A stretch of DNA of 64,000 nt from assembly GCA_964385105.1 (NCBI GenBank), contig CAYLMU010000001.1, positions 194,252 through 258,251 of the forward strand, in the 5' to 3' direction. This document shows positions 1-64,000 of the stretch, piece after piece. This DNA is from an uncultured Candidatus Saccharibacteria bacterium (GTDB taxonomy: Bacteria > Patescibacteriota > WWE3 > UBA101185 > UBA10185). Positions within the stretch are counted from its first letter, which is position 1, and each line of letters begins with the position of its first letter. Both the position numbers and the translations under genes were made by a program. The notes under the pieces were generated by a model. The model had not been told where the DNA came from. It saw nothing but the letters and a program-made list of their open reading frames with translations, and did not search any database.

Positions 1-410
1 GCCGATATGTGATCAATGCTTTTTCTGCGTTTTTGTGGAACACCTAGTTCTATAGCACCTTCGAGCGCTTCGGTACTTGTTAAATATTCATTTACGAATT
101 TTACGGGCTTATTGATTCTGTATTTAAGTTTTTTTGTGAAATGTCTAACTTTTTGTGATTCCTGGGTTTCTTTTCGGTCAGCCGTAAGAGGTAACCCCAT
201 AATTATGGTATCCACATGATTTTCATGGGCTACCTTTGAGATTTCCTGAATTGCATCATCCGTTGGTTTTGCATTAATTACTTTAATCGGTGATGAAAAC
301 CCTGCCCTGCCTAATGCAAGACCTATATTACTTTCACCATAGTCTATTCCCAAAACAAATTCATCATATGGTGATTTCTTTTTTGTTTTATGTTCTTTTG
401 ATTTCGACAT
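1..410 (-). CDS. ruvX: Putative pre-16S rRNA nuclease / Holliday-junction resolvase-like YqgF (RuvX). Partial: the C-terminus runs off the window start.
   Basis: Manual minus-strand translation from the ATG at 410 gives MSKSKEHKTKKKSPYDEFVLGIDYGESNIGLALGRAG...IIMGLPLTADRKETQ..., which matches the RuvX/YqgF N-terminal GIDxGxxRIGxA motif. There is no stop before position 1. This ORF is not in the ORF track because it is open-ended. Confidence 0.55.
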   Translation of the reverse strand, partial: MSKSKEHKTKKKSPYDEFVLGIDYGESNIGLALGRAGFSSPIKVINAKPTDDAIQEISKVAHENHVDTIIMGLPLTADRKETQESQKVRHFTKKLKYRINKPVKFVNEYLTSTEALEGAIELGVPQKRRKSIDHIS

Positions 411-1923
411 TAATGTTTTCCAATTTGCCCGGAAACTTTTTTAAGAAAGGCAAATTAGGTGTCATATTGAGTGAATAATTATTTATATTTTGAATACGGT
501 CTAAGATTGCCTGGCCGTCTTTTAAACTTTTTCCGGCGAGTGAACTTTTTACATCGTCTTCTTTTATATCTGTGATAACATAAGTTTTAACAGTTACCTG
601 TAAGTCCGCTTTGGTAGTTGATAAAACAGTACTGTCAGTATTACCCAATACTTCAGCATTTATATCCATGTCCTGTGATGAGAGTATGTATCCTTCAGGT
701 ATAAACTCATCCAGCAATTCATTGATTAAGTCGTCCAGGTCTTTAGAAGAGTACGTAAGCCCGGTGATCAACACCTCACGCGTTAATTCAAGCTCATCTG
801 CCTCCTCATCAACTTCCGCACTTAATATTTCATTTTTAACAGAACTCTGCCCGGACCCTTGAATTAAGGATCTACCCGACAAAACTGCACTTTTTAATCT
901 TTCATCCGAAATTTCCGTTATTTTTTGGGTAACTTCTTCTTTTGCCAATAATATATCTTCTTCAGTAACCACTTTTACTGTTTCACTTTTTCCGCCCGAA
1001 AGATTACCATTTGTTTCTGCCGAAACATCACTTTTGCTATAGTTATCAACCGCAAGATCCTCGTCGTCTTTAATGTTGTATTCTTCACCGATTTCTCGGG
1101 CAACAATATTTGCATCCGCAGACCCCGGAGTTATTACTTTTGTCACCGGGTCTTCAGTTCTGGCTTCTACTTCAATGTCCTGGTCAAGCACATATTCCAG
1201 GTCGTCTTTGTCGGCTGTTAAAACTGTACCTTTTTTTAAATTTTTATCACTTGTAGTTTTGTTGTAAATGGTAACTTTACCCGAAGCAGTCTCACCAATA
1301 ATTTTTTCTCCTGTGGTTGGTACTGTTACTTTTTCGCTTATTAATGTTTCAACTTGATGCCCTTTTAATGATTTTTGTTGAGCACTATTTGTACCGGTAC
1401 TGTCAGCTGTAATTTGAATACTTTTTGTTAATGGCTGGGATTTAACATCAATTACAACTTCTGCTTTATGCATTCTTGATAATGCCATATATCCCCCGAG
1501 TCCTAAAAGTACTAATAGCAATAGTGTAACTAATACAATCTTTGGAGGCCCCCCTTCAGCTTTTGGAAGTTTTATGGGCGGTAGCTTTATACCTGCTAAC
1601 GAAGGTAAAGCAATAGGAAACTTCTTTTTGTGTTTTGGCTTTATTTCTGTTTCATCAGGATTTACTTCTCTTGACTTGAAGTCTGCAATTTCCTCATCCC
1701 GGCTTAATTTTATAAGTCTTTGCCCGTTTAAGTCTTTTGTATCGATATTTAAAGATTTACCAAGTCTTTCGGCTTCCTTTTCAAGAAGTTTAATATTTAT
1801 GATATTTTCAAAAAGTAGTGCGCCTTCAGGTACAAATAAAACAATACCGAGATCATTAGTATTTCTGATTTTTGAAATTATATCCATAACATCATCATGT
1901 AGTTCTATGTTTATACTTGTCAT
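388..1923 (-). CDS. Hypothetical bitopic membrane protein (511 aa). It has a ~130-aa cytoplasmic N-domain, one TM helix (IVLVTLLLLVLLGLGGYMAL) and a ~360-aa acidic Thr/Ser-rich extracytoplasmic domain.
   Basis: Long ORF that overlaps the stop of the upstream actin-like ATPase gene by 4 nt (operon-like arrangement). The protein has a single hydrophobic segment. No recognisable catalytic motifs. Confidence 0.5.
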   Translation of the reverse strand: MTSINIELHDDVMDIISKIRNTNDLGIVLFVPEGALLFENIINIKLLEKEAERLGKSLNIDTKDLNGQRLIKLSRDEEIADFKSREVNPDETEIKPKHKKKFPIALPSLAGIKLPPIKLPKAEGGPPKIVLVTLLLLVLLGLGGYMALSRMHKAEVVIDVKSQPLTKSIQITADSTGTNSAQQKSLKGHQVETLISEKVTVPTTGEKIIGETASGKVTIYNKTTSDKNLKKGTVLTADKDDLEYVLDQDIEVEARTEDPVTKVITPGSADANIVAREIGEEYNIKDDEDLAVDNYSKSDVSAETNGNLSGGKSETVKVVTEEDILLAKEEVTQKITEISDERLKSAVLSGRSLIQGSGQSSVKNEILSAEVDEEADELELTREVLITGLTYSSKDLDDLINELLDEFIPEGYILSSQDMDINAEVLGNTDSTVLSTTKADLQVTVKTYVITDIKEDDVKSSLAGKSLKDGQAILDRIQNINNYSLNMTPNLPFLKKFPGKLENINVEIKRT

Positions 1924-3128
1924 TTTTGTTTGAGCATTTCTAAATAAATTACACTTAACGTAGCCGGAACAACAAATTCTGAATGTTCCAGAATTCCGGT
2001 AATATCTTTAATAAAATCTAAATTTTGTGCGTTTATCTTATTAAACTCCGGAGGTTTCTTAAATGGAATAGATTTTGTCCAGGGTTTTGTTTCAAGCGCA
2101 TCATTTAATACCGGAACTTTGCTCCCTCCGCCAGTTAAATAAATATCCGAAGCAAAAGTTTTAACACCCTCAAATTCACCAAAAACGATTTCAAGTCCTT
2201 CTAGCCATGTATTTGCAACATCAGTCAAAGAACTTTCAATCTTAATTATATCGCTATCTTGCAGATTCCCTACCAGATATTCATATTTAAGCTTTTCTGC
2301 CTCAGCTAGCGTTAAATTAAAATCTCTGCTTAATTTTTTCGTAAAATGAGAGCCTCCTATACTGAGGCTTTTTGATGCTACAAGCCCTCCTCCAAACACA
2401 ATACCTACTTGAGTTGAGCTGCTACCTACGTCAATAATTATTCCGTCTACTACTTTGTTTTTACGTTTTATTACTTCGGTTATTGAATATAAGTTTGAAG
2501 TTATGGCTAAAATGTCCATCTTCATTAATGATGCCAGTTCTTGCAAATGATTAAGGTGATATTCAGGTGAAAAGGCTGTATATGTTGCTGTTTCTATTTT
2601 AGTACCTGATTCCCCTTCCAGCTTATGTATATAATCATTGTCAAGTTTTGTATAAACATTTGCTTTTGTAATTAATGCAAGTTCTGTTTCAATGTCGCCT
2701 TTGTTTTTTAATAAAAGGTCGTGTGCTTCCGAATAGGCCGAATCTATAGTTTTATCATTAACTTCGTCGATTTCTTTTTGTAATATTGGTTCAGGCTTGG
2801 GGCGGGTTACTCTTACTGTAGTTACAAGTGAAATACAAAGATCACCGCTTACGCCAAAAATTATGTGGTCAGGTTGAATATCAAGCCCTTCCCCTGCTCT
2901 ATATAAAGCTTCATCTAGCGCAACTGCAGTCTTATCTAAATCAACTATATTTCCTGATCTAACCACTCCCTGCTCCAAACTTTGCTTATTTGCCCCCTTT
3001 AACTCAAGTGTTTTGTTTTGATCATCATATTGAAAAATTAGACATTTTACTGCATTTGTTCCAATATCAGCAACTGCAAATGTGGTAGGAAACTCTCGTT
3101 TTTTAAGCTTTAAAGGCAGTTTAAACAT
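1920..3128 (-). CDS. FtsA/PilM-family actin-like ATPase (402 aa)
   Basis: N-terminal phosphate-1 motif AVADIGTNAVK. Central IIIDVGSSSTQVGIV and LSIGGSHFTKKLSRDFNLTLAEAEKLK segments are typical of FtsA/PilM. C-terminal LTGGGSKVP precedes an amphipathic tail. The genomic context (next to a T4CP-like ATPase, not ftsZ) argues for a PilM-like/secretion role over divisome FtsA. Confidence 0.6.
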   Translation of the reverse strand: MFKLPLKLKKREFPTTFAVADIGTNAVKCLIFQYDDQNKTLELKGANKQSLEQGVVRSGNIVDLDKTAVALDEALYRAGEGLDIQPDHIIFGVSGDLCISLVTTVRVTRPKPEPILQKEIDEVNDKTIDSAYSEAHDLLLKNKGDIETELALITKANVYTKLDNDYIHKLEGESGTKIETATYTAFSPEYHLNHLQELASLMKMDILAITSNLYSITEVIKRKNKVVDGIIIDVGSSSTQVGIVFGGGLVASKSLSIGGSHFTKKLSRDFNLTLAEAEKLKYEYLVGNLQDSDIIKIESSLTDVANTWLEGLEIVFGEFEGVKTFASDIYLTGGGSKVPVLNDALETKPWTKSIPFKKPPEFNKINAQNLDFIKDITGILEHSEFVVPATLSVIYLEMLKQK

Positions 3129-3148
3129 TATTATGATTATACCCTAAT

Positions 3149-5572
3149 TTAAAAAGGTATTAGTTTCCTTGGATCAACTTGACTTGGCATTGGCTCAGGT
3201 TCAGGTTCAGGGTTGTAACCCGCGCGTTCATTAATAAACTCTTCAACTTCGGCTACCGGTGTACCGTACCGCTCTCTAGAATCTTTGCGAATTCTCTCGG
3301 CAATCTCATCACTTTTTACAGTTTGATTTACAACATCCCAGTCAACCATAGCCGAAAAGGGAACAGTAGGGTGGCCTTTAACCAGCAATCTAATATAGTA
3401 ATTTCCTACCGGAAGGTTAATAAGGTCACTTTGTGTAAAAATTGGTTCAAATTGTTGTTCAAGGTATTCAGCATCATCAACACCAACTCTAAATGATACT
3501 GTTGTACCCACATTACCAAACACAGCTTCTTTTATTTCCTCCTGTAGTTGGGCTACAAACTGGTGTGCCACCGTTAGATTTAGTTTATATTTTCTTGCCT
3601 CGGATAATATTGTTGCAAAGTCATCTGTGGCAAAATTTTGAAACTCATCAACATATAGGTAAAAGTTAGGAAACTCTTCTTTTCCAAGCAATGAGGCACG
3701 AGCTAAAGCTGCAGATAGAATTCTAGGTACAATCAGTAATCCCAAAAAGTTTGAGTTTTCTTCACCGATTTTACCTTTTGATAAATCAACGAGTAATATT
3801 TTTTTATCACGCATCACCTGGTGTAAATTAAACGACGATTTCTTCTGACCAATAATATTACGCATTGTTCTTTCAGTAACCAGTCTGTCAAATTTAGACA
3901 CAAAATACCCCATCATTTCACCTTTTCTATTCGCTGTGGTCTTAGCCATTTCATCAGTCCAGTAGCGTTTTACAAGAGGGTCTGTGATTTTTGGTAAAAA
4001 TTGCTTAACGTACTCTTCATCAATCAGTAGCCTTAAAACATCCACCATGGTTGCATCCGGGTCAGACATTGCAGTTAACATAACATTTCTAATTGACCTC
4101 TCAAGTTGTGGACCCATAATACCTTGGCGATTCGGGTCATAAAGTTTATATAGCAATCCTATAAAAGAGTTAATAAGCATGTGTTTTTCTTCTTCTGTGT
4201 GAGCTTCAAGCATGTTTAACCCTACCGGATTCTCGGTGTCTGATACATCAAATAAAATAACATCATCTACTCTATGCTCAGGTATTTTTTTAAGTATGTC
4301 GTCAATATCACTTCCGTGAGGGTCGATAAATGCCAACCCTTCGCCGTTATAAATATCCTGAATTGCCAAGGTTTTCATAAATTCAGATTTACCTGTACCC
4401 GTTTGCCCGATAATATACATGTGCCTGGTTCTATCATCGGCATTCATAAATAACTTTTTCTCGGTATTTCTATAAACGTTTTTACCCAAATATAAGCCTT
4501 CTTCCGGAGTATTTGAAGGTGCAGGGGCTTTTCTGGCGGTTAACCACAAAATGTTTGGAGTTTGAATTTCTTTGCTTGGGAAGTGAAATATAGTGGCCAT
4601 TTCTTCAATGTTGAGAACCGTAATATTGCTGTATAGAACAATATCAAATATAGGAATCTGAAACGTTCGCGGTACCATTTTTCTATAAATAAAATTGCTG
4701 ATAAGTTTTTTTGTAAAAATGATTTTTCTGCGTCTAAAGTTACTATATTTTACATTTGTAAATTGTTCAAATGAGGTGGCTACATTATCAATATGATTTC
4801 GAGCCGAAATTTTGTCATCTGAAATTGCAACTATTCTGATTTTAAGTTCAAAGCCAGGTTTAGATGTTTTTTCTTCAACTCCTTCTAAAAATGCGGTATC
4901 AACCCTGATGTTTTTTTCAGGATTTGAGCTTTTATTATGAATGTGGCCTACAAATGCATTTCCTGCTCTTCTCCAACCACTGCCGGCCGGGGAAATTAAA
5001 TATTGTATTGCAACAACTTCTGTTTCTTTTAGTTTGCTTAATGACGATGTGACACTGCTTAATGGGTCTGTGGCTTCCATACTTTTGTATGTTTTAATAG
5101 GATAATATGGTGGTCCGCTTAGTTTTAGCTCAACAATCTCAGTAACTTTTCCTCGATCCCATATTTCGTTAGGGTCTATAACATCAATTTCTGCAGTAGG
5201 ATAAGCGCCATTTATTTGTTTCTCAACAAAATTAACCAGCTCATCAGGTACTACTACATAAAATCCAATACCTTCTTTTTTTGAAACTATTTCAAATGAA
5301 ATTCGCCGTTGTCCTTTAAATAGAGACTGAAAAAAACTTCTTCTAAAACCCATGAGACTGGCAAATAAATGTTCTGCTGCCTCTATTTCATATTCGTTTT
5401 GCGGGGGAAGTTTTATATGTAAAAAAGTCAGTTTATACTGGTGTGACTTAATATAGCTGTTTCTTCTCCAATATATAATTGAGTATATAAGCCATGAAAA
5501 AAAGCCAATTAAAAAGACAATATAAAACAAGAGCCAAAAAATGTTGTATAACAGCTGGCTAAAGTTCTCCAT
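3149..5572 (-). CDS. Membrane-anchored VirD4/TraG/TrwB-like (type IV coupling protein family) P-loop ATPase, 807 aa
   Basis: N-terminal TM helix (LLYNIFWLLFYIVFLIGFFSWLIYSIIYW). Walker A HMYIIGQTGTGKSEF followed by FIDPHGSDID. Walker B FYLYVDEFQNF followed by KYKLNLTVAHQFVAQL, resembling the T4CP/VirD4 xxQSxxQL motif. The C-terminus is acidic Pro/Glu-rich (PEPEPEPMP). A VirB4- or HerA/FtsK-type ATPase cannot be excluded from sequence alone. Confidence 0.6.
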   Translation of the reverse strand: MENFSQLLYNIFWLLFYIVFLIGFFSWLIYSIIYWRRNSYIKSHQYKLTFLHIKLPPQNEYEIEAAEHLFASLMGFRRSFFQSLFKGQRRISFEIVSKKEGIGFYVVVPDELVNFVEKQINGAYPTAEIDVIDPNEIWDRGKVTEIVELKLSGPPYYPIKTYKSMEATDPLSSVTSSLSKLKETEVVAIQYLISPAGSGWRRAGNAFVGHIHNKSSNPEKNIRVDTAFLEGVEEKTSKPGFELKIRIVAISDDKISARNHIDNVATSFEQFTNVKYSNFRRRKIIFTKKLISNFIYRKMVPRTFQIPIFDIVLYSNITVLNIEEMATIFHFPSKEIQTPNILWLTARKAPAPSNTPEEGLYLGKNVYRNTEKKLFMNADDRTRHMYIIGQTGTGKSEFMKTLAIQDIYNGEGLAFIDPHGSDIDDILKKIPEHRVDDVILFDVSDTENPVGLNMLEAHTEEEKHMLINSFIGLLYKLYDPNRQGIMGPQLERSIRNVMLTAMSDPDATMVDVLRLLIDEEYVKQFLPKITDPLVKRYWTDEMAKTTANRKGEMMGYFVSKFDRLVTERTMRNIIGQKKSSFNLHQVMRDKKILLVDLSKGKIGEENSNFLGLLIVPRILSAALARASLLGKEEFPNFYLYVDEFQNFATDDFATILSEARKYKLNLTVAHQFVAQLQEEIKEAVFGNVGTTVSFRVGVDDAEYLEQQFEPIFTQSDLINLPVGNYYIRLLVKGHPTVPFSAMVDWDVVNQTVKSDEIAERIRKDSRERYGTPVAEVEEFINERAGYNPEPEPEPMPSQVDPRKLIPF

Positions 5573-5909
5573 GTTCCTCCACTATACTTTGAATAAACTC
5601 TGATTCTTCTTTGTCTGCTTCTTTGGTTGGCCCATCGGCTTCAGGTGAGACGTTTTGGAGAGTTGCAGCTGCTTCTTCGGGGGTGTCAGACCTTAAATCT
5701 ACAACATTTGCACCGGGAATATTTGCATTGTCATCTGTATCATCAGGGTCAATACTTGCTGATAAATCCTGAACTGTTTCAATTTCAAGATTCATAATTG
5801 GAGTTTCTGCAATATTTGGTTGTTCTGAATTGTTTTCAGTATTTTTTGCAGGATTCTCGGGCATAATTGATTTTATTAAGCCAGGATTTTTTTGAGCAGG
5901 TGCATCCAT
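5559..5909 (-). CDS. Hypothetical small acidic protein (116 aa, Asp/Glu/Pro-rich)
   Basis: ORF located immediately upstream of the T4CP-like gene, overlapping it by 14 nt. Low-complexity acidic composition. No motif recognised. Confidence 0.35.
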   Translation of the reverse strand: MDAPAQKNPGLIKSIMPENPAKNTENNSEQPNIAETPIMNLEIETVQDLSASIDPDDTDDNANIPGANVVDLRSDTPEEAAATLQNVSPEADGPTKEADKEESEFIQSIVEEHGEL

Positions 5910-5942
5910 ATGTCAATTTTATCATTATTTTTTGGAATTGTT

Positions 5943-6395
5943 CTATTGCTTAAATGTACCTTTAAAAAAGTTTTTTTCTTTTGTATTTGGCATATCAAAC
6001 AAATTGGTAATTTGTTCTCTTACATTTCTACTTTTTTTCTTTTCGGTATTATCTACAACTTCTACTTCTTCTTCTATTTCAATTTCAAGTTCAACATCAG
6101 TGTATTCAGACTCAGATGAAACCGGGGTAGGATTTACTTTTTCAATTGTGCTTGTTTTGCTTGTTATTTCTTTTAAAGATTTAACCGCGTTTATTGTTGA
6201 TTCGGCAATATTTATTAAGGTTGGGGTGGGATGAGCAAGTTTTGCTGTTAATCCTTGTGCGTCATCAAGTATATTATTTGCTCTTTTAACAGTATCTTTT
6301 ATATCTTTTAAAACATTTATTACATAAAAACAAACTGCAGCTATGCTTATGCTTAAAACTGTGAGAGTTAAAACTAATATTAATTGTACATCCAT
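5943..6395 (-). CDS. Small N-terminally anchored membrane protein, DUF948 (YtxG)-like architecture (150 aa)
   Basis: N-terminal TM helix (LILVLTLTVLSISIAAVCFYVI) is followed by a helical region and an acidic tail (VELEIEIEEEVEVVD). The antisense ORF 5932..6234(+) is low-complexity and was rejected. Confidence 0.4.
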   Translation of the reverse strand: MDVQLILVLTLTVLSISIAAVCFYVINVLKDIKDTVKRANNILDDAQGLTAKLAHPTPTLINIAESTINAVKSLKEITSKTSTIEKVNPTPVSSESEYTDVELEIEIEEEVEVVDNTEKKKSRNVREQITNLFDMPNTKEKNFFKGTFKQ

Positions 6396-6428
6396 AAAGA
6401 GCAGTCTTTGAATTAAGTGACTTTTAAC

Positions 6429-6457
6429 AGTATCACATTCCTAACTTTTTGCGTCAA
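6429..6457 (-). promoter_or_regulatory. Candidate sigma70-type promoter for the 150-aa membrane protein gene (minus strand: TTGACG-N17-GATACT with upstream TG)
   Basis: The reverse complement of 6429..6457 reads TTGACGcaaaaagttaggaatgtGATACT. The -10 lies about 30 nt upstream of the ATG at 6395. Confidence 0.3.
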
Positions 6458-6477
6458 GGATACTTTGTCATAAAAAA

Positions 6478-8730
6478 TTAATATTCTTCGTCAGTATGGT
6501 CAAAACTGCTGGAAGAGCTTGTGTTTAAAATTTCTCTTGGCTTACTTCCGTTAGCAGGACCAACTATTCCATGTGCTTCAAGTTCATCAAGAATTCTAGC
6601 TGCACGTGAATAACCTATTGAAAGTTTTCGTTGTAATAAAGATGCAGAGCCTTTACCTTCTGCCACAACTAATTCAACAGCTTCATCAAAAAGTTCGTCA
6701 ACACTTTCTCCCCCGGCTGCTACACTTTTACCAACCTCAGGCTCTTTAATTTCGGTAATATCATTTTTATAATCAGGTTTAACACCACGACTCTTCAAAT
6801 ACGAAACAAGATTATTAATTTCCTTGTCTGTAACCAAGGCACCTTGTATTCTGGTGGGTTTTGAATCGTCAGGAGGAACAAAAAGCATATCTCCCATACC
6901 AAGCAACTTTTCAGCACCCGGTTGGTCAATTATTACACGTGAATCTACCTGACTTGTGACACCAAAAGCAATTCTGCAAGGTATGTTTGCTTTAATTAAA
7001 CCGGTAACTACGTTTGTTGAAGGTCTTTGCAGCGCCAAAATTAAATGAATTCCGGTCGCTCTGGCCAACTGTGCCAACCTCACAATACTTTTTTCAACTG
7101 CTGCAGGGTCTGTTATCATAATTTCGGCCAGCTCATCAACTATTAGCACTATATAAGACATTGCCTGAAACCCAGATTTTTCGTTGTATGCCTCAATATT
7201 TCTAACTTTTGCCCCCTCCAGAAGTTTGTACCTCCGATCCATTTCTTGTACAAGCCATTTAAAAGCCGATGGTGCCTTATCAATATCCGTAATTACAGGT
7301 GACAGCAGATGCGGAATATCATTATAATGAACAAGTTCCACTCTTTTTGGGTCAATTAAAATAAATTTTACTTCTTGTGGAGTTGCCCTAAATAATATTG
7401 ATGCCATAATATTGTGAATAAATACCGATTTTCCTGAACCTGTTGACCCTGCTATGAGTAAATGGGGCATTTTAGAAATATTGTATACATGTGTTTCTCC
7501 TTTAACATCTTTGCCAAGCACAATTGAAATTCTGGACTTACTTTTTTTCATATTTTCAGATATGAGTAGTTCTTTAAAGCTAACCGGAACCCGGTTTGTG
7601 TTAGGCACTTCTATACCAATTGCCGATTCTCCGGGAATAGGGGCTTCAATTCTTACCGAGCCCGTTGGTGAAGCCAATTGCAAAGCCAGATCGTATTGCA
7701 GGTTTACAATTTTTGCTATTTTAGTACCTGATTCTGATTTAAGCACGTATTGTGTAACGGTTGGCCCATATCTTACGGTATCGATAGTTGTTTTTATACC
7801 AAATGATTCTAATGTTTCGACAATTAATTTTTTACGTCCTACTACATCGCCTCTGTCCGCCTTTAAATTCGACGGGTCGTTTAATAATTCAAGCGGAGGA
7901 AGTTCCCATACCGTATCGATATAGGGTAAGTGTGGTACAAGCGACCCTATACTTGTGACTGAGTCTCCGGCGTTTGAAGCATCCAAAGAGCTAAGCGGTT
8001 CTGTCATAGAAGGAATTATTTCTATTTTTGTTATTTCGGGTTCAGGTACTGATACCATTGCCGGAGCCGGTTCATGATGCATGTCATAATCATCAGCTTC
8101 CTGGTTTATACTACTGCTTACTTCTATGTTTGATTTGGAGTCTTCATCCGAACTGTCTTTTTGAGCGTCAGTTCGATCAAATGAATATCCCAATTTTTCT
8201 ATTGCTGCCTTTGCTAACTCTTTTAGTTCACCCGCTCCTTTGTCCAGTGTCCATATCACGCCAATTAATGTAAAAGCCATAAGTACTAGTCCAGCCTGCC
8301 ATGCATTCATTACACCCATTAGTGCTGATGTCAGCTTGTAGCCTACTATTCCTCCTCCACCACCATCACGTGCAATTTCATATGCATCAACTCTATCGGT
8401 AAAAAGATGCAAAAATCCTGCCAGAGTAAACAAAAGTACACTAAGACCGGCAACGATCCTCAATTCCAGAATTTTCCACTTAAACGTGTTTGTCAGAATT
8501 AATGCTGAGATTAGTAAAATAGGAATAAGTAAAAAAGATGCATACCCAAACCCTATTCTCAAAAGTGCCTGGATTTTTGCATTAAGCATTTCATCGCTTG
8601 CAACAAACGAAATCAGAATCATACATGAAATAAGTATGAATAATATTGAAATCGTTGAACGTACTGTTTCGGCACGTACATTGAATCTTGGTTTGAATTT
8701 TTTCTTTCTTCCTCTTTTTTTTCTTGCCAT
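6478..8730 (-). CDS. ftsK: DNA translocase FtsK/SpoIIIE
   Basis: N-terminal multi-TM region. Motor domain with Walker A LLIAGSTGSGKSVFIHN and Walker B LIVDELAE. C-terminal gamma (winged-helix) domain ASLLQRKLSIGYSRAARILDELEAHGIVGP. Confidence 0.85.
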   Translation of the reverse strand: MARKKRGRKKKFKPRFNVRAETVRSTISILFILISCMILISFVASDEMLNAKIQALLRIGFGYASFLLIPILLISALILTNTFKWKILELRIVAGLSVLLFTLAGFLHLFTDRVDAYEIARDGGGGGIVGYKLTSALMGVMNAWQAGLVLMAFTLIGVIWTLDKGAGELKELAKAAIEKLGYSFDRTDAQKDSSDEDSKSNIEVSSSINQEADDYDMHHEPAPAMVSVPEPEITKIEIIPSMTEPLSSLDASNAGDSVTSIGSLVPHLPYIDTVWELPPLELLNDPSNLKADRGDVVGRKKLIVETLESFGIKTTIDTVRYGPTVTQYVLKSESGTKIAKIVNLQYDLALQLASPTGSVRIEAPIPGESAIGIEVPNTNRVPVSFKELLISENMKKSKSRISIVLGKDVKGETHVYNISKMPHLLIAGSTGSGKSVFIHNIMASILFRATPQEVKFILIDPKRVELVHYNDIPHLLSPVITDIDKAPSAFKWLVQEMDRRYKLLEGAKVRNIEAYNEKSGFQAMSYIVLIVDELAEIMITDPAAVEKSIVRLAQLARATGIHLILALQRPSTNVVTGLIKANIPCRIAFGVTSQVDSRVIIDQPGAEKLLGMGDMLFVPPDDSKPTRIQGALVTDKEINNLVSYLKSRGVKPDYKNDITEIKEPEVGKSVAAGGESVDELFDEAVELVVAEGKGSASLLQRKLSIGYSRAARILDELEAHGIVGPANGSKPREILNTSSSSSFDHTDEEY

Positions 8731-8778
8731 AGGCAGGTTCTCTAAATCATGAGATGTGCATATAATACCAGAAATGCC

Positions 8779-10473
8779 CTACACGTTTATAGCGTGAACG
8801 ATTACCATAGGGCTTCTGCCGGTTTCTTTTAACAAAAAGCGCTCCACTTCTTTTTCTATTTTTGTTTGGAGTCCCTGCCAGTTTGTAACCTCTCCTGCTT
8901 GTTTATCCAGGACTTTATTTATCATATCTTTTGACCGTCCCATTAGTTCTTTTGACTCTTTAACATAAATAAAACCTCTTGTTATCACATCAACACTGCC
9001 CAAGATGGTTTTGGATTCTTTATCAATCGGAACGACAACCACAAACACACCTTCATCAGAAAGTATTTCCCTGTCTTTAATAACAACCGGCCCAATATTT
9101 CCAATTTCGCCGCCGTCAATGTAAACCGGTTTGGTTTGAATAGTAGGCCCCATTCCGGCGTTTCCGTTTTGGAAAATAACACTTTGGCCTTCTAAAAGTT
9201 CAAAAACCGATTCACGGTCATATCCTAAATCTACAACCATTTCTCTGTACGCTCTCATTTGTGTAACGCTTCCGCCAATTGGAATAAAGTACTTTGGATT
9301 AACAATTGAGGCCATCATTGTTAAATCCCCACGAGGGCCGTGGCCTGAAATGTGTAAATTTTCCTGGATTTTACTGTATATAACTTCTGCACCCCGTAGA
9401 GTGAGTTGATCCATTAATCTTTCAACCGGAATACGTGTTCCCGGAGGACTTGGGTCGGCAGAAAACACTACCATTGAGTTTTCTTCAAGATAAATCGTAT
9501 CGTGCTCACCTCTGGCAATTCTATCCAGAGTAGAACCTTGTTGGCCAAATGCTCCAGCAACAATGTAAACAAGTTCGCTTTGGTCATATCCTCCTGATTT
9601 TTTATGGTCAACAAACACATCGTTGTCAAAAGGCAAGAAACCTAGTTCTCTAGCAATTTCCACGCTTTTTTGAATAGATCTGCCTCCCAAAACTACTTTT
9701 CGTCCTTCTTTAACCGCAGCATCAATCATTTGGTACATTCTTGAAATATTTGAAGATATTGTTGTAAGCATAACTTGTCTTCCTTCGCCTTGTGCATACA
9801 AGTCATTGAATATGTGTTTCATAGTTTGTTCAGATTTTGAATATCCTTCAGTGTTAGCGCCTAAACAGTCTGACAATAAGCATAAAACTCCCTCGGCGCC
9901 ATATCCTGATATAGTCGCAATATCTATTGGTTTATCCAAAACAGGCGACCAATCTATTTTAAAGTCCGCTATATGAAGTATTCTTCCTTGCGGCGTGTTA
10001 ATTGAATATCCCATTGTAGTTGGAACAGAGTGGTTTACTCTAAACCCTGAAACCGTAAAACTACTGCCCAAGTTAAATTCTTTGCCATCATCTTCAATTA
10101 AATGAAAACTCGTATCTTTAAGCATTTGTTCCGACCCTTTGTCTACTAAACGCTCTTTAATAAATGCCTGAACAAGTTTGTTGGCATATATAGGTATATT
10201 TAAATCCCGCAACAAATAGGGAATTGCACCCAAATGGTCTTCATGGGCATGTGTGACTAAAAGTCCTCGAATTTTTTCTTTGTTTTGTAGCAAATAACTA
10301 AAATCGGGGATTATGACGTCGATTCCGGGCATTTGGTCATCAGGAAACCCGATTCCGCAATCAACAATCATAATATCATCGCCGCATTCATACACGGTCA
10401 TGTTTTTTGTAGCGCCTTCGCTACCGCTAAAATCTATTATTTTTACTGATCTATTATCCATATTTTTCCTCAA
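8779..10473 (-). CDS. rnj: Ribonuclease J (metallo-beta-lactamase / beta-CASP RNase)
   Basis: Metallo-beta-lactamase motif LVTHAHEDHLGAIPYLL. Length 564 aa. beta-CASP-like central region and RNase J C-terminal domain. Confidence 0.85.
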   Translation of the reverse strand: MRKNMDNRSVKIIDFSGSEGATKNMTVYECGDDIMIVDCGIGFPDDQMPGIDVIIPDFSYLLQNKEKIRGLLVTHAHEDHLGAIPYLLRDLNIPIYANKLVQAFIKERLVDKGSEQMLKDTSFHLIEDDGKEFNLGSSFTVSGFRVNHSVPTTMGYSINTPQGRILHIADFKIDWSPVLDKPIDIATISGYGAEGVLCLLSDCLGANTEGYSKSEQTMKHIFNDLYAQGEGRQVMLTTISSNISRMYQMIDAAVKEGRKVVLGGRSIQKSVEIARELGFLPFDNDVFVDHKKSGGYDQSELVYIVAGAFGQQGSTLDRIARGEHDTIYLEENSMVVFSADPSPPGTRIPVERLMDQLTLRGAEVIYSKIQENLHISGHGPRGDLTMMASIVNPKYFIPIGGSVTQMRAYREMVVDLGYDRESVFELLEGQSVIFQNGNAGMGPTIQTKPVYIDGGEIGNIGPVVIKDREILSDEGVFVVVVPIDKESKTILGSVDVITRGFIYVKESKELMGRSKDMINKVLDKQAGEVTNWQGLQTKIEKEVERFLLKETGRSPMVIVHAINV

Positions 10474-10479
10474 TTAAAT

Positions 10480-11082
10480 TTATAATCCTAAGGGATTGCT
10501 CCCTTTTCTCTCTACTTTTTCAAGTATTCCGGGAATTTGCATAAAATCTTTTACAAGGCTTTCTGCAAAATTACCATTTCTAAGTGCAGCTGCAGGGTGA
10601 TAAACAGGAAATACGTTATATAACGGAAGTGTTATAAGTTTACCATGATCTTTTGATATTTTACCTTCAGGATGAAAATAATTTAATGCAAATCTTCCCA
10701 GGGTTACAACCAGTTTTGGCTTTATTATGCCAAGTTGAGCATTTAAGTAAGGTTCACATGCTTTAATCTCATCAGGTAAAGGGTCTCTGTTTTTTGGTGG
10801 CCTGTGTTTCACAACATTTCCTATCCAAACATCTTCCCGTTCATAACCGATTTTGTTCAAAAGCTTGTCTAAAAGGTTTCCTGCTCTGCCTACAAACGGT
10901 CTGCCTGTAGCATCTTCATTAGCCCCAGGAGCCTCACCAATAAATACCAGTTCCGCGCTAATATTTCCTTCACCCGGAACCCCGTTTAGAGCTGTTTCAC
11001 ACAGTCTGCACTTTGAGCAATTAATAACTTTTTTTGCAATTTCATCCATTAACAGCTGCTCTTTTAATAAATGTTCTTTCAC
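10480..11082 (-). CDS. Uracil-DNA glycosylase, family 4 (Fe-S type)
   Basis: Family-4 motif GEAPGANEDATGRPFVGRAG. N-terminal Cys cluster CSKCRLC. 200 aa. Confidence 0.8.
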   Translation of the reverse strand: MKEHLLKEQLLMDEIAKKVINCSKCRLCETALNGVPGEGNISAELVFIGEAPGANEDATGRPFVGRAGNLLDKLLNKIGYEREDVWIGNVVKHRPPKNRDPLPDEIKACEPYLNAQLGIIKPKLVVTLGRFALNYFHPEGKISKDHGKLITLPLYNVFPVYHPAAALRNGNFAESLVKDFMQIPGILEKVERKGSNPLGL

Positions 11083-11603
11083 TTTATATACTCCGCTGTT
11101 TTTAATTTTTCGAGCACTTTCTCTATTATTTTTGCTTTATTTCTAATATTCATCCGGTCTGTTATATATTTGGCAGCTTTGTAATCAAGCCAAAAATAAT
11201 CGTCAAACTCTGTTTTCTCAATGTCAAGGTGTTCAGTTTGCGTATCAATTTTGTAAAAAAAATACACCTTTCCTTTTAATGCATATTCTTGTCCGTCATC
11301 TATTTTTATAACTTCAGAACTTGCTTTTGGGTTTGCAAATTCCATTTCTTCTATATGAATCAATTCATTGTTTGTGGTACATGTCTTGTAAAATTCTTCA
11401 GTAAGTTCTTCAGCCATTTTTCTGTTTAGTCCATCTTCCAATGTTTCGTTATTGTTTAGACTGCCTTGAGGAAACATCCAAATCCCATATTCCTTTTTAA
11501 AAAAAAAGAGCAGTTTGTTGTCACGCATTACAAGGCCGACAATTCCCGGTTTAAATCCAAGTTTTCGTATTTCATTAAGTTGTGCCAAATCAGGAGACTT
11601 CAT
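11079..11603 (-). CDS. NUDIX-family hydrolase (degenerate Nudix box)
   Basis: GSLNNNETLEDGLNRKMAEELTEE approximates the Nudix box Gx5Ex7REUxEExGU (RE is replaced by RK). 174 aa. Overlaps the upstream gene by 4 nt. Confidence 0.45.
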   Translation of the reverse strand: MKSPDLAQLNEIRKLGFKPGIVGLVMRDNKLLFFFKKEYGIWMFPQGSLNNNETLEDGLNRKMAEELTEEFYKTCTTNNELIHIEEMEFANPKASSEVIKIDDGQEYALKGKVYFFYKIDTQTEHLDIEKTEFDDYFWLDYKAAKYITDRMNIRNKAKIIEKVLEKLKTAEYIK

Positions 11604-11604
11604 A

Positions 11605-12693
11605 TTATTTTGGAAGGTATTCTTTTAAGTTTTGCTCATTTATGAAAACTCTTTCAACTTTACCTTCCACAATTTCTTTTGCAACCTTTCTGCAAATAGC
11701 ATCTACTGTTCTACTTATACTTCTTATTCCGCTGTCAAAACCAAACGGTCTGATGATGCTTGGCCACAGTTCCGGGTCAATTTGTAATTCATCCGGTCTT
11801 AAGCCATTTTTTTTGATAATTTTTTGTAGCAGATAATCACGTGCGATTACCACTTTTTCGGCATCGGTGTATGAAGCCATTTTTATTACTTCAAGTCTGT
11901 CCATAAGTGCTGTTGTAATGGTTCCTGTATTATTTGCCGAACAAATAAACATAACTTCAGATAAATCTAACGGGTAATCAATATAATGGTCACGAAATGC
12001 CGTATTTTGGTTTGGGTCGAGCAACTCAAGCAACACTGCCATAATATCTGTTCTTAAACCTTGTTCTCCGCTTGCTTTGTCAATTTCGTCCAAAAGTATT
12101 ACAGGATTTCGTACCTGAGTTTTTATTAAAGCTTTAATTATTTGTCCGGGCTCTGCTTCGGGAAATACTTTGCTTCGTCCTCGTAATTCAAGCGGAGTAC
12201 CAAGCGCACCCATGGAAATTCTCATAAATTCACGCCCTAAAGCTTCAGCTATAGACATTGCCAGGGTTGTTTTACCAATACCCTGCAAACCTACAAACAA
12301 CAAAACAGGGGACTGTGAAATTACATCCTGTCCTTCTGTTATCGTATCAACTTCTCTGTCGATTTTAAGTTTTATTGTGGCTAAGTACTCCAAAAGTCGT
12401 TCTTTCACATCTTCCATACCGTGGTGGTTTTTATCAAGCAATTGCTTTGCCTGAACAAGGTCAAGATTATCTTTTGTTCTTTTATTCCAGGGAATCGACG
12501 TAATTACAGTAATATACCTTGATAACGTATCAAATTCAGCAGCATAATGACCAAGCTTAGCCATTCGGTTTAGCCTGTCAAGCATTTGCAACGCTTTTTC
12601 TTTTAAATCTTCAGGAAGTCCTTGAGTATTTTCAATGCTTGTGTTTAAGGCTTCCAACTCCTCAAAAATATACTCTTCTTTCACATTAGGCAT
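11605..12693 (-). CDS. Lon-like AAA+ ATPase module (362 aa) lacking both the N-terminal LON domain and the C-terminal S16 protease domain
   Basis: Walker A VLLFVGLQGIGKTTLAMSIA. Walker B VILLDEIDKAS. Lon-specific DHYIDYPLDLSEVMFICSANN...ALMDRLEVIKMASYTDAEK matches the Lon DHYLDVPFDLS...LLDRMEVI motif. The ORF ends shortly after the AAA+ lid domain. No Ser-Lys dyad region is present. Confidence 0.7.
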   Translation of the reverse strand: MPNVKEEYIFEELEALNTSIENTQGLPEDLKEKALQMLDRLNRMAKLGHYAAEFDTLSRYITVITSIPWNKRTKDNLDLVQAKQLLDKNHHGMEDVKERLLEYLATIKLKIDREVDTITEGQDVISQSPVLLFVGLQGIGKTTLAMSIAEALGREFMRISMGALGTPLELRGRSKVFPEAEPGQIIKALIKTQVRNPVILLDEIDKASGEQGLRTDIMAVLLELLDPNQNTAFRDHYIDYPLDLSEVMFICSANNTGTITTALMDRLEVIKMASYTDAEKVVIARDYLLQKIIKKNGLRPDELQIDPELWPSIIRPFGFDSGIRSISRTVDAICRKVAKEIVEGKVERVFINEQNLKEYLPK

Positions 12694-12724
12694 ATTTTTA
12701 TCTTAACATTTTTTAGGACAATAT

Positions 12725-14929
12725 TTATCTTCTGTTTCTACCTCTGTCACGTCCTCTGTCTCTTCCACCTCTATTTCTATCGCCTCGACCTCTATCATAT
12801 CTGCTGGGTCTTTCTTCTTCCTGATAGCCTTCAGGTCTTGGTTCCAATGCTTTTTTAGATAATGAGATTTTTCCGTTTTGACCTTTGTCTATTACTTTTA
12901 CTTTAACCGTGTCGCCAACCTTTAAAATATCGCCTACACTTTTAACGTAATCGTATGCAAGTTCGCTAACATGCAATAACCCTGTTTTACCGGGCAATAT
13001 TTCTACGAATGCGCCAAAATCTACAATTTCTTCAACAATACCGTCAAATATTTCACCAATTTCTACTTCTCGGGTCATGCCGTCAATTATTGCAAATGCT
13101 TCCTGTACAGCCTCGTTGCTTGGACCTGAAATAAACACACTTCCGTCCTCTTCAATTCCAAGTTCGGTACCTGTTTTTGTTTGAATTTCCCTAATAGTTT
13201 TGCCACCCGAGCCTATAATCATGCCTATTTGTTCAGGATCTATTTTTGTAGTGAGCATTCTTGGAGCATATTTGCTGGTGTCTTTTCTTGGTTCTGATAG
13301 AGTCTTCTTCATTACATCCAATATTTTCAATCTCGCCTCACGTGATTGCTCAAAGATTTTCGGAAGTAAGTGCATTGGAATACCATTTACCTTCATATCA
13401 AGTTGAATGGCTGTAAGTCCGTCTTTAGTCCCTGCTATTTTAAAGTCCATATGGCCTGACATGTCTTCTAGCCCTACAATATCGGTTAATAATACATATT
13501 TATCATTTTCTTCATCAGCAACAAGCCCCACAGAAATTCCTGCCGCCATATCTTTTATAGGTACACCTGCATCCATTAAAGCCAATGTTGAACCGCATAC
13601 TGCAGCCATTGACGTTGAGCCGTTTGATGAAAGCACTTCAGTCATCAAAATTATCATATATGGAAATTCCGATTGATCGGGAATTAACGGTGCAAGACCT
13701 TTTTCTGCCAACATTCCGTGGCCTATTTCCCGGCCTCCCGGGCCTCCCATTCTGCCCACTTCCCCTGTTGAGTAAGGAGGAAAGTTATAGTAGTGAAGGT
13801 AAGTTTTTGACCTTTCTCCATACATGTCCTGTACTAATAGTTCAAGTGAAGGGTTACCAAGTGTAGCAACAGTCAAAACCTGTGTCTGGCCTCGTTCAAA
13901 TATAGCACTACCGTGTGTTCTTGGTAATATACCGGCTTGAGATGACAATGGCCTTATTTCAGTCAAAGCTCGGCCGTCGGGTCTTTTGCCTTCATTTAAA
14001 ATAAGATTTTGCATTAATTTCTTTTGAACTTCATACAAAGCTCTTTCCATGTCTGATTTTTTGTAAACACCTTCATACTTTGTATATAGTTCTTCAAGAA
14101 TTTCAGCTCTTGCTGTTGTGCGCTCTTCTTTGCTTGAACCATCATCAAGAAGTTTTCCTATTTTTTCAGAAGCTGATTCTTTTACTTTTTCAAGCATTTC
14201 AGCGTCCAAAGCCCTTGATGTATATTCGTATTTTGTTTCATTTGGATTAACTTCTTTTGAAAAGTCCAAAATTAAATTAATCATAGGGTCAAGCCTGTCA
14301 CGGGCATATTCAATTCCGCTTAAAACAATATCTTCAGGAAGATTTTGTATACCAGCCTCAATTGCAAGAAATTTCTTTTCAGTACCTACAAAAGACAGCA
14401 TCATATCCATTACGGATTTTTCTTTCATTTCTTTTTTAGTGGGGTTTATTGCAAAGTTTCCATCAATATAGCCAACCCGTGCAGAAGACATTGGCCCGTT
14501 CCATGGAATATCCGATGCCGTCAATACAACTGATGCAGCAACCATACATGTAAACTCAGGGTCAGAGTCTTCGTCCAGTGACAAAATAGTGAGTGTAACT
14601 TGAACCTCGTCCATAAAGTCTTTTGGAAAAAGCGGGCGAATGGCATGGTCAATTAATCGTCGGGTTACAACAGCATCGTCTGTTGGTTTTCCTTCTCTTT
14701 TTACAAATCGTGAGCTTTTAATACTTCCGCTTGCATACAATTTTTCTTCATATTCAACTCTCAAAGGAAAAAAATCCAAATCAGGGTTTAATCCTCCTGA
14801 AACAGCTGTTGCAAGTACAACAGTTTCACCATAAGTTACTTTAACTGCCATATTAGTTTGAGGGGCTAAATGCCCTGTCTCAAAAATTAATGGCTTTCCG
14901 TCAAAATCTATTTCTTTTTTTACGAACAT
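12725..14929 (-). CDS. pnp: Polynucleotide phosphorylase (PNPase)
   Basis: Two RNase PH domains. KH domain (IGMIIGSGGKTIREI). S1 domain (GEIFDGIVEEIVDFGAFVEI). Arg/Gly-rich C-terminal tail. Conserved rpsO-pnp synteny. Confidence 0.9.
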   Translation of the reverse strand: MFVKKEIDFDGKPLIFETGHLAPQTNMAVKVTYGETVVLATAVSGGLNPDLDFFPLRVEYEEKLYASGSIKSSRFVKREGKPTDDAVVTRRLIDHAIRPLFPKDFMDEVQVTLTILSLDEDSDPEFTCMVAASVVLTASDIPWNGPMSSARVGYIDGNFAINPTKKEMKEKSVMDMMLSFVGTEKKFLAIEAGIQNLPEDIVLSGIEYARDRLDPMINLILDFSKEVNPNETKYEYTSRALDAEMLEKVKESASEKIGKLLDDGSSKEERTTARAEILEELYTKYEGVYKKSDMERALYEVQKKLMQNLILNEGKRPDGRALTEIRPLSSQAGILPRTHGSAIFERGQTQVLTVATLGNPSLELLVQDMYGERSKTYLHYYNFPPYSTGEVGRMGGPGGREIGHGMLAEKGLAPLIPDQSEFPYMIILMTEVLSSNGSTSMAAVCGSTLALMDAGVPIKDMAAGISVGLVADEENDKYVLLTDIVGLEDMSGHMDFKIAGTKDGLTAIQLDMKVNGIPMHLLPKIFEQSREARLKILDVMKKTLSEPRKDTSKYAPRMLTTKIDPEQIGMIIGSGGKTIREIQTKTGTELGIEEDGSVFISGPSNEAVQEAFAIIDGMTREVEIGEIFDGIVEEIVDFGAFVEILPGKTGLLHVSELAYDYVKSVGDILKVGDTVKVKVIDKGQNGKISLSKKALEPRPEGYQEEERPSRYDRGRGDRNRGGRDRGRDRGRNRR

Positions 14930-15042
14930 ATTTTTACTTTCCGGGTGTTTGAGCGATTAAATTAAGAGATTTTGTACACAATTAAATTCTGTACATGATT
15001 CCAAAATCTAATCACTCTTTATTTCCCTTGTTAAATTATTTA

Positions 15043-15309
15043 CTATTTAAGGTCAAGCTTTTCGGTAAGCTTGGTATAACGCTCTTCGTCTTTTCCTTTT
15101 AAAAATTGAAGCAATCTGCGTCTTTTGTTTACCATTTGCAACAGACCACGTCGTGAGTGGTTATCTTTTTTATGGGTTTTTAAATGATTTGATAGTTCTT
15201 CTATTCTTCTTGATAAAATTGCTACCTGTACTTCTGGAGAACCGGTATCGGCTTCATGAAGTTGATGATTTTTTATTAATTTTTCTTTTCCGTTTTTATT
15301 TCTAGCCAT
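15043..15309 (-). CDS. rpsO: 30S ribosomal protein S15
   Basis: Sequence [57 protein letters not shown] is typical of S15. Located upstream of pnp. Start assigned to the Met at 15309 (the ORF track extends to 15318). Confidence 0.9.
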
Positions 15310-15348
15310 ACCTTGCATGAGTTATTGTACCAACTTTTCTTTGTAGAA

Positions 15349-16068
15349 TCAACCATTTACTTGGCTACTTATCCCGGTTAAAAGCGCCTTTGCAGCTTTA
15401 GGATTAGGTGTAAGATCTAAGTTAAGAGATTCTTTAAAAACCAACATGCTTAAATTTTCAGCATATGTGTCAATAATATTAACCACGCCAAATCTTTGGT
15501 TTTTATTGGTATTATCAAAATTTATTATCTTTGCTCTATGAATCTCATCTTTTAAGTTGTTGTATATCGGACCCATGTCGAGCAATTCCTGAGCACCAAC
15601 CGTAATAATCAAATCAAAATCATAGCCTGTTACTTTAGCTTTAACTCTGTCTGTGGCAAAATCTTTTGGTACAGGACCAAGTTTTAAATAAAGCGTTTCG
15701 TTATTATGTGAATATTGGGCTTTAGCGGCCGGTGTGTTTGAATAATCTATTGCAACCATTAAATATCTTTCATTAAGCTCTGTTGTAATAAGTTCATCCT
15801 CAATAACACCTGCACAATCCTCAGGGATTTTACCCGAATAAATAAAACGGATGTTTTTTTGCATATTAGTCTCGGAATCTTCATATTTTTGCTTTAACAT
15901 GTAAAACAAACCGGCTGCGGCACAAAAAGAATTTCCGCGTGCGGTTTTTGAAGGTATGATAGCAATTTCCCTTGCATCATTTATTAAATTTACTACCTGT
16001 TCATTATCGTAGTTACTTACTTGCATTTTATTTAGTTGAGCAGAAAATAATTTGAAACTATTGTGCAA
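15349..16068 (-). CDS. DHH-family (NrnA/CnpB-like) protein with degenerate catalytic motifs; N-terminal DHH domain only (239 aa)
   Basis: Collinear with NrnA motifs but the key residues are substituted. IAIIPSKTARGNSFCAAAGL replaces the H-x-x-PDGDA-GS motif. LMVAIDYSN is the motif III equivalent. AKIINFDNTN sits where KIDHHPN (the DHH motif) occurs. NPKAAKALLTGISSQ resembles NTKAAELIYAGI. The infB-[DHH]-rpsO-pnp synteny is known from Actinobacteria/Firmicutes. Confidence 0.5.
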   Translation of the reverse strand: MHNSFKLFSAQLNKMQVSNYDNEQVVNLINDAREIAIIPSKTARGNSFCAAAGLFYMLKQKYEDSETNMQKNIRFIYSGKIPEDCAGVIEDELITTELNERYLMVAIDYSNTPAAKAQYSHNNETLYLKLGPVPKDFATDRVKAKVTGYDFDLIITVGAQELLDMGPIYNNLKDEIHRAKIINFDNTNKNQRFGVVNIIDTYAENLSMLVFKESLNLDLTPNPKAAKALLTGISSQVNG

Positions 16069-16085
16069 CTAGAGTGAGTAGAAGT

Positions 16086-16114
16086 ATTTTATAACAAATG
16101 CCCTATAGTGTCAA
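16086..16114 (-). promoter_or_regulatory. Candidate sigma70 promoter (minus strand TTGACA-N17-TAAAAT) upstream of the DHH-like gene
   Basis: The reverse complement of 16086..16114 is TTGACActatagggcatttgttaTAAAAT, located in the infB-DHH intergenic spacer. Confidence 0.35.
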
Positions 16115-16121
16115 TCTATAG

Positions 16122-17609
16122 TTATTTAACCTCAATAAACATACCCTTTTCAACATCGGTGAAATCAGGTTTAAAAAGTACGCCGCATTCGGTATTTTTT
16201 CCCGCCATTGTAATATCTTCTTTGCCATGTTTTAGTTTTTTGATTTTACCCCGGTAAACAGGTTCATCTAAATCGGTGATATCTGCAGGATTTTTTGTAT
16301 AAATTTCAACTCTGCTGTCAAGCTTTAATGCCCCTGCCAATACTGTACATCCTGCAATAATATCGCCCGACGGAAGTTTAAATGTTTGTAAAATCTCGGC
16401 ACGGCCTTTTATTTTTGCTTCTTCGCTTCGAGCTGTACCTTGTAATAAGTCTTTTAAATCGTCAATAAGGTCATATATTGTTTTATAGGTTTTAACACTA
16501 ACACTCAAATCTTCTGCCAGAGTGGTAGCAGAAGCAGGGACACTCACATTAAATCCCACAACCACACTATTTGTATTAGAAGCCAATAGTATATCTGAAT
16601 CCGTAATTTGACCTGTTGATGTTAAAACAAATTTTATAGAAAAATCAGCTCCTACCGATTCTGTTACTAAATTGGCTAAACTTGCTTTTACCGCTTCAAG
16701 AGTACCTTGAGTGTCGGCTTTTATAATTACTCCAACTGTTTTTTTGGTTTCCTGGCCTATAATTTCAACTCTGTCTTGTGAAACGGCAAGTTCTTCAAGT
16801 TCGCTGCCTTTTGTAACAATTAAATCACCTACATTTGGAGTTTCTTTAAATCCGAGTATTTCAACAGGTGTGGATGGGCCGGCTTGTTTTACCATTTTAC
16901 CCTGAGCATCCATGAGTGAGCGTACCTTAGCATGAAATCCGCTTGCACCAATTTCATCGCCAACATTTAATGTTCCGTTTCTTACAATACATGAAACAAC
17001 AACCCCTCTTTTTTTATCAAGCTTAGATTCAATAATCATTGCTTCAAGCTCCTCGTTTGGGTCTGCTTTAAGAGTTAACAATTCAGCCACCGCCAAAATT
17101 GAATCCAATAAATCTTTTATACCGGCGCCTGTTTTTGCTGAAACTTCAACGCTAACAATGTCACCGCCCCAATCTTCTACAAGCACATTTTCTTGTGCCA
17201 GTCCTTGCTTTGCTTTTTGCGGATCGGCACCAGAAATATCCATCTTATTTATTGCAACAATAATTGGTGCTCCTGCAGCTTTTGCATGTGAAATTGCCTC
17301 TTTTGTTTGAGGTTGTACACCATCATCAGCTGCTACTACTAAAATAACCAAATCAGCAGCTCTTCCACCTCTTGCTCTCATTTGAGTAAATGCAGCGTGT
17401 CCGGGTGTATCTATAAAAGTGATTTTTTGACCCTCATGCTCAATTTGATACGCACCAATGTGTTGTGTTATTCCACCATATTCTTTTGCCTGGATGTTTG
17501 TTTGACGGATTTTATCTAAAATACTGGTTTTACCGTGGTCAACATGACCCATAACGGTAACAATAGGGGGGCGTACGAATTCTTTTGTATTATTTGTTTT
17601 ATCTGCCAT
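16122..17609 (-). CDS. infB: Translation initiation factor IF-2 (short form: G domain plus C-terminal domains; no long N-terminal region)
   Basis: G1 motif [17 protein letters not shown]3 DTPGH. G4 NKMD. Conserved nusA-infB synteny. 495 aa. Confidence 0.85.
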   Translation of the reverse strand: MADKTNNTKEFVRPPIVTVMGHVDHGKTSILDKIRQTNIQAKEYGGITQHIGAYQIEHEGQKITFIDTPGHAAFTQMRARGGRAADLVILVVAADDGVQPQTKEAISHAKAAGAPIIVAINKMDISGADPQKAKQGLAQENVLVEDWGGDIVSVEVSAKTGAGIKDLLDSILAVAELLTLKADPNEELEAMIIESKLDKKRGVVVSCIVRNGTLNVGDEIGASGFHAKVRSLMDAQGKMVKQAGPSTPVEILGFKETPNVGDLIVTKGSELEELAVSQDRVEIIGQETKKTVGVIIKADTQGTLEAVKASLANLVTESVGADFSIKFVLTSTGQITDSDILLASNTNSVVVGFNVSVPASATTLAEDLSVSVKTYKTIYDLIDDLKDLLQGTARSEEAKIKGRAEILQTFKLPSGDIIAGCTVLAGALKLDSRVEIYTKNPADITDLDEPVYRGKIKKLKHGKEDITMAGKNTECGVLFKPDFTDVEKGMFIEVK

Positions 17610-17643
17610 ATTTGTTTGTGTTTTATTAACGCTCCAGACATTT

Positions 17644-18804
17644 TTATTTATCTTCTTCGTTATCTACAAGCTCTGTTGACGGTTCTGTTTCAGGTGCAAC
17701 CTCACCCTCGTCTTCAATTTCCTCAGTTTCTTCCATTACTTCAACATTTTCAATATCCTCTACTTGATTTGTTTTTTGTGTAGCTTTTAGTGCTGCATCC
17801 CAAACACCAACCAAATCTTTCTGACCTGTTTGTGCACCTTCTTCGGAATCTTCACCGTCAAAAAACCCTTTTGCTCCTTTAATATCAATTTTCCAGTGAG
17901 TTAATTTATTTGCCAGCCTTGCATTTTGACCTTCTTTACCAATTGCCAAACTTTGCTGATCTTCGGGAACTGTTACGGTAGCTTTTTTCTCTTCTTCATC
18001 AATTACTACATTTGTAACACGCGCAGGTGATAAACTTGCTGCAATAAATTTCTCAATATTTGTTGAATAAGGAATAATATCTATTTTTTCGCCATAAAGT
18101 TCAGAAATTATAGATTGTACACGCACACCTTTTTGACCAACACAGCTACCTACCGGGTCAATTTTGTCATCATTTGAATATACAGCCATTTTAGTTCTGG
18201 AACCTGGTTCTCGTGCAATTTCCTTTATAATTACAGTACCATTAGCTATTTCAGGTACTTCCTGCTCAAAAAGTTTTATAACAAATTGTGCGTCTGCTCG
18301 GCTTACAATAATGTCGGTACCTCTTTGGCCTTGTCTGACATCTTTTACATAAACCTTTAATCTTTGACCCGGTCTGTAATTTTCGGTTTCTACCTGTTCA
18401 GACTGGGGAAGAATTCCATGTGCTTTGCCAAGGTCTAAAACTATTCTTCCACTTTCAATTTTAAAAATAGTACCGTTCATTAAAGTACCGATTTTTTCTT
18501 CAAATTCTTCGGTAATGACTCTTTTTTCGGTTTCACGGATTTTTTGTAAAATAACCTGTTTTGCTGTTTGTGCGGCAATACGACCAAAACCTGATGGAGT
18601 AACATCTTTTCCTTCTTTTAATATTTTGGCCTCACCGGTGTCGGGATCTATTGAAACTTCGATTTCTTCACTGGCACCCATTTCATAGTCTTTTTTATAA
18701 GCTGACATAAGTGCAGTTTTTATTGATTCAATTACTTCCTCAACCGGAATTCCTCTTTCAGTTGCCACTTGGTTTAATGCTGCTTTAAATTCTGTTAATG
18801 CCAT
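17644..18804 (-). CDS. nusA: Transcription termination/antitermination factor NusA
   Basis: N-terminal RNAP-binding domain, S1 and two KH domains (GSCVGQKGVRVQSI; IGKEGQNARLANKLT). Acidic C-terminal tail. Confidence 0.85.
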   Translation of the reverse strand: MALTEFKAALNQVATERGIPVEEVIESIKTALMSAYKKDYEMGASEEIEVSIDPDTGEAKILKEGKDVTPSGFGRIAAQTAKQVILQKIRETEKRVITEEFEEKIGTLMNGTIFKIESGRIVLDLGKAHGILPQSEQVETENYRPGQRLKVYVKDVRQGQRGTDIIVSRADAQFVIKLFEQEVPEIANGTVIIKEIAREPGSRTKMAVYSNDDKIDPVGSCVGQKGVRVQSIISELYGEKIDIIPYSTNIEKFIAASLSPARVTNVVIDEEEKKATVTVPEDQQSLAIGKEGQNARLANKLTHWKIDIKGAKGFFDGEDSEEGAQTGQKDLVGVWDAALKATQKTNQVEDIENVEVMEETEEIEDEGEVAPETEPSTELVDNEEDK

Positions 18805-18937
18805 TTTTTGATTTGCGCCTACGAAAACGGTCTTTGACCTTTGGTTTGCGGGTTGTTTTCTTGAGCCACAAACCTACACTCGTATGTAGCAAAATTTCCT
18901 TAATTTAAAATTACCTTTTTACACAAGTAATTGTATC

Positions 18938-18959
18938 AAAAAAGGCGGGAATTCCCACC
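18938..18959 (-). terminator. Candidate intrinsic terminator within the nusA 5' leader (minus strand: GGUGGG-AAUU-CCCGCC + U6)
   Basis: The plus strand reads aaaaaaGGCGGGAATTCCCACC. On the minus strand this is a GC-rich hairpin (6 bp including one G.U pair, 4-nt loop) followed by six U residues, about 130 nt upstream of the nusA ATG. Confidence 0.4.
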
Positions 18960-19051
18960 TTTGACACTAATACTTTTACTTTTCTAACGAGTTAAAATTA
19001 GCATAATTTATAGGGTATGGCAAGTATACATGTAAATAAGGCCTATAGTGA

Positions 19052-19080
19052 TTGACCTATGTTTGTTAGTCATATATAAT
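19052..19080 (+). promoter_or_regulatory. Sigma70-type promoter TTGACC-N17-TATAAT driving the three-gene plus-strand cassette
   Basis: attgacctatgtttgttagtcatatataat. The -10 is about 58 nt upstream of the ATG at 19139, which is preceded by a GAGGTGA RBS. Confidence 0.5.
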
Positions 19081-19138
19081 TACCCCGAATTTTTATTAAT
19101 CGCGGATTTCCGCAATCAAGAATTAGCGAGGTGATAAG

Positions 19139-19471
19139 ATGGGAAAATGGGCTATGTTTCCGAATCCGGACGAGCAGGAAAGTCTACTGAACTGGGATGT
19201 ACAAATGCTGACTCAAGCACTTCTAGAGAGCGATGATGGGAAACTTACATTAGTTGCTGCTGCAGCATATGATTTATTTTACGCTGCGAAAATGGAAGAG
19301 AAAGCTAAAGGAATTCTATTAGCTGCTGTATCAATTAAAGGCATCCAATCAGTCGTACAAGCCATATCTGAGCAGGTGGCATTCCGGATTCACTGGGACG
19401 GTCAAAGTGAAGAAGAACAACGTGATTTTTTGGAATTTTGTGAAAAAACCTTGAATACTCCAATAAGTTAA
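19139..19471 (+). CDS. Hypothetical protein (110 aa, predicted helical); first gene of the inserted cassette
   Basis: ORF with a good RBS (gcGAGGTGAtaagATG). Codon usage is GC-richer than neighbouring genes (ctg, cag, gag and cgg codons). Confidence 0.45.
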   Translation: MGKWAMFPNPDEQESLLNWDVQMLTQALLESDDGKLTLVAAAAYDLFYAAKMEEKAKGILLAAVSIKGIQSVVQAISEQVAFRIHWDGQSEEEQRDFLEFCEKTLNTPIS

Positions 19472-19545
19472 TTGAAGTAAGGTTATGAAACGCTACCTGT
19501 ATCAAAAAAGAGACGAAATCACGACCATTAAAAAGGAGTAATCGC

Positions 19546-19836
19546 ATGAAATACTTGAGACTCAAAAATTTAGATGGGGATTTAACTTTACCACAAGTTG
19601 TTGAACTAATTAGATTTTATGAATCAGATGATTTCCATCGTATGAGCGAGAAACAGAGACTCGAGGTAAAAATTCGGCGGTTTATAACTTTTGGTATAGG
19701 AGAAAATGAGAGAAGGTACTTTGGCCCACAGTTGGGTGGACCCATAGTTTCGGAAACTCTCAGAATTCCCAAACGCTTTAGGGAAGACGTCTTGAAAGAA
19801 CTTAAAGCTCTCAAAATTGAGCTTGAGAAGATCTAG
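19546..19836 (+). CDS. Hypothetical protein (96 aa)
   Basis: ORF preceded by AAGGAG (aaaAGGAGtaatcgcATG). Same atypical codon usage as the flanking cassette genes. Confidence 0.45.
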   Translation: MKYLRLKNLDGDLTLPQVVELIRFYESDDFHRMSEKQRLEVKIRRFITFGIGENERRYFGPQLGGPIVSETLRIPKRFREDVLKELKALKIELEKI

Positions 19837-19888
19837 TGCAATAATTGCCGCTTTGGGAATGTAGTTTATTTCTGAGGCGGCATTTTTC

Positions 19889-21181
19889 TTGTATACTATG
19901 TATATGATTGAATCAGAAATCCCCAACAATTACGGTACACATGAAATAAAAGTCGAAAAAGAGAGGCTGGGACCTTTAGAAATTGTTCATTTTGAAGGAA
20001 CTGTTGAAGAAACCCATAAGAGGCTTGGTGAAACAGTAAGAGACCAGGTGTGGTTGACGGCCGCGCGCAAATTAGAAGAATACGATTCATATGAAGATTT
20101 TTTAACAGATTTGCAAATGATGCACAGATGTCTTGAAGTTGTAAAAGACAAAAGCAATGATACAGAAATTGACCTACCAATAAGAAATGCAGTTAAAGAT
20201 TATGTTACTGCTTTACAATCCTGGGCAGGAGGTGCTTCATTACTTAATATTAATCACGAATATATTAAAAGGTTCGCTCAAGAATTCAATTTTGAAACCT
20301 CAGGTTCTTCTGAAGTTTTAGCATATTGGCTTCAAAATGATAATGTTGGATGTCAAAGCGGTATGTATAGAAAAGATGATGGTAATATTTTGGTTTGGCA
20401 TACAGAAGAAGATGTTGAAGATGAACCTGGCTCCAGATTTGATGCTATTAGAATTGGTCAATTTAGTTTAATCGGAGAAACTGGTGAAAGAGATGATAGA
20501 TATGCTTTAATTTATCCTGATTTACTCCCTGGTCCTGCAGCAGGTTTTGCACAAAACTTTTTTTATTCAATAGATTTTCAGAGCTTTCGACCCAATGAAC
20601 AGCCAAGTATTCTAGCAAATACTGCTGTTTGGGTTACATGGAAGCTTGGAGAAAGCAGAGATCCGGCAGAGGTGCTTAGAGCTCTAAGTCCCTATTATGA
20701 TGGATATACACTTAATACAGTACGTCGGTTGCCGGATGGTACACTGGAGTCAAAGAAATTAGAATTTGCGCATGGTTTAATTGCAGAATATAAATTAAAT
20801 GAAAATCCGGGAAGTAATCTTGTTTCAGCAAATGTTACTGAAGAGAACTCAGCAACCGAGCCAGCGCTCGATGAAATTGATGATGAAGAAAGTAACTATT
20901 ATGCAGGTAGAGTAAGAAGAACTAGACGTGCTCTTAAACTAATTGAGTCTACTGAATCAGGTGTTACACTTCAAACACTTCAGAGGATGCTCGCGTTTAG
21001 AGTAGGGAATCAGCCCCTTAAAGGCAGTGACGAGATGGAAAATGCTGCAAATTCAAATGTGGATGTTAAAGCTAAATTTGCTGTAATGTTCACACCTAAC
21101 GGTATGCAATTGGCTGTTTCGGCAGGTCCCGGAATAAGAAATGAAGAAGTTACTTACTTTGAATTTCAGATTTCTAATTAG
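19889..21181 (+). CDS. Hypothetical protein (430 aa) with a possible Cys/His catalytic pair (VGCQSGMY ... LVWHTEEDVEDE). Putative thiol hydrolase/transferase-like enzyme of unknown family.
   Basis: Long ORF. A conserved-looking Cys is followed 16 residues later by a His flanked by acidic residues. No confident family assignment is possible by eye. Confidence 0.5.
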   Translation: MYTMYMIESEIPNNYGTHEIKVEKERLGPLEIVHFEGTVEETHKRLGETVRDQVWLTAARKLEEYDSYEDFLTDLQMMHRCLEVVKDKSNDTEIDLPIRNAVKDYVTALQSWAGGASLLNINHEYIKRFAQEFNFETSGSSEVLAYWLQNDNVGCQSGMYRKDDGNILVWHTEEDVEDEPGSRFDAIRIGQFSLIGETGERDDRYALIYPDLLPGPAAGFAQNFFYSIDFQSFRPNEQPSILANTAVWVTWKLGESRDPAEVLRALSPYYDGYTLNTVRRLPDGTLESKKLEFAHGLIAEYKLNENPGSNLVSANVTEENSATEPALDEIDDEESNYYAGRVRRTRRALKLIESTESGVTLQTLQRMLAFRVGNQPLKGSDEMENAANSNVDVKAKFAVMFTPNGMQLAVSAGPGIRNEEVTYFEFQISN

Positions 21182-21252
21182 AGAATGTGCTTTAAACGCC
21201 TTTTATGCGGTAACGGTTGGTGTTTGCCATAATTATCTTAACTTCCTTTATT

Positions 21253-22185
21253 CTAAAGGCTTTCTCCAAACTCTTCCAACAATTTCTTCTGCTTTCGGTT
21301 TAGCCTTTTTGGAATTTTAACAATAATTTGCACTATCACATCGCCTTGCCCGCCGCCACGTAAACCGGGCATACCCTTGCCTTTGAGTCTAAATTGCGTA
21401 TTTGGCTGAGTACCTGCCGGAATTTTTAATTTTGCAGTTCCAAGCCCTGTTTCAGATTTTATGTCTACAACCGGAACTTTTATAGTATCTCCAAGTGCAG
21501 CTTGAACAAAGTCGATTTCTGCAATTGCTCCAAAATGGTCGCCTGCTCGTTGTGTAAATTCTTTTGGAGTTGGAACTCTAACTGTAATATATAAGTCACC
21601 GTTTGGTGCTCCGTTTGGCCCGGGCATGCCTTTTTCTGCAAATTTAATTTCTGTACCGTGGTGAACTCCGGCCGGGATTTTAATTTTTACCTCGCCGCTT
21701 TCTACTCTTATGGTTTTTTCGGTTCCCTTTACTGCCTCGGCAAAGTTTATATGCATTTCATAAAACAAATTTTTGCCTTTACGGGTTCTTTGCTGACCTC
21801 CAAAACCTCTAAATCCAAAAAATTCTTCAAAAATGTCAAAAGGATCAAAACTTTCACCGCTTCCACCGGAACTATAAGAGTATGTAAATGGGCCCCATTG
21901 ACCTTGACTTCCGCCAAACCCCCCAAATCCGGAATTTCCTGCTGCACCTTGACCCATTCCTGCGTGGCCGAATTGATCATACATTTTACGCTTTTGCGGA
22001 TCTTTAAGAACTTGATATGCTTCGTTAATTTCTTTAAAACGTTTTTCTGCGGTGGCTTTGTCACTTTTTGCCACCATATCAGGATGATGTTCTCTTGCTA
22101 AGTTTCTATAAGCTTTTTTTATTTCATCATCTGAAGCACCTTTTGGAACTCCCAGAATGTCGTAATAGTCTTTGTTGTTTGCCAT
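21253..22185 (-). CDS. dnaJ: DnaJ-class co-chaperone, type II (J domain + G/F region + C-terminal substrate-binding domains; no CxxCxGxG zinc-finger domain)
   Basis: J domain DYYDILGVPKGASDDEIKKAYRNLAREHHPD with HPD motif. Gly/Phe-rich linker. No Cys repeats. Last gene of the hrcA-grpE-dnaK-dnaJ arrangement (dnaJ is separated from dnaK by an intervening plus-strand gene). Confidence 0.8.
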   Translation of the reverse strand: MANNKDYYDILGVPKGASDDEIKKAYRNLAREHHPDMVAKSDKATAEKRFKEINEAYQVLKDPQKRKMYDQFGHAGMGQGAAGNSGFGGFGGSQGQWGPFTYSYSSGGSGESFDPFDIFEEFFGFRGFGGQQRTRKGKNLFYEMHINFAEAVKGTEKTIRVESGEVKIKIPAGVHHGTEIKFAEKGMPGPNGAPNGDLYITVRVPTPKEFTQRAGDHFGAIAEIDFVQAALGDTIKVPVVDIKSETGLGTAKLKIPAGTQPNTQFRLKGKGMPGLRGGGQGDVIVQIIVKIPKRLNRKQKKLLEEFGESL

Positions 22186-22261
22186 AGCGGAATAATTTTA
22201 GCAGTTATATTGTATGTTTGCCAGATTTTGCTGAAGTTAAGTTGTGGGGTAAAATTGGGTA

Positions 22262-22990
22262 ATGTCACTTGAATCTGCCCCTGAAACAAGCAACGAAATA
22301 AAAGAGCCAGAATTAGAACCAGATTCCCCACGCGACTCTGAAGTTTTTTCACTTGCCGGATTTTTCGAACTTTCTCCCGATGAGAATCGACCTAAATTAG
22401 AGCTTGATGAAACCCCTGCTACACCTGAAGACTTAAAAGGTACAGTAATAGAATATAAAGATCCTTTAATAGAATTCAGAAGGCCTACGGTTGCGCCCGA
22501 AAAAATGACTCCGGACGATGCCAGACAGATGGCTGTTACACTAGTTGAAAATGCCTTGGAAAACGATTTATCAAATCGCGAAATGCTTGAAAAAATTTTA
22601 GCGGTACTTAACGAAACAGATAAAAGCCCAGAAAACTTAGATTTGGCAGAAGCATTTTTTTCCGGAATATATTACTCAGCTATTGATAGATATACACAAA
22701 AAGAATCTATGAGGTTACATGTTTCCGACCTTGTTGCCGGTGGAGGTGATGTGCAGACAAGCGAATACAGACAAAATCGGCAAGATAAAAATCCTGATCA
22801 AATCGAATTTACAGACGACTATGCAAATAGTTTACAACAACCTGCCAATAAAGAAGCACAAATAAAACTTAAAGAAAGGGAATCTGATATAGCTTACCGT
22901 GATGCACAATATACACAAAAAATGCTTGAATTTGTAAGAAGTCTTAAAGAACGTACTATCGAAACCCAATCCATTCAAACTCTTATTTAA
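22262..22990 (+). CDS. Hypothetical acidic protein (242 aa)
   Basis: ORF divergent from dnaJ. Asp/Glu/Pro-rich. No motif recognised. GC-richer codon usage than its surroundings. Confidence 0.4.
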   Translation: MSLESAPETSNEIKEPELEPDSPRDSEVFSLAGFFELSPDENRPKLELDETPATPEDLKGTVIEYKDPLIEFRRPTVAPEKMTPDDARQMAVTLVENALENDLSNREMLEKILAVLNETDKSPENLDLAEAFFSGIYYSAIDRYTQKESMRLHVSDLVAGGGDVQTSEYRQNRQDKNPDQIEFTDDYANSLQQPANKEAQIKLKERESDIAYRDAQYTQKMLEFVRSLKERTIETQSIQTLI

Positions 22991-23150
22991 GCCCTTAACA
23001 AAAACAAGACGTGTGAGATAGCAATATATGTTGATCCGATATTAAGGCGTAGGATATTAATACAGCACGCCAAAAGATATGATATAGAGAACCAAGATGC
23101 AGATTATTCGCCGAACCTGGTGGTTAGGGTCACATATATGCAAAATAAAG

Positions 23151-25049
23151 TTATTCTTCGTCTATAACTTCACCTTCAACAGTGTCATCATCATTTGAAT
23201 TTTCATTTCCACGGGCATCGCCCTCAGTTCCGCCTTCAGGTGAAGTACCTTGTGCCCCCTGATCATACATATATTGTCCGATTTTTTGCATTTCTAAACC
23301 AAGTTCTTCGGTTTTTTTCTTTAGTTCTTCGGTTGAAGCTGTTGGTAATACTTCACGTAAATCTTTAATTTTTGCTTCAATTGAGCTTTTAACATCAGCC
23401 GGAACTTTGTCACCTGCATCACGTAAAGATTTTTCGGCTGTATGAATTGTGGCATCGGCTAAGTTTCGTGCGTCTACCTGTTCTTTTTTCATTTTGTCTT
23501 CTTCTGCGTGCCGTTCTGCATCTTTTACCATTTGTTCAATTTCTTCATCACTTAATCCCGTGCCGCCTTGAATTGTGATTTTTTGTACTTTTCCTGATGC
23601 TTTGTCTTTTGCGCTTACATTTATTAATCCATTTGCATCTATATCAAAAGTGACTTCAACTTGAGGAACGCCTCTTGGTGCAGGAGGTATTCCGTCTAAG
23701 ATAAATCTGCCCAAACTTTTGTTATCTACTGCCATTTCACGTTCACCCTGTAATACGTTTATTTCTACCTGTGTTTGATTATCTGCAGCTGTACTAAAAA
23801 TCTGGCTTGCTGACGTTGGAATAGTAGTGTTTCTTTTTATGAGCGGAGTCGCCACACCGCCCAAAGTTTCAATACCCAAAGTTAAAGGTGTAACATCAAG
23901 CAAAAGCACATCTTTTACGTCACCGCCCAAAACTCCTCCTTGAATTGCAGCACCGATTGCTACAACTTCGTCAGGGTTTACACCTTTGTGAGGTTCTTTA
24001 CCAAAGAAGTTTTTTACAACCTCATTTACTTTTGGAGTTCGGGTCATTCCGCCCACCATAACAACTTCATTAATTTCAGAAACTGACACTCCTGCATCGT
24101 CAAGTGCTTTTTTAACAGGAATTAGTGTTTTTTGTATTAAATCATCAACAAGTTGTTCATATTTTGCACGGGTTAGTCTTATATTCAGGTGTTTTGGCCC
24201 TGATTGATCTGCTGTTATAAAAGGAATATTTATTTCAGTTTCTAGTGTGCTTGAAAGCTCTATTTTAGCCTTTTCTGCAGCATCCTTTAACCTTTGCATT
24301 GCCTGTCTGTCATTTGCAAGGTCTATACCGCTTTCTTTTTTAAACTCTTCAATAAGATGGCTAATTAAGACTCTATCAAAATCATCTCCTCCAAGGTGTG
24401 TATCACCGCTTGTTGATTTAACCTCAAAAACTCCATCACCGACTTCAAGTACCGATACATCAAACGTACCTCCCCCAAGGTCATAAACAACTATTTTTTC
24501 GTTAGCTTTTTTATCAAGACCATAAGCTAAAGATGCAGCTGTTGGTTCATTTATAATTCTTTTTACTTCAAGACCGGCAATTTGACCTGCTTCTTTTGTA
24601 GCATTTCTTTGTGCATCGTCAAAGTATGCCGGAACAGTAATTACAGCTTCAGTTACTTCGTGTCCTAAAAATTTTTCGGCGTCGCTTTTTAACTTTCTTA
24701 GAATCATTGCTGAAATCTCTTGCGGAGTATACACTTTACCTTCAACCTCAACTGCAGCCATACCGTTTTTTCCCTCAACAATTGTATATGGATAATCGGT
24801 TTTAAGTGCTTTAACTTCGGGCGAGTCATATTTCATACCCATCAGTCTTTTTACACTGAATATAGTATTTTTTGGATTTACTACTTGTTGTCGCTTAGCG
24901 GGTACACCAACCAGGTTTTGTGCCGGTGCCACTACAGAAGGTGTGGTGTTATTGCCTTCTGCACTGGGTATAACTTTGGGATTTCCACCCTCCATTACGG
25001 CCATTGCGCTATTTGTTGTTCCTAAGTCTATTCCTATAATTTTTGCCAT
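23151..25049 (-). CDS. dnaK: Molecular chaperone DnaK (Hsp70)
   Basis: [18 protein letters not shown]; [12 protein letters not shown]; IVLVGGMTR-like motifs. C-terminal EEVD-like acidic tail (GEVIDEE). Start assigned to the conserved [10 protein letters not shown] Met (the ORF track begins 27 nt upstream at 25076). Confidence 0.9.
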
Positions 25050-25114
25050 ATATGTGCGGTTTTGTGTTTTTGGCATCTAAGTCCTTGGCTATGCCTGCGG
25101 GACAATCCCTCAAA

Positions 25115-25546
25115 TCACAAATCCTCCTTTCTAGTTTGGCCGACTTTTACTTTTGCCGGTCTAATAACTTTATTCTTTAGTAAATAACCTTTTTGCATAA
25201 CCTCCATAACTTTTCCTTCTTCTCCTTCAACAATTTCTACAGCGTCCATTAAGCTTGAGTCAAAATCCTTGTTTTCCGCATCAATCTCTTCTAAACCTTC
25301 TTCAAATAAAATTTGCTTAAATTCTTTTAAAATCATATTCATGCCTTCATCGTTCATGTGGGCATTGAGCAATTCAAGATTATCTAAAATAGGCAGTAGT
25401 TTTGAAATTAATACCCAGTTTGAGTATTTTACAAATTCTTCACGCTCTTCAGAAACCCTTTTTTCTAGATTTTTGTAGTCGGCTAGCGCACGTTTCCAGT
25501 TATTTTCAAGTTCTTGTACTTTTTGTTCAAGTTCATCCATTACCAC
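25115..25546 (-). CDS. grpE: Nucleotide exchange factor GrpE
   Basis: Coiled-coil N-terminus followed by the GrpE beta-domain (VMQKGYLLKNKVIRPAKVKV). Located between hrcA and dnaK. Overlaps the hrcA stop by 7 nt. Confidence 0.8.
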   Translation of the reverse strand: MVMDELEQKVQELENNWKRALADYKNLEKRVSEEREEFVKYSNWVLISKLLPILDNLELLNAHMNDEGMNMILKEFKQILFEEGLEEIDAENKDFDSSLMDAVEIVEGEEGKVMEVMQKGYLLKNKVIRPAKVKVGQTRKEDL

Positions 25547-26265
25547 GAACCCCCTAATTCCTCTATTAAGTTTTTGGTGTACCTAACGGCAGGAATTATT
25601 TGCGGGTAATTCATTCTTGCAGGGCCAAAGACACAAATAAATCCATGCCTTTTGTTCACCAGGTATGGTGTAACAACAATTCCACATTCAGAAAGATTTT
25701 CGTTATCAAGATCGCTTCCGATTAAATATTGTATCGACCTGCTATTGTGTTGAACTTTTCTTAAAAGCCTATCTAATAATTCAAACCTGTCTATAAGGTG
25801 GAGAGCTTCTTTTGCAACATCAATATCCCAAAATTCTTTGTGGTCAAGCAAGTTTACTGCTCCGGCATGAATTACCATTCCATCGTCGGTTGTAACAATT
25901 GTTAGTTCATGAATTAAATCTGACAGCGATAAAACCGCTTGTCTAAGCATTTTGTCAAAAGCGTATCTGTTTGCCCATAATCTTTGTTTTAAAGCTACCT
26001 CTTGCAATACCGGCAATTCTTCTTCTTCCATCATTTGCTCCAGATATAGTTTATAAGCTAGAGGTGTGGGAACTCGCCCCGAAGAAGTATGCAGCATGTC
26101 TAGATAACCTTCTTCAATAAGGCGTGCCATTTCGTTTCTAACTGTTGCCGGGGAATATCTAATATTGTATTTTTCCACAATCAATGATGAACCAACCGGT
26201 TCTGCGTTGTGAATATATTCAAGTATTATTGCATTTAGTAATCTTATTTGTCGTTCAGATAACAT
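25540..26265 (-). CDS. hrcA: Heat-inducible transcription repressor HrcA (short, 241 aa)
   Basis: N-terminal winged-helix MLSERQIRLLNAIILEYIHNAEPVGSSLIVEKYNIRYSPATVRNEMARLIEEGYL. First gene of the hrcA-grpE-dnaK operon. Confidence 0.8.
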   Translation of the reverse strand: MLSERQIRLLNAIILEYIHNAEPVGSSLIVEKYNIRYSPATVRNEMARLIEEGYLDMLHTSSGRVPTPLAYKLYLEQMMEEEELPVLQEVALKQRLWANRYAFDKMLRQAVLSLSDLIHELTIVTTDDGMVIHAGAVNLLDHKEFWDIDVAKEALHLIDRFELLDRLLRKVQHNSRSIQYLIGSDLDNENLSECGIVVTPYLVNKRHGFICVFGPARMNYPQIIPAVRYTKNLIEELGGSW

Positions 26266-26266
26266 G

Positions 26267-26293
26267 CTATCACTATGATAGCACGAGTGCTAA
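26267..26293 (-). promoter_or_regulatory. CIRCE-like inverted repeat (HrcA operator candidate) abutting the hrcA start codon
   Basis: In the hrcA orientation it reads TTAGCACTC-gtgctatca-TAGTGATAG. The left half-site and the 9-nt spacer match the CIRCE consensus TTAGCACTC-N9-GAGTGCTAA exactly, and the right half matches 6/9. It ends 1 nt before the hrcA ATG. Confidence 0.5.
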
Positions 26294-26334
26294 GTGTGTC
26301 AAGATAGTTAAATTTTTTTAAATTCTTTTAGAAG

Positions 26335-26366
26335 TGAGGCACTCCACCGCTAGGTAGTGTGCCTCA
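26335..26366. promoter_or_regulatory. Perfect 8-bp inverted repeat TGAGGCAC-N16-GTGCCTCA in the hrcA upstream region (second operator or structured-element candidate)
   Basis: Seen directly in the sequence as tgaggcactccaccgctaggtagtgtgcctca. It is not CIRCE itself, although it contains a GCACTC core. Confidence 0.3.
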
Positions 26367-26394
26367 TGGTTTGTGATTCTTTTTGCAATTACAC

Positions 26395-26658
26395 TCAATA
26401 AGACATAAGACAGATACTATTCAATTTACGCTTAAGTACACCAAACCCAAGCTTTGTAGTGAAAAGAGTTTGACCGGTATTAATTGTTCCGACTGTCTCA
26501 AACTTTTCATCTTTTCGTAAATGTCTACTGATATCTTCGTTAGCAAGTACACACCATTGCTTTTTATTCTTAGCGGGATAAATTGCCGCATTCGCTTCTA
26601 CTTTGCTTACGATTGACAATGCATTCACAAATGTGGTGCACAATCTATATGCGTCCAT
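26395..26658 (-). CDS. Hypothetical small protein (87 aa), orphan
   Basis: Isolated ORF between hrcA and lepA. No motif recognised. It could be a gene remnant. Confidence 0.3.
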   Translation of the reverse strand: MDAYRLCTTFVNALSIVSKVEANAAIYPAKNKKQWCVLANEDISRHLRKDEKFETVGTINTGQTLFTTKLGFGVLKRKLNSICLMSY

Positions 26659-26754
26659 CTCACCACTCCTTTTATTTAAGGCATAATTGCGTTAAAGATC
26701 TTTGAAACTATAATAAAAAATAATCAGAAGGTCAATATGAAAATCGTTTTGTTG

Positions 26755-28563
26755 TTAGCTCTTAAGTACTTCTCTAAATGCTTCCTGTGGAATATCAACT
26801 TTTCCAATTCTTTTCATGCGTTCTTTTCCTTTTTTTTGTCGTTCTAACACTTTATCTTTTCTTTCTCTGTGTCCGCCAGAAAGCTTTGCCAAAACATCTT
26901 TTCCAACGGCTCCAATATCTTCTCGGGCAACAATTTTGCCGCCTATTGCTGCTTGTAAAGCCACTTTAAATTGTTGTCTTGGTATTACTTCCTTTAGTTT
27001 TCTCAAAACTTTTTTTCCTGATTCATGGGCATTTTGTTTTAAAACTATTTGAGATAAAGGCTCAACAACTTCACCGTGTACAAGAATTTCAAGTTTTACC
27101 ACGTCTACGGGGCGGTAGTCTAAAAAGTCATAATCAACAGAAGCAAATCCTGAAGAAATTGTTTTTAATTCGTCAAAAAAATTGTAAATAAGTTCTGAAA
27201 GCGGCAATTCATATTCAAAAATAACCGTGCTTTCACTTGGGTAAAACATTTTATTCATAATTCCTCTACGTATTTCACACAATCCGATTATTCCCCCAAC
27301 ATAATCTTTAGGCGACACAATATTTAACGAAATCCATGGTTCTAATACTTCTTTTATTTTTGACCTGTCGGGCATGTCGGATGGTGTTTTTACCGGAACT
27401 TTTTCGCCGTTTGAAAGGTGTACTTCGTATTCAACCGAAGGAATCGTTGAAATCAGGTCAAGATTGTATTCCCGCTCAAGTCGTTCTTGTACTATATCTG
27501 CGTGTAACAAACCCAAAAAGCCGCATCTAAAACCAAATCCAAGTGCAGAATTACTTTCAGGCTCAAACTGCAGCGCCGAATCAGACAATGATAATTTTTC
27601 TAAAGCTTCTCGCAATTGCGGAAACTGATCGTTATCAATGGGATAAATAGAAACAAAAACAAACGGTTTAACAACCTTGTATCCCGGCAAAGGTTTAATT
27701 TGTGTGTAATTGTTATTTAAAGTAATTGTATCGCCCACCTTTACAGCATGAATATCTTTCAGGCCGGTTGCAATATATCCTACTTCGCCGGTTTTTAGTT
27801 CTGTTAGTTCGGTTCTTAAAGGTTTCATCACCCCCACACTTTCAGGAATTGAAGTTGCACCGGTAGCCATAAGCCTTATTTTTTCTCTATTTAATATGTT
27901 TTGTTTGTTAATTTGACCGTCTACAACTTTGAGCATAGCTACAACGCCTAAAAATTCATCATAGTAGGTATCAAAAATTAATCCTCGTAACTCAGAATCG
28001 GGATTGCCGCTTGGCGGGGGAGTTCTTTTAATAACTTCTCTTAACAAATCTTCAACACCTTCGCCCGTTTTGGCCGAAATATGCAAAATTTCTTCTTTTT
28101 TAAAGCCAAAAGTATCAACAATATCGTTTTTTATCTTTTCAATATTAGCTCCGGGAAGGTCTATTTTGTTTAATACCGGAATAATCTGCAAATTTGCATC
28201 AAGCGCTTTGTAAACATTAGAAACAGTTTGAGCTTGTATGCCTTGTGATGAATCAACAAGCAAAATCGCACTTTCACATGCTGCAAGAGATCTTGAAACT
28301 TCATAAGCAAAATCCACATGTCCCGGAGTATCTATTAAATTTAACTGATATTCTTTTTCATCGTGTAAATAATTCATTCGAATTGCCTTAAGTTTAATAG
28401 TAATACCCTTTTCACGTTCAAGATCCATGCTGTCAAGCGTTTGTTCTTTCATCTTTCTCTTTTCAATTGTATTTGTGAGTTCAAGCAGTCTGTCGGCCAA
28501 TGTTGATTTGCCATGATCTATGTGGGCAATTATGCAGAAATTTCTTATATTGCTCTGTTCCAT
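26755..28563 (-). CDS. lepA: Elongation factor 4 (LepA)
   Basis: NFCIIAHIDHGKSTLADRLL; DTPGHVDF; NKIDLP. The LepA-specific C-terminal domain is present. 602 aa. Confidence 0.9.
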   Translation of the reverse strand: MEQSNIRNFCIIAHIDHGKSTLADRLLELTNTIEKRKMKEQTLDSMDLEREKGITIKLKAIRMNYLHDEKEYQLNLIDTPGHVDFAYEVSRSLAACESAILLVDSSQGIQAQTVSNVYKALDANLQIIPVLNKIDLPGANIEKIKNDIVDTFGFKKEEILHISAKTGEGVEDLLREVIKRTPPPSGNPDSELRGLIFDTYYDEFLGVVAMLKVVDGQINKQNILNREKIRLMATGATSIPESVGVMKPLRTELTELKTGEVGYIATGLKDIHAVKVGDTITLNNNYTQIKPLPGYKVVKPFVFVSIYPIDNDQFPQLREALEKLSLSDSALQFEPESNSALGFGFRCGFLGLLHADIVQERLEREYNLDLISTIPSVEYEVHLSNGEKVPVKTPSDMPDRSKIKEVLEPWISLNIVSPKDYVGGIIGLCEIRRGIMNKMFYPSESTVIFEYELPLSELIYNFFDELKTISSGFASVDYDFLDYRPVDVVKLEILVHGEVVEPLSQIVLKQNAHESGKKVLRKLKEVIPRQQFKVALQAAIGGKIVAREDIGAVGKDVLAKLSGGHRERKDKVLERQKKGKERMKRIGKVDIPQEAFREVLKS

Positions 28564-28600
28564 ACCGGCTAATTATATGATAATTTTTGTTTAAATACAG

Positions 28601-30292
28601 TTATTCTTCCAGTGGAGCAGTAATAGGTAGTTTTGCCTCTTTTATTTTTAGCCGTCTCATTAATTTGTAAAATAGTTCAATTTCTTCTACTGCAAAGATT
28701 TTTGTAAAAAATAAGTATACGGCGGTACCTGCTATACCTGCTACGGCTGTTAATGCGGCAAGTCCTGCGGTGTGTGCCGTGTCAAAAACAAATTCATCTA
28801 AAAGTTTTAACGGAGCATAAAGTGAAATTCCCATAAATACTGCTGCATAACTTATTTTCACAAAAGGAATAAGAAGTTCGTTAACCTCAAATCCGCCGAG
28901 TTTTTTTGCTAAAAAGTGCAAAAGCAGAATCGAGTCAAGTATCGAAGTTATAGTATATGCAAATGCAATAGACCATACTCCAAGATTTAAAACTCTCACA
29001 AATGTATAAGAAAGTGCAACATTAATAACAATTGTAACTAAACTTATTAAAACCGGCGTAACAGTGTCTTTTAGCGAATAAAAAGTTCTTGATAGCAAAT
29101 AAAATGTACTTTGGGCAAAAATTGATATGCTAAAAAATGCCAAAGCATAAGAAGTTTTTACTGTTGCTTCCCAGGGAAAGTTTGAAACACCGTACACAAG
29201 TCTTACAACAGGTACTCGAAGAACCAGCAAAATCACACTTGCCGGAATAACAAGAAACAATGTTTGATGAAGCGTTGTTATAAATATTTTTTTGAAGTTT
29301 TTTTGGTCATTCTCATCGGAATGTTCTGATAGCACAGGAAGAGAAGCTGTAGCAATAGAAGCCCCAAACAAATGAACGGGAAAATATTGTAATTGACTGG
29401 CGAATTTAAGCAAAACTACCGATGAGGTTGATATTAAAATAGCAAGTGAATTATTTATAGTGGCTACAAGCTGACTGAATAGCACACTCATTACACGAGG
29501 GGGCATTAGCAAAAACATTTTTCTTACTTCGGGAATGCTTACTTTTAAACTTGGAAAATACCTAAAGTCTACAGTTTTCAAAAAAGGTAGCTGTATTAAC
29601 AGATGAAACGCTGCGCCGATTACAATACCCAGTGCCGGCCCATATATGCCCATAATCGGACTTAAAAACATTATTCCAAAAAGCATCCCGAGGTTGTACA
29701 AAATAGGAGCAAGTGCAGGAATGGCAAATTGTTTAAACGATTGAAGTATGCTTGTGAAAAAACTGCTTACAACAAGTACAAGCTGAGCACCCATCATTAT
29801 TTGCATAAGTCTGGCGCCAAGTTTTATTTGGTCAGGTGTAAAAGTACCAACTGAAAGTATTCTTATTAACGGTTCGGCAAAAAGCATAACAAGTACCCCC
29901 AACGCAAAAAAAGTTAAAATTCCGATTGTTATAACCGAAGAAGCAATTTCCCAGGCACGTTTTTTATTTTTTTGTAAAGTGTCTGCAAATATTGGTATAA
30001 AAACAGTTGATATAGCGCCAATAACAAGCACCGAATATATAAGGTTGGGTATTCGATCGGCAGTGTAAAAAATTCCCAGTTCTTCAGAAACGCCGAAATA
30101 ATAGCTTAAAAGCCTTCCCTTTAAGAGTCCAAGTATGGCTGTTATTCCACTTGAAATTGCAAGCAAAAAAGCAGCAGAAAGTATGGAATTTTGTGCCTGA
30201 ACCGCAAAGCTGAGTCTGCCTTTGAGCTGAATAAATTTGAGTTTATTACCAAACAGTTCTAAAAAATTCATATATATGCTATGATACAGCAC
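28601..30292 (-). CDS. murJ: Lipid II flippase MurJ (MviN)
   Basis: About 14 predicted TM helices. MurJ/MOP-superfamily pattern. 563 aa. Confidence 0.8.
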   Translation of the reverse strand: MLYHSIYMNFLELFGNKLKFIQLKGRLSFAVQAQNSILSAAFLLAISSGITAILGLLKGRLLSYYFGVSEELGIFYTADRIPNLIYSVLVIGAISTVFIPIFADTLQKNKKRAWEIASSVITIGILTFFALGVLVMLFAEPLIRILSVGTFTPDQIKLGARLMQIMMGAQLVLVVSSFFTSILQSFKQFAIPALAPILYNLGMLFGIMFLSPIMGIYGPALGIVIGAAFHLLIQLPFLKTVDFRYFPSLKVSIPEVRKMFLLMPPRVMSVLFSQLVATINNSLAILISTSSVVLLKFASQLQYFPVHLFGASIATASLPVLSEHSDENDQKNFKKIFITTLHQTLFLVIPASVILLVLRVPVVRLVYGVSNFPWEATVKTSYALAFFSISIFAQSTFYLLSRTFYSLKDTVTPVLISLVTIVINVALSYTFVRVLNLGVWSIAFAYTITSILDSILLLHFLAKKLGGFEVNELLIPFVKISYAAVFMGISLYAPLKLLDEFVFDTAHTAGLAALTAVAGIAGTAVYLFFTKIFAVEEIELFYKLMRRLKIKEAKLPITAPLEE

Positions 30293-30295
30293 GTT

Positions 30296-30637
30296 ATGGC
30301 AAACACAACATCAGCAAAAAAAGCAATAAGGCAGTCGCAAAAGAAGCGACTTCATAATTTATTGTGGAAAAATCGTATAAAAGAAACTTCAAAGAACATA
30401 AAGAAATATCTACATGAAAAGAATGCAGATATTGATATAATAAAAAAAGAAGAAACTCTGTTTTATAAAATAGTGGATAAAGCTGCAAAAAATAAAGTTA
30501 TTCACAAAAACAAAGCAGGTAGACTTAAATCAAGAATTTCAAAACAGATAGCTGCCCATGAAAAAGCTGGAACAAATAAAAAACCTAAATCCGAAAAAGA
30601 ATCAACCTCCACCAGAAAATCCAAATCTAAGTCCTAA
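30296..30637 (+). CDS. rpsT: 30S ribosomal protein S20 with a ~22-aa Lys/Ser-rich C-terminal extension
   Basis: MANTTSAKKAIRQSQKKRLHN...VIHKNKAGRLKSRISKQIAAHEKAG matches S20 end-to-end. An extra tail TNKKPKSEKESTSTRKSKSKS follows. Start assigned to the Met at 30296. Confidence 0.8.
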   Translation: MANTTSAKKAIRQSQKKRLHNLLWKNRIKETSKNIKKYLHEKNADIDIIKKEETLFYKIVDKAAKNKVIHKNKAGRLKSRISKQIAAHEKAGTNKKPKSEKESTSTRKSKSKS

Positions 30638-31142
30638 TTTAGTTCCTCACATAGTTCCGCCGGTAAAACAGCGTAATCATGAAGCATATGTACCCTTTGT
30701 TGTTGCAATTACTCTTTTATTTCAATTGTTTTTGGTAATAATAATCTTGCATAACTTTTTACTTAATCGCACAATTTTAAGCCTTGAAAAAGATATGAAC
30801 AACACTTATGCACTTGTGCAGCGTGATATTAATGTTTTTGAACAAGTTGATACATTAAGCAGAAAAACCGTTGTTTATGAATCTGCAATGCAATCAAGAA
30901 GTGAAATCGGGAAATATGTTGAGTCAATGCTTGGTTCAATTGCCGGTGATATTGAACTTAACGAAGTTTCGGCTACAGGAAATAGAGGTACTTTTGAAAT
31001 CACAACGCATGAAGCTTTGAGTGGGGCATTACTTATTCATAATTTGTTTGAGACCCGAAATGTTGACTCGGTAGCAATTACGGCAGCCGACTTGAACGAT
31101 AAGGGTGAGTATACAATTAAAATGGAGATTTTGTTTTTATAA
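30558..31142 (+). CDS. PilN-like bitopic membrane protein (type IV pilus / T2SS inner-membrane alignment subunit-like), 194 aa
   Basis: Short cytoplasmic N-terminus (IKNLNPKK, compare the PilN INLLP motif), a single TM helix, a coiled-coil segment and a C-terminal alpha/beta domain. The only in-frame ATG upstream of the TM segment is at 30558, which overlaps the rpsT 3' end by 80 nt in another frame. The start is therefore uncertain. Confidence 0.45.
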   Translation: MKKLEQIKNLNPKKNQPPPENPNLSPNLVPHIVPPVKQRNHEAYVPFVVAITLLFQLFLVIIILHNFLLNRTILSLEKDMNNTYALVQRDINVFEQVDTLSRKTVVYESAMQSRSEIGKYVESMLGSIAGDIELNEVSATGNRGTFEITTHEALSGALLIHNLFETRNVDSVAITAADLNDKGEYTIKMEILFL

Positions 31143-31702
31143 TGCTTGATTATCAAGGGATAACCAACACATACGAAAGAGAAATTAATACTAAACCGCA
31201 AAATAAACTTACTTTATTTATTTTATTGTTTATATTAAATGTGGTTACGTTTAGCTATCCTATAATTTATAAAGGCTATCAGTCAGTTGTAGAGAAAAAT
31301 GCAAAAATTTTAGAATATAATCAAGTTAACCGTGATCTTGAGTCAAATCTGGAAAAAGTTTCATCCTACAGAAATTACATGAATTCAAAAGAAGCACAAA
31401 TTGCCACATTGAATAGGGCAATTCCCTCACATCTTGAATCAGCAGAATTTTTGATGCTATTAACCGATGCTGCTTCACCTTATGGGTATTTGGTAGAAAA
31501 ACTTCAAGTTGATAATTCTAACCCCAACGAAGTTATTATAAATATTGATATGTTAGGTCCTTCATCGACTGCATCATCGGTAATTAAGGATGTAGAAAAT
31601 TTATCGCGGTTAACAATAATTGATGATGTGAAAGTAAAGCCTTCAAATGATGCTTTAGGAGTTCTTGAAATAACGTTTAAAGTTAGAATATTTGCGAGCT
31701 AA
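31142..31702 (+). CDS. PilO-like bitopic membrane protein, 186 aa
   Basis: N-terminal TM helix (LTLFILLFILNVVTF), coiled-coil region and a C-terminal domain ending ...LEITFKVRIFAS, as PilO domains do. Its start overlaps the preceding gene's stop (ATAATG coupling). Confidence 0.5.
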   Translation: MLDYQGITNTYEREINTKPQNKLTLFILLFILNVVTFSYPIIYKGYQSVVEKNAKILEYNQVNRDLESNLEKVSSYRNYMNSKEAQIATLNRAIPSHLESAEFLMLLTDAASPYGYLVEKLQVDNSNPNEVIINIDMLGPSSTASSVIKDVENLSRLTIIDDVKVKPSNDALGVLEITFKVRIFAS

Positions 31703-31707
31703 AAAAT

Positions 31708-31887
31708 ATGATTAAAGTTGTATTGATTTTTTTGAGTACAATGCTTATACTTTTATTAGGATTGTTCTTTGGATTCGAACAAATTCAAAAGAGCTTTGAA
31801 ATTCCGGCACATATTGCGGAACTTTCAATACCTTTTGAAAAAGAATTAAACAAAGAATTCATAGAAAATCTTAAACCTGCCTTATGA
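31708..31887 (+). CDS. Small hydrophobic protein (59 aa; below the ORF-track cutoff)
   Basis: Manual translation gives MIKVVLIFLSTMLILLLGLFFGFEQIQKSFEIPAHIAELSIPFEKELNKEFIENLKPAL. Its stop overlaps the next gene's ATG (ATGA), suggesting translational coupling in the pilN/O-like operon. Confidence 0.3.
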   Translation: MIKVVLIFLSTMLILLLGLFFGFEQIQKSFEIPAHIAELSIPFEKELNKEFIENLKPAL

Positions 31888-32375
31888 ACGCAAAACAACA
31901 AGCACAAAACGGCTTTAAAACCTTTATAGTTACTTTTCTAGGATCGCTTGTAATATTTGGTTCGTTTTATTACTTTTTAATGGAAGCTTCTACAGAAGAT
32001 GTAAATGTAGAAGACTCCTCAACTTTAATGGGTGAAACCAGAACAGCTGAAAATGATACTATGCCTACACAGGCACTTGAAGCATCTGAAGTTACTAATG
32101 AAACTGAAGATGTAAAAGGTGCAGCCGTGGCAGGTGACAGTCCGTTTGCCCAACTCTCGGCTCAAAATGTTTATACTGCGCAAGGAGCTGTATTATCAGG
32201 AACAGACCAAACAACTCAAAGTACTGTTCCAAGCACCGGTTTTACAAGCATAACAATGGGATTGGTTATTTCTGTAGCACTTTTTTCATTCTTTATGTAC
32301 ATAGTATTTATAAACCCAAGAAGATACGCATTATCCAAGTTTGAAGAAAATGTAATGCGCGATCTCGAGAAATAA
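31884..32375 (+). CDS. Hypothetical membrane protein (163 aa) with N- and C-terminal TM helices and a Thr/Ser/Glu-rich exposed middle region
   Basis: ORF coupled to the upstream small ORF. Hydrophobic segments at residues ~12-32 and ~125-150. Confidence 0.4.
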   Translation: MNAKQQAQNGFKTFIVTFLGSLVIFGSFYYFLMEASTEDVNVEDSSTLMGETRTAENDTMPTQALEASEVTNETEDVKGAAVAGDSPFAQLSAQNVYTAQGAVLSGTDQTTQSTVPSTGFTSITMGLVISVALFSFFMYIVFINPRRYALSKFEENVMRDLEK

Positions 32376-32418
32376 ACCATCAATTCATCAAAGATAGTTC
32401 AATCTAAATTTTGAGATT

Positions 32419-33192
32419 TTATCCTGTTACCAAAACAGCATCAATAAGTAGTCTGTATAATTTTGTTCCTGGGGGAGAACAGGTCATTAGAACAACAGTT
32501 GACTCGTTTAAATATTTAGGTTTAATTTCTGCCAATGGGTTAACCTGGTCGGGTTTGAGTTGTCTTTTTCCTTCTACTTTGTATGTAAGTGTTTTGCCTT
32601 TATATTCTATTGTAAACTCATCACCTGTTTCCAAATCTCCAAGTGTTGAAAAGATTGTTTTGTAATTTTTGGGGTTATAAAAAAAAGGCAAAACCGAGTG
32701 TCCGTAAATAAATGAGTTTCCGGGTTCACCGGGTAGAGCGGAGCCTGTGTAATGTCCAAGTGCATGGTCGGGAACAAGTGTCGGCTCATTAATTTGCACA
32801 CTTGCCCGTTTAATATTAAGTTTTGGTATAGTCAAATAAAAATATTCCTCATAATTACTGTCGTCAGAATTAAAAGTACTTTTTCCAAGAACTTGGGATT
32901 TTTCGTGATTTTGCTGATTTTGTTCTTTTTGTACACTTAGTTCGTCAAATTTAAACTCCTGAAAACCGCTGACATATCCAAGTGCACTTACTTCAAGTAT
33001 TTCAGTGTTTTTTTCTTGGGTTTGAAATGTAACCAAAGGTAACGCAACTTGAGTTGCAAGAAGTGTGAGCGCAAGTACCGGAACTGCAATTGGCACAATT
33101 CTAGTTCTTGCCATAAACCAAAAGTTTATTTGAGTATAAATCGGGTCGTATGGTTGATCTTTAATATATACTTTGGGCTTAAAGTAGGGCAT
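32419..33192 (-). CDS. Sortase-family transpeptidase
   Basis: N-terminal TM anchor. Catalytic His (SFIYGHSVLP), TLxTC-type Cys motif (VVLMTCSPPGT) and a downstream conserved Arg (KLYRLL). Confidence 0.8.
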   Translation of the reverse strand: MPYFKPKVYIKDQPYDPIYTQINFWFMARTRIVPIAVPVLALTLLATQVALPLVTFQTQEKNTEILEVSALGYVSGFQEFKFDELSVQKEQNQQNHEKSQVLGKSTFNSDDSNYEEYFYLTIPKLNIKRASVQINEPTLVPDHALGHYTGSALPGEPGNSFIYGHSVLPFFYNPKNYKTIFSTLGDLETGDEFTIEYKGKTLTYKVEGKRQLKPDQVNPLAEIKPKYLNESTVVLMTCSPPGTKLYRLLIDAVLVTG

Positions 33193-33205
33193 TGGTTTTA
33201 TATTA

Positions 33206-33910
33206 TCATTTTTCTTTCAGTATTTGTTCTACGGTGTATACGCTTGAGATAGAAGGATGGATTTTTCCGGTTTTCATACTTTTGTCTATTTGGTAAAGAG
33301 TTTTATAAATTTGGCTTACTTTTTGTTCAGTGTAGCTTTTTGCCTGTTTCAGTGCTTTATTTTTTGCAAATGGCGCTATTTTACTTGAAAGAGGTGAGTT
33401 AGTTACTATATATGCAATGTTTCTAAATCCGTAAACAATCATGGAAAATAAGTAAAAAGGATCGGTTTGGTCTTGCATAAGCCTTTGAAGCTCGTTGTAT
33501 GTGTTTTTTCTATTATTTGAGAATAAGTAGTCTAAGAATCTAAATATGTCAGAAGAAGGTTCTGCGTTATTTATTACTTCTTTTGCTTTTAACGCTGCTT
33601 TGTTTTTGATAAACACATTTGATTTGGATAGTTCTTTATTTGAGTAAATAACTATATTTACATCAGTTGGTACAGATTTTAGGGCATCAACATACTCCAA
33701 GAGGTTTTTTCTTCCCGCGTCTGACACATCAACAGATACAAACGGAGGTTCTGAAAAAAGGTCATATGAACTGCTGATTTCGGTAAGTTGACCCGGAGTA
33801 ATATTATTTACATTCACGTCTGTTTTATTAGTACTTTCGAGTTTTTTTTGTAATTCCGTTATGACTTTTCTGGTTTTAGAAAAGTCGTCACCATGTATTA
33901 AAAAAATCAT
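33206..33910 (-). CDS. holA: DNA polymerase III delta subunit-like (HolA), short form
   Basis: MIFLIHGDDFSKTRKVITEL resembles the HolA N-terminus (YLLYGEE...). The AAA+-like clamp-loader fold is inferred. 234 aa. Confidence 0.45.
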   Translation of the reverse strand: MIFLIHGDDFSKTRKVITELQKKLESTNKTDVNVNNITPGQLTEISSSYDLFSEPPFVSVDVSDAGRKNLLEYVDALKSVPTDVNIVIYSNKELSKSNVFIKNKAALKAKEVINNAEPSSDIFRFLDYLFSNNRKNTYNELQRLMQDQTDPFYLFSMIVYGFRNIAYIVTNSPLSSKIAPFAKNKALKQAKSYTEQKVSQIYKTLYQIDKSMKTGKIHPSISSVYTVEQILKEK

Positions 33911-33915
33911 AAGGT

Positions 33916-34974
33916 TTAATGGATGCCAAAAATATATCTTTGAACGTATGCGTGCATTTGAGAAAAGTCGCCGTTTCTTGGTAAAAGCACATACTGCCCA
34001 TCATAAAGGCTGGTGTCTTCAGGTGCATACAACAATCCGCCTGAATCAGCAGCACTTCTATCATCAAGAACAATTGATGTTACGTCTTCAAAGTTAATTT
34101 GTTGTGAGAGTAAATAGAAATTTTGAATATCGTTAAATGTTAGGTTTGTATCTACATTTTTTTCATATGCATTGTACAGATCGCTTAATTTTGCAGGATT
34201 AATAATTGTATTAAGTGACAATGCCTTATCTTTAATGGCCATAATAACTTTTTGTTGTCTTGCAGCTCTTGCAAAGTCAGTGCCTTCGTTGTTACTTCCT
34301 TTTCTAGATCTGGCAAATTTAAGTGCGGTCTCACCATCCATTTGTTGTTTACCGGCTGAAAATGAAACAGTTTCGTATCTTTCATTAAGTGGGGCATTTT
34401 CTTTACCCTCAACAGGATATTCCGAGTCTACAAATGAGTTGTCAACTACAACCTCAACCCCACCCAAAGTATCTACAGTATCTTTAAAAAGTTCAAAATC
34501 TACAACAGCATAATAATGGATTGGGATTCCAAGAACATTTTCTACAACTTGGCTTATGCCCTCTCCGCCTTCATATGCATAAACAGCATTTATTTTTATA
34601 AAAAAAGGTGTCGGTCCTGTTGTTTTTACCCAAAGGTCTCGCGGCAATGAAATTAATGTGACGGTTTTATCAACACGACCGATGGAAGCAACTAAAATTG
34701 TGTCGGTTAAAGTAGCTGACCTTGTATCTCCCTGACGTTTGTCTGAGCCCAACACTAATATATTGGTTCTACCGTCTGTTTCGTTTAATTTTACTTCAGA
34801 AATATTTGCCACAATTGAAATAGGGTTAAAAATAGCTTTTACGTCATTACCGAATAAAATTAACGATAATCCAAAAAAGCCGAGTACACATGCTGCAATT
34901 AAAATAGGTTTTTTATAATTCTTTTGCTTGGGTTGAGCAGTATTTCGTTTTTTTGCAACATTCATGTATTTCAT
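33916..34974 (-). CDS. LytR-CpsA-Psr (LCP) family cell-wall glycopolymer transferase
   Basis: N-terminal TM helix. LCP core NILVLGSDKRQGDTRSATLTDTILVASIG...ISLPRDLWV. Confidence 0.8.
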   Translation of the reverse strand: MKYMNVAKKRNTAQPKQKNYKKPILIAACVLGFFGLSLILFGNDVKAIFNPISIVANISEVKLNETDGRTNILVLGSDKRQGDTRSATLTDTILVASIGRVDKTVTLISLPRDLWVKTTGPTPFFIKINAVYAYEGGEGISQVVENVLGIPIHYYAVVDFELFKDTVDTLGGVEVVVDNSFVDSEYPVEGKENAPLNERYETVSFSAGKQQMDGETALKFARSRKGSNNEGTDFARAARQQKVIMAIKDKALSLNTIINPAKLSDLYNAYEKNVDTNLTFNDIQNFYLLSQQINFEDVTSIVLDDRSAADSGGLLYAPEDTSLYDGQYVLLPRNGDFSQMHAYVQRYIFGIH

Positions 34975-34976
34975 AT

Positions 34977-35630
34977 TTATGATGTAATCAATTTATAGAA
35001 ATGTTGTGGGTCTAAGCTTGCATTTCCGATTAAAAAACCGTTAAGACCGTTTATGCTTTTGAGCTCCTTGATGTTTTCGCTGTTAACTGACCCGCCATAC
35101 AAGATTTTACCATTTTCAGGTAGTTTATGCTTCATGAAATTTACTTCCTTTTCAATGTTTTCTATGGGTTTTGCATTATAAACCCCGTCTTTCGATATGT
35201 TTTGCGGGTCTTCCCATGCAAGGATGACATTTTCTGCATAATATTTTTCAATATTTTGAGGGTCTGTAAAGCAAATTATAGGAATTATACCGTTTTCCAG
35301 GCAATTTGTTGCTTTTTTTAATACAATTTCCGCGTCTTCGCCTCTTTCGCTATGCCCGACAATACTGTATTTAACATAATTTTTTAGTTGAAATGTTCCA
35401 ACTTCACCTGTGTGAGCGCCTTTCTCATAAATTGAAACATCCTGGGATGCGAGTTCAATGCCTTTATTTTGTGCAATTTTATTTTGAACCAATTGTAAGT
35501 GTAAAAATGAAGGCGCAATAACAATATTGGCATTATGTGTTTGAGTTGAAATGTTTTTCCAATAATCAAACCACTGTTCAATTTCAGAAACCGACATATT
35601 CATTTTCCAGTTGGCAATAAAATATTTCAT
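34977..35630 (-). CDS. tpiA: Triosephosphate isomerase (short, 217 aa)
   Basis: Hallmark N-terminal IANWKMN. Catalytic region IVGHSERG. pgk...tpi synteny. Confidence 0.75.
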   Translation of the reverse strand: MKYFIANWKMNMSVSEIEQWFDYWKNISTQTHNANIVIAPSFLHLQLVQNKIAQNKGIELASQDVSIYEKGAHTGEVGTFQLKNYVKYSIVGHSERGEDAEIVLKKATNCLENGIIPIICFTDPQNIEKYYAENVILAWEDPQNISKDGVYNAKPIENIEKEVNFMKHKLPENGKILYGGSVNSENIKELKSINGLNGFLIGNASLDPQHFYKLITS

Positions 35631-35633
35631 AAG

Positions 35634-36467
35634 TTAAGCAAGTTCTTTGAGTACTTCTTCAATTAAGGTAGGCAGTGATTCAATATCTTCGTGTGTATAA
35701 TCATATCCTAAAACATTTAAACAAGAAAACAATACTCCAATATTTGAGTAAATATTTTTTGCATATGTACAAGCTACTAAACTATGTACAAGAACGTTTC
35801 CTCCTATTTCGCCGATTCTTGATTTACTGCACCCAACAGGGCATCCGGAACATGAAGGAAAAGTATCTTTACTTACTGTCATCTTGCCGACTTCGTTCAA
35901 AAGCTTGTGATACAGTTCTTCGTACTTTTCTTTATTTATTATTTTTTCGGTTTTGGTACCCGTTACAACAAGTCCGAATATATTTTTTTTGTCGAATTTA
36001 TCTTCGAGAAAGGTTTCGGGGGTTAAAAAGAAATCATCAAGCAAAAATTTTCCGGCCGCTTTTTTTATAATACTTCTTTTTCCGGGAAGTCCAAGTGAAG
36101 TTATTTCGGCTTCTTGTGATTTAAAACTGACTATTTCATTTTGAATATCAAGTATTACAGGCTGGGGGGATTTTCCATGGATTACAATTGAATCTACTCC
36201 CGAAAAAGCCAAACGTAATGAAAGTGATCCGCCGATATAGATATCTTCTACAACGCCCTCACTATAAAAAACTATAGATGTTTTTGAAACATAAGGAAAT
36301 TTTCCGTTTAAAGGCCCAACCGAGATAATAACCGGATCTTTGTCGATGTTATCAAGCAGCAGTTTTAAACCCAAGCCTACACCTCCGATATAAGGGTTGA
36401 GTTCAGGCAAAGATTTTACTTCAGATTCATGCGTACTTAAATTTATATAAAGTATTTTTTTGTGCAT
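35634..36467 (-). CDS. Truncated aldehyde:ferredoxin oxidoreductase-like protein: AFOR N-terminal domain plus a C-x2-C-x3-C motif, lacking the tungstopterin-binding domains (277 aa)
   Basis: Collinear with the AOR N-domain: ILYINLSTHESEVKSLPE / IGGVGLGLKLLL / VIISVGPLNGKFPYVSKTSIV / VDSIVIHGKSPQPVILDIQNEIVSF / NIFGLVVTGTK. C-terminal CSGCPVGC resembles the AOR [4Fe-4S] ligand motif. Confidence 0.6.
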   Translation of the reverse strand: MHKKILYINLSTHESEVKSLPELNPYIGGVGLGLKLLLDNIDKDPVIISVGPLNGKFPYVSKTSIVFYSEGVVEDIYIGGSLSLRLAFSGVDSIVIHGKSPQPVILDIQNEIVSFKSQEAEITSLGLPGKRSIIKKAAGKFLLDDFFLTPETFLEDKFDKKNIFGLVVTGTKTEKIINKEKYEELYHKLLNEVGKMTVSKDTFPSCSGCPVGCSKSRIGEIGGNVLVHSLVACTYAKNIYSNIGVLFSCLNVLGYDYTHEDIESLPTLIEEVLKELA

Positions 36468-36468
36468 A

Positions 36469-36750
36469 TTATTCCAGTAAATGCTCCTCGTCTACCTCGG
36501 AAGATTCTTCAACAGTAAAAACGCCTGTTGGGCATATGTTCTTTATTTTTTCAACTTTTAGCTTATTTACCGTTTTATCCATGTCAATAGTAAAAATCAC
36601 CTCACCAATCATATTCTCTTCCTGGTTTCTAAATATTCTTATCGGAGAGCCTTCTAACCCAAGTTTATTTAATTGTCTTTGAACTTCAATAACGCAAAGC
36701 TCACACCCTATGCAATTTTCGGGAAATGTAATTTTAATAATTTTAGCCAT
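36469..36750 (-). CDS. Small ferredoxin-like protein (putative 4Fe-4S)
   Basis: CIGCELC plus a distal CP (NICPTGVF) motif. 93 aa. Overlaps the pgk stop by 8 nt and abuts the mini-AOR gene. Confidence 0.55.
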   Translation of the reverse strand: MAKIIKITFPENCIGCELCVIEVQRQLNKLGLEGSPIRIFRNQEENMIGEVIFTIDMDKTVNKLKVEKIKNICPTGVFTVEESSEVDEEHLLE

Positions 36751-37720
36751 TAGCCTCCTTTTTGTAACCTAGGGCTTCAATCCCCGGTAAAGTTTCATTT
36801 ACAATGAATTCAAGCATTGCACTTCCGCCTGTAGACACCCAGTTTATATAATTTAACGTGTTTGTGCTTTTTAATGCAGAAATTGTGTCTCCGCCGCCTA
36901 CTACCCAATACGAGTTTGAGTTGGGGATTAATGAAGCAATTTTATTTGTGCTCGTTGCAAATTCCGGAACTTCAAATTGCCCTAATGGTCCTGCCCATAC
37001 AATAGTGTTTGAGTTTGTTATTATTTCTATATATTGCGCGGTTGTTTCAGCGCCAATATCGCGGGGATTATTTTGTTCGTCATAAATATAGTCTGTAGGA
37101 ATATGTAAATTTTGAGGAATTTGCTCATCCCAGTTTAATCCGATTAAGCCACCAAGCAAAACATTGTTTGCTATTTTAATAAATTTTGAAACTACCGGTT
37201 TTTTACTCTCAAGCTTTGCTCCTCCTACCAATACTGTAAGTGGTTTATTTGGCGATTTTATAACATTGCTTAATACCTCCACTTCTTTTTGCAGGTTTAA
37301 TCCGGCGTATGAAGGCAGTAAACCCGCTACCCCAACAATAGAAGCATGTTTTCTATGTGAGGTAGCAAAGCTTTCATTAATATAAATATCTGCTTTGGAT
37401 GCCAGTTCTTTTGAAAACTCGTTATCATTTGATTCTTCTCCGGGATTAAAACGCAGATTTTCTAAAAGTTCATATTGGTTTATGCCTAAATAAGTATCAA
37501 AATATGGTTTTAGTTTTTGCGTAGAAAGGTTGGAATCCTCTGAACCACCAGGTCTTCCGATGTGCCCAGCTATTACCGGAATAACTTTATTTTCTATCAA
37601 ATAGTTTAATGTAGGAAGCCCCGATTCAAGCCTAAAGTAATCGTTATCGGGTACATCAAGATCCATTCGTACCAGAGCTTTCATACCGGGCGTTAATTTT
37701 GCTTCTGTAAGTAGTCGCAT
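36743..37720 (-). CDS. pgk: Phosphoglycerate kinase (short, 325 aa)
   Basis: N-terminal VRMDLDVP...IPVIAGHIGRPGG. LENLRFNPGEE. C-terminal nucleotide-binding region GGGDT-like (VVGGGDTISAL). Confidence 0.8.
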   Translation of the reverse strand: MRLLTEAKLTPGMKALVRMDLDVPDNDYFRLESGLPTLNYLIENKVIPVIAGHIGRPGGSEDSNLSTQKLKPYFDTYLGINQYELLENLRFNPGEESNDNEFSKELASKADIYINESFATSHRKHASIVGVAGLLPSYAGLNLQKEVEVLSNVIKSPNKPLTVLVGGAKLESKKPVVSKFIKIANNVLLGGLIGLNWDEQIPQNLHIPTDYIYDEQNNPRDIGAETTAQYIEIITNSNTIVWAGPLGQFEVPEFATSTNKIASLIPNSNSYWVVGGGDTISALKSTNTLNYINWVSTGGSAMLEFIVNETLPGIEALGYKKEANG

Positions 37721-37780
37721 ATTTTATCTTATTTTACAATTTAATTGATGTTTTGAACATTTTAGTGCTAAATTATACTT

Positions 37781-39880
37781 ATGGCGACATTAAAAGAATT
37801 GCGTGAGATTCACTTACAGAAATTAAACAGGCTAAAAGAGCTGGGAATTGATCCGTTTCCTGCACGTGTTAAAAAAGATTTTGAAAATGCACATGTAACT
37901 TCTAATTTTGAAGAATTTGAAGGTAAGACTATAAGTTTGGCGGGCAGAATTGTTTCATACAGAGAACATGGAGGTCTAGTTTTTATAGATATTAAAGACC
38001 AGTCGGGAAAAATTCAGGTTTATGTAAAAAAAGAAACACTTAAACCCACAAATGCTAAGCAACAAACTTTAGGGTTTGAAGATTTATCTTTATTGGATGT
38101 TGGAGATTATATTGAAGTAACAGGTGAGATAACAAAAACAAAAGCAGGTGAGATTTCAATAATGCCGGGTGGGTTAAGAATTTTGTCAAAGACTTTAAGG
38201 CCGCTACCTGAAGAGCTAAATAACAAAGAAACCAGAATGAGAAGGCGTTATGTTGATACTAAAGTTAACGAGGATGTTTTTGACAGATTTGTTCGAAGAG
38301 CTAAATTTTGGGAAGCGCACCGTAAATTTTTAAACAGTAAAGGGTTTTTAGAAATTAATATTCCTGTTTTAGAAAATATTCCGGGTGGGGCAGATGCAAC
38401 ACCTTTTGTTACACACATGGATGCAATTGACCAGGACTTTTTCTTAAGAATTTCACAAGAATTGTATTTAAAGAGACTTGTAGGAGGAGGTTATGAAAAA
38501 GTTTATGAAATTGGCCCTAGATTTAGAAATGAAGGATTGTCTGATGAACATTTGCCCGAACACATTGCTATGGAATTTTATTGGGCATATGCAAGTTGGG
38601 AAGAAGGAATGAAGCTAATTCAAGATTTATTTAACTATATTCTTGATGAAGTTTATGAAGGTAAAAGAAAGTTTTCAATTCGGGGTTTTGACGTTGATTT
38701 TACCGGAGATTGGGAAGTTATCGATTTTGCCGAAGTTATGAAAGAAAAATACAAAATTGATGTTCATAGTACCACGGTTGATGAAGTAGCAAAAATTTGT
38801 AAACAAAATGGAATTGAAGATGATTTTGCACAAAATCTGCATAGAGGAATTGATAATCTTTGGAAAAATTTGCGCCGTGAAATTGCAGGACCGGCGTTTT
38901 TAGTTAATCATCCAAAATATTTATCTCCGTTGGCTAAAGCAAAGGCGCATGAACCGCATGTTACCGAACGATTTCAGCCGATTATTGCGGGTAGTGAACT
39001 TGGTAACGGCTGGTCTGAAATTAATGACCCGGTCGATCAACTTGAACGGTTTAAAGAACAACAAAATTTGCGTGATGCAGGTGACGATGAAGCACAATGG
39101 CTAGATATTGATTATGTTGAAATGCTTGAGTATGGAATGCCTCCTACTTTTGGTTATGGTCATAGCGAACGTGTTTTTTGGTTTTTAGAAGATGTAAGCG
39201 CACGTGAAGGGGTTCCGTTTCCTCAGTTAAAGCATGTGGTAGATGACACAACATTAGAAATATATAATTTACCGCGTCAAAACACACTGCTTGCTATAAA
39301 CCCAAACTTAGATGATATCAATGAAAACGGCAATTTACCGTCACGGGAAGAGGCAGAATTTTTGCTAAATAAACATGTTAAAGACGACTATCAAAAATTG
39401 CACGCAAAAATGGTTGCATCAGCTTTAGAACAATATGCCGGGAAATTTAAAGCTAATAATGAGTTATGGTTTATAGCAGGACTTTTGCACGACCTGGATT
39501 ATTTTGAGTATCCCGATGAACATCCGAAAAAATCACTGGAGTGGTTTAAAGAAAAAGAGTACTCGGAAGCTTTAATGCATGCAATTGCTGCACATGCATA
39601 CCAAAGAACCGGCGTGGAGCCAAAAACAAAACTTGCAGCAGCTCTTATTGCTACGGATGAACTTTCAGGATTGTTGTATGCTTATTCGCTAATGCGACCG
39701 GAAGGTTTTAAGGGAATGAGTGCAGGCTCAGTAAAAAAGAAATTTAAAGATAAAGCATTTGCCCGAACCGTTGACCGAAATGACGTTTTATACGGCATAG
39801 AAAAACTTGGTGTGGATTTTGATGAGCATGTAAATTTTTTGATTAGTGTTTACAGTGAAATAGATGAGTTAAAAAAGTAA
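37781..39880 (+). CDS. lysS: Lysyl-tRNA synthetase (class II) fused to a C-terminal HD-domain phosphohydrolase (~200 aa)
   Basis: The N-terminal ~500 aa carry an OB anticodon-binding domain and class II motifs (FLEINIPVLE; RISQELYLKRL; GSELGNGWSEINDP; GMPPTFGYGHSERV). The C-terminal extension carries an HD signature: H(AKM)...LLHDLDY...HAIAAH...DELSG. Confidence 0.85.
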   Translation: MATLKELREIHLQKLNRLKELGIDPFPARVKKDFENAHVTSNFEEFEGKTISLAGRIVSYREHGGLVFIDIKDQSGKIQVYVKKETLKPTNAKQQTLGFEDLSLLDVGDYIEVTGEITKTKAGEISIMPGGLRILSKTLRPLPEELNNKETRMRRRYVDTKVNEDVFDRFVRRAKFWEAHRKFLNSKGFLEINIPVLENIPGGADATPFVTHMDAIDQDFFLRISQELYLKRLVGGGYEKVYEIGPRFRNEGLSDEHLPEHIAMEFYWAYASWEEGMKLIQDLFNYILDEVYEGKRKFSIRGFDVDFTGDWEVIDFAEVMKEKYKIDVHSTTVDEVAKICKQNGIEDDFAQNLHRGIDNLWKNLRREIAGPAFLVNHPKYLSPLAKAKAHEPHVTERFQPIIAGSELGNGWSEINDPVDQLERFKEQQNLRDAGDDEAQWLDIDYVEMLEYGMPPTFGYGHSERVFWFLEDVSAREGVPFPQLKHVVDDTTLEIYNLPRQNTLLAINPNLDDINENGNLPSREEAEFLLNKHVKDDYQKLHAKMVASALEQYAGKFKANNELWFIAGLLHDLDYFEYPDEHPKKSLEWFKEKEYSEALMHAIAAHAYQRTGVEPKTKLAAALIATDELSGLLYAYSLMRPEGFKGMSAGSVKKKFKDKAFARTVDRNDVLYGIEKLGVDFDEHVNFLISVYSEIDELKK

Positions 39881-39934
39881 AGGAGTAAGAAAGGCCGGTT
39901 CTTTTTAAAAGTTTTTGACCAGTCGTACTCCTTT
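39879..39934. terminator. Long imperfect hairpin (9-bp perfect arms AAAGGAGTA / TACTCCTTT with a 38-nt internally palindromic spacer) between convergent genes; candidate bidirectional terminator or structured element
   Basis: Seen directly in the sequence. The inner part contains GGCCGG and CTTTTTAAAAG sub-palindromes. Confidence 0.3.
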
Positions 39935-39948
39935 GTTTAGTGCATAAC

Positions 39949-40182
39949 TTACGTTATAACTTTTTCTACTTCCCAATCAGGATTTTCATCTGCTACCTTT
40001 TTTGCGCGTGGTACTGCGTAGAATCCGGTGATTTCCCCTTTTCGGTACCACCGTTTATCATCATTATTCCACCCGTGAAGGATTCCTCCAATTGTTGTGA
40101 CTATACAATAGTCACCTAAAGTTACAAAGTGCAAAGGCAATTTACTCATATGAACAATCTGTACTATAGCTTTTGGTTTCAT
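39949..40182 (-). CDS. Small protein, paralogue 3 of a tandem GW-motif family (77 aa)
   Basis: Shares ...hGW-x3-(K/R)-W... with the two upstream ORFs (HGWNNDDKRWYRKGE). It overlaps the next ORF's stop by 4 nt. Confidence 0.45.
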   Translation of the reverse strand: MKPKAIVQIVHMSKLPLHFVTLGDYCIVTTIGGILHGWNNDDKRWYRKGEITGFYAVPRAKKVADENPDWEVEKVIT

Positions 40183-40427
40183 TGCTGTCCTTCTCTTATA
40201 TGTTTAGAGACTTCAACAAGTTGTTTTACCGCATTTCTGGCTTCTCGTGTGGTAGAAAAGCCTAAAAGGCACCCCTGTTCGCTAGTGGATATCCATTTTT
40301 TTCCTGTCCAACCCTGTAAGCCGTTTTGAGATTCGCCTATAATAACAAAACTTTTATCTGATGGCGTCTTAAACCAGGGTACAAGAGCTCGGTGTAAAAA
40401 CCTAACTTTTACAACATTTTTTGACAT
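40179..40427 (-). CDS. Small protein, paralogue 2 of the tandem GW-motif family (82 aa)
   Basis: QGWTGKKWISTSEQ, then F-x4-EA-x4-K helix, parallel to its neighbours. Confidence 0.45.
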   Translation of the reverse strand: MSKNVVKVRFLHRALVPWFKTPSDKSFVIIGESQNGLQGWTGKKWISTSEQGCLLGFSTTREARNAVKQLVEVSKHIREGQQ

Positions 40428-40430
40428 GCA

Positions 40431-40676
40431 TTACCTCTTTTGTGAATAAACCGGCATAGCATATTCTTTAAGCTCTTCTTGTGCCGTTTCTTTGGAATCA
40501 AATGGTTTTAATGAGTGAAATGCACTTGTAGTCCAAGCCCTTCCTACAGTCCACCCGTGATTAAAAGGACTAAGGATGTAGAACTGTTCGTCGGTACCGC
40601 CTGGCTTGAAATGCCGCTCTCTGGCTTCTTTTCCGTTCAAAATCTCATAGGCAGAAGAATCATATATTTTGTTCAC
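40431..40676 (-). CDS. Small protein, paralogue 1 of the tandem GW-motif family (81 aa)
   Basis: HGWTVGRAWTTSAF, then FDSKETAQEELKEY, parallel to its neighbours. Confidence 0.45.
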   Translation of the reverse strand: MNKIYDSSAYEILNGKEARERHFKPGGTDEQFYILSPFNHGWTVGRAWTTSAFHSLKPFDSKETAQEELKEYAMPVYSQKR

Positions 40677-40776
40677 TTAAATACCTCCTTTAATTCAAAA
40701 TCTATGATATTTACACAAAATTTATAAAATCGGTGTGATACGGCAAAATTCTCTCCTTACTAAGTTTCCGAACTCA

Positions 40777-40805
40777 TTGACAAAAACTTTACCTGTAGTT
40801 ATAAC
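40777..40805 (+). promoter_or_regulatory. Sigma70-type promoter TTGACA-N17-TATAAC upstream of serS
   Basis: cattgacaaaaactttacctgtagttataac. The -10 is about 50 nt upstream of the serS ATG. No T-box leader is evident. Confidence 0.5.
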
Positions 40806-40855
40806 TAAACTTAGTAAAAAATGCAATGGAAAAGACCTCCTTTTGAGATATTTTT

Positions 40856-42184
40856 ATGCTCGATATTAAATTTATTAGAGAAAACCCCGATATTGTAAAA
40901 AAAGCAGTTGAAGAAAAGCACCTTTCACAGGTAGTAAATATAGATGAAATTATTAATTTGGATGAATTATATAGAAATAAGCTAAGAATTGTTGAGGAAC
41001 ACCGCGCTTTACGCAACCAGCTTTCGGATAATATTTCAAAAGTAGACGAAGAAACAAGACAAAAACTCATAAACGAGGCTTCACAAGTAAAGGAAGAGTT
41101 GTTTACAAAAGAACAAGAGCTTGCTGAGATTGAATCTCAACTTACATCAAAATTGCTAAAAGTTCCAAATATTATTGCGCCTGATGTACCATCAGGTAAA
41201 GATGAAAGTGAAAACGTTGTAATAAGAAGTTGGGGTGAGCCAAAAACATATGATTTTGAGCCAAAAGACCATGTAGAACTTGGTGAAAAGCTTGATTTAA
41301 TTGATATTCCAACGTCGGCAAAAGTTTCGGGTTCAAGATTTAATTATTTAAAAAATGAAGCTGTTTTGTTGCAATTTGCACTTATTCAATTTGTTTTTGA
41401 CACACTAACCAACAAAGAAATTATTTCAGAACTTGCTGAGCGTGTAGGAAATAATTCGAACAACGCTTTTATACCGGTTTTGCCTCCGGTGATTATTAAG
41501 GCCGAAGTTGCAAAGAAAATGGACAGATATGATCCTATCGAAGATAGATATTATTATGAGGATGACGATGTAATGTTTGTGGGGAGTGCTGAGCATAGCA
41601 TTGGCCCGATGCATATGGATGAAATTTTAAATCAAAGCCAACTGCCGTTAAGATACATTGGTTATTCAACAGCATTTAGACGTGAAGCCGGCTCATATGG
41701 AAAAGATACAAAAGGCATTTTAAGACGTCACCAGTTTGATAAGCTTGAGATGGAAATTTTTTCTACTCCTGAAAGCGGATTGGCCGAGCAAGAACTTATT
41801 GTTGCAATTCAGGAATATTTGTTACAGCAATTACAACTTCCTTATCAGGTGATGATGATATGTACCGGAGACATGGGCAAACCCGATTATCGCCAGATTG
41901 ATATAAATACCTGGATGCCGGGAGAAAATGCTTACCGTGAAACTCACACTTCTGATTATATGACTGACTTTCAGGCAAGAAGACTTAACACTCGTTATAA
42001 AACAAGTGAGGGCACTAACGAATATGTTCATATGAATGATGCAACTGCATTTGCTATAGGAAGAACACTTATTGCTATCCTAGAAAATTATCAGCAAAAA
42101 GACGGCTCAATAAAAATACCTGAAGTGTTGCAGAAATATATGAACGGTATTAAAGAAATAAAAGAAAGTGGTAACATAGAGTAA
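40856..42184 (+). CDS. serS: Seryl-tRNA synthetase
   Basis: N-terminal coiled-coil arm. Class II motifs (RFNYLKNEAVLLQFAL; FRREAGSYGKDTKGILRRHQFDKLE; GLAEQELIVAIQE...). Confidence 0.9.
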   Translation: MLDIKFIRENPDIVKKAVEEKHLSQVVNIDEIINLDELYRNKLRIVEEHRALRNQLSDNISKVDEETRQKLINEASQVKEELFTKEQELAEIESQLTSKLLKVPNIIAPDVPSGKDESENVVIRSWGEPKTYDFEPKDHVELGEKLDLIDIPTSAKVSGSRFNYLKNEAVLLQFALIQFVFDTLTNKEIISELAERVGNNSNNAFIPVLPPVIIKAEVAKKMDRYDPIEDRYYYEDDDVMFVGSAEHSIGPMHMDEILNQSQLPLRYIGYSTAFRREAGSYGKDTKGILRRHQFDKLEMEIFSTPESGLAEQELIVAIQEYLLQQLQLPYQVMMICTGDMGKPDYRQIDINTWMPGENAYRETHTSDYMTDFQARRLNTRYKTSEGTNEYVHMNDATAFAIGRTLIAILENYQQKDGSIKIPEVLQKYMNGIKEIKESGNIE

Positions 42185-42874
42185 ATGTCTGTTTTTGACG
42201 GCATACATTTACCCACAGTGCTTTATAGAACACACTCCGATTTAAACGGAGACATAGAGGTATTACAGGACGGTAAAACCTTGAGACTAAAAGCCAATAA
42301 AGTCACACAATCGGTCAATCCTGATTCACCGGTAGCTGAAAAAATGGTATGGGGACGTGTTGTTAATGTTATTGAAGAGGAGCTTCCCGAATTTAAGAAT
42401 ATTCTTGTACTTGGTATGGGTGGTGGCACTGTTCAACACATGATTGCACAAAAATTTCCAAACGTTGATGTGGTAAGTGTAGACATAGATGAAGTCATGG
42501 TAGATGTTGCAAAGCAATTTTTTCGTGTGGCTGAAATTCCTAATCATCGAATTATTGTAGAAGACGCATGTAGAGTGGTTATATCCCCTGAGGATTATGA
42601 ACTGCCACTTAAATCATTTGATATTTTATTTATAGACATTTACATTGGAAGCGAATTTCCCGAACTTGGCGGTTCGGGCAACTTTTTGGCCAATGCGTTT
42701 AGATTAGTAAAACCCGGTGGACTAGTTATTGTTAACAGGATTTATTTTCAGGATCACCAGGAGGATGTAGATATTTTTATGGACAATTTGGGTAATTATT
42801 TAAAAAATGTGAAGTCAAAAATCATTCCCGGTAAGACAAATGCAGATAACATGTTAATTTACGGGAGAGTTTAA
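42185..42874 (+). CDS. Spermidine-synthase-like class I SAM-dependent methyltransferase/aminopropyltransferase family protein
   Basis: ILVLGMGGGTVQHMIAQKFPNVDVVSVDIDEVMVDVAKQFF resembles the SpeE-family GGGDGG...VEID motif. 229 aa. Confidence 0.5.
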   Translation: MSVFDGIHLPTVLYRTHSDLNGDIEVLQDGKTLRLKANKVTQSVNPDSPVAEKMVWGRVVNVIEEELPEFKNILVLGMGGGTVQHMIAQKFPNVDVVSVDIDEVMVDVAKQFFRVAEIPNHRIIVEDACRVVISPEDYELPLKSFDILFIDIYIGSEFPELGGSGNFLANAFRLVKPGGLVIVNRIYFQDHQEDVDIFMDNLGNYLKNVKSKIIPGKTNADNMLIYGRV

Positions 42875-43659
42875 TGACCTGGTTTCAGGCTTTAATTTTA
42901 GGCGTTATTCAAGGTTTAACCGAATTTCTTCCTATTTCGTCATCAGGGCATTTGGTGGTTTTGCCGTTACTTTTGAACTGGGAATCCCGAGGCTTGTTTT
43001 TTGATGTAATACTACATTTGGGTACATCGTGTGCTTTAATCATTTATTTTAAAAAAGACATTTTTGCCATAATAAAAGGGATTTTAATAAATAGAAAGTC
43101 TAAAGAGGCTAAATTGGGGGTTTCGGTACTATTGGGTACCATTCCTGCTGTTGTCTTGGGGTTTTTGTTTGAGAGCAGCATAGAGGAACAGTTTAGAAGT
43201 GGAGTTAGTGTAGCTTCATTTTTAATTTTAGGTACGTTGATTATGATTGCAGCTGAGTATATTGGTGCGCATAAAGAAAAAAGCGGTATTAACGGTTTAA
43301 AAGCTTTAATAATTGGATTTTTTCAGGCTTTGGCACTTTTTCCCGGGGTATCAAGGTCGGGGGCAACAATTTCTGGTGGTATGTTTACAAAGTTAAGTAG
43401 AGAAGATGCAGCAAGGTTTTCGTTTTTGCTGTCGATACCGGTTATTTTAGGTGCTGCAGCATTCAAGATTATAGAAATGATTAGAATGCCGATAATTACT
43501 TTAGATTATTTAAATTTAGCAGTAGGATTTGGAGCAAGCTTGTTAATGGGGTACATTGCTATAGACTTTTTATTAAAATTCCTAAAATCCAGGTCTTTAT
43601 GGGTTTTCATAATTTATAGATTGTTGCTTGCGATTTTTCTTTTTGTAACTTTCATGTAA
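42874..43659 (+). CDS. uppP: Undecaprenyl-diphosphate phosphatase (BacA/UppP)
   Basis: MTWFQALILGVIQGLTEFLPISSSGHLVV. PGVSRSGATISGG. 8 predicted TM helices. Confidence 0.85.
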   Translation: MTWFQALILGVIQGLTEFLPISSSGHLVVLPLLLNWESRGLFFDVILHLGTSCALIIYFKKDIFAIIKGILINRKSKEAKLGVSVLLGTIPAVVLGFLFESSIEEQFRSGVSVASFLILGTLIMIAAEYIGAHKEKSGINGLKALIIGFFQALALFPGVSRSGATISGGMFTKLSREDAARFSFLLSIPVILGAAAFKIIEMIRMPIITLDYLNLAVGFGASLLMGYIAIDFLLKFLKSRSLWVFIIYRLLLAIFLFVTFM

Positions 43660-43690
43660 AATCAAAAAAAAATAAACGGAGGTAAAAGAG

Positions 43691-44008
43691 ATGAATGAGT
43701 TTAAAAGGATGGTTTTTTTGCTAGTATTATTAGGTAGTTCAGTGATGATATTAGCAGCGTCTTTGTATTATTTTGCAGATTTCCCCATTTATTTTGTGTT
43801 CAATATGATAAATGTGGGAATTGCAATTTGTGTTATTTCAGTATCCACTCTTGTGTACTTGGAGAGGTCAAATAAAGGCGATGTCGTTTTTTTTATTATT
43901 GTGTTGATTTTGTTGATGGTGATATCAGTAAGTCTGAACTGGAAATCTTACAACAACAAACCGGAAACACCTACCGACCACAATACCCATATCGCTGAGC
44001 TATGGTAA
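43691..44008 (+). CDS. Small membrane protein (105 aa, ~3 TM helices)
   Basis: Hydrophobic ORF with an AGGTAAAAGAG RBS-like sequence upstream. Followed by a strong terminator. Confidence 0.4.
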   Translation: MNEFKRMVFLLVLLGSSVMILAASLYYFADFPIYFVFNMINVGIAICVISVSTLVYLERSNKGDVVFFIIVLILLMVISVSLNWKSYNNKPETPTDHNTHIAELW

Positions 44009-44016
44009 TTGTGAAT

Positions 44017-44054
44017 AAGCCTTAAGTTTTAATTAGCTTAAGGCTTAATTTTTT
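44017..44054 (+). terminator. Rho-independent terminator (AAGCCTTAAG-ttttaatta-GCTTAAGGCTT followed by a T-rich tail aaTTTTTT)
   Basis: Perfect 10-11-bp stem, 9-nt loop and T6 tail immediately after the 105-aa gene. Confidence 0.6.
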
Positions 44055-44056
44055 GG

Positions 44057-44065
44057 TGTTATAAT
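44057..44065 (+). promoter_or_regulatory. Extended -10 promoter element TGtTATAAT upstream of secA
   Basis: tgttataat lies 10 nt upstream of the secA ATG region. No clear -35. Confidence 0.35.
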
Positions 44066-44074
44066 TCCACTGTC

Positions 44075-46684
44075 ATGAAATTCATAAAAAACCTATTTGA
44101 TTCAAATGAAAAACAAATAAATAGTCTGAGGCCAACAGTAGAAGCTATAAATGAGTTGGAAGAAAAAACATCAAAACTTTCGGATGAAGAAATAAAAGCT
44201 AAAACACAAAGTTGGAAAGATGAGTTACGCAATTTAAGCTACGATGAAATGTTTAAACACCTGGATAAGCTTTTACCTGAAGCATTCGCATTAGTTAGAG
44301 AGGCATCAAAAAGGTCAATGGGCAAAAGGCATTACGATGTACAGTTAATTTCGGGTATTGTTTTACACCAGGGAAAAATTGCCGAACAAAAAACCGGTGA
44401 AGGTAAAACTTTAACAGCAACGCTTCCGTTATATTTAAACTCACTAACAGGCAGAGGAGCTCACTTAATTACACCAAATGACTATTTGTCACGTCACGGT
44501 GCAGGATGGATGGGACCATTATATACTGCGCTTGGGGTAAGTGTTGGTGTAATAATGCAGGAAAGAGCATTTATTTATGACCCGCAGTACGAGAGCACTG
44601 AATTTGAAGATGAATATACTATTCATTTGCGTGAGGTGAGCAGGCAGGAAGCTTACAAATGCGACATTGTATACGGCACAAATCATGAGTTTGGGTTTGA
44701 TTATTTGCGTGACAATATGGTTCAAACGCTTGAACATACAGTTCAGACAAATCCCAAGGGTGAATGGGGAGTTCATCATTATGCAATTGTAGACGAAGTT
44801 GACTCTATTTTAATTGATGTGGCAAGAACTCCATTAATAATTTCTACAACTGCCGAACAGCCAACCGAAAGATATCACCAGGCAAATAAAATTGTTACTC
44901 AATTAATCAAAGAACAGGACTATGAAGTTGAGGAAAAGTTTAGAAGTGTCTCATTAACCGACTTGGGTATTAGACGTGTTGAGAAGATGCTTGGAGTTTC
45001 AAACTTGTATGAACAAGACTTTGAAATGGTTCATTTGATTGAGCAGGCACTTAGTGCTAATGCGCTTTATGAAAAAGACCGGGATTATGTGGTAAAAAAC
45101 GGTCAGGTTATTATAGTTGATCAATTTACAGGCAGATTATTACCTTCAAACAGATTCTCACATGGACTACATCAGGCGATAGAAGCAAAAGAAAACGTTG
45201 AAATTCAACAGGAATCAAAAACTCGGGCTGAGATTTCGTACCAGAACTATTTTAGAATGTATGAAAAATTAGCAGGCATGACCGGTACTGCTATTACCGA
45301 AGCAGAGGAGTTTCACAAAATTTATAAACTGGACGTTGTGGTTATTCCAACAAACAAGCCTGTTGCCCGAAAAGATTTTAACGATGTTGTGTACAAAACC
45401 GAGTCTGCCAAATTTAAAGCCGTTGCCGATGAAATTTATGAAAAAAACAAGCTTGGGCAGCCTGTACTTGTAGGTACTACTTCGGTTGAAAAAAGCGAAA
45501 TGCTGCACAACTTATTGCAGAGAAGGGGCATAAAGCACGAAATTTTAAATGCCAAAAACCACGAACGTGAGGCTTTAATTATTGCGCAGGCTGGTCAAAA
45601 AGGTTCTGTTACCATTTCTACAAACATGGCGGGAAGAGGTGTTGACATTGTATTAGGCGGAGATCCTCCTTCTGATGAGTCCCAAAATGAAGTTAAAGAA
45701 CTTGGCGGATTGCATGTTATTGGTACAGAACGCCATGAATCACGAAGAATTGATAATCAGCTAAGAGGTAGAGCCGGAAGACAAGGTGATCCCGGTTCAT
45801 CAAAGTTTTATGTTTCATTACAAGATGATCTGATGAGAATATTTGGAGGCGAGAGAGTTGAGTCATTAATGAATAAATTTGGTGTTGATGAAAGTGTACC
45901 GTTAGAGGCAGGTATTGTAAGTAGAGCGATAGAAAATGCTCAAAAGAAAGTTGAAGGATTTAATTTTGACCGTAGAAAACAGATTGTTGAAATGGATGAT
46001 GTGATGAATGTGCATCGTGATGTGATTTATAAGTTGCGCAGGAGAATCCTTGAGCTTGGTTCGGGAAATATACAACATAAAGAATGGATGCTTGGAAAAC
46101 TTTTGCAATATTCAATAGAGAATGTGAGTGTTGAAGAGATATGGAATAAATTTGAAAACGAACTTGGTGAAGAAACCTGGCTTCAAGCTTTTGGTCAAAT
46201 AAGTTTGCCCGTTGTTGATATGTTATGGATGGAGCATTTAGTAGACATGGATCACTTGCGCGATGGCATTGGTTTACAAGGTTATGCACAAAAAGATCCA
46301 ATGGTTGAGTACAAAAGAGAAGGTCACGAAAGATTTGAACTATTAGTGCAAAAAATATATGCAGACATTGTAGAAAGATTGTCTCGAATTCATGATGCAA
46401 GACTCGTAAGCTCACAGCAAAAACCTCAAAATGAGCAAATGGTATATCAGCGGGGTGAAATTGAGAGTGGAGTGGCAAATGAAGCACAAATGTTGGCTGG
46501 CCAAAGTGGTCAAAATAATCAAAACGGTTTAAATAGACAAAAAAGAGAAAGTTTGGTTCAAATGCCAGACGGAAGAACGGTAAAAGTTGAACCTGTTGTT
46601 GCAACTACAAAAGTTGGTAGAAATGATCCATGCCCTTGCGGAAGCGGGAAAAAATATAAGAAGTGTCATGGTAGGGGTTTGTAA
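44075..46684 (+). CDS. secA: Preprotein translocase ATPase SecA
   Basis: DEAD-like motor ([13 protein letters not shown]). HELICc with [11 protein letters not shown]-terminal zinc finger [14 protein letters not shown]. Confidence 0.9.
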
Positions 46685-46691
46685 AAGGTTT

Positions 46692-48116
46692 TTATTCTAG
46701 TTGTTTGTATTGGGCAATGGCTTTAATTAATTCTTTAGCCATTGTGTCATACATCGCAGGTGCATAGCCGGCTCTTGCTACACTTTCCATATTTGCCATT
46801 ACTTCTTGGTAATATTTTAACTCACTTTTCAAAAATTCAATTCTTGTTCTAACTTCAGGTATATCTTGGAATTCTTTTTCCAAACTAATAACATCATCGA
46901 TGAAATCTCCAGCCATTAACTCAAATTGTCTGTTCAGTTCATTTTTTGACTCCTCAGAATTGAGATTTGCAACAATTGTATTTTTAACTTCTGTTAATGC
47001 GTTTAATACATTCTCAGGTGAGTCTTCCTGTTCCTCATTTGTTATGGATTCAACTTCCGGGGAGTTTCCATTTGGGCTAAATTTAGTTTGTTCAGCATTC
47101 ATTCTTGCTTTTCTTGCTCTTGGTGCTTCCATATATTCTCTCATTCTTTTTTCTTTTGGACTTTCTGTTGGTTCAGGTTCAATCACTTGACCATTTTGGT
47201 TTTGTAGAGCTTCTGCAACTGCTGCCCTAACAATATCTGCCAAACTCTCTTGGCTTTCTGCTCGTTCTTGGGCAATTTGCTCTTTTAGTTTTTCTATTTC
47301 GGCTTGACGTTTAGCATCTGCTTCGGATAGTTGTTGCTGAAATTTTTCCTGTTCAGCCTTTCGTGCTGCTTCTTGCTCTTCTAGTTGTTTTTTTAAGCTC
47401 TCAATTTGTGCTGATTGTTGCTCATTAATACTTTCTATAGATGTAAGTTTTTCTTTGATTTCTGCATTTGTTGTTTTTAGCGCTTCAGTAATTTCTGTAT
47501 TAGTTTGCGGGCCGTATCTTAATTTGCTGTAATCATAAGGTTCTTTCTTTTCCCGTTCTTTTGGTTTGAGTACATTTTTATTAAATCGCTCCTGACGTAC
47601 CAATTCTTCTCCTTTTGATTGAATCAACTTTTTTAAATTTGGGTCTTTTGTCAGGTCAATCTTTGTTCCTTTATAGTCTAGTTTATTAAGTTCTTCTAGA
47701 CCTCCCATTCTTCTTACTGCTTCGGGGCCACCTGATTCTCTTACCCAAATTTTTGCCAATTCCGTTACTTCGTCATTACCTCGTAAATTTTTTACTTCTT
47801 CTATTGTTGGTCTGAATAATTTATTTTTAAATCTTTCCAAATGCTCACGCATACTAATTCTAGTTTCTTCAACAGCTTGGTTTATTTCGTTTGTTTTTTC
47901 CGGATGTTCTCTTGAAGCTTGTGCCGCTGCTTCTTGGGTCACCTGTACTGCACTCGCCGTGCGTATGGCGGCATTTTCAGCAGCTTCTTGTGGAGATAGA
48001 GTTTCATTATTTTCTCTTTCTGTATCTCCCTGGTCTGTATTTTCCGGAGGATTTTCAGGTTCTGCACCAGTCGCTGAGTGTCCATTCATTTTATATTCTG
48101 CATCCACTATAGCCAT
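46692..48116 (-). CDS. Hypothetical coiled-coil protein (474 aa; Glu/Gln/Lys/Ala-rich)
   Basis: Long ORF with extended heptad-like charged repeats (QLEEQEAARKAEQEKFQQQLSEADAKRQAEIEKLKEQIAQERAE). No enzymatic motif. Confidence 0.5.
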   Translation of the reverse strand: MAIVDAEYKMNGHSATGAEPENPPENTDQGDTERENNETLSPQEAAENAAIRTASAVQVTQEAAAQASREHPEKTNEINQAVEETRISMREHLERFKNKLFRPTIEEVKNLRGNDEVTELAKIWVRESGGPEAVRRMGGLEELNKLDYKGTKIDLTKDPNLKKLIQSKGEELVRQERFNKNVLKPKEREKKEPYDYSKLRYGPQTNTEITEALKTTNAEIKEKLTSIESINEQQSAQIESLKKQLEEQEAARKAEQEKFQQQLSEADAKRQAEIEKLKEQIAQERAESQESLADIVRAAVAEALQNQNGQVIEPEPTESPKEKRMREYMEAPRARKARMNAEQTKFSPNGNSPEVESITNEEQEDSPENVLNALTEVKNTIVANLNSEESKNELNRQFELMAGDFIDDVISLEKEFQDIPEVRTRIEFLKSELKYYQEVMANMESVARAGYAPAMYDTMAKELIKAIAQYKQLE

Positions 48117-48118
48117 AC

Positions 48119-48271
48119 CTATCCTTTCACAATTTCATCCAGTTTATCTAAAAACTTTAAATAAATTTCTTCAAGGTCTTTATCAAACTCTTCTTTAAGA
48201 GCTTTAATATCTTGCTTTTTAACGGAATCGGTATTTGTTTGAGTTTTTGGATTTTGTGTTGTGGCAGTATC
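48119..48271 (-). CDS. Possible small protein (50 aa) upstream of, and abutting, the coiled-coil gene
   Basis: Internal Met of the 113-aa track ORF (MDTATTQNPKTQ...). The longer form is rejected because it overlaps the HAD gene on the opposite strand. Confidence 0.25.
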   Translation of the reverse strand, partial: DTATTQNPKTQTNTDSVKKQDIKALKEEFDKDLEEIYLKFLDKLDEIVKG

Positions 48272-48311
48272 CATAAATAAATGATACACATATTTCGTGT
48301 AAAATAAAACA

Positions 48312-48959
48312 GTGCCTACCCAAATAGCATACAAAAATATAATTTTTGATTTTGACGGAACTTTAGCCGATACATTTGATACCGCTATTAGGATAATAAA
48401 TAAAGAGCCTTCTAAGTTTGGAATTGACGGAATTGATGAGTCAGAAATTCCCCGCCTCAAAAATATGTCTATAAAGTATTTGCTAAGAGAGTTTAACGTA
48501 AATATATTGCGTGTCCCGATGTTTGTAAAAATGCTTCAGGAAGCATTGTATAGTGAAGCAGATTCCATAAAGGCATTTCCTCATATCGAAGAGTTGATAG
48601 TGGATTTAAAACTCAAAGGGGGTAATTTGGGCATAATCACAAGCAATTCAAAAAAAATGGTGGAAAAGTTTTTGGAAAATGAAGATATTCATGTTTTTGA
48701 CTATATTAGATCTGAAAAGGCACTTTTTGGTAAACATCAATCTATAACCCGAATTATGAAAAAATATAAATTTAACCCTGCTGAAACTATTTATGTTGGT
48801 GATGAGGTACGTGACATAAATGCAACAAAAAAAGTAGGAATTCCTATAGTATCAGTTACGTGGGGCTATAATGATGAGAAGATTCTGAAACTTCATGAGC
48901 CGGAATTTATGGCTCATTCGGTAGATGAGTTGAGAAACATCTTATTTACAAGTGATTGA
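48312..48959 (+). CDS. HAD-superfamily hydrolase (phosphatase)
   Basis: Motif I IIFDFDGTLADT. Motif III-like K..., and GDEVRDINATKKVGI (motif IV DD/ED). Confidence 0.7.
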   Translation: MPTQIAYKNIIFDFDGTLADTFDTAIRIINKEPSKFGIDGIDESEIPRLKNMSIKYLLREFNVNILRVPMFVKMLQEALYSEADSIKAFPHIEELIVDLKLKGGNLGIITSNSKKMVEKFLENEDIHVFDYIRSEKALFGKHQSITRIMKKYKFNPAETIYVGDEVRDINATKKVGIPIVSVTWGYNDEKILKLHEPEFMAHSVDELRNILFTSD

Positions 48960-49546
48960 CACTTTTTGGCTTTATTAACTTTAGTGGTAGTATAATACCT
49001 GACATGAATGAAAAAAGCTTTTTAATTGAACTTCTCGAAACCTTTTCTACGTCATTTATTATTCTGATGCTTATTTACTGGTTTGTTGCATTACCCGAAG
49101 TTGTGTTCGGTGCAAGCATGGAACCGACATTTTATACCGGAGAGCGAATTTTGGTTGAAAAAGTTACTAAACATTTTAAAGATTTTGAAAGAGGGGACAT
49201 TGTTGTTTTGTATCCTCCCGGAAATGATACGGATCATTATGTAAAAAGAATTGTGGGTGTTGAGGGTGATATTTTTAAAATCAGCAACTGCAAGGTTTAT
49301 ATAACACGTGAAGATGGTAAATTTGAGTTGGAAGAGCCTTATTTATCTTCTTCATCTTGCACGGGTGAAGGGTCAAAAATTAAAGAAGGATTTTCAATTA
49401 AGCTTGGTGCGGGTGAATATATTGTGCTGGGCGATAATCGGGAAAGGTCGGTTGATTCAAGAACTTTGGGTATTATAAAAGAAGACAGGATTGTTGGAAG
49501 AGTGGCATTTAGGTTTTGGCCGCTTGATAAAGTGAGATTTTATTAA
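48956..49546 (+). CDS. lepB: Signal peptidase I
   Basis: TM anchor. Catalytic Ser box VFGASMEPTF. Lys box HYVKRIVGVEGD. C-terminal box GDNRERSVDSRTLG. Confidence 0.8.
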   Translation: MTLFGFINFSGSIIPDMNEKSFLIELLETFSTSFIILMLIYWFVALPEVVFGASMEPTFYTGERILVEKVTKHFKDFERGDIVVLYPPGNDTDHYVKRIVGVEGDIFKISNCKVYITREDGKFELEEPYLSSSSCTGEGSKIKEGFSIKLGAGEYIVLGDNRERSVDSRTLGIIKEDRIVGRVAFRFWPLDKVRFY

Positions 49547-49699
49547 TTTTTATACTAAAGTTATTGACATTGTGCCATGCGTATGGTAATTTTCGACTTG
49601 TCGATAATTCTCGGGCTTTACAACAGCAAATTCTTTGTTAGAATAATAAAGCGGTTTTTATAAAATTAAATTAGAAAGCTTTACATAAAAAACTCTTAA

Positions 49700-52600
49700 A
49701 TGAGGCATAATTTTTCAAAAAGGAAAAAATTACAGGCTTTACCGGATTTAGTTTCCATACAGCACGATTCTTATAATTGGCTGAAAAATTCCGGAATTGA
49801 AGAAGTTCTGGATGAACTTGGAACCATTGAAGACACCACCGGACGCGGCTGGGTAATGAAACTTTCTGACCCTCGATTTGATAAAGAAAACAGATCCATC
49901 GCAGAAGCATTTCACAAAGGCCAAAGCTACGATGCCGGATGGTACGTTACGGCTACACTTGAAGACCCCATAAATAACAAGAAAAAAACTAAAGAGATTT
50001 ACATGGGGGATATTCCTTTAATGACTCCATCGGGAACATTTATTATAAATGGAGTAGAAAGAGTAATTATTAACCAATTGAGAAGGTCAGAAGGCGTACT
50101 TTTTACACGTGAAATTCATGCAAGTACAGGAAAATCTTTGGGAGGGGCAAAAGTGCTTCCAAAAAATGGTGCATGGCTTGAAATTAGCACTTCAAGATCA
50201 GGTGTTATAAGCGTAAAAATCGACAGACGAAGAAAATTACCCGTAACTGCTATTTTAAGACTTTTTGGCCTAGAAACCGATGACGATATTAGAGCTGCAT
50301 TTGCCGAAGTAGATAACAATCCCGAAGTAAATTATATTGAGTCAACTTTATCAAAAGATCCGGCTTCATCATATGACGAAGCGGTACTTGAAGTTTACAA
50401 AAAAATGAGACCGGGTGAACCTCTTGCTTTAGACAGTGCAAGAGAACTTGTACAAACGTTATTTTTTAACCCCAGAAGATACAATTTAGGAAAAGTCGGA
50501 CGATTTAAGCTAAATAAAACTCTTGGGTTGAGTTTTCCGGAAGAGGGTAGATTTTTACTACTACAGCTTGAAGATATTATAAACATTGTAGCTGAAGTAA
50601 TTAGAATCAATAATGGAGTTTCACAGCCAAGCGATGTTGACCATTTGTCTAATAGAAGAGTAAGAAGTGTTGGTGAGCTGTTACAAGATGAAATAAGAAT
50701 CGGATTTTTGAGAATGGAAAGAAATATTAAAGAAAGAATGAGTCTACAGCCACGAGATGAGTTGCCTGACCCTAGTGTTTTGATTTCTGCAAGAACAGTT
50801 TCTGCCGCAATTCACAGCTTTTTTGCGACAGGACAGCTTTCACAGCATCACGATCAGCAAAATCCGTTAACTGCACTTGATCATATGAGAAGGCTTTCGG
50901 TTTTAGGTCCGGGAGGTTTAACACGTGAAAGAGCAAGCATGTCAGTTAGAGACGTGCATCATTCTTCATTTGGAAAAATTTGTCCGGTAAGAACACCTGA
51001 AGGCCCGAATGTTGGTTTAATAAACTATTTGGCTTCTTATGCAAAAGTAAATGATTACGGATTTTTGGAAACTCCCTATATTAGAATTGAAAAAACAAAC
51101 GACGACAAAATGAGAGTTACGGAGGAAGTTGTTTATTTAGCAGCTTACGAAGAAGATGAAGTTTACATAACAGACTCATCAGTTGAGCAGGATGAAAAAG
51201 GCATAATTACACAAACACAGGTTCCTTTAAGAAAAGGAGGTAATTTTGTACTTGGTGATGTTAAAAATGCGCAATACATGGAATTAATTCCTATGCAAAC
51301 CGTTGGTATAGCAGCAGGATTAATTTCGTTTTTACCAAATGACGATATTTCAAGAGCTTTAATGGGTACTCAGCAAATGTCACAGGCTGTTCCGTTAATT
51401 GTGCCTGAAGCACCTATAGTAGGTACAGGCATAGAAAATGATATAGCATTAAATTCAGGTATTGTGACGGTAGCAGAAGATGACGGTGAGGTGAAATATG
51501 CTGACGCCGAAAGAGTTGTTATTAAATACAAGGGAAGTTCCAAAGATGTTGAATATAATCCTAAAAAGTTTGAGCGTTCAAATCAATACACTTCTATTAA
51601 TCAAAAAGTGGTAGTAAGTACCGGTGACAAAATTAAAAAAGGTCAGGTTTTATTCGAAGGTCCAGCAAGTGACAACGGCGAACTTTCTATTGGAATCAAT
51701 TTAAAAACAGCTTACATGATTTATGAAGGTTATGAGTATGAAGACGGGGTTATTATTTCAGACAGATTAATTAAAGAAGACGTTTTAACGTCAAATCATA
51801 TAACAAACTATAAAGTAGCTGTTTTGGAAACTAAACTTGGCCCAGAAGAAATTACTGCAGATATTCCAAATGTATCAGAGGAAGCACTAAGAAATCTTGA
51901 TGAAGATGGAATTGTTGTAATCGGGTCAAAAGTTAAAGGCGGAGATATTCTGGTTGGTAAAGTCGCACCAAAAGGTGAAGTGGAGTTGTCTGCTGAAGAA
52001 AGATTGTTGAGAGCAATTTTTGGTGAAAAAGCAAAAGAAGTTCGTGATAACTCACTTGTAATGCCTCATGGAAAACATGGCGTTGTTATAGGTATAAAAA
52101 GAGTTACAAGAAAAGAAAATACCAATCTTCCAACAGGGACATTAGAAGAAATTACAATTTATGTGGCTCAACAAAAAAAGATTGAAGTTGGTGATAAGCT
52201 TTCGGGAAGACACGGTAACAAGGGTGTAATTTCAGCTGTTGTTCCTGAGGTCGATATGCCTCATTTAGAAGATGGAACACCTATAGATATTATCTTTTCA
52301 TCAGAAGCTGTTTTAAAAAGAATGAACGTCGGTCAGATTTTGGAAGCTCCGCTTGGTATGGCAGGTAAAAGACTTGGCAAAAAATATGTGATTCCAAACT
52401 TTGAACCTGTTCCGCAAGAAGAAATTGATGAAGAACTAAAACAGGCAGGAGTTCCGGTTTCTGGAAAAATGAAACTTATTGACGGCAGAACCGGTGACTA
52501 TTTTGATGAAGAGGTAGTTGTTGGTGATACTTATATTTTGAAACTAGTACACATGTCTGAAGAAAAAATGCATGCACGTTCAACAGGCCCTTACTCGTTA

Positions 52601-53020
52601 ATTACACAACAGCCTTTAGGCGGTAAATCACAAATGGGCGGACAAAGACTTGGAGAAATGGAAGTATGGGCACTTCAAGCTTATGGTGCTGCACACATTC
52701 TAAAAGAAATGTTGACCATTAAGTCTGATGACTGGCTGGGAAGAACACAAGCTTACAAGGCTATACTACAAGGCCAGCCTATACCTGAATCTAATATTCC
52801 TGAATCGTTTAAGTTGTTGGTAAGAGAATTAAACGGATTAGGACTTGGTATTGAAGCTTTGGGTCACGAAGAACTTGAAGGTGAAGTTCTAACTTATGAA
52901 GATTCGGTTCCTCAGGTAGGTGAAGCGGTTTTTGTTGAGGGAAGTTCCGAGACTACCGACGACCTTGAATTAGATGATGAGGATGCAGACGAATCTATTG
53001 AAATTATGGAGGAAGAATAA
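49700..53020 (+). CDS. rpoB: DNA-directed RNA polymerase subunit beta
   Basis: Conserved throughout (...GRHGNKGVIS...; ...NVGQILE...). 1106 aa. Confidence 0.95.
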   Translation: MRHNFSKRKKLQALPDLVSIQHDSYNWLKNSGIEEVLDELGTIEDTTGRGWVMKLSDPRFDKENRSIAEAFHKGQSYDAGWYVTATLEDPINNKKKTKEIYMGDIPLMTPSGTFIINGVERVIINQLRRSEGVLFTREIHASTGKSLGGAKVLPKNGAWLEISTSRSGVISVKIDRRRKLPVTAILRLFGLETDDDIRAAFAEVDNNPEVNYIESTLSKDPASSYDEAVLEVYKKMRPGEPLALDSARELVQTLFFNPRRYNLGKVGRFKLNKTLGLSFPEEGRFLLLQLEDIINIVAEVIRINNGVSQPSDVDHLSNRRVRSVGELLQDEIRIGFLRMERNIKERMSLQPRDELPDPSVLISARTVSAAIHSFFATGQLSQHHDQQNPLTALDHMRRLSVLGPGGLTRERASMSVRDVHHSSFGKICPVRTPEGPNVGLINYLASYAKVNDYGFLETPYIRIEKTNDDKMRVTEEVVYLAAYEEDEVYITDSSVEQDEKGIITQTQVPLRKGGNFVLGDVKNAQYMELIPMQTVGIAAGLISFLPNDDISRALMGTQQMSQAVPLIVPEAPIVGTGIENDIALNSGIVTVAEDDGEVKYADAERVVIKYKGSSKDVEYNPKKFERSNQYTSINQKVVVSTGDKIKKGQVLFEGPASDNGELSIGINLKTAYMIYEGYEYEDGVIISDRLIKEDVLTSNHITNYKVAVLETKLGPEEITADIPNVSEEALRNLDEDGIVVIGSKVKGGDILVGKVAPKGEVELSAEERLLRAIFGEKAKEVRDNSLVMPHGKHGVVIGIKRVTRKENTNLPTGTLEEITIYVAQQKKIEVGDKLSGRHGNKGVISAVVPEVDMPHLEDGTPIDIIFSSEAVLKRMNVGQILEAPLGMAGKRLGKKYVIPNFEPVPQEEIDEELKQAGVPVSGKMKLIDGRTGDYFDEEVVVGDTYILKLVHMSEEKMHARSTGPYSLITQQPLGGKSQMGGQRLGEMEVWALQAYGAAHILKEMLTIKSDDWLGRTQAYKAILQGQPIPESNIPESFKLLVRELNGLGLGIEALGHEELEGEVLTYEDSVPQVGEAVFVEGSSETTDDLELDDEDADESIEIMEEE

Positions 53021-53021
53021 T

Positions 53022-56000
53022 ATGAAAAATTTAAATGAATTAAGAGATTTTGAAGCTTTAAAAATATATTTGGCATCTTCAGAAGACATGCTTGAATGGT
53101 CTTATGGTGAAGTGACCAAACCGGAAACAATTAACTACAGAACTTTCAGGCCGGAAAGGGACGGATTATTTGACGAAAGAATTTTTGGACCAGTTAGAGA
53201 CTGGACGTGTTACTGCGGAAAATATAAGGGATACAGATATAGTGGTGTTGTTTGCGATAAGTGCGGTGTAGAAGTTGCACATTCAAGAGTACGAAGAGAA
53301 AGAATGGGTCATATTAAACTGGCATCTCCTGTTGTACACGTGTGGTTTTTTAAAGGAATTCCTTCAAAATTAGCACTTTTGCTTGATATTTCACCTCGAA
53401 AGCTTGAGTCGGTTATTTACTTTTCATCTTTTATTGTAACCGGCTACAACGGTGAGAAAAAAGCAAAAGCTATTTCTAATGTAAATGAAGACATGGAAAG
53501 AGAGCTAAGAGTTTTAGAAAAAGACGTAGAAGACCAGGTTAAAGAGCTAGAAAACCAGCTGACCAGTGAAAAAAAAGCTGAAAGTTTTTCTGCTCAGGAA
53601 GAAAATTTACGAATAAAACAAAGAGTTCAGGCTTTAAGAGAAAAATCTGTTGAAGATAAAAGTGAAATTGAAAGAAAATACAATCTTATTCAGAAAAAAC
53701 TTGAAAGTATTGAACTATTTTCAATAATGTCAGATACCGAATATTACAATCTTTCGGAGTATGTGGATATGTTTGCTGAAGTTGCAATCGGGGCAGACGC
53801 AATTAAAGTAATTTTAGAGGGATTGGATTTGGCAGAATTGTCAATGCAGCTTCGAGAAGACATGGAAAGATCAAAAGGCCAAAAAGTTAAAAAAGTAGCA
53901 AAAAGATTAAAAGTTGTTGAAGGTTTTAGAAAGGCAAATATTGAACCGTCCAGAATGGTGCTTGAGGTTCTTCCGGTAATTCCGCCTGAGCTTAGACCAA
54001 TGGTACAGCTTGAAGGTGGAAGATTTGCTACATCAGACTCAAACGACTTATACAGAAGAGTTATTAACAGAAACAACCGATTACAAAAATTGTTAGACCT
54101 TGGTGCTCCCGAAATAATTATTAGAAATGAGAAAAGAATGTTGCAAGAATCAGTTGATGCTTTGATTGACTCATCAAAACAACGAAGCAGTACCAGAACC
54201 ACAAGAGGTAGAAAACAACTCAAATCGCTTGCAGATAATTTAAAAGGAAAACAAGGAAGATTTAGACAAAACTTGCTTGGAAAACGTGTGGATTATTCAG
54301 GTCGTGCGGTAATTATTAACGGGCCTAATCTTAAACTAAACGAATGCGGAATTCCAAAAGATATGGCGCTTGAATTGTTTAAGCCGTTTGTGTTGCGTGA
54401 AGTTTTGGCAAGAGGACTTGCTCCTAATGTAAAAAGCGCAAAATTTGTTGTTGAACAAAGAGGTGCTGAAATTTGGGATATTCTTGAAGAATTGGTAGAA
54501 GGCCACCCTGTACTCTTAAACAGACAGCCTACACTTTGGAGACTTGGTATACAGGCATTTTATCCTAAACTTATTGATGGAAATGCTATTAGACTTCATT
54601 TATGCGTGTGTCCGGGGTATAACGCTGACTTTGACGGTGACCAGATGGCTGTAATGTTACCGTTGGCCGAAGAAGCAATAAATGAAGCAAAAACAAAAAT
54701 GCTATCAACACGAAACTTAAGAAGACCATCTGACGGTATTCCGTTTTCTGTTCCGACAAAAATTATGATTTTCGGAATTTACTACATGACTTCTATTGAT
54801 AAGAACCTAACTGCACATGGTTCAGTTTTCGGTTCAACTGAAGAGGTAAAGTATGCACTTTTAGCGTCAAATAAAATAAAACTAAGACAACCTATAAAAG
54901 CAAGAATTAAAGGTGAAGTGATAGAAACTACTCCCGGAAGAATATTATTTAACCAGGTACTTCCGGAATCATTTGATTTTGTAAATAAGGTTGTTGATAA
55001 AGATGAAGTAAACAAAATACTTGCCTGGGCTTTTGAAACTGAAACTGAGGATGAAGTTGTACGACTTATTGATGACATGAAAAACCTAGGTTTGAAATAT
55101 GGAACCCTTTCGGGTCATTCAGTATCACTAGCAGATGTTAAGATTCCGGATGAAAGAGATGAAATTATTGACGAAGCCAAAAAACATGTAGCTGAAATTA
55201 ACAAAAACTTTGCAAGAGGTTTAATTACAGAAAAAGAATCCACAAGGTTAACTGAAGATGTATGGAACCGGGTTACCGGAGATATAGATGAAAAAGTATG
55301 GGAAACACTTGAAGAAGATAATGCGGTAAAAGTCTTAATTAAGTCAAAAGCTACAAGAGCATCACGAAATCAGGTTAATCAGATTGCAGGTATTAGAGGA
55401 CTTGTATATGACGCAACAGGCAAGCTGGTAAGTGTTCCTTTGCTTGGTAACTACAAAACAGGTTTAACTGCTATGGAATACTTTATTGGAGCAAGAGGTG
55501 CAAGAAAAGGATTAGTGGACAAAGGTCTGAAAACTGCAGATGCCGGATATTTAACAAGAAAACTGGTTGATGTGGCTCAGGATGTTATAACCCGAGAACC
55601 GGATTGCGGAACCGATCAGGGAAGAAGAGTGATTGTAGGTGAAGCCACTGTACTTGCAACATTTGCAGAAAGATTTGAAGGCCGAATTCTTGCACAGGAT
55701 GTAATGTTTAATAACAAATCTATATATGACAAAGGCACTATGTTAACTCTACAAATGCTAAATGACATTGAAGAAAAAGGAATTAAAGAAATAATCATTA
55801 GATCTGCATTAAATTGTGAAACAAAAAGAGGAATCTGTGCAATTTGTTATGGAGCAGATATTATGACACAAAAAATGGTTGAGTTGGGTGAAGCGGTAGG
55901 TGTAAGCGCAGCACAATCAATTGGTGAGCCGGGTACTCAGCTTACAATGAGAACATTTCACACAGGAGGAGTAGCAGGTAAAGACATTACACAAGGTTTA

Positions 56001-56714
56001 CCAAGAATTGAAGAGCTGGTTGAAGCTCGCGCACCAAAATATTTATCTATAATGAGCGATATTACAGGTACAGTTAAAATTTCGGAAAAAGGTGATGAAA
56101 GAAAAATTACGGTTATAGCAAGCGATCCCGAAGCCGAAGAAAAAACCATTGAATATACAATAGATCCGGTAGACGAGGTTGTGGTTGAAGACGGACAGCT
56201 TGTTGCAAAAGGTGAAAAATTAACAGGCGGACACTTAAACCTAACCGATTTATTAAGAACAGTAGGCGTTGCCGAGACCAAAAAATATATCATCGATGAA
56301 ATCCAAAAGGTATATGCATCACAAGGTGTATCCATAAATGATAAACATCTTGAAGTTATTGTTAGACAAATGTTTAACCACGTAAAGATTGAAGACAGCG
56401 GAGATACAGACTTCTTACCTAACAGCATAGTTACAAAAGACACTTTTGAAGAAGAAAATGAAAGAGTTATTGCAGAAGGCGGTACCCCAGCTACTGCGTC
56501 GGTGCAGATTTTAGGAATAACCAAAGCTTCCTTGAACACTGACAGTTTCTTATCGGCAGCTTCGTTTATACACACAACACAAGTGTTGACCGACGCTGCA
56601 GCTTCTGGTAAAGTCGATATGTTACTTGGCCTCAAAGAAAACGTTATCATCGGACGACTTATTCCAACAGGAAAAAGAGCAATTTTGGACGATGAGAGCG
56701 TTGATGAGGAATAA
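53022..56714 (+). CDS. rpoC: DNA-directed RNA polymerase subunit beta'
   Basis: Zn-binding [20 protein letters not shown]. Catalytic NADFDGDQM. Start assigned to MKNLNEL at 53022, 1 nt after the rpoB stop and preceded by a GGAGGAAG RBS. Confidence 0.95.
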
Positions 56715-56716
56715 TT

Positions 56717-57130
56717 ATGCCAACAGTAAATCAACTAATAAGAAAAGGAAGAAAATCAAAGAAAAAGAAGGCTTCAACACCTGCATTATCAGAAGTTTAC
56801 AATGCAAAGAAGCGAGTATTTAACCCTAGTGAAGGGCCGTTTAAACGCGGTGTATGTTTGCAGGTTAAAACTTTAACTCCCAGAAAACCAAACTCAGCTT
56901 TAAGGAAAGTTGCCAGAGTAAGACTTTCTAACAGAAGAGATGTTACTGCATATATTCCCGGTGAAGGGCATTCATTGCAAGAACACTCGGTGGTTATGAT
57001 AAGAGGAGGAAGAGTTAAAGATTTACCAGGTATTAAATACACAATTATAAGAGGAAAATTTGATTTACAGGGTGTGCAGGGAAGAAAGTCATCAAGGTCA
57101 AGGTATGGAGCAAAAAAACCTAAAGATTAA
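56717..57130 (+). CDS. rpsL: 30S ribosomal protein S12
   Basis: [12 protein letters not shown]...[11 protein letters not shown]... Confidence 0.95.
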
Positions 57131-57141
57131 TAAGGATTAGC

Positions 57142-57606
57142 ATGAGAGCACAAAAAGCAAAAAAAAGAGTCACAAGACCAGATTCACTTTATAAATCAAG
57201 AATAGTTGCAAGGACTATAAATTCATTAATGAAAGATGGTAAAAAAAGTGTAGCTGAGAGTATAATGTATTCTTCACTTGAAAAAATCTCTGATGACAGA
57301 AAAGAAGCACTAGCAATATTTGAAGAAGCTATAAAAAATATAATGCCCCGACAGGAAGTTAGATCAAGAAGAGTCGGAGGCGCAACTTATCAGGTTCCTA
57401 TGCCTGTCAAACATCAAAGAGCCGAAGCTTTGGCAATTAGATGGCTTATTGAGGCTGCAAGAAAAAGACAAGGCAAACCAATGGATGAGTTTTTATTTGA
57501 AGAAATTAAGAATGCAAATGATGGGGTAGGTTCAGCTATTGCAAAAAGAGACGAAACTCACAGAATGGCAGAAGCAAATCGAGCATTTGCACACTTCAGG
57601 TTTTAA
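57142..57606 (+). CDS. rpsG: 30S ribosomal protein S7
   Basis: S7 family sequence. Conserved str operon order. Confidence 0.95.
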   Translation: MRAQKAKKRVTRPDSLYKSRIVARTINSLMKDGKKSVAESIMYSSLEKISDDRKEALAIFEEAIKNIMPRQEVRSRRVGGATYQVPMPVKHQRAEALAIRWLIEAARKRQGKPMDEFLFEEIKNANDGVGSAIAKRDETHRMAEANRAFAHFRF

Positions 57607-57609
57607 AAA

Positions 57610-59691
57610 ATGGCAAAGACTGCTGATATAAAAAAATATCCTTTGGATAAAATAAGAAATATTGGAATTATTGCTCATGTTGATGCAGGAAAAACCACTA
57701 CAACAGAGCGTATTTTATATTTCACAGGGCGTTCACATAAAATTGGTGAAGTACATGAAGGAGCCGCTCAAATGGACTGGATGGCACAAGAGCGTGAAAG
57801 AGGTATAACCATTACTTCAGCTGCTACCACCTGTTTTTGGAATGACCATAGAATAAATATTATTGATACTCCCGGTCACGTAGACTTTACGGCTGAAGTT
57901 GAAAGATCATTAAGGGTGCTTGATGGAGGTGTTGTGTTATTTGACGGATCGCAAGGTGTAGAACCCCAAAGCGAAACTGTGTGGAGACAGTCTGAGAAAT
58001 ATCATGTTCCTTTATTATGTTTTATCAATAAGCTCGACAAAATAGGCGGAGATTTTTACATGTCGCTTAATTCAATTTTAGAAAGACTTTCTCCAAATGC
58101 ATATGCCGTTCAATTACCTATTGGGATTGAAGGGGATTTTAAATCAATTATTGATCTTGTTGAGAAAAAAGCATATAAATTTTCAGGTGAGCTTGGAGCT
58201 ACAATAGATGAAATTGAAATTCCAGCGGACATGGCAGACAAAGTTGAAGAATATAGAACAAAACTAATAGAAAAAGTTGCCGAATCCGATGATACTTTAA
58301 TTGAAAAATATTTAGCAGGTGAAGAATTAACACCTGAAGAAATCAAAAGAGGAATTAGAAAACTTACTGTGAAAACAGAATTATACCCTGTATTTTGTGG
58401 TGCTTCATTAAGTAATATTGGAGTTCAAAGACTTCTTGATGGAGTTGTAGATTATCTTCCTTCACCGCTGGAAACCCCTGATATTGTAGGTCATAAAGTA
58501 AATTCTGACGAAACCGTTGTTATAAAAACCGATGAAAGTGAACCCTTTGCAGCACTTGCATTTAAAATACAAACAGACCCATATGTTGGTAGATTAACAT
58601 ATGTAAGAGTTTATTCCGGAAAAGTTGACGCGGGATCATTTGTTTTAAACTCAGCAAAAGGTGAAAAAGAAAGGGTAAGCCGAATTTTATTGATGCATGC
58701 AAACCACCGGGAAGAAGTAAAAGAACTTACTGCCGGTGAAATTGGAGCTGTAATTGGTTTGAATAACACAATTACAGGGGATACTTTATGTGATGAAAAT
58801 AATCCTGTTGTTTTGGAATCTATTGACTTTGCCGAACCTGTTATTGGTTTAATGATTGAGCCTAAAACAAAAGGTGACCGTGACAAAATGGGTATTGGTC
58901 TTAAAAAACTTATAGAAGAAGATCCTACATTAAAAGTTAAATCTGATGCCGAGACAGCAGAGACAATTTTGTATGGAATGGGTGAGCTGCACCTGGATAT
59001 TATTGTTGACCGACTAAAAAGAGAATTTAATGTTGACGTGAATGTGGGAAGACCTCAAGTAGCATACAGGGAAACTATTAAGGATACAGTAAATCATGAA
59101 ACCAAATATATTCGACAGTCAGGCGGTAGAGGACAATATGGTCACGTTATTATTGAAATGAAACCACTTGATAGGGGTGAAGGTATAGTTTTTGTTAACA
59201 ATATTGTAGGAGGTTCAATCCCAAAAGAATATATTCCTGCAATTGAAAAAGGTATAAATGAAGCAGCAGAAAGCGGTGTGATTGCAGGTTATCCGGTTGT
59301 GGATTTGCAGGTTAAGTTGAATGACGGATCATTTCATGAAGTTGACTCATCCGAAATGGCATTTAAAATAGCTGCATCAGATGCATTTAAATCTGCTCAA
59401 AGAAAAGCAAAGCCATATTTACTTGAGCCAATTATGAGCGTTGAAGTAACCACTCCCGAAGAATTTATGGGAGATGTAATTGGTAATCTATCGTCAAAAC
59501 GCGGTCGTATTGAAGGAAGCACTTCAAGAGGAATGGCAACTGTGGTAAAAGCAAAAGTACCATTGGCCGAGATGTTCGGGTACGCAACTGAATTAAGAGG
59601 AATGACCCAAGGCCGTGCAAGTTTTAGCATGGAACCAAGCCATTATGAAGAAGTTCCTGCAAACTTGGTTGAAGATATTTCAAAAAGATAA
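57610..59691 (+). CDS. fusA: Elongation factor G
   Basis: [19 protein letters not shown]; DTPGHVDF; NKLDK. 693 aa. Confidence 0.95.
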
Positions 59692-59765
59692 TTCACCCTA
59701 TAGCTTTACATTTAAAATATACTCTTGTAAAATAGCAAATATATAAGATACACTTATATTAGCTC

Positions 59766-62534
59766 ATGAATTCAAAGAACTTTTTGTCCTCTTTATTGAA
59801 TGTTAATTATTGGCTGCTCACTGCAGGTATGAATTTTGTAATCTCAACATTAGTACTGCTTGGTATGTTTTCGTTTGGCATGTTTAATGCAGGTACAACC
59901 CTGGGTACAAGCACGGTGACTTTGAGCCCACGACAGGACACAACTGTAAAAGAAGATTATGCCACAAGAAATTATGGATCCGATTCCGAGCTCATTTCAG
60001 ACGGAAAACCAAAAAGAATTGCCTATTTACAATTTGATCTTTCAAGTATTAATCGCTCACAAACCATAACAAGTGCTGTTCTTCGAGTAAGAACAACATC
60101 AAACGCTGAATCAAGGGATGTAAGGAAGAATATTAGGTTGGTAACAAACAACAGCTGGAACGAGTCAAGCATGACTTGGAGAAACAGACCTTCAGTTGGA
60201 ACAAGCATTGGATCATTGCGAACTTCAGTGAGGGCTAATCAAACTTATGATATTAATCTAAGTGCTGCACATGTACAACCATATGCAGGTAGAACTTTTT
60301 CTTTGGCTATAGATGACACCTCAAACGGATCTATACTCACATTAAACTCAAAAGAAGCACGTAGTGGCTCTCCTCAGTTAATACTAACTGTTGAGACGCC
60401 TGATGTTAAAAATACACCGCCTGTTGCCAGAATTAATACAAACACAACTTCCGGAAATGCTCCTTTAACTGTTGAATTTGATGGAAGCAGGTCATCTGAT
60501 GCTGATGGGAATATTGTTGCTTATTCATGGAATTTAGGTGATGGAAATACGTCAAACGATCAAAAAGTCTCACACACTTATGTAAAATCAGGTGAATATA
60601 GAATTCAGCTTACAGTAACTGATAATAGTGGAGCTACGGCTTCAGCCAACACAACTATAAATGTAACAGAATCAGGGGGCGGAGATTCCGGTGGTAGAGG
60701 AAATGTTATTTTAACTCCAACTGATGACGCGCATGTGAAACAGTCTTATGGAGGAAATAGAAATTATGGTACTGATGCAACACTGGAATCCGATCAAATA
60801 CCAGATTCAGGATCAGCACGAGTTACTTACATTAAATTTAACCTCACACCTTATGCAAATGCCACACTAAATTCAGCCAGATTGAGATTGACTGTGAATA
60901 ACGGCTCATCTGATAGACAAAATATAAAGTTAATTGGTGATAATAACTGGAATGAAAATTCAATAACTTATCTAAACAGACCTTCAACAAGTTCCGCACA
61001 GATAGTTACAACGCTTAATAGTGTATCAACTAATCAAGTGCTGGATTTGGATTTAACAACAAATCTGCGGTCATATTTGGGACGTACTGCAACTATTGTT
61101 GTAGAAAATACCGGATCTGACAGAATGGTTTTGAATTCAAAAGAAGCAGGAAATGTTGTATTACGTCCTCAACTAACATTAAATATTGGCGGAGACACAG
61201 TACCTCCTCCACCGTCTAACCAACTTCCAACAGCAAGAATTACGGCAAATCCTGTAAACGGAGAAGCACCTTTAGCTGTGACATTCAATGGTTCAGGTTC
61301 AACAGACCCGGATGGAAGTATTGTTGCCTACTCATGGAATTTTGGAAACGGCTCACGTGCAACGGGAGCTTCAACATCACATACATATAATGTAGTTGGA
61401 AATTATACGGCAGTACTAACTGTTACAGATAATGCCGGAGGTCAGGCATCAGCAAATGTAACTATAAATGTTACGTCTACCACACCACCACCGCCTCCGC
61501 CACCACCTCCTCCCCCTCCTCCGCCACCACCGGGATCAACGGGCGGAATCTGGATTTCACGAGATGAAGTTAGAGCTTTACCAACAACAGGTGCTGCAAG
61601 TGCCGGATGGCAGAATGTGTTGACAGCTGCAAGCAATAACTTCAGTAGACCAAATATTGCAGATCAGAACGATCCGGATGATGTGTATGCATACGCAGCA
61701 GCCCTTGTTTATGCAAAAACCGGAGACGAAAGTTACAGAACTAGAGTAGTTGAAGCTATACGCAATGCAAGAGGAACCGACAACGGTGCAAGTATTTTAT
61801 CAGTTGCACGAAATATTCAGGCTTTGGTTATAGCTGCGGATTTAATAAATCTATCGGATTTTCCTTCTGAAGATCAGGCATTTAGAAGCTGGATTTCTAA
61901 GATGAGAACTACAGTTTACTCGGGAGCCGGACCGTCACTCTCTATAGTTACATGTCAAGAGCGAAGACCGAATAATTTCGGTACACACTGTGGCGCAGCA
62001 CGAATGGCTATAGATTTATATATTGGCGATACCGCTGATTTTAATAAAGCCGTTAATATCTATAAAGGTTATTTAGGTGATCGAAGCGCATACACCGGTT
62101 TTGTGTTTGGAGAGCTTTGTTACGCACATAGCCAAACACAACCTGTAGGTATTAATCCACCGGGTTCTACATTAAGAATTGGCAATAACGCCTATAATGC
62201 TGATGGTATATTGCCTGATGACCAAAGAAGATCAGGCTGCCCAGCAGAATATCCATATCCTGATGAAAACTATGTATGGGAAGCTTTGCAAGGTGTGACA
62301 GTACAAGCTGAAATATTACACAGAAGAGGTATGGATTCTTATAACTGGTCAAGTAGAGCATTATATAGAGCAGTAAACTGGCTCCATTCGGTAAATGGAT
62401 TTCCTGCAACAGGCGATGACCGATGGGTACCATGGATTATTAATAAAAGATACAGTACTTCGTTTCCAGCCCAGACTCCGGGGTCAGTGTCGGTTGGTAA
62501 AGGAATGGGATTTGCAGAATGGACACACAGATAA
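59766..62534 (+). CDS. Large secreted/surface protein: signal/anchor sequence, 2x [DNRLRE-like carbohydrate-binding-type domain + PKD domain], poly-proline linker, C-terminal alginate-lyase-like (alpha/alpha toroid) domain
   Basis: N-terminal hydrophobic segment. Two copies of ...YLQFDLS...LRVRT...NNSWNESSMTWRNRPS / ...YIKFNLT...LRLTV...DNNWNENSITYLNRPS, which is the DNRLRE-type signature. Two PKD-like units (PLTVEFDGSRSSDADGNIVAYSWNLGDGN...; PLAVTFNGSGSTDPDGSIVAYSWNFGNGS...). A run of 16 Pro codons. The C-terminal ~390 aa carry an NNFGTH motif reminiscent of the lyase NNHSYW motif (weak). Confidence 0.7.
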   Translation: MNSKNFLSSLLNVNYWLLTAGMNFVISTLVLLGMFSFGMFNAGTTLGTSTVTLSPRQDTTVKEDYATRNYGSDSELISDGKPKRIAYLQFDLSSINRSQTITSAVLRVRTTSNAESRDVRKNIRLVTNNSWNESSMTWRNRPSVGTSIGSLRTSVRANQTYDINLSAAHVQPYAGRTFSLAIDDTSNGSILTLNSKEARSGSPQLILTVETPDVKNTPPVARINTNTTSGNAPLTVEFDGSRSSDADGNIVAYSWNLGDGNTSNDQKVSHTYVKSGEYRIQLTVTDNSGATASANTTINVTESGGGDSGGRGNVILTPTDDAHVKQSYGGNRNYGTDATLESDQIPDSGSARVTYIKFNLTPYANATLNSARLRLTVNNGSSDRQNIKLIGDNNWNENSITYLNRPSTSSAQIVTTLNSVSTNQVLDLDLTTNLRSYLGRTATIVVENTGSDRMVLNSKEAGNVVLRPQLTLNIGGDTVPPPPSNQLPTARITANPVNGEAPLAVTFNGSGSTDPDGSIVAYSWNFGNGSRATGASTSHTYNVVGNYTAVLTVTDNAGGQASANVTINVTSTTPPPPPPPPPPPPPPPPGSTGGIWISRDEVRALPTTGAASAGWQNVLTAASNNFSRPNIADQNDPDDVYAYAAALVYAKTGDESYRTRVVEAIRNARGTDNGASILSVARNIQALVIAADLINLSDFPSEDQAFRSWISKMRTTVYSGAGPSLSIVTCQERRPNNFGTHCGAARMAIDLYIGDTADFNKAVNIYKGYLGDRSAYTGFVFGELCYAHSQTQPVGINPPGSTLRIGNNAYNADGILPDDQRRSGCPAEYPYPDENYVWEALQGVTVQAEILHRRGMDSYNWSSRALYRAVNWLHSVNGFPATGDDRWVPWIINKRYSTSFPAQTPGSVSVGKGMGFAEWTHR
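61485..61532 (+). repeat. Low-complexity CCN tract encoding 16 consecutive prolines (inter-domain linker)
   Basis: ccaccaccgcctccgccaccacctcctccccctcctccgccaccaccg. The antisense reading gives poly-Gly. Confidence 0.9.
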
Positions 62535-62548
62535 ACAATCATAAAAAC

Positions 62549-63148
62549 ATGAGAAAATTTTTATTTGGTTTTTTTATTTTGGGTCTTGGCGGATTACTTT
62601 TGACCGGGTTTATATTAAGTAACACTCCGGAAGCTGTACAAAATTCAGATTCGAGTGTTTTTAGCAGATTTTTGGGTAATACTTTTACCGGTAATAACGC
62701 TCCAGAACAGCCAACCGGTTCGGGTGAAATTGTTGAATTAGAAGACCCGATGATTAATATGCTTGAAGTTGATGAAGTAAGAGAAGTTGTAATAGACGAG
62801 GAAGATGCACTGGTAGCTCAACTAACCGATGTTTCAGGAGGCACTGGTATAGGTACTGCTTATCTACTTCGAGATGAAGGAACTTTATACCATTATGTCA
62901 CGGTGACTCTTCCCGGTGTTGAGGGTGAAAATTTTTATGAAAGTTGGCTGGTAAACGAAGAGACTAATGAATTCTATTCAACAGGACAATTACAAAAAGG
63001 TGCAAATGACACTTTTGAGCTTGGTTATTCGGAAAATAGCATGCTTGACGGTTACAACAAAGTTGTGATTACACTGGAAACAGTTTATGACGATACACCT
63101 GAAAAACATGTATTAGAAGGAACAGTAGTTGAGAGAATTTTGGAGTAA
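62549..63148 (+). CDS. Hypothetical N-terminally anchored exported protein (about 200 aa)
   Basis: MRKFLFGFFILGLGGLLLTGFILS signal/anchor followed by an acidic domain. The ORF-track start 62519 overlaps the upstream gene, so the Met at 62549 is preferred. Confidence 0.45.
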   Translation: MRKFLFGFFILGLGGLLLTGFILSNTPEAVQNSDSSVFSRFLGNTFTGNNAPEQPTGSGEIVELEDPMINMLEVDEVREVVIDEEDALVAQLTDVSGGTGIGTAYLLRDEGTLYHYVTVTLPGVEGENFYESWLVNEETNEFYSTGQLQKGANDTFELGYSENSMLDGYNKVVITLETVYDDTPEKHVLEGTVVERILE

Positions 63149-63263
63149 CTTTTTTCTTTTGCCCTAAACTTGCTACCATCAACAAAACCCTTGATTTTCT
63201 TTGTATAACTGTTACTATAATGCATGCAAAATCAGTAAAAATTTTTGCTAAGAGCGTTAATAC

Positions 63264-63292
63264 TTGTTAAATGACGTTTTAGCTTATATAAT
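63264..63292 (+). promoter_or_regulatory. Sigma70-type promoter TTGTTA-N17-TATAAT upstream of tuf
   Basis: cttgttaaatgacgttttagcttatataat. The -10 is about 58 nt upstream of the tuf ATG. Confidence 0.45.
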
Positions 63293-63349
63293 CTGAATAA
63301 TTTGCTCTTTTAAGTAAATATTTAACAAGTCTAAGAAAGGACATTTAAA

Positions 63350-64000
63350 ATGGCAGTTTTTGAAAGAAATAAACCACACGTCAACGTTGGTACTATTGGT
63401 CACGTTGACCACGGTAAAACAACATTAACCGCAGCTATTACAAAAACATTGGCTGACAAAGGTTTTGCTAAATTTAAACAATACGATGAAATTGATAAGG
63501 CTCCGGAAGAAAAGGCAAGAGGTATTACAATTAATGTTACTCACGTAGAGTACGAAACAGAAAAAAGGCATTATGCCCACATTGATGCTCCGGGTCACGC
63601 TGACTACATCAAAAATATGATTACAGGTGCTGCTCAAATGGACGGTGCAATTTTGGTTGTATCCGCTCCTGACGGACCAATGCCTCAAACAAGAGAACAC
63701 ATCCTCTTGGCAAAGCAGGTTAACGTTCCGGCAGTTTTGGTATTTATGAACAAAACCGACATGGTTCAAGATGCTGAACTTCTTGACCTTGTGGAACTTG
63801 AAGTAAGAGAACTTTTAACCAAATATGGATTCCCCGGAGAAGACGTACCTGTTATAAAAGGTTCAGCACTAAAAGCTTTAGACGGTGATCCTGAAGCAGT
63901 AAAAGCTATCGAAGAACTCATGAACGCTGTAGACGAATACATTCCTACACCAACAAGAGATCTTGATAAGCCATTTTTGATGCCTGTTGAAGACGTATTT
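63350..64000 (+). CDS. tuf: Elongation factor Tu. Partial: the C-terminus is beyond the window end.
   Basis: Manual translation gives [32 protein letters not shown]...[26 protein letters not shown]... The ORF is open to the window edge and so is absent from the ORF track. The antisense ORF 63425..63769 is spurious. Confidence 0.9.

Follow-up and report, generated by a model that had tools for sequence, protein, structure and literature searches.

This locus raises two questions: why the coding sequence of a lysyl-tRNA synthetase (LysRS) runs on well past the synthetase itself, and what the additional C-terminal domain does. Within the window, by which we mean the whole 64,000-nucleotide stretch of DNA analyzed here, the ORF list contains an unbroken forward-strand reading frame at 37,781..39,880 (699 codons plus stop). 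The first-pass annotation had interpreted this gene as a LysRS fused to an HD-domain phosphohydrolase, with the synthetase core ending near residue 500 and an H...HD...H...H...D signature in the region beyond. Each of these statements held up: both halves lie in one ORF and pass curated thresholds, the conserved LysRS tail stops at L497 and is followed by a linker (residues 498–517) and an HD domain from about residue 518, and the signature residues H541, H570, D571, H581, H605, and D626 are all present. The gene product is a genuine two-enzyme protein composed of a complete class II LysRS and an HD-superfamily metallohydrolase, and we hold the account of its anatomy and origin given below, taken as a whole, with very high confidence.

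Architecture of the LysRS-HD protein

All features of the fusion lie on the forward strand. The N-terminal half comprises an anticodon-binding OB fold (residues 52–134; 37,934..38,182), matched by the Pfam model PF01336 (tRNA_anti-codon) at 54.7 bits, and a class II catalytic core (residues 148–483; 38,222..39,229), matched by PF00152 (tRNA-synt_2) at 214 bits. The NCBIfam lysS models also exceeded their cut-offs: lysine--tRNA ligase PRK00484 scored 474.1 bits against a cut-off of 468, while TIGR00499 scored 429.1 bits against 427.6, with residues 6–485 spanning the whole lysS model. Motif 2 (FRNEG, residues 248–252; 38,522-38,536) and motif 3 (GYGHSER, residues 458–464; 39,152-39,172) are located within the core, and R249, N250, E251, G252, G460, and R464 are invariant among fused homologues. 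The synthetase closes with the conserved tail TLEIYNL (residues 491–497; 39,251..39,271), part of which the AF2 model folds as a short helix (residues 489–495). In unfused relatives (L012, L029, L035, L036, and L038) the LysRS tail reads ...T[KR]EIY[GN]L, and the protein ends there or a few residues later. Judged by sequence, the whole of a housekeeping-type class II lysyl-tRNA synthetase is contained in residues 1–497.

The two halves are joined by the linker PRQNTLLAINPNLDDINENG (residues 498–517; 39,272..39,331), which is disordered, with pLDDT <50 over residues 501–515, and not conserved; the linkers of 29 fused homologues range from 19 to 71 aa, and their sequence is likewise unconserved. 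In the full-length AF2 model (mean pLDDT 90.4), the LysRS and HD domains are both confidently modeled and the linker is disordered, and pTM is 0.70 for the full-length fusion versus 0.86 for the C-terminal part (residues 491–699) alone. Read across the junction, the protein passes from the LysRS C-terminus (...EIYNL) through the spacer into an HD N-terminus that lacks its Met. The HD part opens with NLPSREEA, the counterpart of M..LPTREEA in stand-alone homologues, such that N518 occupies the place of the homologues' Met and the HD start codon is absent. This arrangement matches what would be expected from stop-codon loss and read-through of two neighboring, tightly coupled genes, lysS followed by HD, and the linker is probably the former intergenic spacer. 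In the 29 full-length fused homologues, which share 31–67% identity, catalytic positions do not vary in either half apart from D626, which is D in 20/29 and E in 9/29; the other metal ligands are unchanged.

The gene is flanked upstream by a divergent phosphoglycerate kinase-like gene (36,743..37,720, reverse strand), whose position is syntenic with locus L005, and downstream by a serS-like gene (40,856..42,184, forward strand); relatives keep the gene order lysS-HD-...-serS. The window contains neither a second lysS, nor a second gene of the HD family, nor any tRNA gene. An Rfam search found no regulatory RNA near lysS, and promoter and terminator matches were no commoner than in shuffled sequence.

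The HD domain and its family

Residues 518–699 (39,332..39,877) form a predicted HD-domain metallo-phosphohydrolase. Pfam HD (PF01966) matched residues 541–629 above its gathering score of 22, at 30.3 bits when the full protein was searched and 32.5 bits with only the C-terminal part, and AF2 modeled residues 491–699 as an all-helical structure with mean pLDDT 91.6. A dinuclear metal site (39,401..39,658) is predicted from conserved columns and comprises H541, H570-D571, H581, H605, and D626 plus the invariant D573; the motif was read after a study of YqeK, in which H...HD...H...H...D is diagnostic of such a site (PMC8177086). The six signature residues are invariant in 30/30 family members examined. 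The C-terminal part is predicted to be a metallohydrolase of the HD superfamily in which all six ligands of a two-metal-ion site are intact. Downstream of the last ligand lies a family-specific conserved segment with a basic patch, YAYSLMRP...KKKFKDKAFA...R666 (39,677..39,778). R639, K653, K656, F660, A661, and R666 are invariant among close family members; in the wider fused set K653, K654, and K656 are nearly invariant and R666 is invariant, with R639 present in only 18/29. The basic segment KKKFKDKxFA...R may bind phosphates.

To place the domain among known HD families, we compared 30 family members to NCBIfam at E<=1, and 25 families were matched by any member. The HDIG model TIGR00277 was matched by all 30 (best E 3e-11), and the window protein scored 27.5 bits against its cut-off of 27.6; locally the family reads HD[IL]D, the Gly of HDIG being replaced by an invariant Asp. 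Second only to this generic model in members matched was the NadD-YqeK model PRK07152, which 27/30 members matched in its YqeK-like half (best E 2e-6), the window itself scoring 13.9 bits, far under the cut-off of 315. Weak cross-matches were also obtained to RNase Y (24/30 members), as well as to the HD portion of the archaeal tRNA methyltransferase model PRK12703. CCA-adding-enzyme models were not among the 25 families, and the RelA/SpoT, HD-GYP, and PgpH models of NCBIfam matched neither the window nor the 30 family members.

The first-pass annotation had also drawn an analogy to YqeK, and this analogy was not borne out. The YqeK model TIGR00488 matched 3/30 family members with a best E of 0.05 and gave no match to the window HD domain at E<=1. 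A strictly conserved Arg before the first His is reported to be pivotal throughout the HD phosphatases (PMC8177086); the present family has no invariant Arg there, with L or Q at position -3, K/R at -2 in only 18/29, and K/R at -1 in 10/29. In Streptococcus pyogenes YqeK, K62, a Lys three residues past the HD doublet, is required for Ap4A cleavage (PMC11857287); the corresponding residue in the present family is W, Y, or F in 27/29 fused and 30/30 stand-alone members. On these features the window HD domain is not a YqeK-family member and is instead assigned to a distinct, uncharacterized HD family with the signature GLLHD[IL]D[WYF]. It shares 55–69% identity with stand-alone proteins of ~180 aa. 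A literature search found no paper on LysRS-HD fusions and no biochemistry reported for any member of the HD family.

Structural comparison gave a similarly diffuse picture. Sequence searches of the PDB returned nothing significant, whether the query was one sequence or a profile built from 30 members, and Foldseek aligned the model to several HD structures with a probability of ~1.0 but with E values of only 0.01–0.2. The top match, itself weak, was the tRNA-binding HD domain of GlyRS-beta (E 0.01, TM ~0.5); YqeK was matched at E 0.18, and other weak neighbors were PgpH (c-di-AMP), YpgQ and SP1746 (NTP/dNTP), and the small alarmone hydrolases. All of these likenesses are weak and of similar strength.

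A recurrent lysS-HD gene pair in Patescibacteria

How widespread such fusions are, a point on which the first-pass annotation had called for a survey, was assessed in 80 species-representative genomes carrying this HD family. LysRS and HD occupy a single ORF at 31/80 loci, and at 16/80 a separate lysS lies directly upstream of the HD gene on the same strand. The HD family is present in 35/150 of the nearest LysRS cluster representatives, and the LysRS-HD architecture occurs in ~25 divergent protein clusters; the reverse order, HD-LysRS, was found in one cluster with 8 members on contigs of up to 85 kb. Where the genes are separate they can be tightly spaced, lying 1 nt apart in L002; in L022, L028, L037, L040, and L054 the lysS stop and the HD start are no more than a few nt apart. 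A neighbor-joining tree of the LysRS core requires at least ~10 transitions between fused and separate forms. The survey shows that lysS-HD is a conserved gene pair across Patescibacteria that has been repeatedly fused or split. Cross-locus ORF clustering, which was confounded by spurious antisense ORFs in high-GC genomes, recovered only greA, lysS, and serS synteny. Free-standing copies of the HD family, with no lysS neighbor, occur in Opitutaceae. In one of these loci (L084) the stand-alone HD gene follows a dGTPase-like gene and also has a cytidine-deaminase-like neighbor; this neighborhood was seen in that locus only and was therefore given no weight.

The concern that a sequencing frameshift or assembly error merged two separate genes draws on two observations, namely that L036, which lies closest to the window's LysRS on the tree, keeps lysS and HD as separate genes and that certain database entries appear fragmented. 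We consider such an artefact extremely unlikely. The reading frame is continuous, the HD start codon has been replaced, and the same architecture recurs in the 31 genomes and ~25 clusters described above. Because the fused form is found in dozens of independent assemblies, with linkers that vary in length and sequence, the fusion is not a frameshift artefact. The apparent fragments are accounted for by runs of N inside lysS. Database fused proteins of 320–520 aa had suggested a split or frameshifted lysS, and this was ruled out for L006 and L007, in which the gene calls are truncated because of such runs; these independent assemblies both encode the full fusion. In L001, by contrast, the break is real and separates ORFs of 347 and 337 aa.

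The HD domain is one of several modules found at this position, and comparison of the relatives shows that the LysRS C-terminus in Patescibacteria is a hot spot for catalytic add-ons. Close LysRS relatives carry the tRNA-directed domains B3_4, tRNA_bind, DUF2000, and AlaX-like at the same C-terminal position, and several composites include HD (LysRS-tRNA_bind-B3_4-HD, LysRS-HD-B3_4, and LysRS-tRNA_bind-HD). LysRS-NUDIX-HD (P0244) and LysRS-HAD-HD (P0157) each occur in one cluster only, and their NUDIX and HAD modules matched generic models only, with no subtype. A literature search found no paper on DUF2000. These add-ons are invisible in public annotation because all such proteins are named simply 'lysine--tRNA ligase'.

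Candidate roles and closest known systems

Our preferred reading, which we hold at a probability of about 0.45, is that the HD domain hydrolyzes Ap4A-type or similar by-products of LysRS. LysRS makes lysyl-AMP, and reaction of this intermediate with ATP or other nucleotides can yield Ap4A and related dinucleoside polyphosphates. Ap4A is synthesized by aminoacyl-tRNA synthetases, with LysRS among the structurally documented producers, and its known degraders are Nudix, ApaH, and YqeK enzymes (PMC10148737). A tethered HD domain would hydrolyze an Ap4A-type or similar phosphoanhydride by-product near its site of production, which would recycle nucleotides and keep such by-products from building up where nucleotide metabolism is minimal. 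The model for this reading is the NadD-YqeK 'proofreading' fusion of mycoplasmas, in which an HD hydrolase is attached to an adenylyl-transferring enzyme and removes its erroneous products (PMC9426524). This precedent, the dinuclear-type motif, the weak matches of most family members to the YqeK-like half of NadD-YqeK, and the LysRS-NUDIX-HD and LysRS-HAD-HD relatives favor by-product hydrolysis. We further infer that the variable linker length, the occurrence of either domain order, and the Opitutaceae copies that lack a lysS neighbor are easier to reconcile with a substrate that diffuses than with a macromolecule held in a precise position. Against by-product hydrolysis stand the failure of the domain to group with YqeK, the restriction of the NUDIX and HAD composites to one cluster each, the best (weak) structural match to GlyRS-beta rather than YqeK, the tRNA-directed modules on related LysRSs, and the RNase Y and PRK12703 cross-matches.

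These last observations lead to the main rival, in which the substrate of the HD domain is a tRNA or RNA end. As a phosphodiesterase or phosphatase, the domain would clear the tRNA(Lys) 3' end of a 2',3'-cyclic phosphate or a 2'/3'-phosphate, or would remove some other RNA lesion, and so make charging by LysRS possible. The parallel is the HDIG-type HD domain of bacterial CCA-adding enzymes, described in PMC10673834, citing Yakunin 2004, as a phosphatase and 2',3'-cyclic phosphodiesterase with a proposed function in tRNA 3'-end repair. The best Foldseek matches in the PDB are GlyRS-beta HD domains, including that of the tRNA complex 7YSE (TMq 0.56), and this domain touches the acceptor arm (PMC8464048); the conserved basic segment also counts in favor of this reading. 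Other domains at the same LysRS position are tRNA-directed, several of them occurring together with HD, so a tRNA-directed role for HD is plausible. On the other side, no CCA-adding-enzyme model was matched, the structural likenesses are all similarly weak, and a general repair role leaves the specific linkage to LysRS unexplained. The long, variable, and unconserved linker, either domain order, and the lysS-free copies further speak against geometry-dependent action in cis on a bound tRNA, and we regard action on RNA ends as unlikely. A related and also unlikely proposal is that HD is not an Ap4A hydrolase but one piece of a modular LysRS quality-control platform of Patescibacteria, in which different lineages would attach editing-type domains (B3_4, AlaX-like, DUF2000) or phosphohydrolases (HD, NUDIX, HAD) to the same C-terminus, with HD healing damaged tRNA(Lys) 3' ends or removing an RNA-linked nucleotide adduct in cis.

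Two other explanations are harder to reconcile with the data. The HD substrate could be a nucleotide that has nothing to do with the side reactions of LysRS, with (p)ppGpp/(p)ppApp, non-canonical (d)NTPs, and cyclic di-nucleotides as candidates; adjacency to lysS would then reflect only operon history or a need for co-expression. PgpH, YpgQ, SP1746, and the small alarmone hydrolases are structural neighbors as weak as the rest, the Opitutaceae members stand free of lysS, and one of them follows a dGTPase-like gene. However, that neighborhood is not conserved, and the RelA/SpoT, HD-GYP, and PgpH models are unmatched. LysRS and HD have also fused several times independently and in either order, and their start/stop coupling is tight, which is hard to explain without a functional link; we regard an unrelated nucleotide as quite improbable. 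Non-catalytic RNA-binding appendages are common in aminoacyl-tRNA synthetases, and the best fold match in the PDB is the degenerate HD domain of GlyRS-beta, so a purely tRNA-binding or regulatory appendage might be considered. In GlyRS-beta, however, the HD doublet is lost (Ser393/Lys394; PMC8464048), whereas here it is kept. The six metal ligands and D573 are conserved in both fused and free-standing homologues (D626 being D or E in the fused set), which indicates selection for metal binding and catalysis and renders a non-catalytic role very improbable.

If by-product hydrolysis of the Ap4A type is correct, a single protein both makes and breaks dinucleotides and has been kept by selection in minimal genomes. 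It would bear on the long-running question of whether Ap4A in bacteria acts as a deliberate alarmone or is instead a damage by-product in need of clearance, and the fusion would offer a compact single-polypeptide system for testing it. The family would also become the fourth bacterial Ap(n)N hydrolase family beside Nudix, ApaH, and YqeK and fill a gap in predicted Patescibacteria metabolism. Action on tRNA would instead represent a new kind of synthetase-linked RNA repair, and within a quality-control platform the protein would be the first aminoacyl-tRNA synthetase with an active phosphodiesterase repairing its own tRNA substrate.

Among the closest known systems is NadD-YqeK (PRK07152; JCVISYN3A_0380 in mycoplasmas), in which a dinuclear-type HD phosphohydrolase is fused to, or tightly clustered with, an AMP-transferring enzyme that uses ATP as the donor, and for which hydrolysis of erroneous dinucleotide products of NadD has been proposed and partly shown (PMC9426524). 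It differs in its partner, NadD rather than LysRS, and in the YqeK-type Arg and Lys that the window HD domain lacks. YqeK itself (COG1713, TIGR00488), the symmetric Ap4A hydrolase of Firmicutes, is likewise a small all-alpha HD protein (~190 aa) with a six-ligand motif (H21, H50, D51, H83, H109, and D127; PMC8177086). The kcat/KM of YqeK reaches 10^6-10^7 M-1 s-1. The present family has HD[IL]D[WYF] where YqeK carries Lys three residues past HD, an alignment of ligand spacings gives ~21 fewer residues between HD and the last Asp, and the genomic partner is lysS instead of nadD.

To our knowledge, the HD domain of the GlyRS beta subunit is the only one previously described inside an aminoacyl-tRNA synthetase. 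It is also the best, albeit weak, structural match (PDB 7EIV, 7YSE, and 8IE2; E 0.01, TMq 0.52–0.56). That domain has lost its doublet and functions in binding of the acceptor arm or in allostery (PMC8464048), whereas the domain described here retains its metal ligands, is presumably an enzyme, and is attached to LysRS by a flexible tether. The CCA-adding enzymes (E. coli Cca and M. tuberculosis Rv3907c) carry a catalytically active HDIG-type HD domain at the C-terminus of a tRNA 3'-end enzyme (PMC10673834); they differ in their partner, in having HDIG in place of HDxD, and in showing no profile cross-match. Finally, LysX, the MprF-LysRS fusion (NCBIfam PRK02983), resembles the present protein in that a bacterial LysRS carries another enzyme handling one of its products: an N-terminal lysyl-phosphatidylglycerol synthase that consumes Lys-tRNA in LysX and, on our preferred reading, a C-terminal predicted phosphohydrolase here.

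LysRS-HD fusion and its junction

The first-pass annotation had placed a lysyl-tRNA synthetase (LysRS) with a C-terminal HD domain at 37781..39880 (+) of the window (GC ~36%), and Pfam, NCBIfam and a single ORF of 699 codons confirm both parts at these coordinates. Pfam assigns residues 52–134 to the LysRS anticodon-binding OB fold and residues 148–483 to the class II core (214 bits), and the protein passes the curated cut-offs of two NCBIfam lysine--tRNA ligase models, PRK00484 (474.1, cut-off 468) and TIGR00499 (429.1, cut-off 427.6). The profile search proposed for the C-terminal region places an HD domain at residues 541–629, above the Pfam gathering score of 22 both in the full protein (30.3 bits) and with the C-terminal part alone (32.5 bits), and the signature H...HD...H...H...D described there was found as H541, H570-D571, H581, H605 and D626. 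An AlphaFold2 model of the C-terminal 209 residues (mean pLDDT 91.6, pTM 0.86) presents an all-helical HD domain preceded by ~28 weakly modelled residues (mostly pLDDT <70). In the full-length model the mean pLDDT is 90.4, the pTM drops to 0.70, and residues 501–515 have pLDDT <50; we read this predicted arrangement as two rigid domains with no confident interface. The window protein is an intact LysRS linked by a flexible tether to an HD domain whose metal ligands are intact.

The C-terminal part is most similar to stand-alone HD proteins of ~180 aa (55–69% identity) from WWE3, Dojkabacteria and other Patescibacteria. As the nearest relatives are MAGs that carry the label WWE3 or another Patescibacteria name, the window most likely belongs to a WWE3-like Patescibacteria genome. 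The gene order (greA or pgk)-lysS-HD-...-serS is conserved around them and recurs in the window, and at locus L002 of a relative only 1 nt separates the lysS stop from the HD start. LysRS relatives without a fusion share a conserved C-terminal tail, '...T[KR]EIY[GN]L'; in the window, ...TLEIYNL(497) is followed by PRQNTLLAINPNLDDINENG and then by NLPSREEAEF..., which aligns with the stand-alone HD N-terminus 'M..LPTREEA'. Because LysRS tail, spacer and HD N-terminus succeed one another in this way, the junction looks, at the sequence level, as if the lysS stop codon had been lost and reading continued across a short spacer into the following gene, which no longer has a Met of its own. The window fusion goes back to a gene pair that is conserved and tightly coupled.

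Several features of the surroundings were also recorded. At L005, whose HD protein is the stand-alone homologue nearest to the HD domain of the window, a PhdYeFM-antitoxin/PIN-toxin pair (3357-3999) occupies precisely the interval from lysS to the HD gene. Four other loci have a conserved small ORF of ~50–65 aa in this position (L019 3781-3975; L029 3389-3568; L035 ~3805-3981; L038 ~3847-3945), with the core motif '...AENLEGVGFSGxxELGxAVxEV...'; the window lacks this ORF. Instead of flanking the fusion gene directly, serS is separated from it in the window by three consecutive small ORFs of 77, 82 and 81 aa (39949-40676, -) with no detectable similarity to one another or to the relatives' loci; these could encode small proteins particular to the lineage, or may not be genes. 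Within window positions 30000-38000, gene orientation flips at the pgk/lysS intergenic region (37720-37781): ORFs of ≥200 aa lie almost all on the - strand to its left and almost all on the + strand to its right. The sign of the GC skew also switches in this region, its cumulative minimum lying at ~28–30 kb of the window, and the two together form the pattern expected around a candidate replication origin. At L084 (2263-4540; Opitutaceae), the gene immediately before the stand-alone HD gene is a dGTPase-like triphosphohydrolase ORF, and a cytidine deaminase-like ORF lies nearby, an arrangement found in no other locus.

Distribution of the fusion

LysRS-HD fusions, whose prevalence the first-pass annotation had raised, proved to be widespread. 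When 1.84 billion cluster representatives were searched exhaustively with the full-length window protein, ~25 clusters aligned with it end to end (31–57% identity); a junction-spanning query recovered >12 fused proteins, and an HMM of the HD family (the window's HD domain with its fused and stand-alone homologues) found that family in 35 of the 150 best LysRS representatives. Among 80 species-representative genome loci holding the family, 31 have one LysRS-HD ORF, 16 have lysS upstream on the same strand as a separate gene, and ~33, comprising all Opitutaceae loci and some distant Patescibacteria, lack lysS within 4 kb. With the same fusion in so many loci and clusters, an assembly artefact as its origin is effectively excluded. 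Fused proteins of short length in the databases include those of L006 and L007, where runs of N inside lysS truncate the gene calls and each locus encodes a complete LysRS-HD fusion. At L001 (2907-5014), lysS is split into two ORFs (347 aa and 337 aa) ~50 nt apart with the LysRS-HD junction still fused, probably through a frameshift or assembly error, or as a pseudogene.

The linkers of 29 fused proteins are unconserved and span 19–71 residues. The reverse order, with HD at residues 2–173 and LysRS at residues 218–712, occurs in P0189 and its cluster members P0300-P0306, and the presence of all 8 members on several contigs of up to 85 kb implies an independent fusion event. At least ~10 fused/separate transitions are needed on a tree built from 46 LysRS cores by neighbour joining, a count that is indicative only, as the tree is not bootstrapped. 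lysS and HD have a functional link, fixed as a fusion many times.

Other modules at the LysRS C-terminus

Patescibacteria-like lineages have a hot spot for fusions at the LysRS C-terminus. In the 150 nearest LysRS clusters, HD-free architectures comprise LysRS-DUF2000 (20 clusters), LysRS-B3_4 (PheRS-beta-type; 12), LysRS-tRNA_bind (3), LysRS with AlaX-like tRNA-synt_2c and tRNA_SAD (2), and the LysX type (LPG_synthase_C; 3). The HD domain itself occurs as LysRS-B3_4-HD (P0153), LysRS-tRNA_bind-B3_4-HD (P0171), LysRS-tRNA_bind-HD (L026), LysRS-HD-B3_4 (L044), LysRS-HAD-HD (P0157, 918 aa) and LysRS-NUDIX-HD (P0244, 935 aa), the last two in one cluster each and with no subtype assignable to the HAD or NUDIX module. 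Architecture examples were drawn from related proteins P0154-P0295. P0153 is deposited under a 'Promethearchaeota archaeon' MAG, which could reflect contamination at the binning step or the acquisition, by transfer, of a bacterial-type LysRS fusion by an Asgard archaeon.

DUF2000-like tails occur at L022, L028, L037, L040, L054 and L064, and B3_4-like tails at L041 and L051; where such a LysRS has its own stop, the HD gene still starts within a few nt. One DUF2000 tail matches PDB 2GAX weakly (E 0.018). Since no dedicated post-transfer editing domain is known in LysRS, LysRS with DUF2000, B3_4, tRNA_bind or AlaX-like tails may be unrecognised cis-editing variants. The LysRS partners follow two themes, tRNA-directed modules and small-molecule nucleotide hydrolases.

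The HD family and its possible role

The proposed analogy between the HD domain and YqeK, the HD-type Ap4A hydrolase of Firmicutes, was not borne out. All 30 aligned HD family members match the generic HDIG model (window 27.5 bits, cut-off 27.6), whereas only 3 match the YqeK model TIGR00488 (best E 0.05), which the window does not match at E<=1. Weak cross-matches reach the YqeK-like half of NadD-YqeK proteins (27/30 members, best E 2e-6), RNase Y (24/30), the archaeal family TIGR00295 and the HD half of PRK12703, which models a tRNA methyltransferase. PDB sequence searches returned no match, and Foldseek against PDB gave weak matches only, led by the E. coli GlyRS-beta HD domain (7EIV, E 0.01; with tRNA, 7YSE, TMq 0.56) and followed by YpgQ and PgpH, with YqeK at E 0.18. 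The family carries the six-residue motif H...HD...H...H...D, which is diagnostic of a dinuclear site and which YqeK also has (H21, H50, D51, H83, H109, D127; PMC8177086). It lacks, however, the functionally pivotal Arg that all HD phosphatases strictly conserve immediately ahead of the first His (PMC8177086); its residues there read Y-Q-x-L-H in close members and vary in distant ones. At the position of S. pyogenes YqeK Lys62, three residues past the HD doublet and required for Ap4A cleavage (PMC11857287), it has an aromatic residue, with an invariant Asp one position earlier (signature G-L-L-H-D-[IL]-D-[WYF]). On this evidence the family is distinct and uncharacterised, keeps its two-metal site intact, and is not YqeK.

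By analogy, and with a probability of roughly 45%, we propose a hydrolytic activity of the HD domain on dinucleoside polyphosphates, or on a related phosphoanhydride, that LysRS would make from lysyl-AMP, an action that would combine pre-emptive clean-up with nucleotide recycling. The LysRS-specific linkage, either domain order, any linker length and free-standing copies all fit a diffusible substrate, and LysRS-NUDIX-HD fits the Ap4A idea because asymmetric Ap4A hydrolases universally have the NUDIX fold (PMC10148737). The main rival, in which the HD domain would work on tRNA or RNA ends as a phosphodiesterase or phosphatase, in parallel with the HD domain of CCA-adding enzymes (PMC10673834), is rather unlikely, though the tRNA-type partners on the LysRS C-terminus are compatible with a tRNA-directed role; action on another nucleotide substrate appears doubtful. 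That the domain is a non-catalytic appendage, like that of GlyRS-beta, is highly improbable, because the HD doublet is no longer present in GlyRS-beta (PMC8464048), whereas the ligands are conserved here.

No description of LysRS-HD fusions was found in the literature searched, and the names given in public records go no further than 'lysine--tRNA ligase', 'lysyl-tRNA synthetase class II' or 'hypothetical protein'. This genuine and widely distributed fusion is so far unstudied. It opens a direct route to testing the Ap4A question, though its function is one that we still infer. The closest known systems are NadD-YqeK, YqeK, the HD domains of CCA-adding enzymes and GlyRS-beta, and LysX, with a family match to none of them. 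We rate LysRS-HD as a synthetase to which a catalytic domain has been added or, equally well, as an HD hydrolase joined to an adenylate-forming enzyme; in cleaning up its partner's products it would resemble NadD-YqeK, whose HD domain hydrolyses erroneous NadD products (PMC9426524).

What the first reader, a model, noticed from the sequence alone, without database searches (positions are those of the whole stretch)
39949..40676. Tandem triplet of ~80-aa paralogues sharing a (H/Q)GW-x3-(K/R)W motif next to lysS and serS
Three consecutive minus-strand ORFs of 81, 82 and 77 aa are tightly packed, with a 4-nt overlap and a 3-nt gap. They are highly diverged overall but conserve the same architecture. 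A hydrophobic beta-like stretch is followed by HGWTVGRAW / QGWTGKKWIS / HGWNNDDKRWY, then an aromatic residue and a short E/A/K helix. Deep divergence with retained tandem order suggests an old, selectively maintained small-protein family. It could have an SH3/GW- or KOW-like fold and could be a nucleic-acid or cell-wall binding module, or a small toxin/antitoxin-like set. I cannot place it in a named family from sequence alone.
Basis: seen in the sequence. Interest (0 to 1): 0.6.

Follow-up and report, generated by a model that had tools for sequence, protein, structure and literature searches.

The report
Orphan three-gene small-protein insertion
Three back-to-back genes for ~80-residue proteins sit on a ~1-kb insertion that splits an otherwise conserved lysS–serS gene pair in a CPR/Patescibacteria genome; they look real and are probably old duplicates of each other, but no relative was found in any public sequence collection searched, so their function is unknown.

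Summary
Three minus-strand ORFs of 81, 82 and 77 aa tile 39949-40676 with a 3-nt gap and an ATGA overlap. Each has a Shine-Dalgarno-like site and an [HQ]GW…W motif at residues 37-47.

They are probably real genes. The own frame is the best of six, and AlphaFold gives pLDDT 72-76. Paralogy is probable but weak: A-B p≈1e-3, B-C p≈1e-3 to 1e-2, A-C not significant. GW is very rare in this proteome (6 in 18,745 aa).

The "old, maintained family" reading is not supported. Word-index searches and an exhaustive HMMER profile search of 1.84 billion representatives found only the three proteins themselves. The nearest relatives (SerS 64-67% identical) have lysS-HD-serS abutting with no insert.

So this is a ~975-bp lineage-specific insertion carrying an orphan operon. 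Pfam, PHROGs, NCBIfam, PADLOC and Foldseek (PDB, BFVD) give no family. SH3/GW, KOW and toxin-antitoxin are unsupported.

The only lead is a weak profile-level and fold-level resemblance to DUF2188 and NDUFS4, sharing a "GW hairpin-strand-helix" unit. That is resemblance, not membership. Function is unknown; I guess a soluble binding module. Interest is modest.

The parts
40431..40676 (-). ORF A, 81 aa, GTG start; pI 6.8; motif HGWTVGRAW at residues 40-48
   Evidence: Own frame is the best of six, codon score 0.127. AF2 pLDDT 71.6, topology beta-alpha-beta-beta-beta-alpha. Only a self hit in the databases.
40179..40427 (-). ORF B, 82 aa, ATG start 3 nt after A's stop; pI 10.2; motif QGWTGKKW at residues 38-45
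   Evidence: AGAGG lies 6 nt upstream, inside A's 3' end. Codon score 0.169. AF2 pLDDT 76.4. Only a self hit.
39949..40182 (-). ORF C, 77 aa, ATG overlapping B's stop (ATGA); pI 8.8; motif HGWNNDDKRW at residues 36-45
   Evidence: GAAGGA lies 5 nt upstream. Codon score 0.259. Only a self hit.
40679..40691 (-). Strong Shine-Dalgarno site AAAGGAGGTATTT, its GGAGG core about 7 nt before A's GTG
   Evidence: This 13-mer class occurs only twice in 64 kb, against 0.04 expected.
39879..39934 (.). Hairpin between the convergent lysS-HD and ORF C, followed on the minus strand by ACUUUUUU; likely a bidirectional terminator
   Evidence: Inverted repeat I18. RNA fold -18.7 kcal/mol, z=-3.2, 0 of 200 shuffles as stable. 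Not called by the simple terminator scan because the loop is too long.
40677..40855 (.). 179-bp AT-rich spacer between ORF A and the divergent serS. It should hold at least the serS promoter (a promoter for the triplet may lie here or inside serS), and it contains a perfect 11-bp inverted repeat (40757-40767 / 40807-40817)
   Evidence: GC 0.29-0.31. Inverted repeat I22. No significant RNA fold on either strand. No Rfam hit.
40722..40826 (-). Candidate fourth mini-ORF (34 aa, TTG start) preceded by a second copy of the AAAGGAGGTNTTT site at 40831-40843; unverified
   Evidence: Read. The 13-mer is duplicated only here (D10, 102). No family hit.
39881..40855 (.). The whole ~975-bp lineage-specific insertion between the stop of lysS-HD and the start of serS
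   Evidence: In L001, L003, L047 and L048 (SerS 64-67% identical) the HD gene's stop abuts the serS ATG, with the same downstream genes. tblastx and blastn of the insert find nothing in the 100 loci or elsewhere in the window.
37781..39880 (+). Flank: lysyl-tRNA synthetase fused to a C-terminal HD domain (699 aa)
   Evidence: Pfam tRNA-synt_2, tRNA_anti-codon and HD.
40856..42184 (+). Flank: seryl-tRNA synthetase (442 aa), followed by a methyltransferase-like gene and uppP as in the relatives
   Evidence: Pfam; synteny.

Best explanation
The feature is a ~975-bp insertion, seen only in this lineage, placed exactly between the stop codon of lysS-HD and the start codon of serS. Those two genes abut in the nearest sampled relatives.

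The insertion carries, on the opposite strand, one small operon of three translationally coupled genes (A, B, C). Each has its own Shine-Dalgarno-like site. The operon ends at a hairpin shared with the convergent lysS.

The products are soluble, non-secreted proteins of about 80 aa with a compact beta-sheet-plus-C-terminal-helix domain. The three are most likely ancient or fast-evolving tandem duplicates of one gene. What survives is the fold-defining skeleton: a hydrophobic strand, a Trp-rich [HQ]GW...W hairpin, a strand ending in Phe, and an amphipathic helix.

Inferred, not shown: the exposed aromatic hairpin is a binding surface for protein or nucleic acid. The three diverged copies act together, for example as a hetero-oligomer, in an accessory role. 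That role is possibly derived from a mobile element or a conflict system, and is unrelated to aminoacylation.

The domain shares a 'GW hairpin-strand-(S/T)xxEA helix' unit with DUF2188 and NDUFS4-type proteins. It is not demonstrably a member of either family.
For: Shown:
- ORF geometry and motifs.
- The own frame is the best of six for all three ORFs, and only 0.2-1.1% of alternative-frame windows score as well.
- Only 0.95% of alternative-frame stop-to-stop segments reach 77 codons, yet three of them tile 728 bp here. All three have SD cores at the right spacing, against a background of 7.8% per site.
- GC skew switches sign over the triplet, as it does for other minus-strand genes.
- AF2 gives medium-confidence folded models (pLDDT 71.6 and 76.4) with the same order of elements.
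- Paralogy statistics and the rarity of GW in this proteome.
- The joint profile of A+B+C matches outside families better than any single copy does. That is what one expects if the alignment captures real shared features.
- Insertion: synteny in L001, L003, L047 and L048.
- Orphan status.
- Terminator-like hairpin.
- No hydrophobic segment reaches transmembrane range.
- Remote resemblance: hhalign of A1 against DUF2188 gives P=4.5e-4, and none of 200 column shuffles comes near. Against NDUS4 it gives P=2.1e-3, with 0.33% of shuffles reaching that score. Reversed controls give nothing.
- With the A model, Foldseek's first 27 PDB hits are all NDUFS4-family chains; the best has E=0.06, and TM scores normalised to the query are up to 0.51.
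Against: - Codon scores lie in the lowest 2-11% of real-gene windows, and GC3 is raised (0.29-0.38 against 0.26).
- There are no orthologues, so no conservation or dN/dS test of coding or selection is possible.
- There are no expression data.
- A-C similarity is not significant, and BLASTP sees none of the pairs.
- A chance match of similar strength exists (C against RpoB).
- The AF2 models of A and B shared one 3-sequence alignment, so their similar topology is not independent evidence.
- The B model does not hit NDUFS4.
- Single sequences are not significant against the DUF2188 or NDUS4 HMMs.
- Pfam reports neither family.
- NDUS4 against DUF2188 scores as well as the triplet does against either. 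The shared unit may therefore be a generic recurrent motif.
- The functional part (binding module, hetero-oligomer) is pure inference.
Confidence: 0.6

Rival explanations
1. The three ORFs are real genes but are not paralogues. They would be three unrelated orphan ORFs that happen to share a GW dipeptide and similar length.
For: The A-C comparison is not significant. BLASTP finds no pair. Single-sequence hhalign gives P=0.03-0.12. A chance hit of comparable score exists (C against RpoB).
Against: - A-B p≈7e-4 to 1.5e-3 and B-C p≈1e-3 to 1.4e-2 for pre-specified neighbour comparisons.
- GW occurs only 6 times in 18,745 aa, yet it sits at residues 37-42 of all three.
- The full-length multiple alignment is collinear.
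- The combined profile is sharper than its members.
Confidence: 0.2
2. The ORFs are not genes. On this view the insert is non-coding (a degraded mobile-element scar or a regulatory spacer) and the open frames are accidental.
For: There is no homologue anywhere. Codon scores are at the low end for this genome. Antisense ORFs of 77 codons or more do occur in this AT-rich genome, 57 in the alternative frames.
Against: - Three ORFs tile 728 bp end to end with coupled stop/start junctions and three SD sites.
- The own frame is the best of six in each case.
- The strand skew fits coding.
- The models are foldable, with pLDDT above 70 from a 3-row alignment.
- A terminator-like hairpin lies right after C.
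Confidence: 0.12
3. The proteins are extremely diverged members of the DUF2188 (PF09954) / NDUFS4 (PF04800) type of small alpha/beta domain, that is, a known superfamily triplicated here.
For: hhalign P=4.5e-4 (DUF2188) and 2.1e-3 (NDUS4), with GW, Phe and the helix Ala in register and clean shuffle and reversal controls. Foldseek places the A model on NDUFS4 chains at E=0.06. The reference sets were verified as PF09954 and PF04800.
Against: - Pfam hmmscan finds neither family.
- Single sequences are not significant.
- The B model gives no NDUFS4 hit.
- HHalign probabilities are only 13-33%.
- I picked both families from a fold-search hit and from memory of the motif, so the P-values are optimistic.
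- The DUF2188 C-terminal half (IH..dG.I...syG.DP.PP) is absent.
- RMSD in the Foldseek matches is 9-10 A.
Confidence: 0.3
4. The cassette is a toxin-antitoxin, anti-phage or anti-defence module carried in by a mobile element.
For: The genes are small, tightly coupled and lineage-specific. They were dropped into a housekeeping operon on the opposite strand and have slightly foreign codon usage.
Against: - No PADLOC, Pfam, NCBIfam or PHROGs hit.
- No phage, plasmid or IMG/VR relative.
- No integrase, transposase or terminal repeats at the insert.
- Partners in toxin-antitoxin pairs are not normally paralogues of each other (general knowledge).
Confidence: 0.08
5. The proteins are GW/SH3b-type cell-wall-binding modules or KOW-like nucleic-acid-binding modules.
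For: The profile gives a weak echo of the strand-turn-GW piece of staphylococcal amidase repeat domains (4epc_A, four stretches, E=2.5).
Against: - That match is not significant.
- No Pfam SH3/GW/KOW hit even at E<=10.
- No SH3-like fold among the Foldseek hits.
- No signal-peptide-like or membrane segment (and by eye).
- The modules are separate ORFs, not repeats in one secreted protein.
Confidence: 0.03

Closest known systems
DUF2188 (Pfam PF09954), small uncharacterised proteins of bacteria, plasmids and phages
   Same: Size class is similar (60-85 aa). The order of elements is the same: hydrophobic strand, (G/E)W hairpin, strand, then a helix beginning (S/T)xxEA. hhalign gives P=4.5e-4 over 42 columns.
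   Different: Pfam's HMM does not match. The conserved C-terminal half of DUF2188 (ElvIH..dGqI..dSyG.DPfPP) is missing. Single sequences are not significant. DUF2188 has no known function or solved structure, so nothing mechanistic can be transferred.
NDUFS4 / NDUS4 family (Pfam PF04800), accessory subunit of complex I in mitochondria and alpha-proteobacteria (PMC8161149), also found as plasmid-borne bacterial genes
   Same: It shares 'PLMGW(T)..' followed about 14-16 residues later by 'F(S/P)(T/D)xxxA' and a helix, then a short strand. hhalign gives P=2.1e-3. The AF2 model of A retrieves only NDUFS4 chains at the top of the PDB list (E=0.06, query-normalised TM up to 0.51).
   Different: There is no Pfam match. 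The B model does not retrieve it. RMSD is 9-10 A. There is no complex I context in the window. The genes are triplicated and shorter than NDUFS4.
GW modules / SH3b repeats of Gram-positive surface proteins (e.g. staphylococcal amidase R domains, PDB 4epc)
   Same: The strand-turn-GW piece and the module size of about 80 residues. The profile echo is at E=2.5.
   Different: The match is not significant. GW sits mid-domain here, not near the C-terminal end. There is no secretion signal. The units are separate genes rather than repeats in one chain. A C-terminal helix is predicted.
Lineage-specific ORFan gene clusters in CPR/Patescibacteria genomes (large fraction of genes of unknown function: PMC6744442, PMC9132574)
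   Same: Small genes with no homologues in a reduced genome of an uncultivated lineage.
   Different: This one is a coupled trio of probable paralogues. It interrupts a conserved, abutting aaRS gene pair at a precisely definable insertion point.

Membership tests
Internal family (A, B, C are paralogues) | Pairwise similarity beyond chance between neighbours | tested here: met
   A-B: SW p=0.0015, phmmer 7e-4, beats 386 of 386 real decoys. B-C: p=0.0135, phmmer 1.2e-3, decoy rank 0.3-1.6%.
Internal family (A, B, C are paralogues) | All pairs significant | tested here: not met
   A-C: p=0.28 (SW) and 0.065 (phmmer). BLASTP finds no pair.
Internal family (A, B, C are paralogues) | Shared rare motif in the same position | tested here: met
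   [HQ]GW at residues 36-42 of all three, followed 4-6 residues later by W. GW occurs only 6 times and the full motif 0 times in 18,745 aa of the window's other proteins.
DUF2188 (PF09954) | Match to the Pfam HMM at gathering score | tested here: not met
   No hit even at E<=10. Bona fide members score 67-95 bits.
DUF2188 (PF09954) | Profile-profile similarity | tested here: inconclusive
   hhalign score 23.9, P=4.5e-4, probability 33%. Shuffled controls reach at most 13.6. But NDUS4 against DUF2188 scores the same.
DUF2188 (PF09954) | Conserved C-terminal IH..dG.I...syG.DP.PP segment | tested here: not met
   Absent on direct comparison of A, B and C with L109-L114.
NDUFS4 / NDUS4 (PF04800) | Match to the Pfam HMM at gathering score | tested here: not met
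   No hit. Plasmid homologues score 77-118 bits.
NDUFS4 / NDUS4 (PF04800) | Profile-profile similarity | tested here: inconclusive
   hhalign score 21.2, P=2.1e-3, probability 13.5%. 0.33% of column shuffles reach it.
NDUFS4 / NDUS4 (PF04800) | Same fold | tested here: inconclusive
NDUFS4 / NDUS4 (PF04800) | Association with complex I (nuo genes in the genome) | not tested
   Only 10 of the window's genes were annotated and none is a nuo gene. The rest of the 468,751-bp contig is not available here.
GW module / SH3b | Pfam SH3/GW-type HMM match | tested here: not met
   No hit at E<=10. The PDB profile echo is at E=2.5 only.
GW module / SH3b | Secreted or surface protein with a signal peptide | tested here: not met
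   No N-terminal hydrophobic signal-like segment by eye. Maximum 19-residue hydropathy is 0.02, 0.37 and 1.44. This is a simple test, not a dedicated predictor.
KOW motif | Pfam KOW HMM match | tested here: not met
   No hit.
Toxin-antitoxin / defence system | Match of any component to known TA or defence families | tested here: not met
   Pfam, NCBIfam, PADLOC and PHROGs: nothing at or below threshold.
Toxin-antitoxin / defence system | Toxicity and neutralisation phenotype | not testable with these tools
   Needs expression experiments.

The most novel reading that the evidence does not exclude
A, B and C found a previously unseen small-protein family confined to one unsampled CPR lineage. 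The family would be a deep branch of a wider 'GW hairpin-strand-helix' superfamily that also unites DUF2188 and the complex I subunit NDUFS4. The three copies would assemble into a hetero-oligomeric adaptor. Their insertion, with its own promoters and possible antisense overlap with the serS 5' end, would have rewired expression of the lysS-serS aminoacyl-tRNA synthetase operon.
Probability: 0.07. Interest if true: 0.55.

Novelty: new variant of a known kind. Interest (0 to 1): 0.3.

Why it matters
If real, this is a clean, datable example of how a streamlined CPR genome gains new genes. The insertion point is exact, inside a conserved and abutting aaRS gene pair, and the new genes then diverged until their kinship is almost erased.

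It would also add a data point to the question of whether DUF2188 and NDUFS4-type domains belong to one ancient small-domain superfamily.

Otherwise it is one more ORFan cluster, of which CPR genomes have many. With no orthologues and no functional handle, its practical value is limited until sister genomes or expression data appear.

Tried and rejected
1. Close-homologue searches. All three word-index searches returned self hits only. Each protein is a singleton cluster on one contig. The look-up of encoding contigs had no record.

2. Exhaustive HMMER with the A+B+C profile. The only extra hit, P0004, is a 387-aa repetitive translation artefact. Rejected.

3. Synteny search. I looked for copies in 46 genome and 54 metagenome serS loci with tblastn, hmmsearch, phmmer and tblastx. 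Nothing scored better than E≈0.1.

4. The weak C match to an alpha/beta-hydrolase 'LLILHGWDSNSDRW' (L052, L059; E=0.17-0.39). Rejected as the generic strand-HG-W oxyanion motif. A degraded hydrolase could not give three copies.

5. The Pfam DUF4357 hit for B (E=0.026, 14.9 bits against a cutoff of 38.4), and the NCBIfam BirA and TIGR04086 hits (E≈0.06-0.09). All are far below cutoff and were rejected.

6. Foldseek of the B model against PDB and BFVD. Nothing scored better than E≈0.75, and TM is at most about 0.57.

8. Mobile-element signatures. There are no convincing terminal repeats or target duplications around the insert and no similarity elsewhere in the window.

9. Rfam. No RNA family in the spacer or anywhere in the window. 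The spacer folds no better than shuffles.

10. An IMG/VR scan with the alignment was impossible because no stretch is conserved enough. The single-protein scans were negative.

11. The composition profile shows no marked GC anomaly for the insert (0.37-0.41 against 0.33-0.41 in the flanks).
Full report
**1. The observation**

The window has three consecutive minus-strand ORFs:
- A, 40431..40676, 81 aa, GTG start.
- B, 40179..40427, 82 aa.
- C, 39949..40182, 77 aa.

A's stop and B's ATG are separated by 3 nt. B's stop and C's start overlap as ATGA. The quoted peptides HGWTVGRAW, QGWTGKKWIS and HGWNNDDKRWY are all present. The spacing from GW to the next Trp is 4 residues in A and B and 6 in C.

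The flanking genes are a lysyl-tRNA synthetase fused to an HD domain (37781..39880, + strand) and a seryl-tRNA synthetase (40856..42184, + strand). A methyltransferase-like gene, uppP and secA follow (Pfam).

**2. Are they genes?**

- Each ORF scores best in its own frame out of six under a codon model trained on 41 long ORFs of the window. The scores are 0.13, 0.17 and 0.26, against -0.85±0.45 for alternative frames. Only 0.2-1.1% of alternative-frame windows do as well.
- The scores are nevertheless in the lowest 2-11% of real-gene windows (0.44±0.15). GC3 is raised, at 0.29-0.38 against 0.26.
- Only 0.95% of alternative-frame stop-to-stop segments reach 77 codons, yet three such ORFs tile 728 bp here with coupled junctions.
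- All three have Shine-Dalgarno cores at the correct spacing: AAAGGAGG for A, AGAGG for B and GAAGGA for C. The background for such a core is 7.8% per site.
- GC skew turns negative across the triplet, as for other minus-strand genes.
- A hairpin lies 14 nt after C's stop and is followed by ACUUUUUU. Its energy is -18.7 kcal/mol, z=-3.2, and none of 200 shuffles is as stable. It overlaps the end of the convergent lysS, so it is a plausible bidirectional terminator.
- AlphaFold2 with only the three sequences as alignment gives medium-confidence folded models. A has pLDDT 71.6 and pTM 0.60. B has pLDDT 76.4 and pTM 0.64. Both show N-terminal strand(s), a three-strand meander containing the GW hairpin, and a C-terminal helix.
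- The proteins are hydrophilic to neutral. pI values are 6.8, 10.2 and 8.8, and no segment is in transmembrane range.

I judge them real genes with about 85% confidence. The missing piece is any orthologue or expression evidence.

**3. Are they paralogues?**

- Smith-Waterman against 2000 shuffles gives A-B z=4.4 (p=0.0015), B-C z=3.2 (p=0.0135) and A-C not significant.
- phmmer for a single comparison gives A-B 7e-4, B-C 1.2-1.6e-3 and A-C 0.065.
- Against 386 real 80-residue segments from this window, A-B beats all of them and B-C lies at 0.3-1.6%.
- BLASTP reports no pair.
- C has an equally strong chance match to RpoB (SW=53). Pairwise scores alone therefore do not settle the question.
- The motif argument is stronger. 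Trp makes up 0.63% of the window's proteome, and GW occurs 6 times in 18,745 residues. [HQ]GW or GW-x(3-6)-W never occurs outside the triplet. All three ORFs have it at residues 36-47.
- The three-way alignment is collinear over the full length, with nine invariant columns.
- The joint profile matches outside families better than any single member does.

I put paralogy at about 75%.

**4. Distribution**

- Each protein is a singleton. The three word-index searches of 5.8 billion clusters returned only self hits, on one 468,751-bp contig from NCBI and Logan.
- An exhaustive HMMER search with the three-sequence profile against 1.84 billion representatives returned A, B, C and one repetitive artefact.
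- tblastn against phage and plasmid collections was negative. So were pattern scans of IMG/VR.
- SerS was used to fetch 46 genome and 54 metagenome loci. The organism is a Patescibacteria/CPR bacterium. Its nearest sampled relatives have SerS only 64-67% identical (L001, L003, L047, L048).
- In those four loci the order is greA, lysS, a 67-aa ORF, a 181-aa HD gene, serS, a methyltransferase-like gene and uppP, all on one strand. The HD stop codon abuts the serS ATG.
- In several more distant relatives lysS itself abuts serS (L055, L057, L075).
- None of the 100 loci contains anything similar to A, B or C.
- The 975 bp from 39881 to 40855 are therefore an insertion specific to this lineage. It sits exactly at the junction of two adjacent, co-directional housekeeping genes, and its genes are on the opposite strand.
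- Because the nearest relatives are distant, the insertion is only dated to 'after that split'. It need not be recent. This reconciles the deep divergence among the copies with their absence elsewhere.
- No integrase, terminal repeats or target duplication mark the insert. Its GC content is not anomalous.

**5. What family?**

Pfam, PHROGs, NCBIfam and PADLOC give nothing at or near threshold. The profile against all PDB sequences gives only E=0.85 and E=2.5. The second is a faint echo of the strand-turn-GW piece in staphylococcal amidase repeat domains. Foldseek with the better model (B) finds nothing in PDB or BFVD.

Foldseek with the A model puts NDUFS4-family chains in the first 27 places. 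These include the bacterial members 8qby_Q and 2lju; 2jya ranks 32nd. The best has E=0.06 and probability 0.63. Query-normalised TM is 0.34-0.51 and RMSD is 9-10 A.

I followed this lead as follows:
- The recalled human NDUFS4 core was validated against the PDB.
- It was used to collect plasmid-borne bacterial homologues, which were verified as PF04800.
- hhalign of the A+B+C alignment against this set gives score 21.2, P=2.1e-3 and probability 13.5%. GW, the Phe and the helix Ala are in register. 0.33% of column-shuffled controls reach that score.

A second candidate recalled from the motif, DUF2188, was tested in the same way:
- Bona fide PF09954 members were taken from plasmids.
- hhalign gives score 23.9, P=4.5e-4 and probability 33%. 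The maximum of 200 shuffles is 13.6.
- Reversed-profile controls give nothing.

Against membership:
- Single sequences are not significant against either HMM.
- Pfam's own models see nothing.
- The DUF2188 C-terminal half is absent.
- NDUS4 against DUF2188 scores just as well (24.9, P=2.9e-4).

The honest reading is that all three share a 'GW hairpin-strand-(S/T)xxEA helix' unit. That unit may reflect a very deep relationship or may be a recurrent motif. This is resemblance, not membership, and neither family offers a transferable mechanism. DUF2188 is uncharacterised and has no solved structure. NDUFS4 is a structural accessory subunit of complex I, present in mitochondria and alpha-proteobacteria (PMC8161149).

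**6. Mechanism**

Shown: a compact, translationally coupled three-gene unit with its own ribosome-binding sites and a terminator-like hairpin, on an insertion.

Inferred:
- Transcription starts in or beyond the 179-bp AT-rich spacer shared with the divergent serS.
- The products are soluble small alpha/beta domains.
- Their conserved, unusually Trp-rich hairpin is a binding surface.
- The three diverged copies act together in an accessory role unrelated to aminoacylation.

I hold the structural and evolutionary part at about 0.6 and the functional guess at no more than about 0.25. Toxin-antitoxin or defence, cell-wall GW/SH3b and KOW readings have no support.

**7. Novelty and interest**

ORFan genes are common in CPR genomes (PMC6744442, PMC9132574). 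A specialist would not be greatly surprised.

The distinctive points are these:
- The exact insertion point inside a conserved aaRS pair.
- The probable ancient triplication.
- The faint link to DUF2188 and NDUFS4.

With no orthologues and no functional handle, interest is modest (0.3).

Noticed in passing
window 40831-40843 and 40722-40826 (minus strand): A second copy of the ribosome-binding 13-mer AAAGGAGGTNTTT. The word occurs only twice in 64 kb against 0.04 expected, and both copies are in this spacer. This copy lies 9 nt before a TTG that opens a 34-aa ORF (MHFLLSLVITTGKVFVNEFGNLVRREFCRITPIL). It could be a fourth mini-gene or a leader peptide. The site is only 13 nt from the serS start on the other strand.
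   Followed up: partly
window 40966-40995 (minus strand, inside serS): This is the best sigma-70-like site for the minus strand (TCAACA-18-TATAAT, 10 of 12 matches). It lies antisense within the first 140 nt of serS. A transcript starting there would overlap the serS 5' end before reading into the triplet.
   Followed up: no
window 40757-40767 / 40807-40817: A perfect 11-bp inverted repeat (TTACTAAGTTT / AAACTTAGTAA, 39 nt apart) lies in the spacer between ORF A and serS. It could be an operator or a hairpin. The word is not repeated elsewhere in the window.
   Followed up: partly
window 37781-39880: LysRS is fused in frame to an HD-domain module (699 aa). The nearest relatives (L001, L003, L047, L048) encode lysS, a 67-aa ORF and a separate 181-aa HD protein. 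More distant relatives (L006, L007) also have long 684-704-aa lysS genes.
   Followed up: partly
window 46692-48116 (minus strand): A 474-aa ORF between secA and a HAD hydrolase gene has no Pfam domain at E<=1e-5.
   Followed up: no
window 35634-36467 (minus strand) and 36743-37720 (minus strand): A 277-aa protein matches only the N-terminal domain of aldehyde:ferredoxin oxidoreductase. The phosphoglycerate kinase is 325 aa, and its Pfam PGK match comes in three separate stretches (profile length 379).
   Followed up: no
window 1-64000: No Rfam family reaches its gathering score anywhere in the 64 kb. That means no tRNA, rRNA, riboswitch or T-box leader, despite two aaRS genes.
   Followed up: no
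loci L102, L105, L108 (plasmids): NDUS4-family (PF04800) genes are widespread on plasmids of alpha-proteobacteria and Acinetobacter (81 records). In three of the eight loci fetched they sit next to Hsp20 genes, and in the two Acinetobacter loci next to a cation:proton antiporter gene, which looks like a stress-linked context outside complex I. HHalign also links NDUS4 and DUF2188 at P=2.9e-4.
   Followed up: partly
window 40068-40078 and 40550-40560: The HGW codons of A and C are identical at the DNA level over 11 nt (TCACGGGTGGA on the coding strand), although A and C are the least similar pair. This may be a trace of common descent or of gene conversion.
   Followed up: no
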